Part shown: positions 1 through 64,000 of the stretch, in pieces
How the letters are laid out: every line of letters starts with the position of its first letter
Position numbering within the stretch: position 1 is the stretch's first letter
Notes under the pieces: model-generated
Databases searched by the model: none
What the model was told of the DNA's origin: nothing
The model's input: the letters and a program-made list of their open reading frames with translations, nothing else
Source of the DNA: Mobula hypostoma
Lineage: Eukaryota
Assembly (NCBI RefSeq): GCF_963921235.1
Contig: NW_026948113.1
Span: 434,001 to 498,000 of the forward strand
Direction: 5' to 3'
DNA: 64,000 bases
Made by a program: the position numbers and the translations under genes

Positions 1-399
1 TTAAATTGTTGTCACATGTACTGAGGTACACTGAAAAATCTTTGTACTGCATGCCATCCACAGATAATTGCATTACAATTGCACATTGAGATAATACAAG
101 GGGCAAAAATAGCAAAATGGAAAGCAACTTGTAACAGTTACAGAGGAAGTAGAGAGCAGGCACACAGTAAGGAGCAAGGGCCACAGTATGGTTGATCGTG
201 ACATCAAAGGTTAAACGTGCCGTACTATGGAACTCTACAATACTGTTATAACAGCAAAATAGAAGCTGTCCTTGATCATCAGTGTGTGCTTTCAGGCTTT
301 CGTACCTTCTGCTCAGCAGAAGGTGGGGGAAGAAGAAAGAATTTATGGTGCAGGCGATGTCTTATTCACTGGAGCTTAGGAGAATGGGGTGATCTTATG

Positions 400-850
400 C
401 ATATTAACGAAGGAAGGAAGTCATTAAACTGGAAAAGGTGTACAAAATATTCTCAAGAACGTTGCCAAGAAAGGTACACTTGAATTAGAAGGGGAGGTAG
501 CATAGCTTGGCATTATTTTCCCTTGAATGTAAGAGGTTGAGATATATAGAAAAACGTATAAAATCATAAAGAGCATAGAGAGGATGAATGCACAATCTTT
601 TTCCCAGGATTTGGGCATCAGGAACTTTAGGACAAAGGTTTAAGGTGATTAGTGAAAAATTATAATAGAAACCGGAGGGCCAACATTCTCAAGCAGAAGT
701 TGTCAGCACAGGGAAGGAGATGCAAGAGAAAGTGGTTTTGGCAGCTACATTAACAACATTTTAAACAAAAAAAAAAAAATCACTGGAACCAGTAGGTAGA
801 CAGGAAATGTTTGGTAGTATATGGGCCATGGTAGGAATCTTGGTTGGCAT
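400..850 (+). mobile_element. Decayed CR1-type LINE 3' fragment
   Basis: Sequence resembles the CR1 RT C-terminal region and 3' tail seen in younger copies in this window. Boundaries approximate. Confidence 0.6.
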
Positions 851-1529
851 AGACCAGTTGTGCAGATGGCCTGTTTTTGTTCCGTAAGGGTCTATGACTT
901 CTCTAAATGTCAGTCATTTCTCAGCCAGGCAGTGGCCATTGGACAGTCAGACCTTGACCCACAGGCCCAATCACTTCTCAGTTGTTTCTTTCCTTGAGCA
1001 TCTATTATGTTTCTTTGGCCCATAACTCATAATTGCTTCTTACGACTGAACACAAACAAGAGAAAATCTGAAGATACTGTAACCTTGTAAATAATAACTT
1101 TCAGCAAGGACATGGGACATGTTTTTTGAAGAAAGAAACTTTCAGAGGCGTGTAAGAGAAGAATGGAGCTACTTGATCAGCTCTTTCAAAGTGGTAGACA
1201 CGGTGGTAAAGAAAGCCTACAGGATTTATTAATCAGGGCATAAAATATAATTTGTTTTATTTAGAGAAACAGTACAGACCAGGCCCTGCTGGACCAATGC
1301 ACTACACCATCCAACAACCCACCTATTTAACACCTGTCTCATCATAGGACAATTTACAATGACGAATTAACCCACTAGCTGGTACGTCTGTGGACTATGG
1401 GAGGAAGCCGGAGCAGCCAGAGGATATCCAGGCAGTTCATGGAGAGAACGTGCAAACTCTTACAGACGGCATTGGAACTGAACTCTGAACTACACTACCA
1501 TGGTGTTCTGTGAAGCTCTGGTACAGCTT

Positions 1530-2170
1530 TACTGAGGAGATGCATCATCGGGTCAGTCAAAGAGGTAGGTATAGTGATGAACAAAGTGTACAGGATACGA
1601 GTGTTCATTAATATGGGCACAGAATACAAAACCAAGGAAATTAGGGTACAGCTTTACAAAACATTACCTAGGCTACATCCCAAGTACTTGATGCATTTGT
1701 GGTCACCAGCCCAGAGGAACAATTTGATTGCATGGGACAGAGTACACAGGATATTCACCAGGATTTTATTGGGATGCAATGTTTCAGTGAAGAGGCCAGG
1801 TTTGATTTCCCTGAACGGGAGGAGGCTGAGAGAGGAGCTGATGGCATTATACAAAATTGTTAGGGGCATTGAAAGGAAAGATGTACAAAATGCTGAAAGA
1901 GCAAAGCTTTTTTTTACTGCAGTAGTTTGTATACTGCTCCCACTTAATTTCTTTTATAAAACAGCAGCAAACTTTTCCCCATAGCAGAGGTGCTTATTAC
2001 TGTAGAGGTAGGTTTAAGGCAAGGATTAAGAGATTTAGAGAGAATAGAGAGAAGATTTTTTTTTAATTAATGGGTTAGCGGGAGATGGGAATGCTCTGCC
2101 TAAGGGGCTGGTATAGGCAGACACTCTCACAGCGTTTAAAAATTATTTTGATATCTACGAAGTATAAGAA
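1530..2170 (+). mobile_element. Decayed CR1-type LINE 3' fragment
   Basis: ORF 1574..1984 contains 'EYKTKEIRVQLYKTL.RLHPKY' and 'RRLREELMALYKIVRGI', matching the CR1 ORF2 C-terminus. Confidence 0.75.
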
Positions 2171-2461
2171 GCTGCAGAGAATTGTTGACACAGTCAGCTC
2201 CATCATGGGCAGAACCCACCCCACCACCGAAGACATCTTCAAGCGGTAGTGCTTCAAGAAGGTGGCATCTATTACTCAGGACCCTTGCCATCTGGGACAT
2301 GCCCTCTTCTCCTTTAATGCAATCAGGGAAAAGGTACAGGACTCACAAAGAAGACACTAATCAGAAACAACAGGAATTCTGCAGCTGCTGGAAATTCAAG
2401 CAACACACATCAAAGTTGCTGGTGAACGCAGCAGGCCGGGCAGCATCTCTAGCAAGAGGTG

Positions 2462-2499
2462 CAGTCGACGTTTCAGGCTGAGACCCTTCGTCAGGACTA
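2462..2499 (-). ncRNA. Minimal type I hammerhead ribozyme (PLE terminus)
   Basis: UAGUC-CUGACGA-AGGGUCUCAGCCU-GAAAC-GUC/GACUG: complete core, stem II present, stem I pairs. Confidence 0.75.
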
Positions 2500-2792
2500 A
2501 CTGAAGGAAGAGTGAGTCAGGGATTTGAAAGTTGGAGGGGGAGGGGGAGATCCAAAATGATAGGAGAAGACAGGAGGGGGAGGGATGGAGCCAGGAGCTG
2601 GACAGGTGATTGACAAAAGGGATACGAGAGGATCATGGGACAGGAGGTCCGGGGAGAAAGACAAGGAGCTGGGGGACCCAGAGGATGGGCAAGGGGTATA
2701 TTCAGAAGGACAGAGAGAGAAAAAGGAGAGTGAGAGAAAGAATGTGTGTATAAAAATAAATAACAGATGGGGTATGAGGGGGAGGTGGGGCA

Positions 2793-3086
2793 TCAGCAGA
2801 AGTTAGAGAAGTCGATGTTCATGCCATCAGGTTGGAGGCTACCCAGACGGAATATAAGGTGTTGTTCCTCCAACCTGAGTGTGGCTTCATCATTACAGTA
2901 GAGGAGGCCGTGGATAGACATGTCAGAATGGGAATGGGATGTGGAATTAAAATGTGTGGCCACTGGGAGATCCTGCTTTCTCTGGTGGACAGAGCGTAGG
3001 TGTTCAGCAAAGCGGTCTCCCAGTCTGCGTCGGGTCTCGCCAATATATAAAAGGCCACATCGGGAGCACCGGACGCAGTATATCAC
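2793..3086 (-). CDS. PLE GIY-YIG endonuclease domain (fragment)
   Basis: 'IYCVRCSRCGLLYIGETRRRLGDRFAEH...ATHFNSTSH...EEQHLIFRLGSLQPDGMN'. Confidence 0.9.
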   Translation of the reverse strand: MIYCVRCSRCGLLYIGETRRRLGDRFAEHLRSVHQRKQDLPVATHFNSTSHSHSDMSIHGLLYCNDEATLRLEEQHLIFRLGSLQPDGMNIDFSNFC

Positions 3087-4086
3087 CCCAGCCGACTCAC
3101 AGGTGAAGTGTTACCTCACCTGGAAGGACTGTTTGGGGCCCTGAATAGTGGTAAGGGAGGAAGTGTAAGGGCATGTGTAGCACTTGTTCCGCTTACATGG
3201 ATAAGTGCCAGGAGGGAGATCAGTGGGGAGGGATGGAGGGGATGAATGGACAAGGGAGTCGCGTAGGGAGCGATCCCTGCTGAATGCAGAGGGTGGGGGA
3301 GGGAAAGATGTGCTTAGTGGTGGGATCCCGTTGGAGGTGGCGGAAGTTACGGAGAATAATATGTTGGACCCGGAGGCTGGTGGGGTGGTTGGTGAGGACC
3401 AGGGGAACCCTATTCCTAGTGGGGTGGCGGGAGGATGGAGTGAGAGCAGATGTACGTGAAATGGGGGAGATGCGTTTAAGAGCAGAGTTGATAGTGGAGG
3501 AAGGGAAGCCCCTTTCTTTAAAAAAGGAAGACATCTCCCTCGTCCTAGAATGAAAAGCCTCATCCTGAGAGCAGATGCGGTGGAGACGGAGGAATTGCGA
3601 GAAGGGGATACTCTCGCAGCTATCTGGACTATTCCTCTTCTCACCCTGTCTCTTGCAAAAATGCCATCCCCTTCTCGCAATTCCTCAGTCTCCGCCGCAT
3701 CTGCTCTCAGGATGAGGCTTTTCATTCTACATTCCGTCTGGGTAGCCTCCAACCTGATGGCATGAACGTCGACTTGTCTAACTTCCACTAATACCCCACC
3801 TCCCCGTCGTAACCCATCTGTTACTTATTTTTATACACACATTCTTTCTCTCACTCTCCTTTTTCTCCCTCTGTCCCTCTGAATATACCCCTTGCCCATC
3901 CTCTGGGTTCCCCCGCCCTCCTTGTCTTTCTTCCCGGACCTCCTGTCCCATGATCCTCTCTTATCCCTTTTGCCAATCACCTGTCCAGCTCTTGGCTCCA
4001 TCCCTCCCCCTCCTGTCTTCTCCTATCATTTTGGATATCCCCCTCCCCCTCCAACTTTCAAATCCCTTACTCACTCTTCCTTCAGT

Positions 4087-4124
4087 TAGTCCTGACGAAG
4101 GGTCTCGGCCTGAAACGTCGACTG
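4087..4124 (+). ncRNA. Minimal type I hammerhead ribozyme (PLE terminus)
   Basis: UAGUC-CUGACGA-AGGGUCUCGGCCU-GAAAC-GUC/GACUG. Predicted cleavage after 4119. Confidence 0.75.
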
Positions 4125-4765
4125 CACCTCTTCCTAGAGATGCTGCTTGGCCTGCTGCGTTCACCAGCAACTTTGATGTGTGTTGCTCTAATCAGAAACA
4201 TCTTCTTTTCTTCCACCATTCATGAATGGTCATGAACCCATGAACACAACCTCATTATTCCAATTTTTGCACTAATTACTTCATTTTATAATTTATGTTA
4301 TCTTTCAGTCATGGAGAACTGCAGCACAGAAGCAGTCCATTTGGCCCATCTAGTCTGTCAAAATGCCATTCTGCTTATTCCCTTCAATCCACACCTGGGT
4401 CTAGACCTACATACTCTTCTCATCCACGCACCTTGGGCTGGCAGTCTTCCCTCCAGCTAGTAAATCTCACTAATAGTTACAGTATCATAATTTCATGAGT
4501 TGGTCCATGTTCTGAGCTCATACGCCTTTTATGTCTTTGCACTGTACTGCTGTTGCAAAAGATCAATTTTCATATCATAATTCTGACAAGCACTTGAATC
4601 ATCGAGGAAGAGAAGGCCGAAGTACAGACCAAGTACTGGTTGGAGCAGACTGGCACCAGAGGGTCAGCATGTATGTGGTGAGCCAAATGGCCTCCTTCAG
4701 TACTGTATGAATTTATGAACCACCACAACAGAATGAAGCAAATTCTGTACCGTACAATGACCTAC

Positions 4766-5040
4766 CTCCCTGCACCATCAGTACCCCAGCAGGCTGCTGT
4801 GCTTGACGTGACAGATATAGATGTTCGTATCATTATCCTGCAGCTCAATGACTAGTTCCATCCAGTATGTATCATTGTAGTTTGGTAGCACGGTCACCTC
4901 ATAGCCCTTGGAGACAACCTGTCCATTCTTCAGCCAAGTGGCATTGATAGCACGAGGGTAGAAGGGAGTGATGATGTATGGGAGACTCTCACCCTCAGTA
5001 GCTGTTGGCCTCTTTTTCAACACCTGAACCTCTGGAGCAA
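4766..5040 (-). pseudogene. MHC class I-like alpha3 (Ig C1) exon; first Cys replaced by Tyr, 1-nt frameshift near the 3' end
   Basis: Acceptor ttcattcttccccAG then phase-1 exon 'VAPEVQVL...SLPYIITPFYPRAINATWLKNG...VLPNYNDTY...YICHVKHSSL'. Donor GTAGGT at 4765-4760. Length 275 nt (3n-1). Confidence 0.88.
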
Positions 5041-5825
5041 CTGGGGAAGAATGAAGAATTAACGTCACTAACTCAACACAAACGTATATTATCTTACCAT
5101 TACAAATGGAAGTTACAGTGTCCAAGAGTGGGATTCTTACTCTTTACTGCCTCAGACCAGGACCTACCTCACCATTAATCACTATCCTGCCCGAAATCAT
5201 CTCCTCAGCTCAAGTCCATGCAGACCATAGCCAGCAGTAATTTTCATTCATCTGACAGGCCTAGATCAAGGTTACAGCCACCATTACCAATTTTTATGTC
5301 ACCCATAGTCCCAAGTCAATATTACCTCATATTCCAAGATTGATCATGCCATAATCACCCCAAATTATGTTTAGTTTACCAGCCTTAATTGGGAGATCCT
5401 TCAAAATTCCTGATCAAGAGATGCCCTCAATGTCCTGGATTGGGAGATCTGTTACTGTGTCTAAATGGAAGTTCCAACACAATCCTTGACTTGGACATCA
5501 TTCGTCACCTTCAACTGAGGTATCCTTCACCCCAGATAAGGAGATCGCTCACCATTCAGAATTGGGAGATCCCCCAGTGTCACAGATTGGGACCTCTGTC
5601 ATCTTCTTAGACCAGAACACTGCTCACCAAATTTGGTCATGGCACTTTGATTGTGAGTCCTCTCATTGTGCTGAATCAAAAACTCCCTCACAAACTCAGA
5701 ATCAGGCTGCCCCCATTCATTTGTGTCAAGACACCCCTGAACATCTCAGACCAGGAGTCCATCAATTGTCTGAAGCAGGAGTTCCCTCACAGAGCTTACA
5801 GTATGTAATCAGATGTTCCATTTGC

Positions 5826-6096
5826 CTTGCCTTTCAAGCTTCTCTCTGCCAAGCCGAAAAACCTTTCTGCAAATACTGGATGCAGCTACTGTTCAGCATA
5901 TAAATTTCAGGAATATCAGCAATATTAACTTGCTGAAGATAATCATTGACCAACATCAGGACACCAGTGGTAATACACTTCCCGGTGGTGAAGTCACAAA
6001 TGAGCTCTCCCAAACCTTGGCAGCCGATCTTGAGGAAGGTTTTGAATGTATTTGCAGACTGCGCGCAGCCCAGAAGCCCCTGGATGTATCTGATGC
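5826..6096 (-). pseudogene. MHC class I-like alpha2 exon (not in ORF track); +1 frameshift near the end
   Basis: Acceptor ggtcctttccAG then '(G)IRYIQGLLGCAQSANTFKTFLKIGCQGLGELICDFTTGKCITTGVLMLVNDYLQQVNIADIPEIYMLNSSCIQYLQK'. Shifting frame by one gives 'VFRLGREKLERQ'. Q96, G100, C101 and C164 align with class I numbering. Length 271 nt, GC donor. Confidence 0.85.
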
Positions 6097-6334
6097 CTGG
6101 AAAGGACCAACAGGTTAATCTGTGTTAGTGGCTGAATATTCCAATTCTTCAACCATTCCCACCTGCATAATGTCCTGCTAAACATGTAAATACCATGTGC
6201 ACTGTCTTGTGCAACACGTTCTCAGTAGGGTGAAGTATTTGACATGTCCCCTTTGACCCTCAGTCATGTTTATTGATGTACAATATAGGCATCACAGCTT
6301 GCTATGGCATCAGGTCTGCTCATGATCACAAGAA

Positions 6335-6539
6335 GAAGAAGAAGAAAGCCCGAGTGGAGTCATTGGGACGCCGTCATGATGGTGTTTTTTTAGCTGGCTT
6401 TCTTATTTTTAAAGAGGCCGAGTTGCTAGCTCGACGCTCAACCCAGCATGAATGGAAAGCGTGCAAGGGAGACGGCTGGATTCGAACTTGGGAGCCTTTG
6501 CTCAGAAGTTCAGTGCTGATGCCACTAGTCCACCGGCTA
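6335..6539 (-). mobile_element. tRNA-derived SINE with (TTC)n tail and 17-bp TSD
   Basis: Box A-like GGTGGACTAGTGG and box B-like AGTTCGAATCC on the minus strand. TSD GCTCATGATCACAAGAA at 6318-6334 and 6540-6556. Confidence 0.8.
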
Positions 6540-6639
6540 GCTCATGATCACAAGAAACTGCAAAAAGTTACGGATACAGATCAGCACACACAGTCTCCCC
6601 GCCTCCATACATTCTACCTACATTTCTTGCTGCTTCAGT

Positions 6640-8810
6640 AAATCAGACAACAAAATCAAAGACCCCATCCATCCACCAGCTTTAAATTGGGGTAGGGCAA
6701 ATTATAAGGGCATTAGGCAGGTACTAAGAAGCGATAATTGAGAACACTTTTTCTCTGGCAAATCTACAATAGACATGTGGAGTGTGTTTAAATATCAATT
6801 TCTAGAGTACAGGAAAAGTATGTTCCTGGTTAGAAAGAAGGACGGGGATGAACCTTGGATGTCCAGAAAGGTAATGAACTTCAACAAGAAGAAAAAGAGA
6901 AGTTATAAAAAGCTTTGGAAGTCAAATCAAACAAAGCATATGAGGAGTATAAACAATCCAGAAAAGAATGAAAGAAGGTAATTAGGAAAGCCAGGAGGGG
7001 CCATGAAAAATCCTTGACAAGTAGCATGAAGGTGAATCCCACGGCATTCTACACATACGTCACAGGATAAAAGGATAAGTAGGGAGAGGGTGGAACTGCT
7101 CAAGGATGAAGTGGGAAATACTTACTTGGATGCTAAGAATGTGAATGAAGTACTTAATAAGCACAGTGCCTCAGTATTTACCGGAGAAAAGGATATGGAG
7201 GACTTGGAGATCAGCACTGAGTGCAAAATACATTAGGGCATTTAGAGGTTAAGGAGAAAGCAGTGTTGGGCATCCTAAATAGGAGTTCCCACACTATCTG
7301 TGACTTGGACATCATTAGGAGTATTAAGGTGGATAAAGCCCCAGGGTTTGATGGGATTTACCCCCGATTCTTGTAGGAGGCAAGAGGTGAGATTTCTGGG
7401 CCCTTGACCAGCATCTTTGTGTCATATCTGGCCACAAGCAAGATTGTAGAGGACTGGTGAGTGGTTAATGTTGTACCGCTATTTAAGATGGGAACAAGGG
7501 AAAATCCTGGGAACTACAGACTGGTGAGTCTCACATCAGTTGTAGGGAAATTATTGAAGAGAATTCTTAGGGACGGGATTATGAGCATTTGGAAACCCAT
7601 GGCCTAATGAGAGAGCCAGCATGGCTTTGTGTGTGGCAAGTTGTGTCTTACCAACCTAACTGAGTTTTCTTTGATAAGGTGACAGAGAGATTGATGAAGG
7701 TAGGGCAGTGGAGGATTTCAGTAAAGCATTTAACAAAGTCCCTCATGGGAGGCTAATCCGGAAGATTAAGATCTATGGTTTCCATGGCAAATTGGCTGTT
7801 TGGATTTGGAACTGGCTTGCACGTAGAAGACAGAGGATGGTGGTTTAAGGGAACTATTCGAGCTTGAGGTCTGTGATTAGTAGAGTTGCACAGGGATTTG
7901 TGCTAGGACCTCTGCTGCTTGAGACGTATATAAATGACCAGGCTGAAAAGTAGATGGATGGGTTGGTAAATTTACGGTTGATACCAAGATTGGTGAAATT
8001 GTGGATAGTGTAGACGACTGGCAAAGGTTACAGCATAATACAGATCAGTTGCAGAAAAAATAGCAGTTGGAGTTTAACCCAGATAAATGTGGGGTGTTGC
8101 ACCTTGTAGGGCAAATGCAAGGATACAGTACTGTTAAGGGCAATGTCCTTAACAGTGTTGCTGAGCAGAGAGCTCTTGGGACCAAGTTCACAGCTCCTTG
8201 AAAGTGGCTACACAGGTCAACAAAGTGGTTAAAATGGAATGCTTGCTTTTATTAGTTGTGGCACTGAGTTCAAATTTCAGGAGGTTATGTTACAATTTAA
8301 TAAATCTCTGGTTCGGTCACATCTGGAGTATTGTCTGTGGATCTGGCCAACCCACTTGAGGAGGATGTTGAGGCTTTGGAGAGGATGATGAAGAGGTTCA
8401 CCAAGATGCTGCCTGGTTTAGAGGGCACATGCTATCACAAGAGGCTGGATTAACATGGGCTTCTTTGGAGCATGGGAGGACAAGGGGTGATCTGATAGAG
8501 GTTAAAGAGGGGCATGATTAGAGAGCATTTGTTCCCCAGGGTTGAAATGTCTAACACCAGAAGACATGTATAGAAGGTGAGAGGTGTTAGGTTCAAGAGG
8601 GATGTGAGGGGTAAGTCTTTTCTTTACTCAGAGTCATCGATGCCTAGTATAGTGGTAGAGGCAAATACATTAAAGGACTTTAAGAGACATTTGGATAGGC
8701 ACATTGATATAAGGAGGATGGATGTATATAGATGTGGTGTAGGTAGGACGGATTAGTGTTTGGGTGTTTTTGATTAGTGTTTTAGCCGGTTCAGCACAAC
8801 ACTGTTGTGC
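6640..8810 (+). mobile_element. Decayed CR1 LINE ORF2 in intron 2 of the class I-like gene
   Basis: Recognisable CR1 RT remnants (KAPG.DG, GNYRLVSLTSVVGKL, QHGFV, D.SKAFNKVPH equivalents) with many stops. Confidence 0.85.
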
Positions 8811-10142
8811 TCTTCTGTGTTCGATGACATTCTCTCTTCTTCCCCATCCCATAGGGCAGAAGATACAAAAGCCTGAAAACATATATCACCGGGGTCAAGG
8901 GCAGCTTTTATCCTGCTGTTATCAGTCTATATATAGTCCCCTGGTACAATAATATGAAATCCTGACCTCACAAACACCCGTATTATGGCTTTACACCTTA
9001 TGGTCTGCTTTCATTGCACTTTCTCTATGACTGTAACAACTCACACTGCATTCTGTTATTGCTTCCTCTTGCACCTCAATGTACTGTGGTAATGAAATGA
9101 CATGTACAGATGGCGTGCAAAATGAAGTTTTTCACTGGACCTTAGCAGATACGACAATAACAAATCAATTTACCAATTTACCATGAAGCACACAAAGCAA
9201 TGGCAAAGAGCATGGGATCACAGTGTTCTGCATGCAGTGTGTGGTACACATGACAGGATCAGTAATGAACATGAGCATGAGAGTGTGGCACAGTGGAATA
9301 TTGATGGTGGAGGGGGTGATCTGTACAGAGTGTACATCATTGCATGATGTAATGCAGGGGTCGTGTTGAAGGACTGTGTACTGCACATCAGTGTGTGGAG
9401 AAGGTAGCACACCAACATCTTTGCTTCGAAGTCTAAGGAGATTCAGCATGTCATTGAAAACTCTGACAAATTTATAGAAATCACATCCTAGTATTGAAAC
9501 TCTCTCCCATTGAGGACATTTACCAGTGAAGGTGACATTCTTCAACAGGGACAACCACCATCAGGGCCGTGTCCTCTTCCCCATGCTGCCATCAAGCATG
9601 AGTTCCAGTAGCCAGAAAACCCACACCTCAAGGTTTAGCACCTTTCCCTCCACTGCCATCAGGTTCTTGAACCAAGCTGAAAAACCCCAACATTACCTCT
9701 AATGATTTTTCTCTCAATTTGCACAAGTATCATTATGTTTTTGTACACATGCAAATTACATGTAATATATTTGAATTTTACTTTATATTAACTTATGTTT
9801 GCTTGACCTGTGCAAGGCCAGAGAGGCAGTGGATCTGATTCTCGCTATTTCTCGGAGAAGATCAGTGTAGAGTGAGCGGTGGGTTCTCAGAAATAGATTC
9901 TCAGTGTGTTTTGAAGGGCAAAATTTCTCTTGCAAATGTGGGATACAAATGGAATGCTTTTAATTGAAGGTAAATATTTGTTATAGGATGTTGAGAGGGC
10001 ATACAACCCTTGAAAGATTTGAAACCAAGGATAGGAATTTTAAAACTGATACAACCTAATTGGGTCCATTGAAAGGTCAACATGTTTTCAGTGTGCAAGT
10101 CACTGTGAGCCTCGAAGAACAGCGGAGATCAAAGACACGTAC

Positions 10143-10391
10143 CAGGCATCGACACAAATGGAGTCAGATTATGAAGAAGTAAGTTTTTAATTATGTCCGG
10201 GATCTCTTTCTGGTTTTTCCAGTTGTTAGCTGAAAAGCCGTCCATGATCCACTCTTGCTTGGCTTCTACCCTCTGGATGGTGCTGTCATAGTAGCATATC
10301 TGCAGGTCATCCAACATCCCAACCATGGAGATGTACAGCAGCTCAGGAATGTTTATCGAATGGAGGTAGAAATATGTCAAGCTGTGGGAGA
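10143..10391 (-). CDS. MHC class I-like alpha1 exon (open, 83 codons)
   Basis: Acceptor ctttttttcAG then phase-1 exon 'SHSLTYFY...SMVGMLDDLQICYYDS...EAKQEW...NWKNQKEI'. Donor GTACGT at 10142-10137. Length 249 nt (3n). Confidence 0.9.
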
Positions 10392-10532
10392 CTGAAAAAA
10401 AGAAGAGAGTGAGAGAGGAGTGTGAGAAAATAACTAAGGATGCCCTCCATTTATAAGGCACAACTCAAAGGTCCGGTGGAAAACTGTCCACTTGCCCAAA
10501 TTAATGCATAGGCACACAGATTAGGCACTCAC

Positions 10533-10597
10533 CACCCCCCAGTGATTGGCTCCCCATCCACGTGGAACCACCACCACTAAAACAGGCCTTATTGCAT
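10533..10597 (-). pseudogene. Probable disrupted leader (signal peptide) exon of the class I-like gene
   Basis: ATG at 10597 and GTGAGT donor at 10532-10527 give a 141-nt intron to alpha1. The hydrophobic 'RPVLVVVV' and the phase-1 end 'WMGSQSLGG' are in different frames. Confidence 0.5.
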
Positions 10598-11336
10598 CGG
10601 CCAGGAATAAATCCCAAGCTGCTCTGGATAGAAGAACCCAACTGCAGTGGGGATGGAAAATGAAGGTTCTCAATCCTCCAAACTATTGAGCAACTTGGGT
10701 ATCACCATTGAAGATGCTTGGATAGGTACACAGATAGGAAATGTTTAGAGGGATATGAGCCAAATGAGCCAAGTTAGATGGTAATCTTGGCTGACATGGA
10801 CCTGTTGGGTCCAAGTGCCTGCTTCTGTGCTGTGAGGATGTAGCAACAACTCTTGACACTGACTAATTGAGGGCTTGTCCAAAATTGAGAGAGCATAGAC
10901 TTAGTACTATCCGGACCTGAACACCATTGTGGATATATCCACACCTTGAGTACTGCACCAGGTCAAAAAGACAGCTCACAGCCACCTTCTCAAGGACATC
11001 TTGGGTTGGGGAATTAAACAGTGGTTCATTTTGTGAATCCATGTCCATGAGTGAATGAAGCAAATAAAATATTTTTTAAATGAAGCCTTATTTACCACAT
11101 ATGTAACACTACTGTAGCACCTGTCTTACTGTGTGCGACTAGTCGCTGCACTCTTTGAGAAAATCAAATTACATAGTACTACACTGGGTGCTAGTAGGCC
11201 ATCAGAAGCTTCTAGGTATCGGAAGGAGGCAGTGAATAGAAACCACATACTTCTGGAGATAAGTTCTGTTTATAAGAAAACAACAATATGTACAAACTAT
11301 TTACATGAGCAAGAACAATTCAAAATTCCAACATTC

Positions 11337-12307
11337 TGTTCAGGTTCTTGATCTTAGATATCAAATCAAAACAAATTCCTTTTTAATTAGAATCAGTGAG
11401 ATTCCTTTATTACTCTAATTTCTCTAACTAATTAGATCTAGTGTAGTTCCCTATTTAAAAGTTTACAGACAACATTTTCCTTTTTACTTATCCCTAGTTA
11501 GTTAGAAAACCAAATATAATTCCTATTCTTAAGCATTATAATTAACTTCAGTTTCATTTCCAGTGTATCTACAAAAATTATATATACACAGTTTAACCCC
11601 TTTCATAATTCTGCAACTTCACAACTTTTAAACAAAGTAAATCTCATTCAGTGACTTATCAAAGTCTTTGCAAAGTAATCAGTTCTTTCAGAAAATCTAA
11701 TTCGGATTCTTTGAATGAAAATGAACTTACACATCCAACCATATTAAATCCTTTGCGTCATTACACATTTCGTTCCTGTGCTGGCTCATTGAATCTTGAG
11801 TAGCTCGCCGAATCTTGAGTAGTTCACCATCTTCTTTTTTGGCTCATTGCAATGATATAGTTTATCATCCACGGCAAGTCAATTCACAAACTTGCACAAA
11901 AACTTGACCAAATCCCTTGGTATGATTTTATAAAACTAATGTCCAGTTACACGGTAGAGATTTTGGACACTCGTCTCTGCTGATATTGTCCCGTTTTTGC
12001 TGCTGCATGTTACAGCCATAGCTTCAATAAATCTTTGATCACTGTTGTCTCTTCTCCAGGGGTTTCACCCTGAGATTTTCAAGTTACCAGGGTAAAGCTA
12101 CGCACTAATAATTCCACTCTTAACAGTTAGTGTCTTCAGCTTCTAATCGTTTCTGCGTTTCTCTCACTGCCCGTGCCTGCGTCAGCCACACCTTGTTCTC
12201 GCACAGCATTTTTTTTTTCAAGTTCTCTTTGGTAAACTTCATTTTCATCCCTCTGCAGGTGGAACTTTCTAACATTACGTCTTTGGGTTTAATTAACCTG
12301 GGTTACA
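11337..12307. mobile_element. LTR-like element (TG...CA)
   Basis: Starts TGTTCA, ends GTTACA. Flanks CATTC / CATAC, a possible 5-bp TSD with 1 mismatch. Confidence 0.4.
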
Positions 12308-12324
12308 CATACACTTTCAAACAT

Positions 12325-13140
12325 AGGAAAATATGGCGCCTAACGTGACTCCTTTGTTTGCATCTTCGGAAACAGCTCTACAGTATTTCTATCTTTAATA
12401 TCTCTATTTTTCCCTTTCAGGGTCCTTTTGAAGACCCTGACCTGGAGTTACATGCTGACTATGGTTCTTTGCGGGAGAGGGACCCACTCTCGGGTTTCAC
12501 AACTGGCCGCGGTTCGGCACACCAAGGGCTCCAGCCTAAGATTTCAGCTTGTCTTTAGAGGCCTAAGATCTCGGGGCTCTGGACAGCGGCGGATCGAAAG
12601 TCGGTGACACGGCAGGAGATCCGTGTGTCGTCAGGAGAGCCGGAAGATCTACGGCTGTGTGCCCAGAGACCTGAGATCTTTGGGCATAGAGCTCGTAAAA
12701 AAGAAACGCAAAGGACTTTTAACGTCGTAAACTAGCGAGTTGTTTGTTCTATCTCCCCTCTCGCCGTGAAACAGAGACATCTCTTTCTCCCTTATTAGGG
12801 AGAGAGAGAGAGCCTGTAGTATGTCAAATGCTGGGTGAACAAAGTAGTCTTTGGAGTACTGCACTGCAAGTCTTTGTCTTTACTGTTGTCTTGTTCACGC
12901 TCGAGTGCACGGTGGTGGATGCAGATGTTTTTTTTTGCCGGTGGGGGAAAGGGGGGATTGTTGCTTGCTGCCGCTGATGTGCTGGAAGGATGGGAGCTGA
13001 GGGGGACTTTGGGGTTCTGACATTTAACTGTTGTTCATTCTTTGAGGCACTCCTCTGTTTTTGTGGGTAGGTGCAAAGAAAAAGCATTTCAGGATGTATA
13101 TTGTAATATTTCTCTGACATTAAATGTCCTTTTGAACCTT
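12325..13140. repeat. Interspersed repeat of unresolved class, CpG-retaining
   Basis: Abrupt change to CpG-rich sequence beginning AAAATATGGCGCC, with no coding signal. Class not determinable here. Confidence 0.35.
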
Positions 13141-14514
13141 TGAATGCAGTTTGCATCAAATTAAAACAGCTGTTGAGCATCAGGTAAGTGTTTCTGCATT
13201 TCTAGTGTCCACATAGCATGGCCACAACTCACTAATCCTAAATTGTACATCTTTGGACGGTGGGGACAAAGCACAGCATCCGGAGGAAAGTAACAAGATT
13301 ACGGGAAGAACATACAAGCTCCTTACTGACAGCAGTGGAAGCTGACCCCCGATCTCACAGTTTTGCCAACTGCTACACCAACCATCTTGAATTGGTGTCC
13401 CAGCTGTGGTTTTGTGGGTCACACGCTCACCTCCCACACTAAAGATCATCACATTTCTGCCCCACCTAATACTTTTGCCTTTGAGGGAAAACTGCATTGG
13501 GTGAGGTGTTAGGTTAGGTGGAGCCCCTGTCTGACTCTGCAGGTAAACCATGGCTCTAATTAGAGAGTTACCTCCCCCACACAACATTCATAGAAGCTCT
13601 CAACCAATGTCACCGAAAGCCAAACAGGACATCACAAAACACTTCAAAGGATCTTGATGTTTACAGATTAGCAGCTGCTTTTCCTCTGTTAATGATCACG
13701 TTCAGGGAAAACACCATAGATTTGGTCAAGATGTTGTCACAATTGAGCAAGAATCATTTTTGACAAATGAGGGTAAAGTTCTTAGCATTGCATAGCCAGA
13801 CCGCACAAAGACAGGCCATTTGGTCCATTATATGCATGCGGACCAATGAGGAGGGCGAGGTCTTTGGGTCGAACAAGATCTATTTCCTTGGTGACGTGTA
13901 ACAGACTGTCTTAATGGGGCAGTTAAGATCAGATTAATTGTTCTCGTGTGATGTCTGTGTTAAGGTGATGCGGCTGTCATCTTTGGGCATCTGAGGGGCT
14001 GGGAAGGTTTGCGTACGCTCGCAACTCATCCACCAAGCTAATTAAGCTGATTGGGGTTGGAACGATGGACTAAGCCCACTGTTGGGAGTTTTCTCTCAGG
14101 CAGGAAGGGGGTAGAGATGGCAAGAAGCGATGGGGATCTCAGAGGTAGCGACTGGAGGAGGGCAAATGGCAGATTTCTGGGAAACGGAAAAATAAATAGC
14201 TTATTGAAGATTGTAGAGGCTTATCCTCCAGTGATGAAGGCAGCAGATAGGATTTAAATAAAAGAAAGAAGGAAGAGTTTAAGGTTTTGCTGAGTTTTGA
14301 ATGTGGGTCTGCTTCCAATATAAATCAATCATAGTAACTAAGGATTTGTAGCAACTGTGGAGGAAAACGTAGCTCTGATTATCCAGGATGTCCTGCATAA
14401 TGTTGTGGAAGTGGCAGCATTTTCAGGTGGAAATAGGTATATCATATGCAGAGGCTCTGCAGAAAATATAGAAGACAGTATCAATGGGATCTATTAATAT
14501 CCAGAATGCAGATA

Positions 14515-15132
14515 CAAGGGGTGATTGACAAGTTCATGGCCTAAGGTAGAAGGAGTCAATTTTAGAAAACCTAGCTCATTTATTTTTCAACAGAGTCCCC
14601 TTCTACATGTGCACACTTAGTCCAGAGGTCATGGAACATACGGATCCCTTCTTTGTAGAAGTGGTCCACAGCAGGGGTGATTGATAACTTTGTGGCCTAA
14701 GGGAGAAGGAGAGGATTTATTAACTTCAAACTTTCTGCATTATCACTCAAAGAGTTGAACTACACGTGCATGTAACGAGAGCGTCTTGGACCTCCAGGTG
14801 GTCCACAGCAGGGGTGATTGTTAAGTTTGTGGCCTTAGGTCAAAGGAGATGGGTTATACAGCTCTTGTTACATGCACATGCAGTTCAACCCTTTGAGTGA
14901 AAATGCAGAAAGTTTGAAGTTAATAATATCTCCTTCTACCTGAGGCCATGAACTTATCAATAACCCCTGCCGTGGACCACTTTCTGGAGGTCCAACAGAC
15001 TTCTACACTGAAGGGATCCGTATGTTCCACAACCGTTGGACTAAGTGTGTAAACGTAGGAAAAATAAATGTGCTAGGTTTTCTAAAATTGACTCCTGCAA
15101 CCTGAGGCCACAAACTTATCAATCACCTCTTG
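14515..15132. mobile_element. Tc1/mariner-derived fold-back MITE
   Basis: TIRs CAAGGGGTGATTGACAAGTTCATGGCC ... GGCCACAAACTTATCAATCACCTCTTG, TA TSD at 14513-14514 and 15133-15134, inverted arms of about 270 bp. Confidence 0.85.
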
Positions 15133-15329
15133 TAGTTTAATGGCATTGTGTAAAGTTTATAATTATATAACAAAGGATTCTCTGATTGTTGATAAACTTT
15201 CATGGCAGATGTGGTAAATTGTACAGCACAAACTGAAATAGGACAAATATTAAAATTATGTGAAAAGCAGAAGAAAAACATTGACATTAAATACTAGAAG
15301 CTATTAATGATGTCTTTCAAGGAGTAAAA

Positions 15330-17290
15330 ATGCTCACATTTCAAAGGAGAGTTGTTAATGGCTTTTTAATCTTACAATGGAATTCTAGAAGCCTGTTAGC
15401 TAGTGGTCAAGAGGTTAAGAAATTTATTGCAGATTTCCCAAATAAACCTGATGTCATGTGTATAGGAAACCTGGTTGAAATCCTGTCAGTTTCAAAATAC
15501 AAAGTTATGTTAACATAAGCCATAATTGGAAAATGGGCAATGGAGGAGTGGCTACATTTGCCAAAACTGGGATAGCATATACAGTAGACTTTTGGAGTTT
15601 GGGGTTGTTTATGAGTCAATTGTGGTTGAAATTTAGGGAAGCTGAGATACCTCAACGTGTGTAGCAGGATATTGGAGATCTTTTACCAGTCTGTTGTAGC
15701 AAGTCTTCTTTGCTGCTTTTTATTGGGGGAGCAGCATTGGAGCTGGTGATGCAAAAAGACTAAATATACTCATCAAAAAGGCTGGATCCGTCCTTGGCTA
15801 CAAACTCTTTTGAGCAAATGGTGGAGGAGGTCACGAAACAAACTGTTATCCATTATGGACAATCTGGCACATCCTCTCCATTACCTACGGAATAAGTAGC
15901 GGAGCACCTTTTTGAATAGACTCATTCAGCTCTGCTGTCATAAGGATTGTTACAGAAAATCTTTCCCACCAAATGCAATATGCATATACAACAATTCATC
16001 TCATTGCAACAGAACACGCATCCTAGTACATTCGTCCCTGCTTTATTATTTCATACATTATTATTGCATTTTATTGAACATTGGTATGTTATTATGCTGT
16101 ACATTATTGTTAGTTAGTCTGCACACTGCTGTGTGTTTTTAAATGCTGCTACTGTAATGAAAGATTTCCCCTCTTGGAATCAATAAAGTACTTATTATTA
16201 TATAGACCTACTTTGCTAATTTCACATGTATGTAAGGTAATGGAACAAATAGTTATCACAAGGCTTCCTATAGGCTGTATACACATCTGGATTTTGTAGA
16301 AAGAGTGATGATGGACTTGATATTAAGTTTGGAATTTGATATTCTTAAGGCTCAAGTTAATAAAGAACCAGTGGTGGCAGTTTTCTTTGATTTAGAGAGA
16401 GCTTATTTGTTATAGACACAAGGGTTGCTACTTAAACTGGAAAAGATGGGAATAAGTGGTAGATGTTTTAAATGATAGAGAGATACAAGTTAGGGTAGAA
16501 ACACCATTCTTTAAGGAGTATGAAATAGAGAATGGGACCCCACTCCTTTTATTATGATTAATGTTATCTTCTTAATTGTTGGCTTAGATATTTCCAGATC
16601 ATTATATGCTGATGAAGGAATGCTGCAGCGTGGAAGAGAGGCAAGGACATAAGTTATATAGTTAGGAAAATGCAGGCAGCTATTAATGAAGTAGAAAAAC
16701 TGGTGATGTCAGTGTGTGGTTAAATTTTCTCTTGCACAGTCTAAATTTTGTTTGTCTGAAAGGAACATTACACCCACACATGATCTCAAGCTTTATATTA
16801 CATCACTTAAACAAGAGATACTGGTGAAGCTTTATGTTTGTAGATGGATATAAGGCTAATATGCTGCGTTCACCTGCTGCGTTCACCAGCAACTTTGATG
16901 TGTGTAACATGGATAGTGCATGTGAATAAAATTCCAGAGAAATGTCGTTAACGTGCTCAGTTGCTTAGTTGGGTGTGAGTAGGAGGTCACTTAAGTAAAT
17001 GTATATTGCTTTAATTTGTATTTGATTATGGATGTGTTGCCTCACCAGTGGTCTTAAAGACCCTAGATAGAGCTCAATCTCAAGCATTCAGATTATGTTG
17101 TGGTACTATTAAATCTCCCAAATTCTACTATTACTGGGAGAAATGGGTGAAGTACCTTTTTAGTTGGGATAAGGGAATAAAACAACGGCTTTTATATAAA
17201 ATTCAGAGGATGGTGGGAACTCAACTAGGAGGTAGATATAAAAGGAGAGAAGTCTTATACACTTACATATTGGACATACTAAGTTGATTA
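15330..17290 (+). mobile_element. Decayed LINE (I/Nimb-like), EN and RT remnants, interrupted by other repeats
   Basis: 'VNGFLILQWNSRSLLA.GQE.KKF...KPDV' (EN start) and 'VAVFLDLERAY', 'YADEG', 'LDRAQSQAFRLCCG' remnants. Confidence 0.65.
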
Positions 17291-17536
17291 ATGTGCATGA
17301 TGTTGGCATCTGCAGTGAGTGTATTTGTCAAGAAACAGTGCAGCATATATTGTTTGAATGCAGTTCCTAAGAGGTGGAAAGGAAACTTCTCATTGCTAAA
17401 TTGCGATCTTTGGCACACAGGTAAACATGGAAAGTTTGTTAGGATACCACTGCCGTCTAATGTGTTTAAGTGAGCATTGACGTTCATTGTGATGAGCATC
17501 AGACTTTTTGATATTACTTGAGATTTTCTTGGTGAT

Positions 17537-17537
<1 letters not shown>

Positions 17538-17567
<30 letters not shown>
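17538..17567. repeat. (GT)15 microsatellite
   Basis: Direct read. Confidence 0.95.
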
Positions 17568-17568
<1 letters not shown>

Positions 17569-17639
17569 GGGGTGGGGGGCGGGGTGTGATTTCGTGAATA
17601 TAATTCCTGTCTCTTCACTCCACACCCCAACTCAGTAGG

Positions 17640-19200
17640 TGGCGGTAATGCACCTTATGTTGGCCTGCCTACTGCCGTTAAACTTCACAGGGGAAAAAGA
17701 TCTTTTGGAACCCGCGACAGATCTCAAACGCCAGTTGAACATTTTCAGTGATAATTTTATCCCGAACTTAGAGACTCCAGAAATTCCCCAGCATCTTGGA
17801 TTTCCTCTCTAGGACACATGAATGCGATGCACCAGTTCTCCAGTCTAATGGGGGCACGTCTGGGATCTCTGGAAGATTAGGGGTGAGTTTCCAAAGCGCA
17901 ACTCCAGACCTTTAAAACCATCACGCACCCTCGCCTTACCTGCCTGGCTTCCCGCAACAGAGCAGAGAGACAATATGGTGAAAAGGAGCGATCCCGGTCC
18001 GTTCCAACTCTCCATTGCGGTGTCTCCTTACCTCGACAAATCTACTCGTTGGTCAATAAACTGCTGAGGGCGCAGATAAGATTCACGGAGGCAGTTCGGG
18101 AATAAATAGTGCCTGCTACAAGGAGCAGCCAGTAAGAACTCCTGGAACTAAAAATCTTCCTGCAGAAATAACCAGCCCGCCGCTGCTCTGGAGTGTGGAG
18201 GGTGGGAGGCGGGGCGGTAGACAGCCGGCCAGGCACAGGATGTGCAGTGGAGGGTGCGGAGCCGAACCACTTCCAGTAAGGATGTGGGCACATGCAGACC
18301 GCGACAGAGAGGCGCAGGCAGCAACACCCAGTCACTGACACATCTCCGGGCAGGTTTCCAGGACCCTCCCAGGAGATGTTCACCACATACCGGCTCCGGC
18401 CGCTGTATAAAACAGGGGTTCCCAATCTTTTTTAATTCCATCGACCAATATAATTAAGCAAGGGGGCCATGGACCCCAGGCTGGGAATCCCCGCTGTAAA
18501 ACAAAACTGATGCAAGAACTCAGCGGGTCAGGCAGCATCTATGGAGGGAAATGCACAGACGACGTTTTGGGTCAAAGTACTTCATCTAGACTGGAAGGGT
18601 AAAGGGCAGGTAGCCGGCTATGTGAAGGGCTGAGAGTAGAGATAAGATTCCAAAACGTCAACTGACCACTTCCCTCCACACGAGATCCCCCAGAATTTTG
18701 GTTTCTGCTCTAAATTAAAGCGACTACTTATTCACGTGTCTCTGTGCACTCGATTCTCCGGATCTCGTCTCTTGCGCCCTCGCTCCTGGACAACTAGGAT
18801 TACACTTTTGTACAATACACTGCCAGACGCCAGTGCGGACTTCCTTGCAAACTCATTGCTCCCCAAGCTGCACCTATCCCTCTCCCAACCCCCACTTCCT
18901 CACTTGCTTACACCCCACCCTGTCCCTTTCCTACGTGCGCGTTCTTCATTCGTGCACGCGCTCCCGTCCCGCCCAAGCGCTCTCTAACCCCGCACGCTTT
19001 CCCCAACCCTTCCCCACCCCGTACGCTCTCCCACGTTCCTTCATGCATCCCTTCTCTCCCTCATACCCTGTCGACTACACTATGTGCCCTCTCCTCCCTC
19101 TTGAGTTCCCCCACTCAGTTGGAGTCTGCGTGCGGTTCCACACTACAAGAAGGATGTGCGAAGAGTATAGAGGATGGAGAAGAGATGCATCCGAGAACGT
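17640..19200. promoter_or_regulatory. CpG-island, promoter-like region
   Basis: CpG visibly retained against a depleted background. GC boxes GGGAGGCGGGGCGG at 18204-18217, an ETS core near 18268-18274, and a minus-strand donor GAG/GTAAGG at 18031. Confidence 0.55.
18413..18493. mobile_element. Small hAT-like MITE
   Basis: Imperfect TIRs CAGGGGTTCCCAATCT / AGGCTGGGAATCCCCG. TSD only partially matched. Confidence 0.55.
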
Positions 19201-21204
19201 TTGATTTATGAGAAGAGGCTGGAGAGGCTGGGTTTGTTCTCCCCGGGACAGAGGCTGTTTAGAGGGGTCCTGAAATTACATTGAGTATAGATCGAGTACA
19301 AGACTCTACTCCTTGTGTCACAGGTATTTATAGAGGTAATCGACTTGGGTGATAGGGGACAGATTCAGATGAAAACCTTTTCATCCAGAGAGCGGTGAGT
19401 ATCTGGAACATATTGCCAGTTAGTTGTGGAAGCAGAATCATTGAAGTTGTGTCTGGACAAACACTTGAATCTCCCAGCTGTAGAAGACAAAGGAACAATT
19501 TGTTGGAAGATTAGTTTAATAAGGAAGGGTACTTACTGGTTGACATGGACATGGTGGACTGAATGGCCTGTTTCATGCTGTATGGCCATGACTTTCCCTC
19601 CCTGTGCTCTGCACTCTCCAGTGGGTTCTCCCTTCACCATCCTTCGGGTGTTCTTCCTCCTATTGCAGTCCCTTTCCCACAACCCACCCTGCCACATTCT
19701 TCCCCCTTCCCCAGTGTGCCATACTTTCCAGGTTTCAACCACGACTGATATCCTGTCCTAAATTGGTAGAAGTTTGATCAGAATAATATAAGTGGGGATG
19801 TCACAATAGTAGATTGGCAGAAATTCTTGCAAGTTAAATGATACCTGACAAGTGAGGATACAGAGTACAAGAGAGATACAGAGAAAGGCAAGGACGAAAA
19901 CTCCAGGGAACAGGGGATATTAAACAACACACAGAAATTGCTGGTGAACGCAGCAGGCCAGGCAGCATCTATAGGAAGAGGTACAGTCGACGTTGCGGGC
20001 TGAGACCCTTCGTCAGGACTAACAGAAAGAAGAGATAGTAAGAGATTTGAAAGTGGGAGGGGGAGGGGCAGATCCAAAATGATAGGAGAGGACAGGAGGG
20101 GGAGGGATGGAGCCAAGACCTGGAAAGTTGATTGGCAAAAGGCATATGAGAGGATCATGGGACAGGAGGCCCAGGGAGAAAGAAGGGGGGAGGAGGGAAG
20201 ACCAGAGGATGGGCAAGGGGTAAAGTGAGAGGGACAGAGGGAGAAAAAGGAGAGGGAGATAAAAAAATATATATCAATGTTCATGCCGTCAGGTTGGAGG
20301 CTATCCAGACGGAATATAAGGTGTTGTTCCTCCAACCTGAGTGTGGCTTCGTCTTGACAGAGGAGGAGGCCGTGGATAGACATATCAGAATGGGAATGGG
20401 ACGTGGAAGTAAAATGTCTGGCCACTGGGAGATCCTGCTTTCTCTGGCAGACAGAGCGTAGGTGTTCAGCGAAATGGTCTCCCAGTCTGCGTCGGGTCTC
20501 GCCAATATATAGAAGGCCGCATCGGGAACACCGGACGCAGTACATCACCCCAGCCGACTCACAGAAGAAGTATCGCCTCACCTGGAAGGACTGTCTAGGG
20601 CCCTGAATGGTGGTAAGGGAGGAAGTGTAAGGGCATGTGTAGCACTTATTCCGCTTACAAGGATAAGTGCCAGGAGGGAGATCGGTGGGAAGGGATGGGG
20701 GAGACGACTGGACAAGGGAGTCTCGTAGGGAGCCATCCCTGCGGAAAGCGGTGGGGGGGGGCGGGGTGGGAGGGAAAGGTGTGCTTAGTGGTGGGATCCC
20801 GTTGGAGGTGGCGCAAGCTACGGGGAATAATATGTTGGACGCGGAGGCTGGTGGGGTGGTAGGTGAGGACCAGGGGAACCCTATTCCTAGTGGGGTGGCG
20901 GGAGGATGAAGTGAGAGCACATGTGCCTGAAGGGGGAGAGATGAGTTTGAGAGCAGAGTTGATGGTGGAGGAAAGGAAGCCCCTTTCTTTAAAAAAAGGA
21001 GGATATCGCCTTCGTCCTGGAATGAAAATCTTCATCCTGAGAGCAGATGCGGCGGAGACGGAGGAATTGCGAGAAGGGGATGGCATTTTTGACTCCGCCT
21101 TCTGCCTGTGGACATGTAAGTAGTGTCTTTCTGTCTGCCTTTAATTTCTCCCTTTCCCGACTTAAACTTTGAAGTTTTAACTTTATTCAGTCGGATCTTT
21201 CAGA

Positions 21205-21935
21205 GTGTTAATTATAGCTATGGCTACCTTGAGAAGCACTAAAAAATTCCCGATACAGGTAACGGTAAATCTTAAAAAAACTGACGAAGCTTCTGAAGAG
21301 CCAGGCTGGGTTAATAGATTAGAGAGTCGAATGAGCTCTATCGTCGCTGAATTAACTCAACTAAAAGAAAGTCTTCTTCCTTCGGAGGGAAAAATTGTCT
21401 CTTTGAGCTCGGATCTTAAAGAAGTAACCCGTAATGTGGCTGATATTTGGAAGCTCGTTCTCGTCGTTATAACATTGGAATTATTGGATTGAAAGAGAGT
21501 TCAGAATCTGCCGACACACTGGACTATTTCGCTAAAATGTTTCAATCTCTATTTCCTGAGGCATTTTCACAATTGCCCGACATACAGGTAGCCCGCAGAG
21601 TTGAGTTCCGAGGGAAGGTAAAGACAGACATGTTATTGTGTGTTTCCTCCGTATTCGAGACAAAGACCGTATTATTAAACTGGCAAGAAAACAAAGACTG
21701 TTTAAATTTCAAAGCTCTCTAATTCGTTTCTTTTAAGATTTTCCACGCGAAGTTGTTCAACAACCTTCTGGATTCGCGACCGTAATGCGAATGGCCTTTC
21801 AAAACCAGATGCATCCCTCCTTCTTTATCCAGCTAAATTAAGGCTTTTCGCTAAAGACTCCGGGGTTTGTATCTTTGAAGACCCAGCCGATGCACTGCGT
21901 TTTATTAATTCTCTCTCGGATGAGTCCGAAGCATG
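21205..21935 (+). pseudogene. L1 ORF1 (frameshifted)
   Basis: Coiled-coil followed by an 'LEARSRR.NI.I.GL.E' motif, spread over ORFs 21205..21492 and 21447..21722. Confidence 0.75.
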
Positions 21936-22756
21936 AAGTTTAAAAGACTTCAATTATTCGATCGTTTTGCGATATAAGGAATGATGAGATTGGAAGAACT
22001 GAGAAGTACAGAAACTCTTGGCATTAAAAAGTACCTTTATCTTTGAAATAGACTGGTTTGGACGGTTTTAACTTTGGAAGATATTTTATGGGATCTAATG
22101 AAAGACTGTAGAAATTTTAAACCATTTAGAATTTCTTTCTGTTTGCTATATATATGATTTAATTGTTTCTTTTTGCTTTGTATGGTTTTGTTAAGAACTT
22201 CGTTTTTTTACGTTTTATAGTTAGATGTAACAATTTAAAGATGGAGATGTTTTCCCTTCTGTGCAAATATTTCAAGAAATTGTTTTGGAAGTGCTTTTTT
22301 TTCTTATCCAACGTTATGAAGGTTACTTTCCAAATTGAAGGCCGTTTCTGTTAAACGTTTTTCCTAATTTAATTAAAATGGATTGTATGTCGACTGTAAT
22401 GAGTCGTATTTCCGTGAGAGGGAGACATTACTTTTTTTTGTACCGTTTACTTAGGCAGGTGGAGTTCAAAATCGTTTCTATGCATTTCTTGGGGCTTGTG
22501 TCGATTAATATCGACTTATTTCTGGGCTTTGTAGGTTGGGTGGGTTTTTTCTTTTTTAATTTCTATTTTTTATTCCCATTATGGAATTCCGGAGCTTATA
22601 CAATTTATTTTCATTGTCGTTTATCACCGCCATTTAAAATTTCTTTGTCTTGACATGTGTTTAACTGTTTTCTTTAGATATAAAGTTTTATGATGTTAGT
22701 TAAACAGTTAAATGTTTTAAGTTGGAATGTCCGTGGTTGGAATCACCCTTAAGCGT

Positions 22757-24054
22757 TGTTACATGCCTTAAGGAGATGTGTGATTTTTTTTTGTGAGGAT
22801 GATGTAATGGTCTTTTGGAGGTCACCTGATGTAATTTTCCCGCCGATGTGAGGTCACGTGATGACATGTGTACCATGGGTATATAAGGGTAGACCCCAGA
22901 TGACACAGTTAGTTTTTTCACACAATCACAAGACAAAGGAGCAGAAGTAGGCCATTCGGCCCATCGAGTCTGCTCCGCAGCTCCCCCATGAGCTAAACTA
23001 TTCACCCATCTAGTTCCAATTTCCCGCTTTCTCACCATATCCCTTGATACCCTGACTAATTAGATACCTGTCAATCTCCTCCTTAAACACCATCAATGAT
23101 CGGGCCTCCAGGACCATATGCGGCAACGAATTCCACAAATCCACGACCCTCTGGCTCAAAAAATTTCTCCTCATCTCTGTTTTAACTGGGTACCCTCTAA
23201 GTCTAAGATTATGGCCTCTTGTCCTGGACTCATCCACCAAGGGAAACAACCTTTCCACATCTACTCTGTCCAACCCTTTCAACATTCAAAACGTTTCTAT
23301 GAGATCCCCTCTCATTCTTCTATACTTTTTTAGTTTGTAGATTTCCAGGTAGAACGTGCTGTGTCTCTGTTTCTGTTACGTGTTTGTTTTTGTGACGCAG
23401 TTTCATTTTTGAAACGGTTGTGCATTCTGTTGTAAGATACAATATTATTGGACTGGAAATTTTTGGCTAGATGTGCTGATTTACCCTATTCCAGCAGTAG
23501 AAGGGAGATTGAAGACTTTATCGAGGCACAGGACCGAAGGATCAAGAGGAGTTGGCATCATTCGGCAGTTTAATAAAGGATCGACCTTATTGAGTCTTTG
23601 TTGAAGGAGTAGCGACCTGCATCGAGATAACTCTTGCCAAAAGAGCAAAGAGTTCATACAAAGGTTTGCACTCTCTAAAAGAATTTAAGGTCAGTTGTTT
23701 TAAACTGTTTATTTACTGCATCGTGAATCCTTTCGACAGAACCAGCAGGAAAGTCGCGTCTGTGAAGAAATCCTTCTCCAGAGAAGTCTCTCCCAATTGA
23801 ACGTATAAACCTGTTACACTTTCGAATTTACCATTTTAAGAACTATATCGACTTTATCGCTTTAAGAACTGTTTTCACATCTAACGCTTTAAGAACCAGT
23901 GCCGAGTGACGATTTGTTGAACGGCTGCATAACGGTTAACTTCTGGTTAAAGTTTTTGTTTATTTTTTTTATCATTTATCCGTGTTTAATAAATGATTGG
24001 TTGTTTTTATATAACCTGTCTCGATTGATATTCATTGTTGTCAGTTACGTAACA
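22757..24054. mobile_element. Solo LTR inserted in the L1 endonuclease domain
   Basis: Termini TGTTAC...GTAACA, 4-bp TSD GCGT at 22753-22756 and 24055-24058. The L1 EN sequence rejoins across it. Confidence 0.85.
22919..23325 (-). mobile_element. 5'-truncated CR1 inserted in the solo LTR
   Basis: ORF 23010..23285 'LKGLDRVDVERLFPLV.ESRTRGHNLRLRG'. Inserted in a T6 run. Confidence 0.85.
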
Positions 24055-25006
24055 GCGTAAGAATACATTTAAAATTATTAATTGATTCCAACCTGATATA
24101 ATTTTTGTACAACAGATTCATGTCAGGTTATGTGATAACAATCGATCTTTTAAATTTTGAAAGGACCCTCAGATTCACACAAACTCTCAAAGTAAGATTA
24201 GGGGTGTTTCCATTTTTCTTGTTTCCAGTATTCCCTTTAATCAGGAGGATATTATACCTGATATTAATGGTAGATTTTTGATTGTTAAAGAAAGCATTTA
24301 CAATAAGAAAATGGTTTTGGTTAATATATGGACCAAATACTGTTGATCCTTCATTTTTAAAAAATATTTTTGCTCTATTACCTGATTTAAATGAATATAT
24401 GTTATTAATGGGTGGAGATTTTAATATTTGCTTAAATCCCTTGTTAGATAAATCATCATCTATAGACATCAACTCCCTAATCGTTCTGCATCATTATTAA
24501 TTTCTTTTTAATTGATTATGGTTTAATCGAAGTCTGGAGATATATGCATCCTTAGAGAATATTCCTTTTTTTCACAAGTTCATAATAAATATTTGTGGAT
24601 CGACTGTTTTATAGCCAACCCTCGACTTTTACTTAATGTTCAGAAGTGTGAATACGATGCAATTGTTATTTCTGATCATACTCCTTTAAATTTAATATTT
24701 GATTTGTAAGATGTTGTTTCTACAAGACCATCTTGGCGTTTTCCAGAATATTTGTTACAAAGTTCAGATTTTGTTGAGTTTATTGAAACTCAAACAAAAG
24801 CGTTTTTTTCTGTTTAATAATACAGGAAATGTCTCAAAGTTAGTAATCTGGGATACGTTAAAAGCTTATTTATGTGATCAGATTATTTCTTATCTAGCTA
24901 AGTTGAAGAAACAGACAAAATAGAATTAGGCAAAACTGCTAAACAAATTAAAGAATTAGATAATCTCAATGCAATTTTTCCAAACGTTCAATTATTTAAA
25001 AGAAGA

Positions 25007-26680
25007 GTGGAACTACAATCACAATATACTTTATTATTAACTCATCCTAATGAAGGATATTTGCTTAAATTTAAAAGTCAGTTTTATATTTTTGGGGATA
25101 AAAATAATAGGCTATTAGTTTCCCAATTATGGGCTGCTAAAGCTAAAAGACAAATTTTAAAGGTTCGTAAAGATACTGGAGATATAGTAAGTAATTATGA
25201 TATTAATAATATCTTTCAGGATTTTTATTCTGATCTTTATAAATCTCAGTTTCCAGCAGATCCCTCTAAAATGAAAGCTTTTTTATATAAGATTAAATTT
25301 CCTCAAATTACTGCTGAAGATCAACAGACCCTTCATGCTCCAATTGATGAGCATGAAATTCAGAAAGCTATATGGTCAATGCAATCAGGTAAAGCTCCTG
25401 GACTCAATGGTTATTCGGTAGGATTTTACAAAAAATTTGAAAAATTACATTCTCCATACCTTTTGGAAATATTTCATGAATCTTTTGAGAAAGGTAATTT
25501 ACCCTCTTCTTTTTATGAAGTTTCTGTTTCTTTAATCCTTAAGAAAGATAAAGATCCTACTGAATGCTCATCTTATAGAGCTATTTCGCTATTAAATGTG
25601 GATGCTAAAATTCTTTCCAAGATAATGGCTAAATGTTTGGAAAACATTTTATCTAAAATTATCTCTATGGATCAAACTGGCTTTATTAGAGGCTGTTACT
25701 CTTATTCTAATGTTCAGAGATTGATGAATATTATATATTCACCATTATCCAAAACACCCCAATGTGTTATTTCTCTGAATGCAGAAAAGGCATTTGATAG
25801 AGTTGAATGGACTTATTTGTTTAATGTATTAGAGAGATTTGGCTTTGGTAATAATTTTAATAAGTCGATTCAAATGATCTATAAGAACCCTATCGCTACC
25901 ATCATTACTAATAATCTTAGGTCTCCCTTTTTATTGCTTTCACGAGGTACTCGACAAGGGTGTCCATTAAGTCCTTTATTATTTAATCTCGCATTGGAGC
26001 CTTTGGCTATAATAATTTGCGAAGCTAACAATATTCATGGTATTTCTATAAATGGGACCGTACATAAGATTTCTCTCTATGCAGATGATCTTTTGGTTTA
26101 TATCTCGAATCCTGAAGAATCTATTCCTAATCTTTTGGAATTATTAAATGATTTTGGAAAATTTTCAGGATATAAACTTAATTTAAATAAAAGTGAATTG
26201 TACCCTTTAACTGTTCCTGTTTTTATAAATAAGGATATTCCATTTCGAGTTGTGAATTCTTTTGAATATTTGGGTATTATCATTACAAGAAATTATAAAG
26301 ATCTTTATAAAGCTAATGTAGTTCCTTTATTGGACTCTATAAAACAATTATTTTCTAGATGGAATCCTCTTAGACTTTCCTCAATAGGTCGTATTCATGC
26401 CATGAAAATGATTATTTTACCTAGATTTTTATATATTTTTCAAAATACACCTATCTTCCTAACCAAAAAATTTTTTGATCAGATTGATTCTACTATTTTG
26501 TCCTTTATTTGGAATAATAAAAACCAAGAGTTAATAAGTTTCATTTACAAAAAATCTAAAAAAGAAGGTGGAGTCGCGCTACCGAATTTATGTTTGTATT
26601 ATAGGACTGTTAATATTCGACAATTATATTTTTGGTTATATTGGCTCGATAAGAACCAAAAACCAGTTGGATTGATTTAG
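25007..26680 (+). CDS. L1 ORF2 reverse transcriptase segment (open 557 codons)
   Basis: RT motifs 'SYRAISLLNVDAKIL', 'AEKAFDRVEW', 'TRQGCPLSP', 'YADD'. Confidence 0.9.
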   Translation: MELQSQYTLLLTHPNEGYLLKFKSQFYIFGDKNNRLLVSQLWAAKAKRQILKVRKDTGDIVSNYDINNIFQDFYSDLYKSQFPADPSKMKAFLYKIKFPQITAEDQQTLHAPIDEHEIQKAIWSMQSGKAPGLNGYSVGFYKKFEKLHSPYLLEIFHESFEKGNLPSSFYEVSVSLILKKDKDPTECSSYRAISLLNVDAKILSKIMAKCLENILSKIISMDQTGFIRGCYSYSNVQRLMNIIYSPLSKTPQCVISLNAEKAFDRVEWTYLFNVLERFGFGNNFNKSIQMIYKNPIATIITNNLRSPFLLLSRGTRQGCPLSPLLFNLALEPLAIIICEANNIHGISINGTVHKISLYADDLLVYISNPEESIPNLLELLNDFGKFSGYKLNLNKSELYPLTVPVFINKDIPFRVVNSFEYLGIIITRNYKDLYKANVVPLLDSIKQLFSRWNPLRLSSIGRIHAMKMIILPRFLYIFQNTPIFLTKKFFDQIDSTILSFIWNNKNQELISFIYKKSKKEGGVALPNLCLYYRTVNIRQLYFWLYWLDKNQKPVGLI

Positions 26681-26685
26681 AATTT

Positions 26686-29150
26686 AGAAACATAGAAACA
26701 TAGAAAATAGGTGCAGGAGTAGGCCATTCGGCCCTTCGAGCCTGCACCGCCATTTATTATGATCATGGCTGATCATCCAACTCAGAACCCCGCCCCAGCC
26801 TTCCCTCCATACCCCCTGACCCCTGTAGCCACAAGGGCCATATCTAACTCCCTCTTAAACATAGCCAATGAACTGGCCTCAACAGTTTGCTGTGGCAGAG
26901 AATTCCACAGATTCACCACTCTCTGTGTGAAGAAGTTTTTCCTAATCTCGGTCCTAAAAGGCTTCCCCTCTATCCTCAAACTGTGACCCCTCATTCTGGA
27001 CTTCCCCAACGTCGGGAACAATCTTCCTGCATCTAGCCTGTCCAATCCCTTTAGGATCTTATACGTTTCAATCAGATCCCCCCTCAATCTTCTAAATTCC
27101 AACGAGTACAAGCCCAGTTCATCCAGTCTTTCTTCCTATGAAAGTCCTGCCATCCCAGGAATCAATCTGGTGAACCTTCTTTGTACTCCCTCTATGGCAA
27201 AGATGTCTTTCCTCAGACTAGGGGACCAAAACTGCACACAATACTCCAGGTGTGGTCTCACCAAGGCCTTGTACAACTGCAGTAGTACCTCCCTGCTCCT
27301 GTACTCGAATCCTCTCGCTATAAATGCCAGCATACCATTCGCCTTTTTCACCGCCTGCTGTACCTGCATGCCCACTTTCAATGACTGGTGTATAATGACA
27401 CCCAGGTCTCGTTGCACCTCCCCTTTTCCTAATCAGCCACCATTCAGATAATAATCTGTTTTCCTATTTTTGCCACCAAAGTGGATAACTTCACATTTAT
27501 CCACATTAAATTGCATCTGCCATGAATTTTCCCACTCACCCAACCTATCCAAGTCACCCTGCATCCTCTTAGCATCCTCCTCACTGCTAACACTGCCACC
27601 CAGCTTCGTGTCATCCGCAAACTTGGAGATGCTGCATTTAATTCCCTCATCCAAGTCATTAATATATATTGTAAACAACTGGGGTCCCAGCACTGAGCCT
27701 TGCGGTACCCCACTAGTCACCGCCTGCCATTCTGAAAAGGTCCCGTTTATTCCCACTCTTTGCTTCCTGTCTGCTAACCAATTCTCCACCCACACCAATA
27801 CCTTACCCCCAATACCGTGTGCTTTAAGTTTGCACACTAATCTCCTGTGTGGGACCTTGTCAAAAGCCTTTTGAAAATCTAAATATACCACATCCACTGG
27901 TTCTCCCCTATCCACTCTACTAGTTACATCCTCAAAAAATTCTATGAGATTCGTCAGACATGATTTTCCTTTCACAAATCCATGCTGACTTTGTCCGATC
28001 ATTTCACTGCTTTCCAAATGTGCTGTTATCACATCCTTGATAACTGACTCCAGCAGTTTCTCCACCACCGACGTTCGGCTAACCGGTCTATAATTCCCCG
28101 GTTTCTCTCTCCCTCCTTTTTTAAAAAGTGGAGTTACATTAGCCACCCTCCAATCCTCAGGAACTAGTCCAGAATCTAACGAGTTTTGAAAAATTATCAC
28201 TAATGCATCCACTATTTCTTGGGCTACTTCCTTAAGCACTCTAGGATGCAGACCATCTGGCCCTGGGGATTTATCTGCCTTCAATCCCTTCAATTTACCT
28301 AACACCACTTCCCTACTAACATGTATTTCGCTCAGTTCCTCCATCTCACTGGACCCTCTGTCCCCTACTACTTCTGGAAGATTATTTATGTCCTCCTTAG
28401 TGAAGACAGAACCAAAGTAATTATTCAATTGGTCTGCCATGTCCTTGCTCCCCATAATCAATTCACCTGTTTCTGTCTGCAGGGGACCTACATTTGTCTT
28501 TACCAGTCTTTTCCTTTTTACATATCTATAAAAGCTTTTACAGTCCATTTTCATGTTCTCTGCCAGTTTTCTCTCATAATCTTTTTTCCCCTTCCTAATT
28601 AAGCCCTTTGTCCTCCTCTGCTGAACTCTGAATTTCTCCCAGTCCTCAGGTGAGCCACTTTCTCTGGCTAATTTGTATGCTACTTCTTTGGAATTGATAC
28701 TATCCCTAATTTCTCTTGTCAGCCACGGGTGCACTACCTTCCTTGATTTATTCTTTTGCCAAACTGGGATGAACAATTGTTGTAGTTCATCCATGCAACC
28801 TTTAAATGCTTGCCATTGCATATCCACCGTCAATCCTTTAAGTGTCATTTGCCAGTCTATCTTAGCTAATTCACGTCTCATACCTTCAAAGTTACCCCTC
28901 TTTAAGTTCAGAACCTTTGTTTCTGAATTAACTATGTCACTCTCCATATTAATGAAGAATTCCACCATATTATGGTCACTCTTACCCAAGGGGCCTCTCA
29001 CGACAAGATCGCTAATTAACCCTTCCTCATTGCTCAAAACCCAGTCCAGAATAGCCTGCTCTCTAGTTGGTTCCTCGACATGTTGGTTCAAAAAACCGTC
29101 CCGCATACATTCCAAGAAATCCTCTTCCTCAGCACCTTCACCAATTTGGT
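26686..29150 (-). mobile_element. Young 5'-truncated CR1 LINE inserted in L1 ORF2
   Basis: 577-codon open ORF2 segment with 'KSPGPDGLHPR', 'SGVPQGSVLGP', 'FADD', and an (AGAAACAT)n tail. L1 'DLEF|KAINQF' rejoins across it. Confidence 0.93.
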
Positions 29151-32100
29151 TAAAGCTATTAATCAATTTTATTTAACTTCAGTATTAGGAGCTCTATTAA
29201 GTTTACAACTTGCTAAAATTTCTAATTTAAATTTCAACCCTGTTATTAAACAGTCCTTATGGATTTGGCTTCAGTTTCGCAACTCTTTTAATTCCAAACA
29301 ATTTAAATTGTCTAGTCCTGTATTTCGAAATTTGCTATTTAAACCTTCAATTACTGAACCTATCTTTCTTTTATGGAGAAATAAGGGGATTCGTTCTTTT
29401 GCAGATTTATTTACTGAGGGTCGACTGATGTCTTTTGAAGAGTTAATTAGCAAATATTCTCTCTCTCACACACATTTCTTGCAATATATACAGGTTAGAC
29501 AATTTTCACAAAATATGTTTCTATGTTTCCATATATGCAAGAATCTGATTTGTTGGACACTATTTTGAATATGAATCCCTTAATGAGAGGTTCCATTAGT
29601 AGAATTTATCATTTATTTTTACTACAAAAAGATAACCTCTCACTAAAGATTAAACAAGATTGGGAGAGAGAACTTAACGTGACTTTTGTTAATGAAGACT
29701 GGTCGCGAGTTTTGAAAATGGTTAATTCTTCTTCGATATGTGCCAATCACTCTTTAATTCAGTTTAAAGTTGTTCATCGCTATTAGTTAACAAAGGAAAG
29801 ACTATGCAAAATATTCCCTAATATAGATAATTACCGTGATAGGTGCAAAAATGAAGTATCTACTTTGTCACATATGTTCTTGTCGTGTCCCTCGTTGAAA
29901 TCTTTTTGGAAATCTTTATTTTCTACAATTTCTAAATCTTTGAAAATTAATTTACAACCTAATACATTTACTGTTCTATTTGGAATAGTTCAGCATCATA
30001 TTCAGGGTATTTCATTTTCAAACCAACATGTAATTGCATTCGTTACATTGTTGGCAAGAAGAGCTATTTTATTGAAGTAGAAAGATACCTCTGCTCCTAC
30101 ACTAACTCAATGGTTTTCCCAAGTAATGTTATGTCTTAGTTTGGAAAAAATTAGAAGTAGAACTTTTGATCCCCGATTTGATTTTGAGAGAAGGTGGGGC
30201 TCTTTTGCTAAATATTATCATTTAATTTGAATCAATTTACATGGTTTCCTTCCAATTTTATGTTATATAAATGTGATTTGGCGCTTGTTGTTTTCCTTTT
30301 CTTCTTTTATTTATATATGATTGTAAGATGTATCTCTCCGGGAGTTGGTTCCTAATGGGTTTTTTTTTCTCTTTTTTTTATAGTTAGTGGGTGTTTTTTA
30401 GTTAGCTGTGTTTCCCTTTTTTCCTTCTTTTTCTTTTATAATTTTATTTTTCATTAGCATATATATGTTCTTTTTTCTTCAGCATTATTAATTATATATA
30501 TATTAATTTGTTGAATATCTGTGTTTCATAGCTGTAAAAGATTATATATTAATAAAAAGATTTAGAAATGAAATGGCATTTTTGCAAGAGACAGGGTGAA
30601 AAGAGGAATAGTCCAGGTAGCTGTGAGAGTCCGTAGGCTTATAGTAGACATCAGTAGATAAGCTGTCTCCAGAGATAGGGACAGAAAGATCCAGAAAGTG
30701 GAGGGAGGTGTTGGAAATGGATAAGCTGTCTCCAGAGATAGAGACAGAAAGATCCAGAAAGGGGATATTAAATATTAAATGTTTGATGAAAAAAAGGTAT
30801 GTGATAGGAATAGACATCTGAATACAAGTGAGTTCCTTGAGAAATATCAAGATTGTAGGAGGAAACTTAATAAAGAAATTGGGAGGACAAAAGAGGCTCT
30901 GGGCAGGAAAGATTAAGGAGAATCTCATGACAATATATTAGAAGCAAACATGAAACAAGGTAACGAATATTCCTTTAAAGGCCAAAGAGATATCCTATGT
31001 GTGCAGCCAGGGGATGTTCCTAGGGTTGAAAATGCATGCTTCCTTGTCTGTATACACTAAATTCATCATGTCCCCATGGCCAATTTTTACAGGACCATAG
31101 AAAGCATCCTAATTCTTCCCTAACCTTTCCTGCCCAGAGCCGCTTTTGTCTTCCTAATTTCTTTATTAAGTTGGTTTGGTAATTGCTCTGCCCAAGACTA
31201 CAAGAAATTGCAGCGAGTTGTAAATAGGCCAATCCATCACTAAAATCAGTCTCACTGCCTCAGGAAAGAAGCCAACAAATGTTTAAATATCCCTCCCAAA
31301 CTGGCCATTCTCTCATCTCCATTCTCCTATTAGACAGATTAAAACCCACTGTTATGGGAATCTAAAACAGCTGAAGGTGATCTCTAGATCCTTCAGTCTA
31401 CCTTGCCACAACCATGCACTTTATTTGTCGACCTGCAGTGCACTTTGTTTGTAACTGTAACCCACTTACTTCACAACTGTAACATTGCTCTATATTCTGC
31501 ACTCTTCTCCTTTGTAGTAACATGTACAATCTTCAATGACGTGACCTGTCTGGATGGCACACAAGCAAATGTCTTTCAATACATCTCAGTACATATGATA
31601 ATAAACCAATTACTAATTACCATTTACCAATTACCAAGGAGAAAGATGTAGAAGATAGTGAGCTCAGGATGTGGTATATTGATATTCTGGAACGTGTCAG
31701 TGTTCAGGAGGAAGTGTTAGATCTCTTGAAATGCTTAAGGGTGCATACATCCCACAGGCAGATGAGGTCTATCCTCAGATGCTAGAGGAAGCAAAGGAAG
31801 AGTTAGTTAGGGCCAAAGTGGAGAATTTTTCATTTTTGTTAGCCACGGGTGAAGCAGCAGAGGGCTGGAGTATAAGTAATGTTATTTTATCCAAGTAAAG
31901 CACCAGGAATGTGCAAAGTAAGTAGAGGCTGATGGCCGTTATCTCAGTTGTAGGGAAATCATTGAAAAAAAAATCCAAGAAATAGGATTTATTTACAATT
32001 AGAGAGGCAAGGATTGATTTGGGAGCTGGTGGAACAATAGCAACCTCTCACTCAACATCAGTAAAACCAAAGAGCTTATTATTAACTACAGGACAAAAAA

Positions 32101-32254
32101 GCATGAGGTTCACAAGTCGGTCCTTATTAGATGACCAGAGGTGAAGAGGGTCGGTAGCTTTAAAGTCAACTGAAAGTGGTAGATACAGACCAGCCCATTA
32201 CAGTACATTTACATGGAGAGCTGTTACAATGAAGCATATCTATCTTCAAATACG

Positions 32255-33975
32255 CCTACCATCCAATCGTCTCGTGACTACTATTTGGCACGATGTACAG
32301 ATACCTTTTTGTTATACTTTATACTTTATTGTCGCCAAACAATTGGTATTAGAACATACAATCATAACAGCAATATTTCATTCTGCACTTCCCACTCCCT
32401 GGATTACAAATATTAAATATTAAAAATAGTAAAAATTAGTAAATATTAAAAATTTAAATTACAAATCATAAATAGAAAATGGAAAAATGGAAAGTAAGGT
32501 AGTGCAAAAAAACCGAGAGGCAGGTCCATATATTTGGAGGGTATGGCCCAGATCCGGGTCAGGATCCGTTCAGCAGTCTTATCACAGTTGGAAAGAAGCT
32601 GTTCCCAAATCTGACTGTACGAGTCTTCAAGCTCCTGAGCCTTCTCCCAGAGGGAAGAGGGACGAAAAGTGTGTTGGCTGGCTGGGTCATGTCCTTGATT
32701 ATCCTGGCAGCACTGCTCCGACAGCATGTGGTTGAAAGTGAGTCCACGAACGGAAGATTGATTTGTGTGATGTGCTGCGTCATGTTCACAATCTTCTGCA
32801 GCTTCTTTTGGTTTTGGACAGGACAACTTCCATACCAGGTTGTGATGCACCCGAGAAGAATGCTTTCTACGGTGCATCTATAAAAATTAGTGAGGGTTTT
32901 AGGGGACATGCCAAATTTCTTTAGTTTTCTGAGGAAGTAAAGGCACTGTTGGGCCTTCTTGGCAGTGAACTCTGCTTGGTTGGACCAAGTCAGGTCATTT
33001 GTGATATTGACCCCGAGGAACTTAAAGCTTTTGACCTGTTTCACTTGCGCACCACTGATGTAAATTGGGTTGTGCGGTCCGCTACTCCTTCTGAAGTCAA
33101 CAACCAATTCCTTTGTCTTGCTGACATTGAGGAGTAGGTTATTGTCTTTGCACCATGCCACCAGGTTCTTAATTTCCTCTCTGTACTCAAACTCATTATT
33201 ACCCGAGATGCAGCCTACAATTGTTGTGTCATCAGCAAACTTACATATTGAGTTTGATGGAAACTTTGCTACACAATCATGGGTGTACAGTGAGTACAGC
33301 AGGGGGCTGAGTACACAGCCTTGTGGGGCACCGGTGCTCAGAGTGATTGTAGAGGAGAGCTTGTCCCCTATTTTTACAGCCTGGGTCCTGTCTGTGAGGA
33401 AGTTGAAGATCCAGCTGCAGATCTGAGTGCTAAGGCCCAGGTTCTGGAGCTTAGGAATCAGTTTATTTGGAATGATGGTATTAAAGGCAGAGCTGTAGTC
33501 AATGAAAAGGAGCCTTACGTATGCGTCTTTATTCTCCAGGTGTTCTAAGGAGGAATGTAGGGCCAGAGAGATTGTATCTGCCATTGACCTGTTGCTTCGG
33601 TCAGCAAATTGCAAAGCGTCGAGGTTTACGTGTAGGCGGTGGTTGATGTATGCCATAACCAATCTCTCAAAGCACTTCCTAGCAAATGATGTCAGAGCCA
33701 CAGGTCGATGGTCATTCAGGCAATCCACCTTGCTCTTCTTCAGCACTGGGATTATCGTTGCCTTCGCAAAACACGAGGGGATCTTAGACTGAAGTAAGGA
33801 ATCAGCAAATGTTCCAGCTAACTCGCTTGCACAAGCCCGGAGAACCCGTCCTCGGACGCCATCTGGGCCCGTCGTCTTCCTTGGATTTATCTTCAGGAAG
33901 GCCCTTCTAACATCCTCCTCAGTGACGATGAATCTCGATGCCACCAGGTCCGGTTCATCCGGAGGGAGCAAGACT
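32255..33975 (-). mobile_element. Rex1/Babar-type LINE, 5'-truncated, with an open 470-codon RT
   Basis: 'LFIDYSSAFNTI', 'STGAPQGCVLSPLLYSLYTHDC', 'FADD', 'NSFFPTVIRLLN'. Confidence 0.88.
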
Positions 33976-36130
33976 TCACATTACCAGGTCAGAAACAGTT
34001 ATTGTCCTACAACCATCAGCTCCTCTAAACTGGCATGATAACTTCATTCACCACGACTCTGAACTAATTCCATAAGCTCCAGACTCACTTTCAAGGACTC
34101 TTTACAACTCATATTTATATTTATAGTTTGTCTTCTTTTCCACAGTGGTTGATTGTCAGATTTTGTTTATTTATTTTTTTAATTGTATTTCTTTGTTCCC
34201 TTTACATGCCTGCAAGAAAAGGAATCTGGAGGCAGTATATAGTAACATCATATGTAGTTTATATAGTTTAGATAATAAATTTACATTGAAGTGTATATCC
34301 TTCACTCTCGTATACCTCAGATGCCTCACTCTCCGGTAGATCTCAGTCTCCTGTCATCCTTGCCCTCAATGTTCACCCACACTCCTCACTGTTACCCTCA
34401 TTCCTGCACCATCATACTTTGCCTCCTTCACTCCGCACCACTCACCCTCAGTCCTGAACATGTCACCCTCACTCCTGTACCACTCAGTTTCCACTACTGC
34501 TCTCACTCATGAAATGAACCTCACTCCCTACCTCCCACACTTCACTCCTGCTTTGCCTCCAGCCACTGTGCTGCCCAATGTCAACCAGTCACTCTGTGTG
34601 CAACCATCAGAAAACACTCTCATTCAGCAAAGTGATGCAGAAGAGAGAGTCACTGCCTCACAGCATCAGAGACTAACTTTGAAATGACTTCTGGTGCTGT
34701 CTGTGAGGAGTTTGCAAATTCCTTTTTTGACTCCCACAAGTGCTTCACTTTTCTCTCCTCATTCCAAAGGCAAAACAGATTAGGAGGTAAATTGGCTGCT
34801 GTAAATTGTCTCTAATCTGTGGGAATTGGGGGAAATTATTGAAATGTGTGACAAGCAAATGGGATCCCTGTAGAATTTGAGCAAATGGGTGCTTGATAGC
34901 CATCACAAACTTGGTGGGTCAAAGGGTCTAGTTCTGTGCCGTATAAGTCTACGTCCGTGTGCCAGAAAACAACAGGGAGTTAACAGTGTAATTGTGCAAA
35001 AAGAACCAACTGATACAACTAAGCTGAATGCCTGTTTGAAAAGCAAAACATAAAAAAGTTACACAGCATAGAAACGGGCTATCCAGCCCAGTGTCCACAC
35101 TGTCTAGAAAGCAACAAGTTTTACTAGTCCTATATTTTTATTTCATTCTCCCCATGTTATCACAGTCTTCTGCTCAGATTCTGCCCATCACCCAGACACT
35201 AGCGGCAATTTACAGTTGACAATTAATGCACCTACCTGTGCATCATTGGGATGAGGGAGGAAACCAAACCACCCAGGAAGAATTCCAAGGGGTTAAGGGA
35301 GAACGAGCAAATCTGAATTATCTGGATCAGGTGCCTTGTGTAACTCAACTTCCTCTCCTCATTGTGCTTTGGTTGCAAACTCTGTGACCACATTGGTTTC
35401 CGCCAGATCTTCCTGTTTCCTTCCCTGTCTATGAAATTTCCCTTGTGTTCCTTGTTAGCAAACAGTTGTAAGTTCCTCCTAGTGTGTGAGTGAGTATGAA
35501 ATCTGGGGAGAGGGTGAGGAGTCCATGAAAATGTGGAGAGAGTGAAATGTAGGAGGTGGGTTAGCACAGACTCAGCAGGCTGAAGGACCAGTCTCTCTAT
35601 GGCTAAGTGCTGTTACAAATAGAAACATGAAGAGATAGATTGGGGAAGACAGAACAGAGCTGAGAAATCAATGCCAAAGACTTTGAACATGCACAGATGG
35701 ATCAGAATGCTTTTTGCCCTTTGATTGCAGGGAGATGATTGGTCTGGCTACATAGATTTGGGACTAATTCCATTGAAGGACATTTTCACCTGGTCTAATT
35801 CAAATTGATAATTGCAGGGAAGTACTATACTTCCTGAGTGATGGACTCCACCATTGGAGCAATGACACTGATTCACATTCAGAAGTGAATTATCTGAAAG
35901 ACCATTGCTGAGAGAGTGATGCAGTGTCAAAGGTGCAGTGCGAGGGGAGCACTGTGGCATTGGTGAGCTGCATTGTTGCGCAGAGGAAGCAGTGCATGGT
36001 CAAATACTTGGTAGTGGGGCAATGTTGTAGCATTGCATGTCTGCACCCTTGGGGGGGGGGGAGGATGCTGTGCTGAGAATGGGGTGCATTGTCAGAGATG
36101 GTATTAAGTGAATGCTGCATGATCAGAGAG

Positions 36131-37233
36131 TTTCCCTTCTGCTGTCATCAATGATGCCCTCACCCGCATCTCCTTCATTTCCCTCACTTCAGCTCTCACC
36201 CCATCCTCCCGCCACCACGACAGGGACAGAGTTCCCCTTGTCCTCACCTACCACCCCACCAGCCTCCGGATCCAACACATTATCCTCCGCAACTTCCGCC
36301 ACCTTCAACAGGACCCCACAACTAAGCACATCTTTCCCTCTCCACCCCTCTCCACTTGCCGCAGGGATCGGCCCCTCTGTGACTCCCTGATCCACACGTC
36401 CCTCCCCACGGACCTCCCACCTGGCACTTATCCCTGTAAGCGCAAGTGCTACACCTGTCCCTACACCTCCTCTCTCGCCACCATTCAGGGCCCCAAACAA
36501 TCCTTCCAGGTGAGGCAACACTTCACTTGTGAGTCTGTCGGGGTCATCTATTGCATCCGGTGGTCCCGGTGTGGCCTCCTCTACATCGGTGAAACCCGAC
36601 GCAGATTGGGGGACCACTTCGTCGAGCACCTCCGCTCCGTCCGCCAAGACAGACAGGATCTCCCGGTAGCCACCCACTTCAACTCTGCTTCCCATTCCCA
36701 TTCAGATATGTCCATACATGGCCTCCTCTACTGCCATGATGAGGCTAAACTCAGGTTGGAGGAGCAACACCTCATATACCGTCTAGGTAGTCTCCAGCCC
36801 CTTGGTATGAACATAGAATTCTCCAACTTCCGGTAATTCCCTCCCCCTCCCTTCCCCTAACCCTATGTCACTCTGCCCCCTCCCCCAGCTGCCTACCACC
36901 TCCCTCATCTTTCTGCCTCTTTCTACTACCCATTGTGTTTTCCCCTATTCTTTCTTCACCTTTCCTGCCTATCACCTCCCTGCCTCCCCTCCCCCACCCC
37001 TTCTCTTTCCCCTTACTGGTTTTTCACCTGGAACCTACCAGCCTTCTCCTTCCCACCCTCCCCCCACCTTCTTTATAGGGCCTCTGCCCCTTCCCTCTAC
37101 AGTTCTGACGAAGGGTTCCAGCCCGAAACGTTGACCGATCTTTTCCATGGATGCTGCTCAACCTGCTGAGTTCCTCCAGTGTGTTGTGAGTGTTGCTTTG
37201 ACCCCAGCATCTGCAGATTATTTTGTGTTTATT
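36131..37233 (+). mobile_element. PLE 3' portion with GIY-YIG ORF (36510-36836) and hammerhead-like motif
   Basis: 'VIYCIR...LLYIGETRRRLGDHF'. CTGACGA...GAAAC at about 37105-37130. Possible 9-bp TSD ATCAGAGAG at 36122-36130 and 37234-37242. Confidence 0.85.
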
Positions 37234-40200
37234 ATCAGAGAGCAGTTCAGCAATATTTCTACACTTGTGTTTCATGGAATAGTACAGTCCTTTTGGCCCA
37301 TGATGTTGTTTTGACCAATAAAAATGTACTGCGTGATCAGTCTTAATCTTTCCTCCTAGCACTGCATCAAACCCTCTATTTTTGTTACATCCATGTGCCT
37401 ATCTAAGAGACTTCTAAATATCCCTGTTGTATCAGTATCTACCACCACCCCCAGCAGTGCATTCCAGACACCCGCCATTCACTGTCAGAGAAACTAATTT
37501 TGACATCTCCCATAAACTTCCCTCCCTTCACCTTAAACTGATGTCTCCTGGTATTGACCATTGCCACCTTGGGAAAAAGTTGCTGGAAATTCACTCTATT
37601 GATGCCTCTCATACACCATTATTAAGTCACCTCCCATTCTCCATAGAGAGTACAGGTGCCTTGCCAGAGTGTTGGTATTGATGGAATTTTACGTGATCAG
37701 AGAGCAGTTCAGACGTTTTCCGTACTGTCAAAGGTGTTGCGTTTCAGTTCAAACATTAGACCAATCCTCTTCTGCATCTCAGGTGTAGAAAATCCCACAA
37801 TATGTTTTAAAGAGCAGGAGGGCTGTCACCACATTCAGGCCAATGTTCCCCTCAGCCCACGGCTAAGAAGAGTCTGGTAATTATTTGATTGCTCTGCGTG
37901 GGATCTTGCTGTTCACAGATAGAATACCCCATTCCTACTTCACAACTTGGCTGCACCCCAGCAGGATTTATCGATGGTAAAACACTTCCTGGACATCCCA
38001 TGATAGTGAAAGGGTTAATGGCTTGGAGCTGCTGAATGCCTGAAAAAATCATCAAATGCAGAAATCACATGGATAATAAAAAAATAACTTGTAGCACTTG
38101 GTGACCTTACTTCAAGTTTCAGAACAACCTTTGAGACTGAAGCACTCACTGAACCCAGACACTCCCTGGTCCATATTCAGTGCTGGGATCACGCATATTC
38201 CCCCAATAACTCTCCCCTAGGTGCCTCACAAACACAGGGAGGTAGCACTGAATAACACAGGGATGTCATGTCTGCTTCAAGCATTCCTGCAGTGAGGTGA
38301 GTGAATATCTTTTAGTCACCTGAAGCTGGACAGGAATTTTCCCAAACCCTTGGGACTCCTCATGCCTGTAGAGGTAATCAGCTCAGTCAGGTCAGTCTCC
38401 AGTCTGCTCTTTCCCCTCCATCACAGTCTGTGTTTCAGTCAGAACAAGGCAAAGGGCCAGAGCAGCAACTCTTACAAACATCAGGTGAAGACAGACCCTT
38501 CTGCATATGGGGTTCTTTCCCCTGCATCAGGGTACCGAAACACTTTCTTCAGCCTACATAGCCTGTGCTGAGTATCCATCCCCGTACACAATAATCCCAT
38601 TTTACTCTCCTTCACACTTCTCTACTGCTCCCAGATTCCACTGCTCTCCTGCACACACCAGAGAAACTTTACAGTGACCAAGGTTTGAGATAGAGGAAGG
38701 AACTGGAACCTCTGAGCAGTCACAGGGACAATGTGAAAAAAATCAAACCGACAATTCTGGAGATCAGGATTGAGTCTGGATCACTGGAGTACTGAGGCAT
38801 CATCCTCTGACGGCATTGAGGGAGAGAGGTAGATCATTAGAATGCAAGAAACCTCCTTTGGGGGACGCAAGAAGGAGAGAGAGGTCGCCACACACATATT
38901 GATGAATCTGTTTACAATTATTTTATGATTCTCAGATATTTTCAACTCTAATCTCAAACCGAATTGCTCCATTAGCCAGAGGCTTCTGTTCATATTTTAA
39001 ACTAATGTTGGACCCTCCCAATCTCCATTAAAGAAAGAATTACTTTGGGGTCTCCAGTGTCCACAGCATTCCCACTTCCAGTGAGGTACTTCCAATCACC
39101 CAGCAAAGCTTTCTCTGCTCTGTCCCATGAACTTTCCTTGGCCGCAGCCCTTCACTGCAATGGTCCGATATATGATATTGATGTTTCAGCTAAAGTTGAG
39201 GAGAGCAACTCACCTCAGGTAAGACCTTGTGGATGAGATGCTCAGATTTCAACACACCACAACACTGAAACCTGAATTCTGAGTGAGATGTAAGAGAAAG
39301 TTAAAACTGGTAAAAAGGTGCATTGCAAAGCAGCAGAAGATTAAGCTATTCAACTTCCACACTGATACAACACTAAGTTTACTGAAATACGTGGCCATTC
39401 ATAACCAAACCAGGCTGAGGCTCCACTCTGTGTTCAGAGCTGTGCTTGAGTTCGGGCCAAACACTTATCTACAAAGGAAAAATGAGAAGAGATTGGTTGT
39501 CCAGTACTGTGACAGAAAATAGGATTAGAGAATGGATCTGTGTTTACCCACCTGTAGTAATGCCTTAGCTATCTCTAAGCTGCTCCTCTACATCACTCCA
39601 ATAATTATTGCAAACATAGCTATGAACCGCAGTATGGGACCTGCTCCATGGGGCTCACCGAGTCCTGCCCAACAAGTAAAGTTGGCAAATGTTACGTGAA
39701 CTACAAAGATGATATAGCACAAGAGAGGGTGTAGGGGAGAACTGCAAAGTCTGGGTACTTTTGTTTTTGAGGACAATTGAGCAGTTGCAGTTGCTTCTTA
39801 GGAGCAGAGGATATTAAAGGGAGATATGAAAAGCTGTAAGGGTCCAGGATGCAGTAGACAGGAAATCTATTAACAAAATAGTCTAAAGTAAAAGGCTGAG
39901 ATCAAAAATAATCGGCGGGGTTGGAGGGGAAATAAAACCTTAAGAAGGAATATCTGGGAATCATGACAAAATTGGAAAGATTGCCCTATGGTCCTCATTG
40001 ATGTGATTAAACTGGAAAATGATTATGGGGAAATAGACCATTAGTGGAAGTAGTTTAAAGGCCAGGTTAGAAGATCAGGGTAGTAAATCGGTTCATGAGG
40101 TGTTTTGATTGCTGTCCCTTCTCAGTCATGGTAGCGCCAGCCTGAGGAATAACAAGGACAGTCTGTTTCCCAGTGCACTGTTCTGTGTTTCTTTGGATCG

Positions 40201-43129
40201 GGATTTTCCTTTTAACATCTAAGTTCCTGCTGTTTGTCCAAACACAAGACTCTCGCTGCTAAATTCCAGGCCTTCCAAAACAGTCTAAACTCTATTCCTC
40301 CACAGGTTTCACAGCCCCATGCCCATCCAATCACACTTGTCTATCACTTGCTCTGAATTCCTCATGCACAGTAAGAACTATTCTTCTTCCTCATCTGTTC
40401 TGTGGAATAGGCAGAATCTGTGTAACATTACTCAGCTGGAGTTGGAGTGGGGTGCAGTGGGTAGTTCACAGCAAATGTAACTCTGAGTCTCAGACAACAG
40501 ATCCCTACCTGGGGGGACAGAAGAGACTGCAGATGTTGCAAACTGGAGCCACACCCAAACTCCTTGGGGAGCTCATAGTGTTAAGCAGCATCTGTGGAAG
40601 GAAATGGAGATTAAACATTTTGGATCAAATCCAGATGAAGGATTTTGACTTGATATGTCAACTGTCCGTTTCCTTCCACACCCCTATCTCTGGAGTCTTT
40701 GATGTTGCACAAAATTAGGTGCAGAACCATGTCCTGAATGTCCTCACCCAGAGGCCTCGACTACTCTGTGCTGCAAGAAAATATATGTGAAGACGGTACA
40801 ATATGAAATTTCCTTTTTTTTTGTGGGGGTGGGGCGGGAACCTTGATTTTATTTCTTCCTTGAGGAAGAGAAAGCAGTTCCCTGGCACATCCAGAAATTC
40901 ACTGTGTTGTGCTCACCCTCTCCCTCTAGAACAACAGCACTACCTTCCACCACTAACAGGAGCCCAAAGACCATGATGTTTTCCATCCCCAGTGAGGAAC
41001 CAAAGCAATATCCCAATGTTGACACAGAGAGCTCTGTAATAAGTTTCCCAGCTGCTTGTCACTTCCGTGGGCTGAAAGAGACCATGTATCACAAGTATGT
41101 GGTGTGTATGAGGATGCAGCCTGTCTTTACCTGTTTGAAGGGGCTGTTCCCTACCCTCCTCATTTAATGTGGTACTTGTAGTACTGTATATAATGAACAT
41201 ACTTTTCTAATTTTGAGAAATGCAGTAGTGTTCCTCTGAATTACACCCTGCCAATGCATTGCAACTGACTGCTGATGGAGTGCCATTTCTTCATTGCATT
41301 CCTCAGAGATAACAAAGCACCTCTCCCCGATGACAGATGATGTCTGCTCCACTGACTGTGCAATGCTCCTCCTTCAGTACCCCACAACTTCTACCTGCCC
41401 CTCCACAGTGCGTGGCCCCACTGACAGTGTAGTACTCTCCGCGTATCTGAGGATATCACACTACCACCCTCCCTTTGACCACACCACAGTCTCAGATTAG
41501 ACCTTCCTCTGCACTCAATGATTACATTACTTGGGTTGAAAACCAATTCTGACCACCTGTTCTTGCCTTTTCTTCCTCATCCGTCATATTCTTCCTTCTC
41601 TACTTAATATATGAGGAGTGCTTGATCTCTATTGACTTGTACTGAATGAAATTCAGAAGGATGGGTGGTGGGGGGGTGTCAAGGCGGATCGACCCGATGC
41701 AAGAACACAGTTACCATAAACACAATAACACAAGCAATATTTTCTCAAACTTTACTCTTTATTCATCGCATGCTATGGGGGAAGTTACATACTGATCTCC
41801 CAAAGAGCCAGTCCAGACACAACCCTCCCCCAAATCACAATTCTTCACAATTTATAATACTAATCATTACATACACAGGAAATCTTACAATTACACGAGT
41901 TAAGACAGTTTTAGAATAGTTTCGATCACATGTTAATATAGTATTAGATGTAAAATCATCATTGGTTAGTTATAATTATTTTCTGCCACAGCTAGCCTGG
42001 GTACAACATTAGTTCCTTATATTGACACCTTCCCCTTTCTCTCGAACATTCTATCCCCTGCGCTAACCTTCCCATATTTAGTTATGCCTTGAGATGTCCC
42101 TTCTGTATGGCGAGAGAGAGGACAATGTCAAATGCGTTAACTGTTGCTGGGTCGAGTTTCTTTCTGACTTGCCCAACAACAGTAAGCTAAGGTCCTCATA
42201 AAGTGATTGATCATTAGCTAATCATTGTTCTTAGTCTATACTCATATTTACCTGTCCGTCCACTCTGTCAGGGGGATCTCATTGAAATCTGCTCGATACT
42301 GAAAGGTCTGGATTGAGTGAACATGGGGAGGGTATTTTTATCAGCAGGAGAGTCTAGGATCTGAAGGCACACCAGAATAAAGGGACGACTTTTTAATACT
42401 GGAATGAGGAGGAATTTATTCAGCCTGAATCTGTGGAATTTGTTCCCATTGAGGGCTGTGAAAGCCAAGTTGTTTGGGTACTTAAGGCAGAGATTGATAG
42501 GTCCTCGATTGGTAAAGGGGTGAAGGGTTTTGGGTAGAAGAATGGTGAATGGAGTTCAGAAAATAATCAGCCATAATTTAATGATGGAGCAGACCAGAAA
42601 GGCAAACTAGACTAATTCTGTTCCTATATCTATGGTCTTATATCCTCTCTATTCATCTCCACTCACTCAATATTCTCTATTTTTTCACTCTTTGCCCGAG
42701 CCTTCCCCCTCTAATTTTCTTTACCACTGGAGATCAAAGCACAGAAGATCTATCAAGCTTTTTAACCAATTGTCAGTGTGAGATTCAAGGATCAGTAGCT
42801 TTGTCCGTACTACACTTTATCTTTCTAACCCTAACTTTTCTCTCCCATTTCAGCTCTACTGAAACTAAACATCTTTTCTTTCTCCACAGCTACTGAGCGA
42901 TCTCAAATATTTCCAGCAGAGGTACCAAGCCTGAGAAGATGTAGCTCTCTTAACTTTGCCAATTCAGTATAGCAGGCATTGACACGCGGCAGTTTGGTGT
43001 TTTGAGCAATGGAATAACAGAGATCCGAAGCGTGAGAAGACGTAGCTCACTCAGGTTTGCTGACTGAGTATATAAGGCATTAACACGTGGCAGTTTGGTG
43101 TTTTAAGCAATGGCCAATCAGCGATCAGC

Positions 43130-43900
43130 ATTGATTGGCAAGAACAAATTAAATGAAGGCAGGGACAAGTGGAGTAGCCATCATTTGAGTGGATAGTCAG
43201 AGTGGGGATTTTGAGGTTTTAGCTTCGAAGCTTCAGTGAGGGAAAGTGAAAAGCTGTAGGTAGATATTTTCCCAACAGTTTATTGTTCTTCCCTTCTTTT
43301 TATTTAAAACAGTAGGGATGACAGGCAGGATAGTGGAATGCTCCTCTTGCGGGATGTGGGAAGGCAGGGTAACCTCCAGTATCCCTAATGAGAAGTGCAT
43401 CCAGCTGCAGCTTTTAACGATCCACGTTAACGAATTGGGGCTGGAACTAGATGAACTCCAGATCAATCAGGAAGCTGAGAGGGTGATAGATAGAAAATAT
43501 AGAGAGGTAGTTGTACCAAAGGCACAGGACACAGGAAATTGGATGACAGTCAGGAAGGGAATGGGATTAAACAGCCAGTGCAGAGTACCCCTGTGGCCAT
43601 CTCTCTCAACAACAGGAATATCAATTTGGATATTTCGGGGGTGGGGGTGGTGGTGCAATGACCAGGTAGAGGAAAGTCACAGTGGTCAGGTCTCTGGCAC
43701 TTAGACTGGCTCTGTGATTCATAAGAGAATGGGGAAAAAGAGGTGAGCAGTGGTGATAGTCGATTTGTTAGTGAGAGAAATAGAAAGGAGTTCAAGGAGT
43801 TAGGTGCTAAATTAAAGGGCAGGACCTCCAAATTTGTGATCTCAGGATTGCTACGTACCACGTGCCAGTGAGGCTAGAAGTAGGAAGCTCTCAATTTTTA
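43130..43900 (+). mobile_element. CR1 5' region / ORF1 remnant
   Basis: 'VECSSCGMWE...KCIQLQLL...ELGLELDEL' is typical of CR1 ORF1, followed by an esterase-like 'VVIVD..VR' remnant. Confidence 0.7.
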
Positions 43901-44164
43901 CTGTTGTTAAAATCCTTTGATTGACAAGAGCTCAACCCATCAGCGACTTCCGAATCGTTCCGCGCCATTCATTCACTCTTTTTTGACCGATTTTGGATTA
44001 GATTAGATTAGATTATGAGGACACGCAGTCCCCTTTTATTGTCATTTAGTAATGCATGCATTAAGAAATGATACAATATTTCTCCGGTGTGATATCACAG
44101 AAACACAGGACAGAACAAGACTGAAAAACTGAAAAAACCCACATAATTATAACATATAGTTACA

Positions 44165-46140
44165 CTGATGATTTACTGGGTTATATATCCAATCCCGAGG
44201 AATCTATTCCTGCCTTGCTAAACTTATTTAATGAATTTGGAGATTTTTCAGGATAGGAAATAAATTTCAGTAAAAGTGAACTGTTTCCTTTAAATGAATC
44301 TGTTTCTATATCTGATGATACTCCTTTCAAAGTCAGATTCCTTTAGATAGTTAGGTGATATAATCACTGAAAAATATAAGGATCTTTGTAAAGCTAATTT
44401 TGTTCCCTTGGTAGATTCGATGAAGTATTTATTTAGCAGATGGAATCCACTTACATTTTCACTTGCTGGTCGCATCCATATAGTCAAAATAATGATTTTA
44501 CCAAAATTTTAAATTTATTTCAGAATATCCCTGTTTTTCTGACTAAGAAGTTTTTTGATCGGATTGATTCTATTACTATATCTTTTATTTGGAATAATGA
44601 AAGACCAAGAGTTAGTGAATGTCACTTACGAAATTTGAAACAGGATGGAGGTCTTGCTTTGCCTAATTTAAGAATGTATTACTGGGCTGTTAATGTGCGA
44701 TATATGTCCTTTTGGTTACACTGGGTTGATAAGAACGATCGGCCAATTTGGGTAGACTTGGAATTGAAAGCTATGAAACAGTTTTATTTAACCTTGTTAT
44801 TGGGAGCTGCTTTACCTATACAATTAGCTAAAGTTGCTAATTTAAATGTATACCCTGTGATTAAGCACTCTTTACAAACTTGGCTCCAGTTCCATATTTT
44901 TTAAAAATTTTAAACAATTTAAACTTTGTAGTTTAATTTATCGTAATTATTTTTTTAAGCCTTCTTTGAGTGACCCATTTTTTTAGTTTAGAAAAATAAA
45001 GGTATTCATTCTTTCTTGGATTTATTTAAAGCAGATAGACTGATGTCTTTTGAATGGTTAGTTGATAAATATTCTCTTTCATACTCACACTTTTTACAAT
45101 ACCTTCAAGTTAGACATTTCTTACAAAAGTATTTAAGTAATTTTCCATATATATTGGATGCCGACTTGTTAGATACTATTAGGAGTATGAACCCTTTGAT
45201 GAAGGGTTCCATTGGAAGAATTTATAATTTACCATTACAATGGGATAAGCGTCCTTTATTTAAGATTAAAGAAGATTGGGAAAAGGAAATTAATTTGACT
45301 TTTATGACAGAGGTCTGGACGCGGGTTCTGAAGTTGGTTAACTCTTCTTTGATCTGTGCTAGTCATTCACTGATTCAATTTAAAATTGTACATCGTTACT
45401 ATTTGATGAATGAGAGATTGTGTGAAATGTTTCCTAATGTTGATAGTCATTGTGATAGATGTAAAACTGAGACAGCTACACTGACACACATGTTTTGGTC
45501 TTGTTCCATACTGGAACAGTTCTGGAAGTCAGTTTTTTCTACAATTTCTAAAGCACTTAAACTTAATTTACAACCTAACAAATTAACTGTGCTTTTTGGA
45601 ATATTTCCTCAAAATATCAGTGACCAAACATGTCTGACCAAACATGTTATTGCATTTGGTACATTGGTAGCTAGGAGGGTCATTTTTTTGAAGTGGAAGG
45701 ATACGTTGGCTCCCATTTTGTCACAATGGTTCTCTCAAGTGATGCTATGTCTTGGTTTGGAGAAAATGATAAGTCAAACCTTTGAACCTATGTTTGATCT
45801 TGAGAAAAGATGGAGTTCATTTCCTCGTTACTATCATTTGAGTTAATTGATAGATTTCCTCTACGATCTAATTGTAAATTTTTGGTACATTATTTTTTCT
45901 TGCTGGTGGTTTGATGTTTATCTTTTGAAGCTTTTTGTATGACACATGGCTCTAGGGTTGAACACCTAATGGTGTTCTTTTTCTCACTTTTCTTTGCTTT
46001 AGTAGGGTTTATTTTTTCCTCTTTTTCTTGTCACCAGAATTTTTTCAATCTTTAAAACAATTTTTTTTCTCTTGAGACATTATAAGTGTTGCCTACTTCG
46101 ATGTACTCTTGTTAATTTTGGATAATAATGATAAAAAGAC
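44165..46140 (+). mobile_element. 5'-truncated L1/Tx1 LINE, same clade as 21092-30572 but diverged
   Basis: ORFs 44440..44904 and 45016..45846 align by eye with the first copy, e.g. 'SLIQFKIVHRYY...CDRCK...LTHMFWSC'. Confidence 0.88.
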
Positions 46141-47829
46141 TTGAAAAGGAAGAAAGAAAGATTATACAGTTGCGGCTAAGGATTTGGTGTAGGAGGCAGG
46201 GCATCAGATTGATGGATCATTGGGCTTTCGTCTGTTATTCTTTCCTTAAGGCACTACCAGTGGAAGGGTGCAGCTGGTAGCCCTGCAGCTTAACTGTAGA
46301 CACAGGTTCAGTTCTGATTTTGGGTGATATCTGTGTGCAGTTTGCATGTTTCTCCTGTGACTCCATGGGTATCTGCTGGGTGCTCATCCCTCATCCCAAA
46401 GACATGGCAGATCAGGAGGTAAATTAGCTGCTGCAGGTTGTTATTTTACTCACTCCAGATTCTTATCATCTTCTCCCTCAACTCCAGATTCTACCCCTGA
46501 CTCACACACTAGGGGCAAGTTACAGTTGCTAGTTAATGCACCACCTATGCATCATTGGGGTGGGGGAGAAAACCTGGACAACCAGGAGTTACAGAAAAAA
46601 CATGCAAGTCTGAATTCTCTGCAGCAGGTACCTCATGAGACCCTTCCACTTCCTGTCTCCTCATTGTGTCTCTATTGAAAACTCTGTGACCCCGTAGCTT
46701 ACAGCCTGTTACACTGCTTGCATTTAGTGCAGCAATGAAGGTCCTCCATCACTGGTGGTATTCAAGGCTCCCTTCATCGTGACAGCAGCTTCTACTCAGT
46801 TTTCACTACTGTCAGTCATTGAAGTCCTGGGTGGACCACTACACTCAGATGCAGAAGGATTCTTAATTGCTCTTTCCATAACAAGTTTGTGTTACCAGTC
46901 AGGTGTATTAACCCAGAGCTGAACCCTGAACCTGGAGGACTGGTGGACAATGCTTAGTCTGTCCTCTACCCTTTGACCTGTTCGGCATGGATGACCCTAC
47001 CAAGAACAAAAACATAAAGCCCTGACTCCAGCCAACAGTCCTCCAGATGAATGAGGCACACAAGCCTCCAAACTACGACCGCCTGTATCTATGGCTCAGT
47101 GGTGTTATGGGTGTAAGTGTGAAGGGATGCATTGGAAAAGAAGAACAGTTTCATTAAAGAAATTTGACTTTGGGAAAGGGACTCGTTGGTAACTGGTGGA
47201 CTGAGGAAGGGTGTGAGATGACGGACAGGTAGGGTAGGTGAGCGGAATTGGAGTTGGGAGACAGTGGCAGGTAAATGATAGCTGAAGGAAGACAAAGAGG
47301 GAGGAAAGAGGAAAGAAAAACAGATGGAGAAGGACAATGTGAGGACAGGAGAAATCTGGTGAAGGGAAGTGAGAAGGGTGATATATGAGTAAAGGAGGGG
47401 CGGGGATGAAGGTGAGTGGGAAGCTAGGGGTGGGTGTGGGAAAGGGGACAAAAGTGGGAGGACTGTAAGGTCAGAAGAAGAGGGAGAAAAAAGGGATATG
47501 TGGAGAGGGGTTAAAGTGGGTGGAAGGTGTGTTAAACTAAAATTGAACAACTGAATATTCAAGCCATTGAGTCATAGACAATCCAGGCTGTCTATAAGAT
47601 GTTGCTCCTCCAGTTTGCATTGTGCTTCATCCTGGCAGTGGAGAAGGTCTGTGGGCTTTACAGGAACTAATTTGTAGAGAGATCGCACGCTGTTGCAAGA
47701 AACATGAGGTTGTGATAGTATGTGAAATTGACTCTTCACATATTGACTGGGACTCCCATACTGTAAAAGGATTGGATGGAATAGAGTTTGTCAAATGTGT
47801 TCAGGAAAGTTTCCTTGGACACACAGGAA

Positions 47830-48640
47830 ATCTACATCGAGCAGAGGTCCAGCCACTTTAGCCAGGACAAAGTCCCATGTGTAATGTCACCCACTGAAGC
47901 AGAGCGACACCTGTCGTGTCCTTTAAGTCTGGATCTTGCTGCCGTTGTCAGCCTCCAGAAAGATCTCATAGCTCTTTGCCTTCTCCTCAATAGGCTATGC
48001 TGGCAGCACACACACTTGAGCACGTGTCACACAGGAAGCGTCACCTTGATTAGATGTCCATAATGAATAGCAGACAACCCTGGCAGTTGAAGCTCAAGGT
48101 GTTCACAGATCTCTGATGTCCCAATGTGCTGGAACTGTCAAAGCAGAAAATGGCTGGCACTTCTTCATGTTTGTAATAAAGTGAGCATGATAAAACCACA
48201 GACCCAGCATTGTTTGTTTCACAGCCACTGGCATCCTCTTGTTGGGGGCTTTTCTGACTGGGCTTATTGAGGTAGAGAAAGGAGGAGGAATGATGTACCG
48301 CTGCCTAGCTGAGTGTAGACTATCAGCCTTTTGAGCAAACTTGCTATAGTACTTCACGGGTGCATTAGTGAGGGCTATGCAAACTTGATCAGGCATTAAT
48401 TGCATGAAGAGTTTTTAAAAAATAAAACAATGATGCTGATTTCCCAGGAGATACAGAATGTGGTCCATTATCTCCAAAGGCCTAGCATCACCATGACTGG
48501 ATAAGAAGAATAACTGTTTGGCACACACAGACTCCAATATTCCAAAATTGTGTAAAAGGGTAGTTTTCAGCAATTGATAGTTATTGTGTTCAGGTGGGTG
48601 TTCAAGCAGACTCACCACTCTTGTAGCCATAGAAATGCTG
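47830..48640 (-). mobile_element. Gypsy LTR retrotransposon gag-protease remnant
   Basis: 'SLLEHPPEHNNYQLLK...GDARPLEIMDHIL.LLG', 'QLMPDQV.IAL.NA', and protease-like 'RFLCDT.AQV.VLP'. Confidence 0.75.
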
Positions 48641-49699
48641 AGCTATGCGACCATGTGGTAAAATTTGGTGTCATTGGTGGTGATTTCTTGCAGAGCGAAC
48701 TGGGCCTCAGCTTGTATGAAAAAAGTGACGGCACTTTGCTTGCAAAACTTTGGCAGTTTCAAAGCGATTGTGTTGCCCGACGTGTTCAATAATTCTGGAA
48801 TCGTCTGAGAGCCTGTAACACATTTATAACTCTAAAACACACTAAAAATCTCTATGTAACGTCATCATGTCAAACCAGCCTCTTAAAGCGAAACCCCAAC
48901 TCAATGTCAATGGTTGTGAATTATGTCCATTTTTCGCAATTACATTACCCTACAATAGTTCCCTGACAGTGGCGCATAGATCTATAGAGTGATGAAGAAG
49001 GCATATAGCAGGGTTACCTTCATGGGTCTTGGCACAGAATATAAAAGTTGGTATAATATGTTGCAACTTTCCAAGATTGGTTAGGCCACTATTGGTGAAT
49101 ACCAGATTATGGAATGTGCTGGCAATGGAGAGAGTCTGGAGTAAATTCAGGGTTTGTCTGGATCCACAACCAACCCTCATCTCATTATTACCATCAGGAT
49201 GATATTGAGAAGTCTGAAAACCCACCGTAAGCAATTCAGAAACAGTTTCTCCATTATCCAGTTTCTAAACGGTCTGCAAACAGTATGTCGTTATTCCTCT
49301 CCTCACTACTTACTTTGTGTTTCTGCACTGTCACTCTGCAACAAAGCAAAAGTGAAGCAGGGAATTCATCATTCACCCTCTGGTGTTCCAGACTCCATCC
49401 TTGGCACCAGCCCCACGCATTGTCCACAGTCAGGACCCCAAACTCTGGCTGTACACATTCCTATAGACAGCTGTGGAGGTTAAATAACTTGGGTATATTT
49501 AAAGCAGAGCTGATAAAGTCCTTGATGAGAAAGTACATTAAGGTTATAGGGAGAAGGCAGAATGGACTTGAGGGGGAAAAATAATTCAACCATAATTGAA
49601 TGACAATCTCGATGGGCTGAAAGGACGGATCCCACGCTTATGCCTTGCTCTCACACCCCATTCATACTCTGGACATCCAGCTCACTTCCCGGGATAATG

Positions 49700-50370
49700 A
49701 GTCAGCTAGACAGCAAACTGTCAAAATTCTGGGATTTTGAATGTTTACGAACATCAAAATCATTGGCCTATGTACAACTTAAGCTCGCAAACCAGGGCAG
49801 GGTCTGTCTCAAGACTGTCCCATCAGTAAGCTTGAAGACAGTCTCCTGTGGAATCTCTAGCTGCAAGAGACACCATGGTCTGGGGTAGTGTCTAGTGCTC
49901 ACAGTGCAGAACAGATCTAGATCTTTGTACACGGGTAAGCATGCGAGGACTCTACAGAGAGTGATTTGACTCCACAGACAGTAGGTCAAACTACACAGGG
50001 TTGTAATGAATAGTGGGGTATTAGCAAGGAGTTTTAGGAAAGAAGTTTGGGATCTGGCTACTTGAGGGACAGGGGTCAGTAGCTTGCCGCAGATACAGAA
50101 GTGATAACCCTTCAGGTTTTGAGGGGTTGGGATGGTCAAACGAAGGAAGATGGAGATCGAAAGGGTGATGCATGTAATGACAAAGTGGGGAGAGTGTTTC
50201 CCTAGAGGAGTAGAACACAGAGGAGAAAGGCTTGAAAGATGGATATATACACACAAAAAGCTGGAGGAACTCAGCTTGACAGCAGGACCTATGGAAGGAA
50301 ATAAACAGTCAAAGTTTTGGGCCAAGACTCTTCATCATGATGGGTCTGTAGGAGGCTCACAAGGTAAGAA
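49700..50370 (-). mobile_element. Decayed PLE reverse transcriptase fragment
   Basis: PLE-like terminal motif near 50320-50345 and RT-like remnants. Heavily degenerate. Confidence 0.45.
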
Positions 50371-51689
50371 ACGAGTGGTCACTTTTTTACGAAACCAGTA
50401 AGCGAAGGAACAGGCAGTCAAATAGTTCTTTGTGAATCACAGAGTAACATGACATTAGCAAACCACAGCTCTGGTTGTAAATGGTCAGTGCAGAAAAACA
50501 GCCCTGCAACAGATTCAAAGTCCATTTATGATCAAAGCATAAGTATACGTCCCTAAGATTCGTCTTCTCCACAGACAGCCATGAAACAAAGAAAACCAAG
50601 GAACCTACTCAAAGAAAAACATCAACCCCTCCCTCCATGCAGAAACAGAAAAATGAGCAAAAACACAGCATATAAAACATAACATTGAAAGAGTTCAGGC
50701 ATATTCAGTTCAACTCAATTCGATATCTGCCGTCCACCCGATCAAAAACACCAAAAATAGCAAACAACGAGGAGCAACTAGAAACAAGAAATGCATCATA
50801 ATATGAACCATATTACAAGGAAGGCAGAAGTAGAAGTGATAAGACTAGAATATGCAAGGAAAGTGAAGTGAAAGAGAATGAGATCAGTTTCATACAGGGT
50901 GAAAGTGCTGTTGGCTGGGAAGTATCAGCTCAGCACCCTATGGTCAGGGGAGCCGTGCTAAAGGATTGTTGTACCTTGGGAAGCTGCTCAGTCAGCAGAG
51001 AAGTTTTCTTTAAAAAATAAATGGTTCATTTAATATCACAGAATATAGTATACAGTATACAACCTGAAATTCTTACTCTTCACCAACATCCATGAAACAA
51101 GAAAACCCAAAAGAATGAATAACACAAAAATGCTAGAAACCCAAAGGCCCCCCACGCACATGCAGCAACAAAGCATCAGCCCTCCCCCCTCCCCCTTGCC
51201 CCACTTGTTTCAGCAGGAAACATCAATGCCCACTACCTGCCAAGCAAGCAATAACAAACCCCCAAAGTGAGACCATGATCTGCAGTCCAACAAGAACCAT
51301 TGTTCACCCAACAATTCAACATGGCGCAGACTCTCTCTTTCTCACTAACAAAGGAGAGAGAGATGGCACCCTTTCCACAGGGAGAGGGGAGTCCAACAAA
51401 CAGCTCGCTGTTACGACGTTGCAATCTGCAGCATTGCTTTTATTCCAAGTTTCTCCGAGAGAGAGAGAATGAAGAGGACTCTGACAGCTGCACCTGCTGT
51501 CACGATGTTCTGTCAGTTGTTCTCCTGCGATGCCTCAGTTGCTGACACCAGCAAGGACTCGAGGCCACAGGGGCTCCTTGAAGCCACACCCCGAAGCTGC
51601 AAGTCTTTCAAGCCTCTCCTGGAGGTGTCGAAAATGGCCGATTGGTGAGCTCAGAAGCGAGATCCCACCGCCATAAAGAACCACCATTT

Positions 51690-54665
51690 AGAACATAGAA
51701 CATAGAATAGTACAGCATGGTATAGGCCCTTCGGCCCACAATGTTGTGCCAACCCTCAAACCCTGCCTCCCATATAAGCCCCCACCTTAAATTCCTCCAT
51801 ATACCTGTCTAGTAGTCTCTTAACCTTCACTAGTGTATCTGCCTCCACCACTGACTCAGGCAGTGCATTCCACGCACCAACCACTCTCTGAGTAAAAAAC
51901 CTTCCTCTAATATCCCCCTTGAACTTCCCACTCCTCACCTTAAAACCATGTCCTCTTGTATTGAGCAGTGGTGCCCTGGGGAAGAGGTGCTGGCTATCCA
52001 CTCTATCTATTCCTCTTATTATCTTGTACATCTCTATCATGTCTCCTCTCATCCTCCTTCTCTCCAAAGAGTAAAGCCCTAGCTCCCTTAATCTCTGATC
52101 ATAATGCCTACTTTCTAAACCAGGCAGCATCCTGGTAAATCTCCTCTGTACCCTTTCCAATGCTTCCACATCCTTCCTATAGTGAGGCGACCAGAACTGG
52201 ACACAGTACTCCGAGTGTGGTCTAACCAGAGTTTTATAAAGCTGCATCATTACTTCGCGACTCTTAAACTCTATCCCTTGACTTATGAAAGCTAACACAC
52301 CATAAGCTTTCTTAATTACCCTATCCACCTATGAGGCAACTTTCAGGGATCTGTGGACATGTACCCCGAGCTCCCTCTGCTCCTCCACACCACCAGGTAT
52401 CCTGCCATTTACTTCGTACTCTGCCTTGGAGTTTGTCCTTCCAAAGTGTACCACCTCACGCTTCTCCGGGTTGAACTCCATGTGCCACTTTTCAGCCCAC
52501 TCCTGCATCCTATCAATGTCTCTCTGCAATCTTTGACAATCCTCCGTACTATCTACAACACCACCAACCTTTGTGTCGTCTGCAAACTTGCCAACCAACC
52601 CTTCTACCCCGACATCCAGGTCGTCAATAAAAATCACGAGAAGTAGAGGTCCCAGAACTTATCCTTGTGGGACACCACTAGTCACAATCCTCCAATCTGA
52701 ATGTACTCCCTCCACCACCACCCTCTGCGTTCTGCAGGCAAGCCAATTCTGAATCCATCTGGCCAAACTTCCCCGGATCCCATGCCTTCTAACTTTCTGA
52801 ATAAGCCTACCCTGTGGAACCTTGTCAAATGTCAAATCCATATAGATCACATCCACTGCACTACCCTCATCTATATGCCTGGTCACCTCCTCAAAAAACT
52901 CTATCAGGCTTGTTAGACATGATCTACCCTTCACAAAGCCATGCTGACTGTCCCTGATCAGACCATGATTCTCTAAATGCCCAGAGATCCTATCTCTAAG
53001 AATCTTTTCCAACAGCTTTCCCACCACAGACTTAAGACTCACTGGTCTATAATTACCCGGACTATCCCTACTAACTTTTTTGAACAAGAGGACAACATTC
53101 GCCTCCCTCCAATCCTCCGGTACCATTGCCATGGACAATGAGGACATAAAGATCCTAGCCAGAGGCTCAGCAATCTCTTCTCTCGCCTCTTGGAGCAGCC
53201 TGGGGAATATTCCGTCAGGCCCCGGGGACTTATCTGTCCTAATGTATTTTAACAACTCCAAAACCTCCTCTCCCTTAATATCAACACGCTCCAGAACATC
53301 AACCTCACTCATATTGTCCGCACCATCATAAAGTTCCCTCTCATTGGTGAATACCGAAGAGAAGTTTTCATTGAGGACCTTGCTCACTTCCACAGCCTCC
53401 AGGCACATCTTCCCACCTTTATATCTAATCAGTCCTACCTTCACTCCTGTCATCCTTTTTTCCTTCACATATTTGAAGAATGCCTTGGGTTTTTCCTTTA
53501 CCCTACTCGCCAAGGCCTTCTCATGCCCCCTTCTTGCTCTTCTCAGCCCGTTCATAAGCTCCTTTCTTGCTTCCCTATATTCCTCAATAGACCCATCTGA
53601 TCCTTGGCTTCCTAAACCTCATGTATGCTGCCTTCTTCCACCTGACGAGATTTTCCACTTCACTTGTCACACATGATTCCTTCACCCTACCATTCTTTAT
53701 CTTCCTCACCATGACAAATTTATCCCTTACATCCCACAAGAGATCTCTAAACATCAACCATATGTCCATAGTACATTTCCCTGCAAAAACATCATCCCAA
53801 TTCACACCCGCAAGTTCTATCCTTATAACCTCATAATTTGCCTTTCCCCAATTAAAAATTTTCCTGTCCTCTCTGATCCTATCCTTTTCCATGATAATGC
53901 TAAAGGCCAGGGAGCAGTGGTCACTGTCCCCCAGATGCTCACCCACTGAGAGATCTGTGACCTGACCCGGTTCATTACCTAGTACTAGATCTATTATGGC
54001 AGTCCCCCGGTCAGCCTGTCCACATACTGTGACAGGAATCCGTCCTGGACACACTAAACAAACTCTGCCCCATCTAAACCCTTGGAACTAATCAGGTGCC
54101 AATCAATATTAGGGAAGTTAAAGTCACCCATGATAACAACCGGTTATTTTTGCGCCTTTCCAAAATCTGTCTCCCAATCTACTCCTTTGTATCTCTGCTG
54201 CTACCAGGGGGCCTATAGAATACCCCCAGTAGAGTAACTGCTCCCTTCCTGTTCCTGACTTCCACTCATACTGACTCAAAAGAGGATCCTCCTACATTAC
54301 CCACCCTTTCTGTAGCTGTAATAGTATCCCTGACCAGTAATGCCACCCCTCCTCCCCTTTTTCCGCCCTCTCTATCCCTTTTAAAGCACTGAAATCCAGG
54401 AATATTTTGAATCCATTCCTGCCCTGGTGCCAGCCAAGTCTCTGTAATGGCCACTACATCATAATTCCATGTATGTATCCAAGCTCTCCGTTCATCACCT
54501 TTGTTCCTGATGCATCTTGCATTGAGGTACACACATTTCAGCCCTTCTACCTTACTGTATTTACACCGTTTATTCTGCTTCTCTTTCCTCAAAGCCTCTC
54601 TGGATGTTAGATCTGGCTTTACTCCATGCACTTCTTTCACTGCTCTATCGCTCTGGGTCCCATCC
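51690..54665 (-). mobile_element. CR1 LINE ORF2 (EN and RT), frameshifted, 5'-truncated
   Basis: EN 'CVYLNARCIRNK...AITETWL', RT 'KSPGPDG', 'SGVPQG', 'FADD', and a (TAGAACA)n tail. Confidence 0.92.
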
Positions 54666-55654
54666 CCAGTGAATGCAGCTGTAGATCACAGAATACAACA
54701 GAACCCCAGCCACCTTGAAAAGGTAAAAAGAGACATTAAAGAGAAGAATTTAAGCTGTTTCGCAGCCCCTCCACATGTGATAGCAGAAGGAACTTTGTAT
54801 TGGCTGCACTGCCACCCCTGTACCCCATCATTAACCCTACGCCTTAATTGTTAATTCGCTTGCCCCATAGACTGTCATGTTGAAGCTAAAGTTCACTAGG
54901 ATTGCAAAACAAATTCTCTCCGCAGACTCCATTGATGCCCATCCCCAACATCATAACCAGGTTTGGTTTCTGCCTGGAAAAAGGTCTCGGACTGACTGTA
55001 TGAATAGAACAAGGGATAAGCCATTCATCCAATGAAGATCTGCTAGTTCATACTAAATGCCCTCCTCTGGTGTATCATCCATACCCTTCATATTATGCCT
55101 ACCTAGAAGTCCTTAAACCCCATCAAACTGCTTGATTCATCTACTATCTCTAATAACCAAGCACCTACCAATCTCTGTAAAAAACTTCTCCCCCTAACCT
55201 TGAAAGTATGCTCTCTGGCATTTGATATTGCTACCTTTGGGAATAGATTCTGACTGTCCAACCTATCTATTCCTCTCATAATTTTAAACACCTCAATCAG
55301 TTCTCACCTCAGTCTTTGATGCTCTACGGTAAAAAGAAGTTTTATCTAACCTTCCCTTAAAGTTCATAGCCTCTAATCCAGGCAGCATCCTGCAGACCTC
55401 TCATGTACTCTCTCCAGTCTCCACATCCTACTGCCTATAAACTCCCTGGGATCACTGGAAAATGTATTATCCCATGTGTAACATGTGAAAATATATGTTT
55501 AGAAGCTGATAGGAGTGATATCCAAAACTCTGGAATATCCGTTGGTCTGATACCACTGAAAAGCTAAGGGTGCTGGATTATTGACTGTTTAATTATAGAA
55601 GTCAAGAAAGTTGAACACACACATTATTAGAATCATATTTACTATCTTAATTAA

Positions 55655-55890
55655 CATACATCAAAGTTGCTGGTGAACGCAGCAGGCCAGGCAGCATCTA
55701 TAGGAAGAAGCGCAGTCGACGTTTCAGGCCGAGACCCTTCGTCAGGACTAACTGAAGTTAGTCCTGACGAAGGGTCTCGGCCTGAAACGTCAACTGCGCT
55801 TCTTCCTATAGATGCTGCCTGGCCTGCTGCGTTCACCAGCAACTTTGATGTATGTTGCTTGAATTTCCAGCATCTGCAGAATTCCTGTTG
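55655..55890. mobile_element. Palindromic PLE mini-insertion (two opposed hammerheads) with 17-bp TSD
   Basis: About 98-bp inverted arms around a 4-nt loop TGAA at 55753-55756. TSD TTTACTATCTTAATTAA at 55638-55654 and 55891-55907. Confidence 0.9.
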
Positions 55891-58800
55891 TTTACTATCT
55901 TAATTAAACTGAATGGGAAGTTTTTCTTACCTCTCCTCAGTTAAGACAATCTGCTTTGCCCTGGTTCTTGTTGTCTCTCCTCCTGAACCAGCCAGTTCCT
56001 CCTACACCCTCCATGGATGCCCCACCCACTGAAATCCTCCAGCAGTTTGTTTGTGGCTCCACGTTCGAGCATCTGTAGTCTCCTGTATCTCCATTTCATT
56101 CTTCCTATTCAGGTAAGCAGCCTGTTGTACTTGTCTTGGGAGAAACTGACCTGGAATTGGCAGCTAGAATTCCAGACTGAGAGTAAGCCATTCTCCACAC
56201 AGTGTCCTGTTATCAGTGAGTGGAAGAGTACGTTACTTCTTCAGCCTGGGAATAGTCTATTTCCCGGTTCATTGCTTGGTAAGTTTTGGAAGATTTGGGC
56301 AAATTTTATCTACAGGATTGCTGAGAACCCCCCCCCCCACCCGCCCCCCCGCAACTGCCATGAGGATAGAGTCTGAGATTATAAGTTGAGGAGTTCTGCA
56401 GAGGAAGGAGAAATTTACTCCAATGATCCCTTTTTCCCAGAGATGAATTGCCTAGCATGGGAGGACACAGTTTTAAGGTGTTGGAAGTAGGTACAGAGGA
56501 GATGTCAGGGCTAAGTTTTTTATGAAGAGTGGTGAGGGTGTGGAATGGGATGCCGACAACGGTGGTGAAGACAGATACAATATGGTCTTTCAAGAGACTC
56601 GTGGACAGGTACATGGAGCTCAGAAAAATAGAGGCCTATGGGTAACCCTAGGTAATTTCTTAGGTAAGGACAGGTTTGTGGGCCGAAGGGCCTGTATGGT
56701 GCTGTAGGGTTTGTATGTTTCTATGATCTCAAATGAGAAGAAAGTTGACACAGAAGGTGCCAGATGCACACAGGGAATCTGGAACTTGAAGATTCAGTTT
56801 CAAGGCGAGAGGAAAGGCAATGAAAGGAGATCCTCGGAGGAAGTGTTTCATACGGAGATTGCTGAATATCTGGAATGAACAGCCAGAATGATGGAGGCAG
56901 ATACAACATTTCAAAGAACTTGGACAAGCACTTAAATAGGAAAGGCATACAGGGGTAGTTGCCTAATGTAGGTAAATGGGATTGTTGTAGATAGGCACCA
57001 TGGGTTGGTGCGAAGGACATGGGCCAAAATGGCTCATTTCTGTACTCTATGCTTCTTTGATTCTGTGATAATTGCATAATCAGGGATCATGGACTAGTTG
57101 TTTGTTGACCGAAAATTAAATGTTAGACAGAAAATAGAAGTAAATGAAATAAACTTGGAGTATCCCTCCAGGCCTTTGAATTCACCCAGCTTGCACAATG
57201 TTACAAATGCTCTGGGCTATATAGTGATGCAGTAGTTACAACTGCTGCCTCACATCTCCAGAGACCCAAGTTCAGTCCTGACCTCGGTACTGTCTGGGTG
57301 GAGTTTGCATGTACTCCCTGTGACTGCACTTTGTCCCAGGATCGCTGGTTTCCTCACTACTCACAAAAACATGCAGTTGGTAGGTTAAAAGGGCGCTGTG
57401 TATTGCATGTAAGTCAGTGGGAGGTATGGAGAAGCTTGATAGGAATACAGGAAGATTAAAATGGGTTAAGAGTAGGATTAGTGTAAAGCAGGTGTCCAAT
57501 GCTCATGGCCGGTGTGGTGAGGGACCTGCTTCCATGCTGCCTCTTTCTACGGGAGCAAAGTCAGGTTAAATGCCCATGCTGATTCATGAGTACACAAACC
57601 AGAACTAACAGACATTACTGTTGTAAACACTGGGTTGGGAGCAAGTCTTTTCACCAAAGTGCAGAGAGGGTAAGGCATTTGCCTTTGGCCTGGTCTACAG
57701 ATAAGTCAAACGTTCTTGACTTTGGACTTGGGTTTCCTATGCTTGTGGATATCAGTACCAAGAAAATTACAAGGCCGCTATTAACAAGGTGTAGTGTGAC
57801 CACATTCTTGGCCACTGTGTATCTTCTGACCATCAAGAACACAATGCCTTTGGACTGATCATACTGGGATCATTTGTTTATTGAGCTCCCAGGAATGAAA
57901 TAACCGATCAGACCGGCTTAGCCATCACTAAGGCAATTTATTTTGTTGCTAACTTAGGATGTAAGAAATATTTGGTTTCACCAAGAGAATACTGGAATGC
58001 ACTACTTGAGAGAGTGGTGGAAAGAGAGCCATTGATAGCACTCAAGGAGAGTCTAGATACAGTATATGGAATTGCCTAGATATGGAAGCTACAGGCTAAG
58101 TGTGGAAGGTGGCGTTAATATGGATGGGTGATCACTAATTGGTGTGGAAATGGTGGATTGAACAGTGTTTTTTCTGTGCTGTATGACTTGATCACTCAAT
58201 TAACCAATACTTTGTTTGAAAGTCAGAATAAAACAGCATAGAAATTGGCCTTTCAGACCAACTTCTCCACGCCCACTAAGGTGCCTATCTAAGCTCGTTC
58301 CATTTGCTTGCCTACATCCATTGACTTTCATTTTCATTATTCAAAGTTTCTCACTTAAAGCTATGCCCCCTAGGTGTTGCTTCCCTTGGGAATTTTTGAA
58401 CTGAGCAGCAATGTGTTCAATGTTTGGGCCTGTGTTACAAATTAAGCTCAGGGCCTCCATCCATCCAGATATACATTTACCAAGGTCCCAATAGATCACC
58501 ATTGGCAACTTATTGAAGAGTTGGGGAGGTGGGAATGGGAGAGAAGAGGTAACCTATGGGGATGCGGCAGGGGGCAGACCAGCAATGATTATACTGAATG
58601 GGAGGGAAGGCTTAAGAGACTGAGTGGCCTACCCCGCTTCTATTTTTTGTATTATTGTGAAACTATGGAGGATCAAGGTTTATTTTTTGTGGACTACATG
58701 GTTAGGTTAAAACGAAGGACTGCCACTTTAGCAACAAAGTCTCTGAACACATATTATTTCTGTGCTCTTGCATTTCTAACCTCACCTGTTAACCAAACAT

Positions 58801-61800
58801 GGAGAACATGAGTGAGTTTTTCCTTTCCATGAGATTTGTTTTGCCACTAAAAGACAATAGAAAGAACTGGCACATTGATTTTTCATTTGTTCAACATTCT
58901 AAATTTTCATTTAGCATGATACTGACATGGTGTCAAATAATTTTCCTTCTGATTTTACTTTACATCATCTTTAGAGTTCACAGTGAAGTAATATTTACTC
59001 AAGCACACAAAAGCAGTTTGAGTTGCATTTGGTAAATACATTTCATCATACAGAGGTAGTCATACTGTACAGAAATCTACAAAGTACTATATCATTAATA
59101 AATTATGGACAATATTACTCCAGTTCTCAAATGTTTCAATGCACCAAAACTCATCATCAATCCATAAATCAGCAACGTGTTTAAACCTCGCCTGTTGTAT
59201 CATTATTTTGAAAGCTGTCCTGCGTTGACTGGGTCAGTTCCTTGATTTCATAAAAATCTGTCCCACCTTCCTGAGTTATTTAACCTTTTCATCTGGTAAT
59301 TTGTCAGCAATGTAACATATTAAGAACAGTTTTCAGTGTAAATATGACTTAAACTTTAGCATTTTTTTGTTGCTTCACTTTAGCACATATGCAGGTACTA
59401 ATATCCCAATGAAAGGCCAATGGTAACTTTCAACATGGGCCATACTTGGGCTATCAACTGATCTTGTCAATTGATTGTGGATTGCTTGAATACTTTTGCT
59501 ACTTGATGTGGATATCCTTGAGGGAGGCTGGGCTATTCCATGTTGTTCCTTCATCACAAGACCAGAAATATCGCCATGAAAAACAATCAAATTACGATTC
59601 TGTCCTGCACGTTGCTGATTCTGTTCAGGAAGTTATTACAATGTATACAGGTGCCACGGTAGCAGAGCAGTTAGAGCAATGCTATTACAGCTCAGGGTAT
59701 TCTGGAGGTTGGAGTTCAATTCTGGCACCGATCTGTAATGATCTCCATGGAATGCGTAGGGTTAATTTGGTTGGTCGGGGGTTGCTGAAATGGTGTGGCC
59801 CAAAGGGCCAAAAGGGCCTGTTCCATACTGTATCGCCAAATAAATAAATAAATAAATATCTGATGACATATTTTCTTTCTCTACCTTATATTTTCAGTCA
59901 GTTCATTGATTCAATTTCTGCATACTCTTAAATACAATTCTCTTTCTCATGACCTCTGAAAAAAATTATCCAGTGCAAAAGAAAACCTAGATTGTGTGTC
60001 CACTTTGTGCATGTATTAACAGTGTTTATTCACTATAACATACACATTTTTCCCAAACAACTGTTCCTGTTTCACTTCTAGAAACTGAACAGACTTCCAG
60101 CCATTAATAACAATGGACTAAGGTTTATCATTCATCAATTTCACTTTCTGAAAAAGGGTTTTCTTCCAATACCCAGGAAGCATCAAATTTGCTTTACACT
60201 ATTTTATTGTGATGAAAGTAGAGTTATCCCTTTATATCCAATATAAATTTTCCCTTACCAGATCTATTTATTTAGAGATACAGTTTCTGGCCTAACGAGC
60301 TGTGCCATCAAACAACCCATCTATTTAACACTAGCCGAATTACAGGACAATTTACAATGACCAATTAACCCTTTAATTGGTATGTCTGGATTGTGGGAGG
60401 AAACCGAAGCACCCATAGGAAACCCACACGGTCACGAGGAGAACGTAAAAATTCCTTACAGACGTGCACTCCGATATCCGAAGCCCGGAGCTGTAATGGC
60501 ACCATGCTTAAAGCTACACAACCATGGCTCCCAATGCAGTGACATATGCAACATTTTTCATCCATTCTAATTTCAGAATGATTCCTGGGCTTGGCTCTTT
60601 CACATGAGAGGTGGTATCTGCCTGCAGTGAATGGTTCAGGTAAAGCTTTTAGGCCATATTGTAACATCAGAAACTCTCAACGTCTGAACTAAGGTCTATA
60701 ATTTTCAATGCTCATGTTATAAGCATAAAGTTTTCAGTGATCCTGCCAAACCGCTATTCATGTGGTCTTGAAGCAGAATGAAGTTTTTCCACTGTATCTT
60801 GGTGCATGTGACAATAATAAATAATAAAGTAAAAATAAATTTCAATTAAATAATAAATTGCCTTTGTTTAAAAAATATTGTAGTACAGTACATTAAATCC
60901 ATTATGCTCATTAATAAAATGAAACCTGTTATGACATATATTCACTTGTAAATATTAGATTTTGTTCATATTTACCATCAAAACAAAGAATTGTTTGTGC
61001 AATGACAATAATTATTAATGAAGAAACTTCACAAGCTGGTTATAGACTGTGACAGATCACTTGGATGCACAAGGTCCTCTGCCTGTCTGTGAAGATCTAG
61101 CTGACCCTAACAGTACTGTAGCCACGACACCACACAGTACATTTCCAAGTGAAGAGCAACTAATAGGTTCCCTTTAAGCTATCTACACAGACCTTTTGGT
61201 TCCTGAACAGTCCAAGTTAATTCTGCAGTAAACAGTGCAGCCCCCCCGGCCACCCTCAGGGTCGCTCGGCTCACTGTCATCTAGAGAAACAGCCTCGGCC
61301 CCGCCAAACTGGATAATTCGTTTGTGTGGATGCTGTGTGAGATACCCCACCCCGCCCAAATAACAGACAATACACCAGATGCAATTAAATGATTTACAGT
61401 TTATAGATATTACTGGAACTATATAATTAAAAGAGAATAAAATATACAAGGAAAATAAAAGGCGCCACACTTATCAAAGTTCAATCTCTTCGTGCACAAA
61501 ACCGTTGGAGCTCAAGGACCTTCTTCTTCACCCTGCGACCCCTCGGACCACCTCGACCGGCCGCCTGGGACCAACAACGGTGGTCGACCAGACGCTCCAC
61601 ACGAGTCCGTCTCCGTCTCCTCGCCGAACGTCCCGCTCGGGGTCCGACACCGTTAGCAGACTCACAGCACCTCGTCCATCCTCTGTCTCGCTCTCCCGCC
61701 TTCTGTCCCCAAAAACCCCTCGCAAACAGTATCTTCAAATACACCAAAACCATAACAACTATCCCAATTGGTTAATAACGTATTTCTTATCACCCTCTAA

Positions 61801-61979
61801 ACCACAACAAGCTGCTAGCGCAAACTTTCTCAGCGTTAAGACAACAAAGCCACATTCCCCAGATTAGCATAACAAAGACGCCATTTTAATTAGCCTCCGC
61901 AGGAACATAAAAATCGAAACCCCCTTACGCCAGAAAAAATAATGTCACAGCAATAAGAAAAATCACTAATATAGAAATA

Positions 61980-62310
61980 TCCTGGGGGATACCATGCAGA
62001 CTGTGAAGAATCTCAGGATAATGTCCAATACTGGGAGCATCCAGACAGAGAATCTGTAATTGGGAACGGTCCAGGGATGGAGCCTAACATTGGGAGAAGC
62101 TGAGGGAGAAGCCCAACTTTGGGCGAAGAATGATGAGAAAGCCTGACATGGGGGATTCTGGAGTCACAGCCTGACACTATGGAGAATTCACGGCATGTGG
62201 GGAGAGTCTGGAACAGAACCTGACACTGAGGGGAATCCAGGACACAGCCGACAGCCTAATATTGGGGAAAGTCTGATGACAAAGACCAACACTGGGGTGA
62301 ACCTAGGTCT
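61980..62310. repeat. Degenerate minisatellite, unit about 30 bp
   Basis: Recurring AGCCTGACA(C/T)TGGGG(A)GAA..TG-like units. Confidence 0.5.
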
Positions 62311-62339
62311 GACCCCAATGCTGCTGGATGTAACACTTT

Positions 62340-62460
62340 GCCAGGCTGAAAAAGTTAGTCCTGACAAAGGGTCTCAGCCCAAAACATTGACTGTACCTCT
62401 TCCTATAGATGCTGCCTGGCCTGCTGCGTTCACCAGCAATTTTTATGTGTCTTGCTTAAC
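62340..62460 (+). mobile_element. PLE terminal remnant with decayed hammerhead
   Basis: GTTAGTCCTGACAAAGGGTCTCAGCCCAAAACATTGACTG: CpG-type transitions in the core. Confidence 0.7.
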
Positions 62461-62624
62461 ATCCCATGTGTTTGCTATTTGTGGATCGAAGGTCATTAGC
62501 CAAGTGTTCATAACTCCACAATGCATGTTTTCATATGCTCTAGTGGCCTCCACACAGCACTTCACTGTCCCCAGTAGTGCTTTCTGATAGTTACCAACAC
62601 CGTGAGATTATTACTCTTGTTTCT

Positions 62625-63450
62625 ACAATTCAGAGTTTGTCAAGGGAGATGAGGCTGAGTACAGGGCTACGGTAGGAAACTTTGTCACATGGTGTGAGCA
62701 GAATTATCTGCAGCTTAATGTGAAAATGGTGTGGTAGACCTGAGGAGAGCTAAGGTACCGGTGACCCCTGTTTTCATCCAGAGGGTCAGTGTGGACATGG
62801 TGGAGGATTACAGATACCTGGGGATACGAATTGGCAATAAACTGGACTGGTCAAAGAACACTGAGGCTGTCTACAAGAAGGGTCAGAGCCATCTCTGTTT
62901 CCTAAGGAGACTGAGGTCCTTTAACATCTGCCGGATGATGCTCAGGATGTTCTACGAGTCTGTGGTGGCCAGTGCTATCATGTTTGCTGTTGTGTGCTGG
63001 GGCAGCAGGCTGAGGGTAGCAGACACCAACAGAATCAACAAACTCATTCGTAAGGCCAGTGATGTTGTGGGGACAGAACTGGACTCTCTCACGGTGGTGT
63101 CTGAAAAGAGGATGCTGTCTAAGTTGCATGCCATCTTGGTCAATGTCTCCCATCCACTACTTAATGTATTGGGTGGGCATAGGAGTATTCAGCCAGAGAC
63201 TCATTCCACCGAGATGCAGCACAGAGAGTCATAGGAAGTCATTCCTGCCTGTGGCCATCAAACTTTACAACTGCTCCCTTGAAAGGTCAGACACCCTGAG
63301 CCAATAGGCTAGTCCTGGACTTATTTCATAATTTACTGGCATAATTTACATATTACTATTTAACTATTTATGGTTCTATTACTATTTATTATTTATGGTG
63401 CAACAGTAACGAAAGCCAATTTCCCCCGGGATCAATAAAGCATGACTATG
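62625..63450 (+). mobile_element. Rex1/Babar 3' fragment with (ACTATG)n tail
   Basis: 'YRYLGIRIGNKLDWSKNTEAVYKKGQS.L.FLRRLRSFNI', and a tandem tail at about 63421-63450. Confidence 0.85.
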
Positions 63451-63918
63451 ACTATGACTATGACTATGACAATGTTATACCAAGACTCTCCAGCTGTTTT
63501 GAAGTGTTGGGATCAATGTCACAGCTTCTCTGTATATCGGAAATGGTATATGCAAGGGACAATCAATTCTAACATGCAGTAAGTCCCATGTTAGAATGGG
63601 ACTTTTAGGGAAGGGAATGCTGGCTACCCAGCTGTAAGGGAGCAAACAAAACAGCAGAAACAACCATAACAACCAACATACACTGCGAACACTATGGGAG
63701 GGAGGGAGAGACAGGGAGAAACCAAAAATAGTAGCCAAGATGACAGAAAGCAAAAAGTTCCTTCTGCACTGATTATTTCCATGCAGTGTTTTAGTTATCT
63801 GTGCATCTGTGTCTTTCTTTGTTTGTCTATTTAAGTTCCCTTGTTTTGTTCATTTTTGCTCAGTCTGGAGTTTACCTACCCCTTGAGAAGTGATTCTCGA
63901 GTCCTAGCCTGTGTTCTT

Positions 63919-64000
63919 TCAGCATGGATTTGTGAAAGGAAAATCATGTCTGACGAATCTCATAGAATTTTTTGAGGATGTAACTAGTAGAGTGGATAGG
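63919..64000 (+). mobile_element. Start of a 5'-truncated young CR1 (continues beyond the window)
   Basis: Reads as the exact reverse complement of about 27908-27989. Confidence 0.9.

Follow-up and report, generated by a model that had tools for sequence, protein, structure and literature searches.

The window, a 64,000-nucleotide stretch of an unplaced 516,489-bp scaffold of Mobula hypostoma (lesser devil ray; GCA_963921235.1), carries a gene that on its sequence is UFA, a known elasmobranch class Ib lineage, and neither a new lineage nor CD1 itself. The copy is most probably a degraded one, a pseudogene or a null haplotype evolving without constraint. The original prediction, made from the letters alone, was of a nonclassical MHC class I-like gene in a cartilaginous fish; both the host and the match to UFA in three domains bear this out. 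The gene is not intact: a frameshift, the replacement of an Ig-domain cysteine by tyrosine and an early stop were found.

The gene lies on the minus strand and consists of a signal-peptide exon (18015-17940), alpha1 (10391-10143), alpha2 (6096-5826) and alpha3 (5040-4766). Exon 1 (17940..18015) has its ATG at 18015, encodes a 25-residue signal peptide and ends in a phase-1 GT donor at 17939-17938. By tblastn it is identical in 25 of 25 residues to the leader of P0001 (M. birostris XP_072113440.1), in 24 of 25 to that of P0169 and in 23 of 25 to that of P0151, and its phase-1 donor joined to alpha1 gives the Val codon typical of the family. The leader had previously been placed at 10540..10597 on the minus strand. 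That segment is not an exon; it reads ATG CAA TAA, and no frame offers a hydrophobic signal that begins with ATG and has a phase-1 splice.

The alpha1 exon (10143..10391, minus strand) comprises 249 nt with 82 full codons, an AG acceptor and a GT donor, both ends in phase 1. It matches 8gm8_A, the UFA chain, with E=2.7e-14 and Pfam MHC_I with E=4e-4, which is below the cut-off; an RNA contig from a relative spans exactly 10142-10394. The alpha2 exon (5826..6096, minus strand), preceded by AG, is 271 nt in the window and 270 nt in relatives, and matches 8gm8_A with E=2.5e-6. A spliced contig of RNA run X18 shows the junction 10142|6095 and ends at 5826. Behind this position, where alpha2 ends in the relatives' transcripts, the window has GC (5825-5824) and not GT, which may be damage or a GC-AG intron that has been conserved. 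The alpha3 exon (4766..5040, minus strand), an Ig C1-set domain, is preceded by AG and followed by a GT donor at 4765-4764, with E=6e-12 against Pfam C1-set and E=2.2e-19 against 8gm8_A. An RNA contig of a relative matches the window up to 4765 and then continues for 474 nt elsewhere. The three minus-strand domain exons proposed earlier are real, and of the phase-1 splice sites proposed with them, both ends of alpha1 and the AG acceptors stand, whereas alpha2 lacks a GT at its end and alpha3 meets a TGA before its donor.

The exons were also said to lie among transposable elements. The alpha1-alpha2 intron indeed holds a high-copy transposon block (6276..9033, no strand assigned) with a word depth of 1e3-3e5 in every run, including a weak RVT_1 match at 7708-7848, and the UFA copy is flanked on the scaffold by transposable elements only. 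A search of the window for other class I exons, with full-length relatives and the peptides of the three exons as queries, recovered only the 18015 leader and one orphan tail exon (39664-39588).

The assignment to UFA takes its name from the PDB title of 8gm8, "shark nonclassical MHC class I, UFA"; the literature search found no paper naming 8GM8. In the PDB search 8gm8_A is the best match for alpha1, alpha2 and alpha3 alike. P0169, the sister copy of full length, reaches 190 bits with 8gm8, 97 with UGA (9ch4) and at most 79 with all others. The AlphaFold model of P0151 (pLDDT 80.8) has 8gm8 as its top Foldseek match, with a TM-score of 0.89 by target. An ML phylogeny places the gene inside a UFA clade with support 100/100, 22 rows and a stem of 0.8, separate from UGA-like and class Ia-like chains, in a tree whose rows include no named UBA, UDA or UEA sequences. 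Within this clade the gene is sister to the M. hypostoma chromosome copy P0169, in a ray subgroup with about 40% identity to the shark proteins.

The signatures of the lineage are present as well. With 8gm8 the window shares GMLDDLQ-x-YYDS, two 4-residue deletions (at the alpha1 helix end and in the alpha2 helix), an extra alpha2 cysteine pair of the form Cys-x6-Cys and the alpha3 motif FYPRAINATW; it differs from 8gm8 by the alpha2 frameshift, the tyrosine in place of the Ig cysteine, a stop before the tail exon and the lack of a detectable tail exon. UGA, the second-best PDB match and a second shark class Ib molecule reported to bind lipid, is about 29% identical to the window, has no helix deletions, forms a separate clade, and possesses a transmembrane segment and a cytoplasmic tail (P0075). 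The gene had been suggested to represent either a known chondrichthyan nonclassical lineage or a new one; the title of 8gm8, the sequence ranking and the tree decide for the known one. Since the gene groups in a described lineage with a solved structure, the gene call was right, the novelty is gone, and no new MHC lineage is added. Nor was the locus undescribed, being already in RefSeq as XP_062894932.1 (P0164).

A reading of the gene as a new lineage or as CD1's true orthologue, in place of UFA, is extremely unlikely. The hydrophobic groove-facing alpha2 helix and the automatic NCBI names, CD1c-like or CD1d-like, would agree with it; the 42% identity and the 100/100 clade with shark UFA-type sequences do not. 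CD1 reaches 62 bits, where UFA has 190, UGA 97, and MR1 and class Ia 70-79, and it does not occur among the top 50 Foldseek matches of the P0151 model. The stretches once likened to CD1 include GMLDDLQ-x-YYDS, which is a UFA signature and is found in 8gm8 too. CD1 (e.g. chicken CD1, 3jvg) is reported to be alike in holding lipid in a hydrophobic groove and in its beta2-microglobulin partner, yet in sequence and fold it is no nearer to UFA than MR1 or class Ia. The alignment shows that UFA tails have a hydrophobic end and no cytoplasmic residues, so UFA, unlike CD1, has no tyrosine endosomal-sorting motif.

In PMC10751288 and, at second hand for lipid binding, in PMC12562908, UFA is reported to be CD1-like in its groove, to bind lipid rather than peptide, and to be linked to the MHC. 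The sawfish members, identified by NCBI name, appear to lie in an MHC-Ib cluster adjoining B2M on chromosome 34. The earlier view of a lipid-binding lineage agrees with those reports. We infer that lipid binding extends to the ray subgroup. The loss of the peptide-end anchors was correctly predicted: among the classical class Ia anchors only Y7 is clearly kept, the equivalent of Y59 is N in the window and Y in many members of the UFA family, and the Y84/N86 and T143/K146/W147 stretches fall in the two family-wide 4-residue deletions of the alignment. Against alpha1, the nurse-shark chain 6lup reaches no more than 22 bits. The alpha2 helix region is hydrophobic, as had been noticed, with a mean hydropathy of +0.24 versus -0.83 in a classical-like chain, which is suggestive of a groove compatible with lipid binding. 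The supposed lack of a glycan sequon near the alpha1 end is doubtful, as N-L-T stands at residue 75 of the mature chain, seven residues short of where alpha1 meets alpha2.

Three lesions separate the window's copy from its intact relatives. The first is a run of five T at 5857..5861 (minus strand) in place of the four found in relatives; the added base puts the reading frame out, so that it meets a TGA at 5836-5834. With four T, the alpha2 frame continues to ...LGREKLERQ and reaches its phase-1 end at 5826. The extra T is seen in no relative, and DNA runs X1 and X5 and RNA run X18 have one base fewer at 5859/5860 throughout all their depth; these public runs all differ from the window haplotype by 2-4% in unique sequence. 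The extra T would be genuine and not an assembly error.

The second lesion is a Tyr codon, TAC, at 4976..4978 (minus strand), which replaces the first Ig-domain cysteine of alpha3 (C220). This column holds Cys in all 12 intact UFA members and both outgroup rows, and Tyr in the window and P0169. In alignment A1 the Ig cysteine is kept in 28 of 30 rows, the exceptions being P0169 and one distant outgroup.

The third lesion is a run of four G (4784..4787, within 4778..4787, minus strand), where intact copies have five. The resulting -1 shift leads to ...LLGY and a TGA at 4780-4778, ahead of the alpha3 GT donor (4766|4765) and any tail exon. The same shifted frame ends P0169 in LLGH and P0001 in PGH, so that the one-base deletion is common to the window, the chromosome copy XP_062905767.1 and the M. 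birostris paralogue XP_072113440.1. An extra base behind 4783 occurs only in organism B, which is P0168-like with ...PGALMVQG. On both strands of 1-4780, tblastn, six-frame Smith-Waterman and blastn with the orphan tail gave nothing above background that could be a tail exon of this gene. The stop before the donor together with this result points to a defective copy and not to another family. As for a functional class I heavy chain, the frame is interrupted at TGA 5836-5834 and the Ig disulfide cysteine is a tyrosine. We infer that the lesions abolish function, and the copy probably makes no working protein.

The frameshift is concealed in the existing annotation. XP_062894932.1, a "CD1c-like" product of 198 aa, agrees letter for letter with the window in alpha1, in alpha3 and over the opening 27 residues of alpha2, splicing at an internal GT donor (6015..6016, minus strand) that bypasses the broken part of alpha2, as ...KIGCQ|VAPEV... 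The existence of the model and its proper phase-1 GT at 6016|6015 would suit a real 198-residue product that combines alpha1 with a quarter of alpha2 and with alpha3. Such a product is very unlikely: it begins with 'MF' and lacks a signal peptide despite the intact leader exon at 18015, it misses the whole alpha2 helix, so that no groove is possible, and no RNA contig among those aligned uses donor 6016, while one continues to 5826. XP_062894932.1 is an artificial model, and the present reading corrects both its wrong start and its artificial splice.

P0151 (M. birostris XP_072113434.1) and P0002 of Hemitrygon akajei are intact subgroup-A UFA genes with 91% and 82% identity and the same exon plan; unlike the window, they keep the cysteine, read ...PGALMVQG and ...PETMMVQG across the alpha3 end and have the hydrophobic tail. 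In intact relatives the gene encodes a signal peptide, then a platform whose alpha1 and alpha2 helices are shortened and whose alpha2 helix is hydrophobic, followed by the Ig C1 domain that serves beta2-microglobulin and by a tail that is short, hydrophobic and devoid of a cytoplasmic part. P0001 shares the -1 shifted ending and the identical leader with the window and keeps the cysteine. P0169 (XP_062905767.1) shares the shifted ending, Cys220Tyr and Pro283Leu; its alpha2 frame is open, and 27 of its 285 residues differ from the window. The window's copy belongs to a Mobula sub-lineage in which a one-base deletion at the alpha3 end removed the tail; in M. hypostoma this sub-lineage has also lost the Ig-domain cysteine, and the scaffold copy further has the one-base insertion by which the frame ends within alpha2. 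A correctly spliced mRNA of the latter would give about 193 residues with alpha3 absent, a product that could not pair with beta2-microglobulin.

Decay is also suggested by the evolutionary rate. In the ML tree the terminal branches of the two truncated copies measure 0.057 and 0.047, compared with 0.014-0.026 in intact Mobula copies, and the Tajima relative-rate counts are 12-15 versus 3-4 (p=0.013-0.077). The window and P0169 differ in 9.5% of residues, while P0155 and P0172, an intact neighbour pair likewise from scaffold and chromosome, differ in 4.7% (Fisher p=0.025). Protein change in the truncated M. hypostoma copies is thus 3-4 times faster than in intact relatives, which we read as relaxed constraint on these sequence comparisons; it could instead reflect diversifying selection.

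In another reading this UFA paralogue works and, having no anchor, is secreted; the stop would be an adaptation by which a soluble, lipid-binding class I-like protein is released, and the extra T would come from misassembly or mark a null allele that is rare. The shifted ending (PGH, LLGH or LLGY) occurs in XP_072113440.1, XP_062905767.1 and the window, and its presence in both Mobula species indicates that it persisted across the species split. The 285-codon frame of P0169 is open, RNA contigs show splicing of a near-identical version at the boundaries of alpha1, alpha2 and alpha3, and of the 52 columns invariant among intact members only 2-3 are broken in the window and likewise in P0169. 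Because P0169 is open and it or a close version is transcribed and spliced, the entire truncated sub-lineage may still be in use. This reading is nonetheless rather improbable. The Ig cysteine widely conserved in A1 is lost in both M. hypostoma copies, which are also the fast-changing ones; RefSeq models the M. birostris copy without alpha1 and alpha2; and a 5-base run is seldom miscounted in HiFi assemblies. Degradation of the window's copy remains the preferred reading. Run X1 was considered as P0169 and rejected, as it shares P219A and Y285H and lacks the other P0169 alpha3 changes, and represents a third version.

There is an equally small chance that the tail-less Mobula UFA was kept as a secreted soluble lipid carrier, a 'soluble CD1-like' molecule, the window being a null haplotype of it. 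If so, the soluble form arose by a one-base deletion before M. birostris and M. hypostoma split, and UFA, for which a single copy or few copies had been described, divided into two old subgroups and reached about six loci or more in genomes of the stingray order. In devil rays and stingrays UFA is multi-copy and falls into two subgroups, and the tail-less sub-lineage common to two Mobula species bears on the birth and death of lipid-presenting class Ib genes. An Rfam search of the window gave no matches. The automatic NCBI names, which carry no lineage information, include CD1c-like, MR1-like, HFE homologue, ZAG-like and class II beta-like.

The class I-like gene of the window belongs to UFA, an elasmobranch class Ib lineage that is already known and whose structure is solved; it is not a new lineage. 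With alpha3 as query, HMMER retrieved ray proteins of 81–93% identity from a set of 1.8 billion proteins, and one of these, used as query in turn, brought up a ray family of class I-like proteins. PDB 8gm8_A is the best match for each domain (alpha1, 2.7e-14; alpha2, 2.5e-6; alpha3, 2.2e-19) and, for alpha2, the sole significant PDB match. The PDB titles are 'shark nonclassical MHC class I, UFA' for 8gm8 and 'UGA' for 9ch4. P0169 (XP_062905767.1), the full-length copy on the M. hypostoma chromosome, scores 190 bits against 8gm8, 97 against 9ch4, at most 79 against MR1 and class Ia chains, and 62 against CD1. Among the fold matches of the AlphaFold model of P0151, an intact M. birostris relative (XP_072113434.1; pLDDT 80.8), 8gm8 ranks first (TM-score 0.89, normalised by target). 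Chicken class I, YF1 and MR1 come after 8gm8 and 9ch4; CD1 is absent among the top 50.

In an ML tree of 32 sequences, the UFA clade (100/100) stands on a long stem and comprises two shark sequences, one electric ray sequence and two ray subgroups. Subgroup A contains the window together with P0002 of Hemitrygon akajei and P0151 and P0168 of M. birostris, and P0169 is the window's sister. The original prediction had left the choice between a known and a new chondrichthyan nonclassical lineage; the PDB titles, the match scores and the ML tree point to the known one. The stretches thought to be CD1-like are UFA motifs and indicate no CD1 homology.

The family alignment displays the UFA signature GMLDDLQ-x-YYDS. 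The alpha1 helix lacks four residues at its end, and the alpha2 helix lacks another four; these two 4-residue deletions coincide exactly with the sites of Y84/N86 and T143/K146/W147 in class Ia. Alpha2 carries an extra Cys-x6-Cys, and the UFA tail is short and hydrophobic, without a cytoplasmic part. The alpha2 helix was predicted to be hydrophobic, and its hydrophobicity is indeed clearly higher than that of a classical-like chain (+0.24 versus -0.83). The binding region of UFA was reported to be CD1-like, and UFA to map to an MHC-Ib cluster (PMC10751288). Crystal structures and mass spectrometry reportedly indicate CD1d-like lipids for both UFA and UGA (PMC12562908). Sawfish family members, going by their NCBI names, lie in the MHC-Ib cluster on chromosome 34, adjoining B2M. 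The earlier guess of lipid binding fits this literature, the function being putative for the window's copy. An N-L-T sequon at mature residue 75, close to the end of alpha1, is kept across subgroup A; given the 4-residue deletion, it may substitute for the class Ia N86 glycan.

All exons are on the minus strand. The alpha1 exon (10391..10143) comprises 82 whole codons between an AG acceptor and a GT donor, and both of its ends are in phase 1. The alpha2 and alpha3 exons start at 6096 and 5040, each preceded by AG, and alpha3 encodes an Ig domain of the C1-set type (Pfam E=6e-12). Part of the alpha1–alpha2 intron (6276–9033) is a transposon block of very high copy number. Exon 1 (18015..17940) encodes the true signal peptide, all 25 residues of which agree with the N-terminus of M. 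birostris XP_072113440.1. The exon ends G|GTAAGG, and its final G, joined to two bases from the beginning of alpha1, completes the Val codon of intact relatives. The gene therefore spans at least 4766–18015, not 4766–10597. The ATG at 10597, taken as the leader in the original prediction, runs directly into CAA TAA, and no ATG-started hydrophobic signal exists in the frame suited to phase-1 splicing. The predicted four-exon gene was mostly right, with three clean class I-type alpha exons, and wrong in its leader and its intactness.

The RefSeq model of the locus, XP_062894932.1 (M. hypostoma, 198 aa), is named 'T-cell surface glycoprotein CD1c-like' and lies on an unplaced scaffold of 516,489 bp in GCA_963921235.1. 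Over alpha1, alpha3 and the initial 27 residues of alpha2, its sequence is identical to the window's. However, it begins with 'MF' and not with a signal peptide, and it exits alpha2 at an internal GT (6016|6015), thereby losing the alpha2 helix and hiding a frameshift. The model is artificial, and RefSeq models of UFA loci are in need of correction.

Joined as the genome reads, the exons give ...YLQKGFSAWQREA and then a stop inside alpha2. The state of this copy is accounted for by three lesions, one in alpha2 and two in alpha3. The assembly has an extra T in a run of five (5861–5857, minus strand); this run is one base shorter in the DNA contigs from two related samples and in a spliced RNA contig. 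With four T, the frame stays open past ...LGREKLERQ to a phase-1 end at 5826, the exact exon end in the relative's transcript, after which the window has GC, not GT. In alpha3, a run of four G (4787–4784, minus strand), five in intact copies, turns ...PGALMVQG into ...LLGY and a stop ahead of the donor at 4766|4765. P0169 (LLGH) and M. birostris XP_072113440.1 (PGH) end in the same shifted frame, which marks the deletion as genuine and as predating the split of the two species. No tail exon was found on either strand in the 4.8 kb downstream. Persistence of this ending in both species would suit the main alternative, in which the tail-less sub-lineage works as a secreted UFA and the scaffold allele is null or mis-assembled. 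Yet the first Ig cysteine of alpha3 (4978–4976, minus strand) is Tyr in the window and P0169 only, whereas it is Cys in 12 of 12 intact UFA members and both outgroup rows of the family alignment, and we regard a working secreted form as improbable. The window's UFA copy is most likely a pseudogene or a null haplotype.

The window and P0169 also change faster. Their end branches in the ML tree are 0.057 and 0.047, against 0.014–0.026 for intact M. birostris copies, and, judged against H. akajei as outgroup, their private changes number 12–15 versus 3–4 (p=0.013–0.077). Scaffold and chromosome versions differ at 9.5% of residues for window/P0169 and 4.7% for the intact neighbors P0155/P0172 (p=0.025). 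The faster change fits relaxed constraint; diversifying selection could produce it as well. Spliced RNA contigs of closely related versions show the exact alpha1 bounds, the alpha1–alpha2 join and use of the alpha3 donor. Among the public runs examined, every one 2–4% off the window in unique sequence, no RNA contig matches the window's own version.

UFA is single- or low-copy according to a 2025 review. In Myliobatiformes it is multi-copy, and the ML tree resolves two old subgroups. Stingray-order genomes contain at least 6 UFA models in M. birostris, 6 in Hemitrygon akajei, 3 in Hypanus sabinus and 2 in Pristis pectinata. P0168 (XP_072115050.1, M. birostris) is a 581-residue RefSeq model with two complete UFA ectodomains in tandem and one tail; it probably arose when neighboring duplicates were fused by read-through.

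An intact-looking orphan UFA tail exon of subgroup-B type lies at 39588–39664 (minus), in phase 1 and behind an AG acceptor; its product begins G-L-G-E-P-H-G-A-G-P-I-L and continues as a hydrophobic stretch up to a terminal TAG. No alpha exons were found upstream of it across 39.7–64 kb, and the 64 kb hold no recognizable host gene besides the UFA copy. Positions 1–200 and 401–600 show moderate contig depth (up to 238) in 4 of 4 RNA runs, surrounded by near-zero regions; they have no detected class I similarity and could be a neighboring gene's 3' exon or UTR, or a low-copy repeat. Long LINE reverse-transcriptase ORFs (RVT_1 E=1e-13 to 2e-36) occur at 25007–26680 on the plus strand and at 27433–29166, 32559–33971 and 52659–53555 on the minus strand. 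At 2497–2793 (minus) and 3892–4089 (plus), together with 2793–3086 and 3111–3788 (both minus), two inverted copies of one proline-rich ORF lie on either side of a GIY-YIG ORF (Pfam E=1e-4). The arrangement looks like a Penelope-like element, and every RNA run shows an extreme word depth there (1e5).

Follow-up and report, generated by a model that had tools for sequence, protein, structure and literature searches.

The segment running from 6096 to 5826 on the minus strand of the analysed DNA, a stretch of 64,000 nucleotides from the lesser devil ray Mobula hypostoma (NCBI RefSeq assembly GCF_963921235.1, contig NW_026948113.1, positions 434,001 to 498,000) that we call the window, is the alpha2 exon of a non-classical MHC class I gene of the elasmobranch UFA (CD1-like) lineage, in a copy that is most likely a pseudogene. 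We favour a pseudogene since the copy combines a frameshift in alpha2, the loss of one base in alpha3, the replacement of a cysteine by a tyrosine in the same domain and the lack of any anchor exon in the 4.7 kb downstream. The object itself is ordinary, being a decaying copy of a known and already annotated gene lineage. The main import of the analysis is a correction of the annotation, in which a 198-aa patchwork model hides that the copy is broken.

The alpha2 exon and its assignment to UFA

The alpha2 exon occupies 5826..6096 on the minus strand (271 nt, versus 270 nt in the shark UFA exon). It follows an acceptor AG at 6098-6097 that is preceded by a pyrimidine tract, and both of its borders are in phase 1. 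By translating the minus strand from 6097, we read GIRYIQGLLGC ... CDFTTGKC ... SSCIQYLQK, with Gly at exon residue 1, Gln at 6, Gly-Cys at 10-11 and the second conserved Cys at 72. The cysteines at exon residues 11 and 72 are the equivalents of HLA C101 and C164, and they align with both cysteines of the shark structure 8GM8 and with those of all relatives; the disulfide feature of MHC class I is thus present in the window copy. The landmarks on which the original prediction had been built, that is the G..Q..GC series and a spacing of 61 between the two cysteines, were all reproduced. The tryptophan that it had placed 31 residues before the second Cys was not found, a cysteine being there instead, namely the second Cys of a C-x6-C pair.

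As a side observation, alpha2 of the ray sub-group contains five cysteines, the canonical pair being accompanied by those at exon residues 26, 34 and 41. The C-x6-C pair is common to shark UFA 8GM8, and the fifth cysteine (IGCQ) is unpaired and missing from 8GM8 and from the P0009-type paralogues.

By using phmmer with the 78 in-frame alpha2 residues as query against 1.84 billion representative proteins, we obtained two matches. The best one was to residues 110-186 of a Hemitrygon akajei protein (XP_072885753, 315 aa, named 'CD1d-like') with an E-value of 9.5e-37 and 87% identity, and the second was to a bamboo-shark protein (E 1.6e-08). The H. akajei protein has a sub-threshold MHC_I match across alpha1-alpha2, then a clear C1-set domain, and the bamboo-shark protein has a C1-set domain together with a sub-threshold MHC_I match over part of alpha1-alpha2. 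When phmmer was run against the PDB, the best match was chain 8gm8_A for alpha1 (residues 2-81, E 2.7e-14), for alpha2 (residues 84-164, E 4.2e-07) and for alpha3 (residues 177-258, E 2.2e-19). At the DNA level, the alpha2 exon is 77% identical to the shark alpha2 exon, both splice sites included. The similarity to class I alpha2 that the prediction called for is therefore clear, both among proteins (E 9.5e-37) and among structures (E 4.2e-07), and homology confirms the stretch 5826-6096 as a genuine MHC class I alpha2 exon.

The check with the Pfam MHC_I profile (PF00129) that had been proposed at the same time came out negative, as the alpha2 exon alone gave no match at E<=10; alpha1 alone scored 20.6 bits (E 3.7e-4), below the gathering score of 28.3. 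Since intact full-length relatives likewise score 18.7-25.8 bits, also under the 28.3 cut-off, the test is too insensitive for this lineage and the miss is no refutation.

Then, we considered which class I lineage the gene belongs to. In the Foldseek titles, 8GM8 is 'shark nonclassical MHC class I, UFA' and the runner-up, 9CH4, is 'UGA'. The M. birostris orthologue XP_072113434.1 (P0005) matched 8GM8 with an E-value of 2.5e-62 (214 bits), UGA (9CH4) with 1e-30 (110 bits) and classical class I with about 1e-25, the PDB chains other than UFA and UGA reaching at most 93 bits. In the AF2 model of this orthologue, the alpha2 residues form four strands and a kinked helix with pLDDT values of 79-86. 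The extra alpha2 C-x6-C pair reads CDFTTGKC in the window, CDLFTVRC in 8GM8 and CDMVTVHC in the bamboo shark. Three features place the gene in the UFA lineage: it resembles 8GM8 most closely, it carries the additional C-x6-C pair, and its exon plan agrees. UFA is described as an MHC-linked class Ib lineage that is CD1-like in its binding region (PMC10751288; PMC12562908), and one of these papers, a review, states that it holds lipid, as CD1d does, within a hydrophobic groove and associates with beta2-microglobulin (PMC12562908), the UFA statements in both papers resting on unpublished data or personal communication only.

Gene plan, splice sites and annotation

By placing retrieved ray proteins on the window with tblastn, we located four exons on the minus strand. 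The leader (signal peptide) exon lies at 17940..18015 (76 nt, ATG at 18015-18013, donor G|GTAAGG), reads MESWNGPGSLLFTILSLCSVAGSQA and splices in frame to alpha1; 23 of its 24 residues are identical to those of P0005, and identity to the stingray proteins XP_072885753.1 and XP_059826634.1 (P0001 and P0003) is 84-88%. The alpha1 exon lies at 10143..10391 (249 nt, phase 1 to phase 1, donor CTG|GTACGT). Downstream of alpha2, the alpha3 (Ig C1-set) exon lies at 4766..5040 (275 nt versus 276 nt in the shark), with its acceptor AG at 5042-5041 and a donor GAG|GTAGGT, and is recognized by the Pfam C1-set profile with an E-value of 1.4e-11. All junctions are in phase 1, and the split codons G|TC, G|GC and G|TT give Val, Gly and Val, respectively, G|GC being made of the last base of alpha1 (10143) and the start of alpha2, and G|TT of the end of alpha2 and the first bases of alpha3 (5040). 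The window gene thus follows the class I plan of one exon per domain (leader, alpha1, alpha2, alpha3) with phase-1 introns. Since the exons are collinear, phase-1 compatible and have the same proteins as best matches, their arrangement supports the view that leader, alpha1, alpha2 and alpha3 make up one minus-strand class I-like gene. The earlier proposal that alpha2 joins the alpha1 and alpha3 hits into a single gene holds in this respect, but the frameshift described below means that the joined gene is not intact.

Beyond these exons, the only class I exon found anywhere in the window was a tail exon at 39.6 kb, an orphan, and tblastn at E<=50 with 27 family proteins recovered nothing class I-like from 1-4766. 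The orphan exon (39588-39664, minus strand, 77 nt, good acceptor ttgggcAG|GA, TAG stop) encodes GLGEPHGAGPILRFIAMFAIIIGVM, which is 64-68% identical to the hydrophobic tails of Mobula UFA proteins of the P0009/P0011 type. The part of the window upstream of it (39.7-64 kb) contains no alpha1-alpha3 exons, and it may be a relic or else the terminal exon of a gene that has a very long intron. The surroundings of the UFA gene are rich in transposons: intron 2 is filled with reverse-transcriptase-like ORFs (about 7460-8400), copies of a repeat lie in inverted orientation just 3' of alpha3 (2573-2691 on the plus strand and 3893-4010 on the minus strand), and a GIY-YIG-like ORF at 2793-3086 on the minus strand (..CGLLYIGETRRRLGDRFAEHL..) is typical of Penelope-like retroelements.

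The ancestral end of alpha2 is followed by a non-canonical GC splice donor (5824..5825, minus strand, AAG|GCAAAT). At the matching codon, the bamboo-shark UFA-type locus L001 reads AAAAG|GCAAGT, and its annotated protein (P0002) needs that junction. Ray and shark have almost the same first ten intron bases after alpha2, which makes the GC donor an inherited feature and not a lesion. Judging from these two intron starts, a GC-AG intron between alpha2 and alpha3 may be a hallmark of UFA kept since the split of sharks and rays. Gene finders that accept GT only will tend to end the alpha2 exon of UFA genes wrongly.

Three things account for the exon having been missed by the ORF track, that is a start-to-stop ORF (5834-6013) whose 59 aa fall just under the default minimum of 60, the frameshift, and a GC donor instead of GT. 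The exon was nevertheless hidden in part only: its longer part is unannotated, but its first 81 nt are already included in RefSeq XP_062894932.1 (P0018, 'T-cell surface glycoprotein CD1c-like', M. hypostoma, 198 aa), which models this locus. Over alpha1, alpha3 and the first 27 codons of alpha2, the sequence of this protein agrees with the window at every residue (100% identity). It is recorded on a 516,489-bp scaffold of GCA_963921235.1, and its span of 6957 nt corresponds exactly to 11734..4778. The model starts with an ATG plus one T at 11731..11734 on the minus strand (ATGT|GTAAGT), so that the protein begins MF-SHSL, and this ATG at 11734 is probably a modelling patch and not the true start. 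It then takes 81 nt of alpha2 (6016..6096, minus strand), leaves the exon through an internal donor CAAG|GTTTGG (GT at 6015-6014) to alpha3, reads ...GIRYIQGLLGCAQSANTFKTFLKIGCQ|VAPEV across the junction and ends at the TGA at 4780-4778. Compared with the window gene, it is without the leader exon at 18015 and without 190 of the 271 nt of alpha2; what is missing from the public model is thus the genuine signal-peptide exon, together with two thirds of alpha2.

Lesions of the window copy and their history

As a reference for lesions we used the bamboo-shark locus L001, with an alpha2 of 270 nt and an alpha3 of 276 nt. First, when the frames of P0001, P0005 and the second M. hypostoma protein XP_062905767.1 (P0024) are followed, the window copy has an extra base (+1) in or adjoining a run of five T at 5857..5861 on the minus strand, and a single-base gap is seen when the exon is aligned with the shark exon DNA. 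Orthologues read LQKGLQLGREELERQ and QKGL-QLGREELERQ at the end of alpha2, and the window reads QKGF, then slips by one base to RLGREKLERQ, the other frame at the 3' end being ...KVFRLGREKLERQ up to 5827. The one-base shift of the original prediction is therefore real, but its position (LQK|VFRL) was off, homology placing it a few bases further 3' (QKGF|RLG). The incoming frame continues after ...YLQKGF with SAWQREA and meets a premature TGA at 5836-5834 (5834..5836, minus strand, in frame from alpha1), and the spliced leader, alpha1 and alpha2 would yield a product ending in ...YLQKGFSAWQREA*.

Second, comparison of frames shows that one base has been lost towards the end of alpha3, at 4778..4787 on the minus strand, which creates a TGA (4780-4778). 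The missing base is near 4784-4782, where orthologues read SSLPGALMVQGG; the main frame ends HSSLLGY* (SSLLG, then TAC TGA), and the next frame reads LMVQG, comparable to ...ALMVQGG in the orthologue. The frame across the ancestral junctions is thus interrupted twice, by the TGA at 5836-5834 after a gain of one base and by the TGA at 4780-4778 after a loss of one.

Third, the codon for the first Ig-domain cysteine of alpha3 is TAC (Tyr; 4976..4978, minus strand). The region reads SLPYIIT in the window and SLAYIIT in P0024, compared with SLSCIIT in P0005, P0001 and P0009 and LLCLIT in 8GM8. This residue is Cys in the 18 other family rows and in 8GM8, and Tyr in the window copy and P0024 only, so the window copy lacks the two-cysteine pattern of a C1-set domain. 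Fourth, we found no anchor or tail exon in positions 1-4766 of the window, either by Smith-Waterman comparison of seven tails in six frames or by tblastn at E<=50, these searches giving only chance-level matches inside a repeat. The alpha3 frame terminates before any membrane or GPI anchor.

To place the window copy among its relatives, we used a maximum-likelihood tree, in which it is sister to P0024 (80/89) within a Mobula clade (97/96), itself nested in a ray sub-group with two stingray proteins (100/100). The end branches were 0.056 for the window copy and 0.051 for P0024, and 0-0.021 for the manta copies. We also counted private residue changes in relative-rate comparisons, for which the stingrays served as outgroup. 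The window copy had 15 private changes versus 3 in P0005 (p 0.0075) and P0024 had 14 versus 2 (p 0.004), the excess being smaller against the other M. birostris copy (12 versus 4, p 0.077). On these residue counts and branch lengths, the rate excess of the M. hypostoma copies speaks for relaxed constraint, although it could also reflect positive selection.

Since the alpha3 lesions are common to the window copy and XP_062905767.1, they are older than the split of the two copies. We propose that they would have arisen once in the M. hypostoma line, that the copies would then have parted, through duplication or as very divergent haplotypes, and that both would have drifted afterwards. The alpha2 frameshift would be a later hit, confined to the window copy. 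As it stands, the locus presumably makes no functional antigen-presenting molecule, and transcripts using the ancestral junctions would be substrates of nonsense-mediated decay.

Against a pseudogene speak several features of the locus: the leader and alpha1 are intact, every splice site looks usable, an anchor exon could sit past the window edge, and RefSeq calls the locus protein-coding, though its 198-aa model is implausible. In addition, the single extra base in alpha2 could be an assembly error. In that case the locus would encode a tail-less, secreted class I-like protein of ~285 aa, like XP_062905767.1, and the M. hypostoma copies would be functional, anchorless and fast-evolving. The frame of P0024, which stays open from the leader to the end of alpha3 in spite of about 10% divergence, and the position of the stop, which in both copies coincides with the alpha3 domain end, agree with this account. 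However, a five-base homopolymer is an unlikely error site in a modern long-read assembly, the first Ig cysteine has become Tyr in both M. hypostoma copies while it is Cys in the other 18 family rows, and lineage-specific changes are about 3 to 7 times as numerous in the two M. hypostoma copies as in those of the manta. We therefore consider it unlikely that an assembly error conceals a working gene. That both M. hypostoma copies are alive, as a lineage-specific secreted CD1-like form that has given up its anchor and Ig disulfide and evolves fast under selection, seems to us quite unlikely.

The copy might also function through splicing around the frameshift, with a shortened alpha2 that ends either at donor 6016|GT or at the in-frame GT 5863|5862. 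Both donors hold phase 1 (exon pieces of 81 nt and 234 nt) and RefSeq took the first of them, but their sequences are weak (GTTTGG and GTTTTT). Moreover, donor 6016 deletes the last two strands of alpha2 and its whole helix, and donor 5863 takes away the final 12 helix residues, a stretch (LGRE.LERQ) that all relatives conserve. The product would still be without the Ig cysteine and the anchor, and the RefSeq model is without a true signal peptide, all of which makes a rescue by splicing very unlikely. Finally, that G..Q..GC and a late Cys occur in an open stretch by coincidence, in line with an alpha2 exon that Pfam MHC_I does not match by itself even at E<=10, is refuted by matches far beyond chance to the alpha2 residues of a class I-like ray protein (E 9.5e-37), to the UFA crystal structure 8GM8 (E 4e-07) and to the shark alpha2 exon (77% nucleotide identity), and has next to no probability.

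Thus, a pseudogene remains our preferred reading of the window copy. This sub-group of UFA genes looks intact and multi-copy in manta (M. birostris), and both copies seen in M. hypostoma carry shared disabling changes; if this is confirmed, M. hypostoma would offer a natural loss useful for studying the function of UFA.

Comparison with ray relatives, CD1 and shark UFA

Among the closest known systems are the ray proteins. Exon by exon, M. birostris XP_072113434.1 (P0005, 315 aa) is 88-96% identical to the window, and the stingray proteins XP_072885753.1 and XP_059826634.1 (P0001, P0003) are 76-88% identical to it, with the exons in the same order in all of them. In contrast to the window gene, which is without both features, P0005, P0001 and P0003 are intact and have the Ig cysteine and a hydrophobic tail of 25 residues (..GEPRGAGPLLGLM...KVV). 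A short hydrophobic C-terminal exon without cytoplasmic tail is present in P0001, P0003, P0005 and P0009.

The M. birostris relatives are intact, that is P0005 and both halves of XP_072115050.1 (P0023). The latter is a 581-aa RefSeq model of the same sub-group, composed of a leader, two successive alpha1-alpha2-alpha3 units and a tail, in which the first alpha3 runs in frame into the second alpha1 (..LMVQG|VSHSL..). The model is the product of a read-through across tandem copies, or else the gene really has two ectodomains.

Within M. hypostoma, XP_062905767.1 (P0024, 285 aa), which is located on a 199-Mb chromosome, has its alpha2 in frame (..YLQKGLWLGREELQRQ), with about 10% of its residues differing from those of the window copy. 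The two share the Cys-to-Tyr change and the SSLLG-stop ending, P0024 terminating as HSSLLGH.

RefSeq names several ray proteins 'CD1d-like' or 'CD1c-like', after mammalian and avian CD1. Neither in sequence nor in fold are CD1 chains the closest matches; MR1 and classical class I chains rank no lower.

Shark UFA (8GM8) is about 40% identical to the window copy and has no fifth alpha2 cysteine (IGCQ). Compared with it, the window copy is broken, with one base gained in alpha2, one lost in alpha3, a Cys changed to Tyr and no tail exon. The alpha2 cysteine pair, the C-x6-C pair and an alpha2 end of the form ..G+..LER+ are nonetheless common to shark UFA, the window copy and its orthologues.
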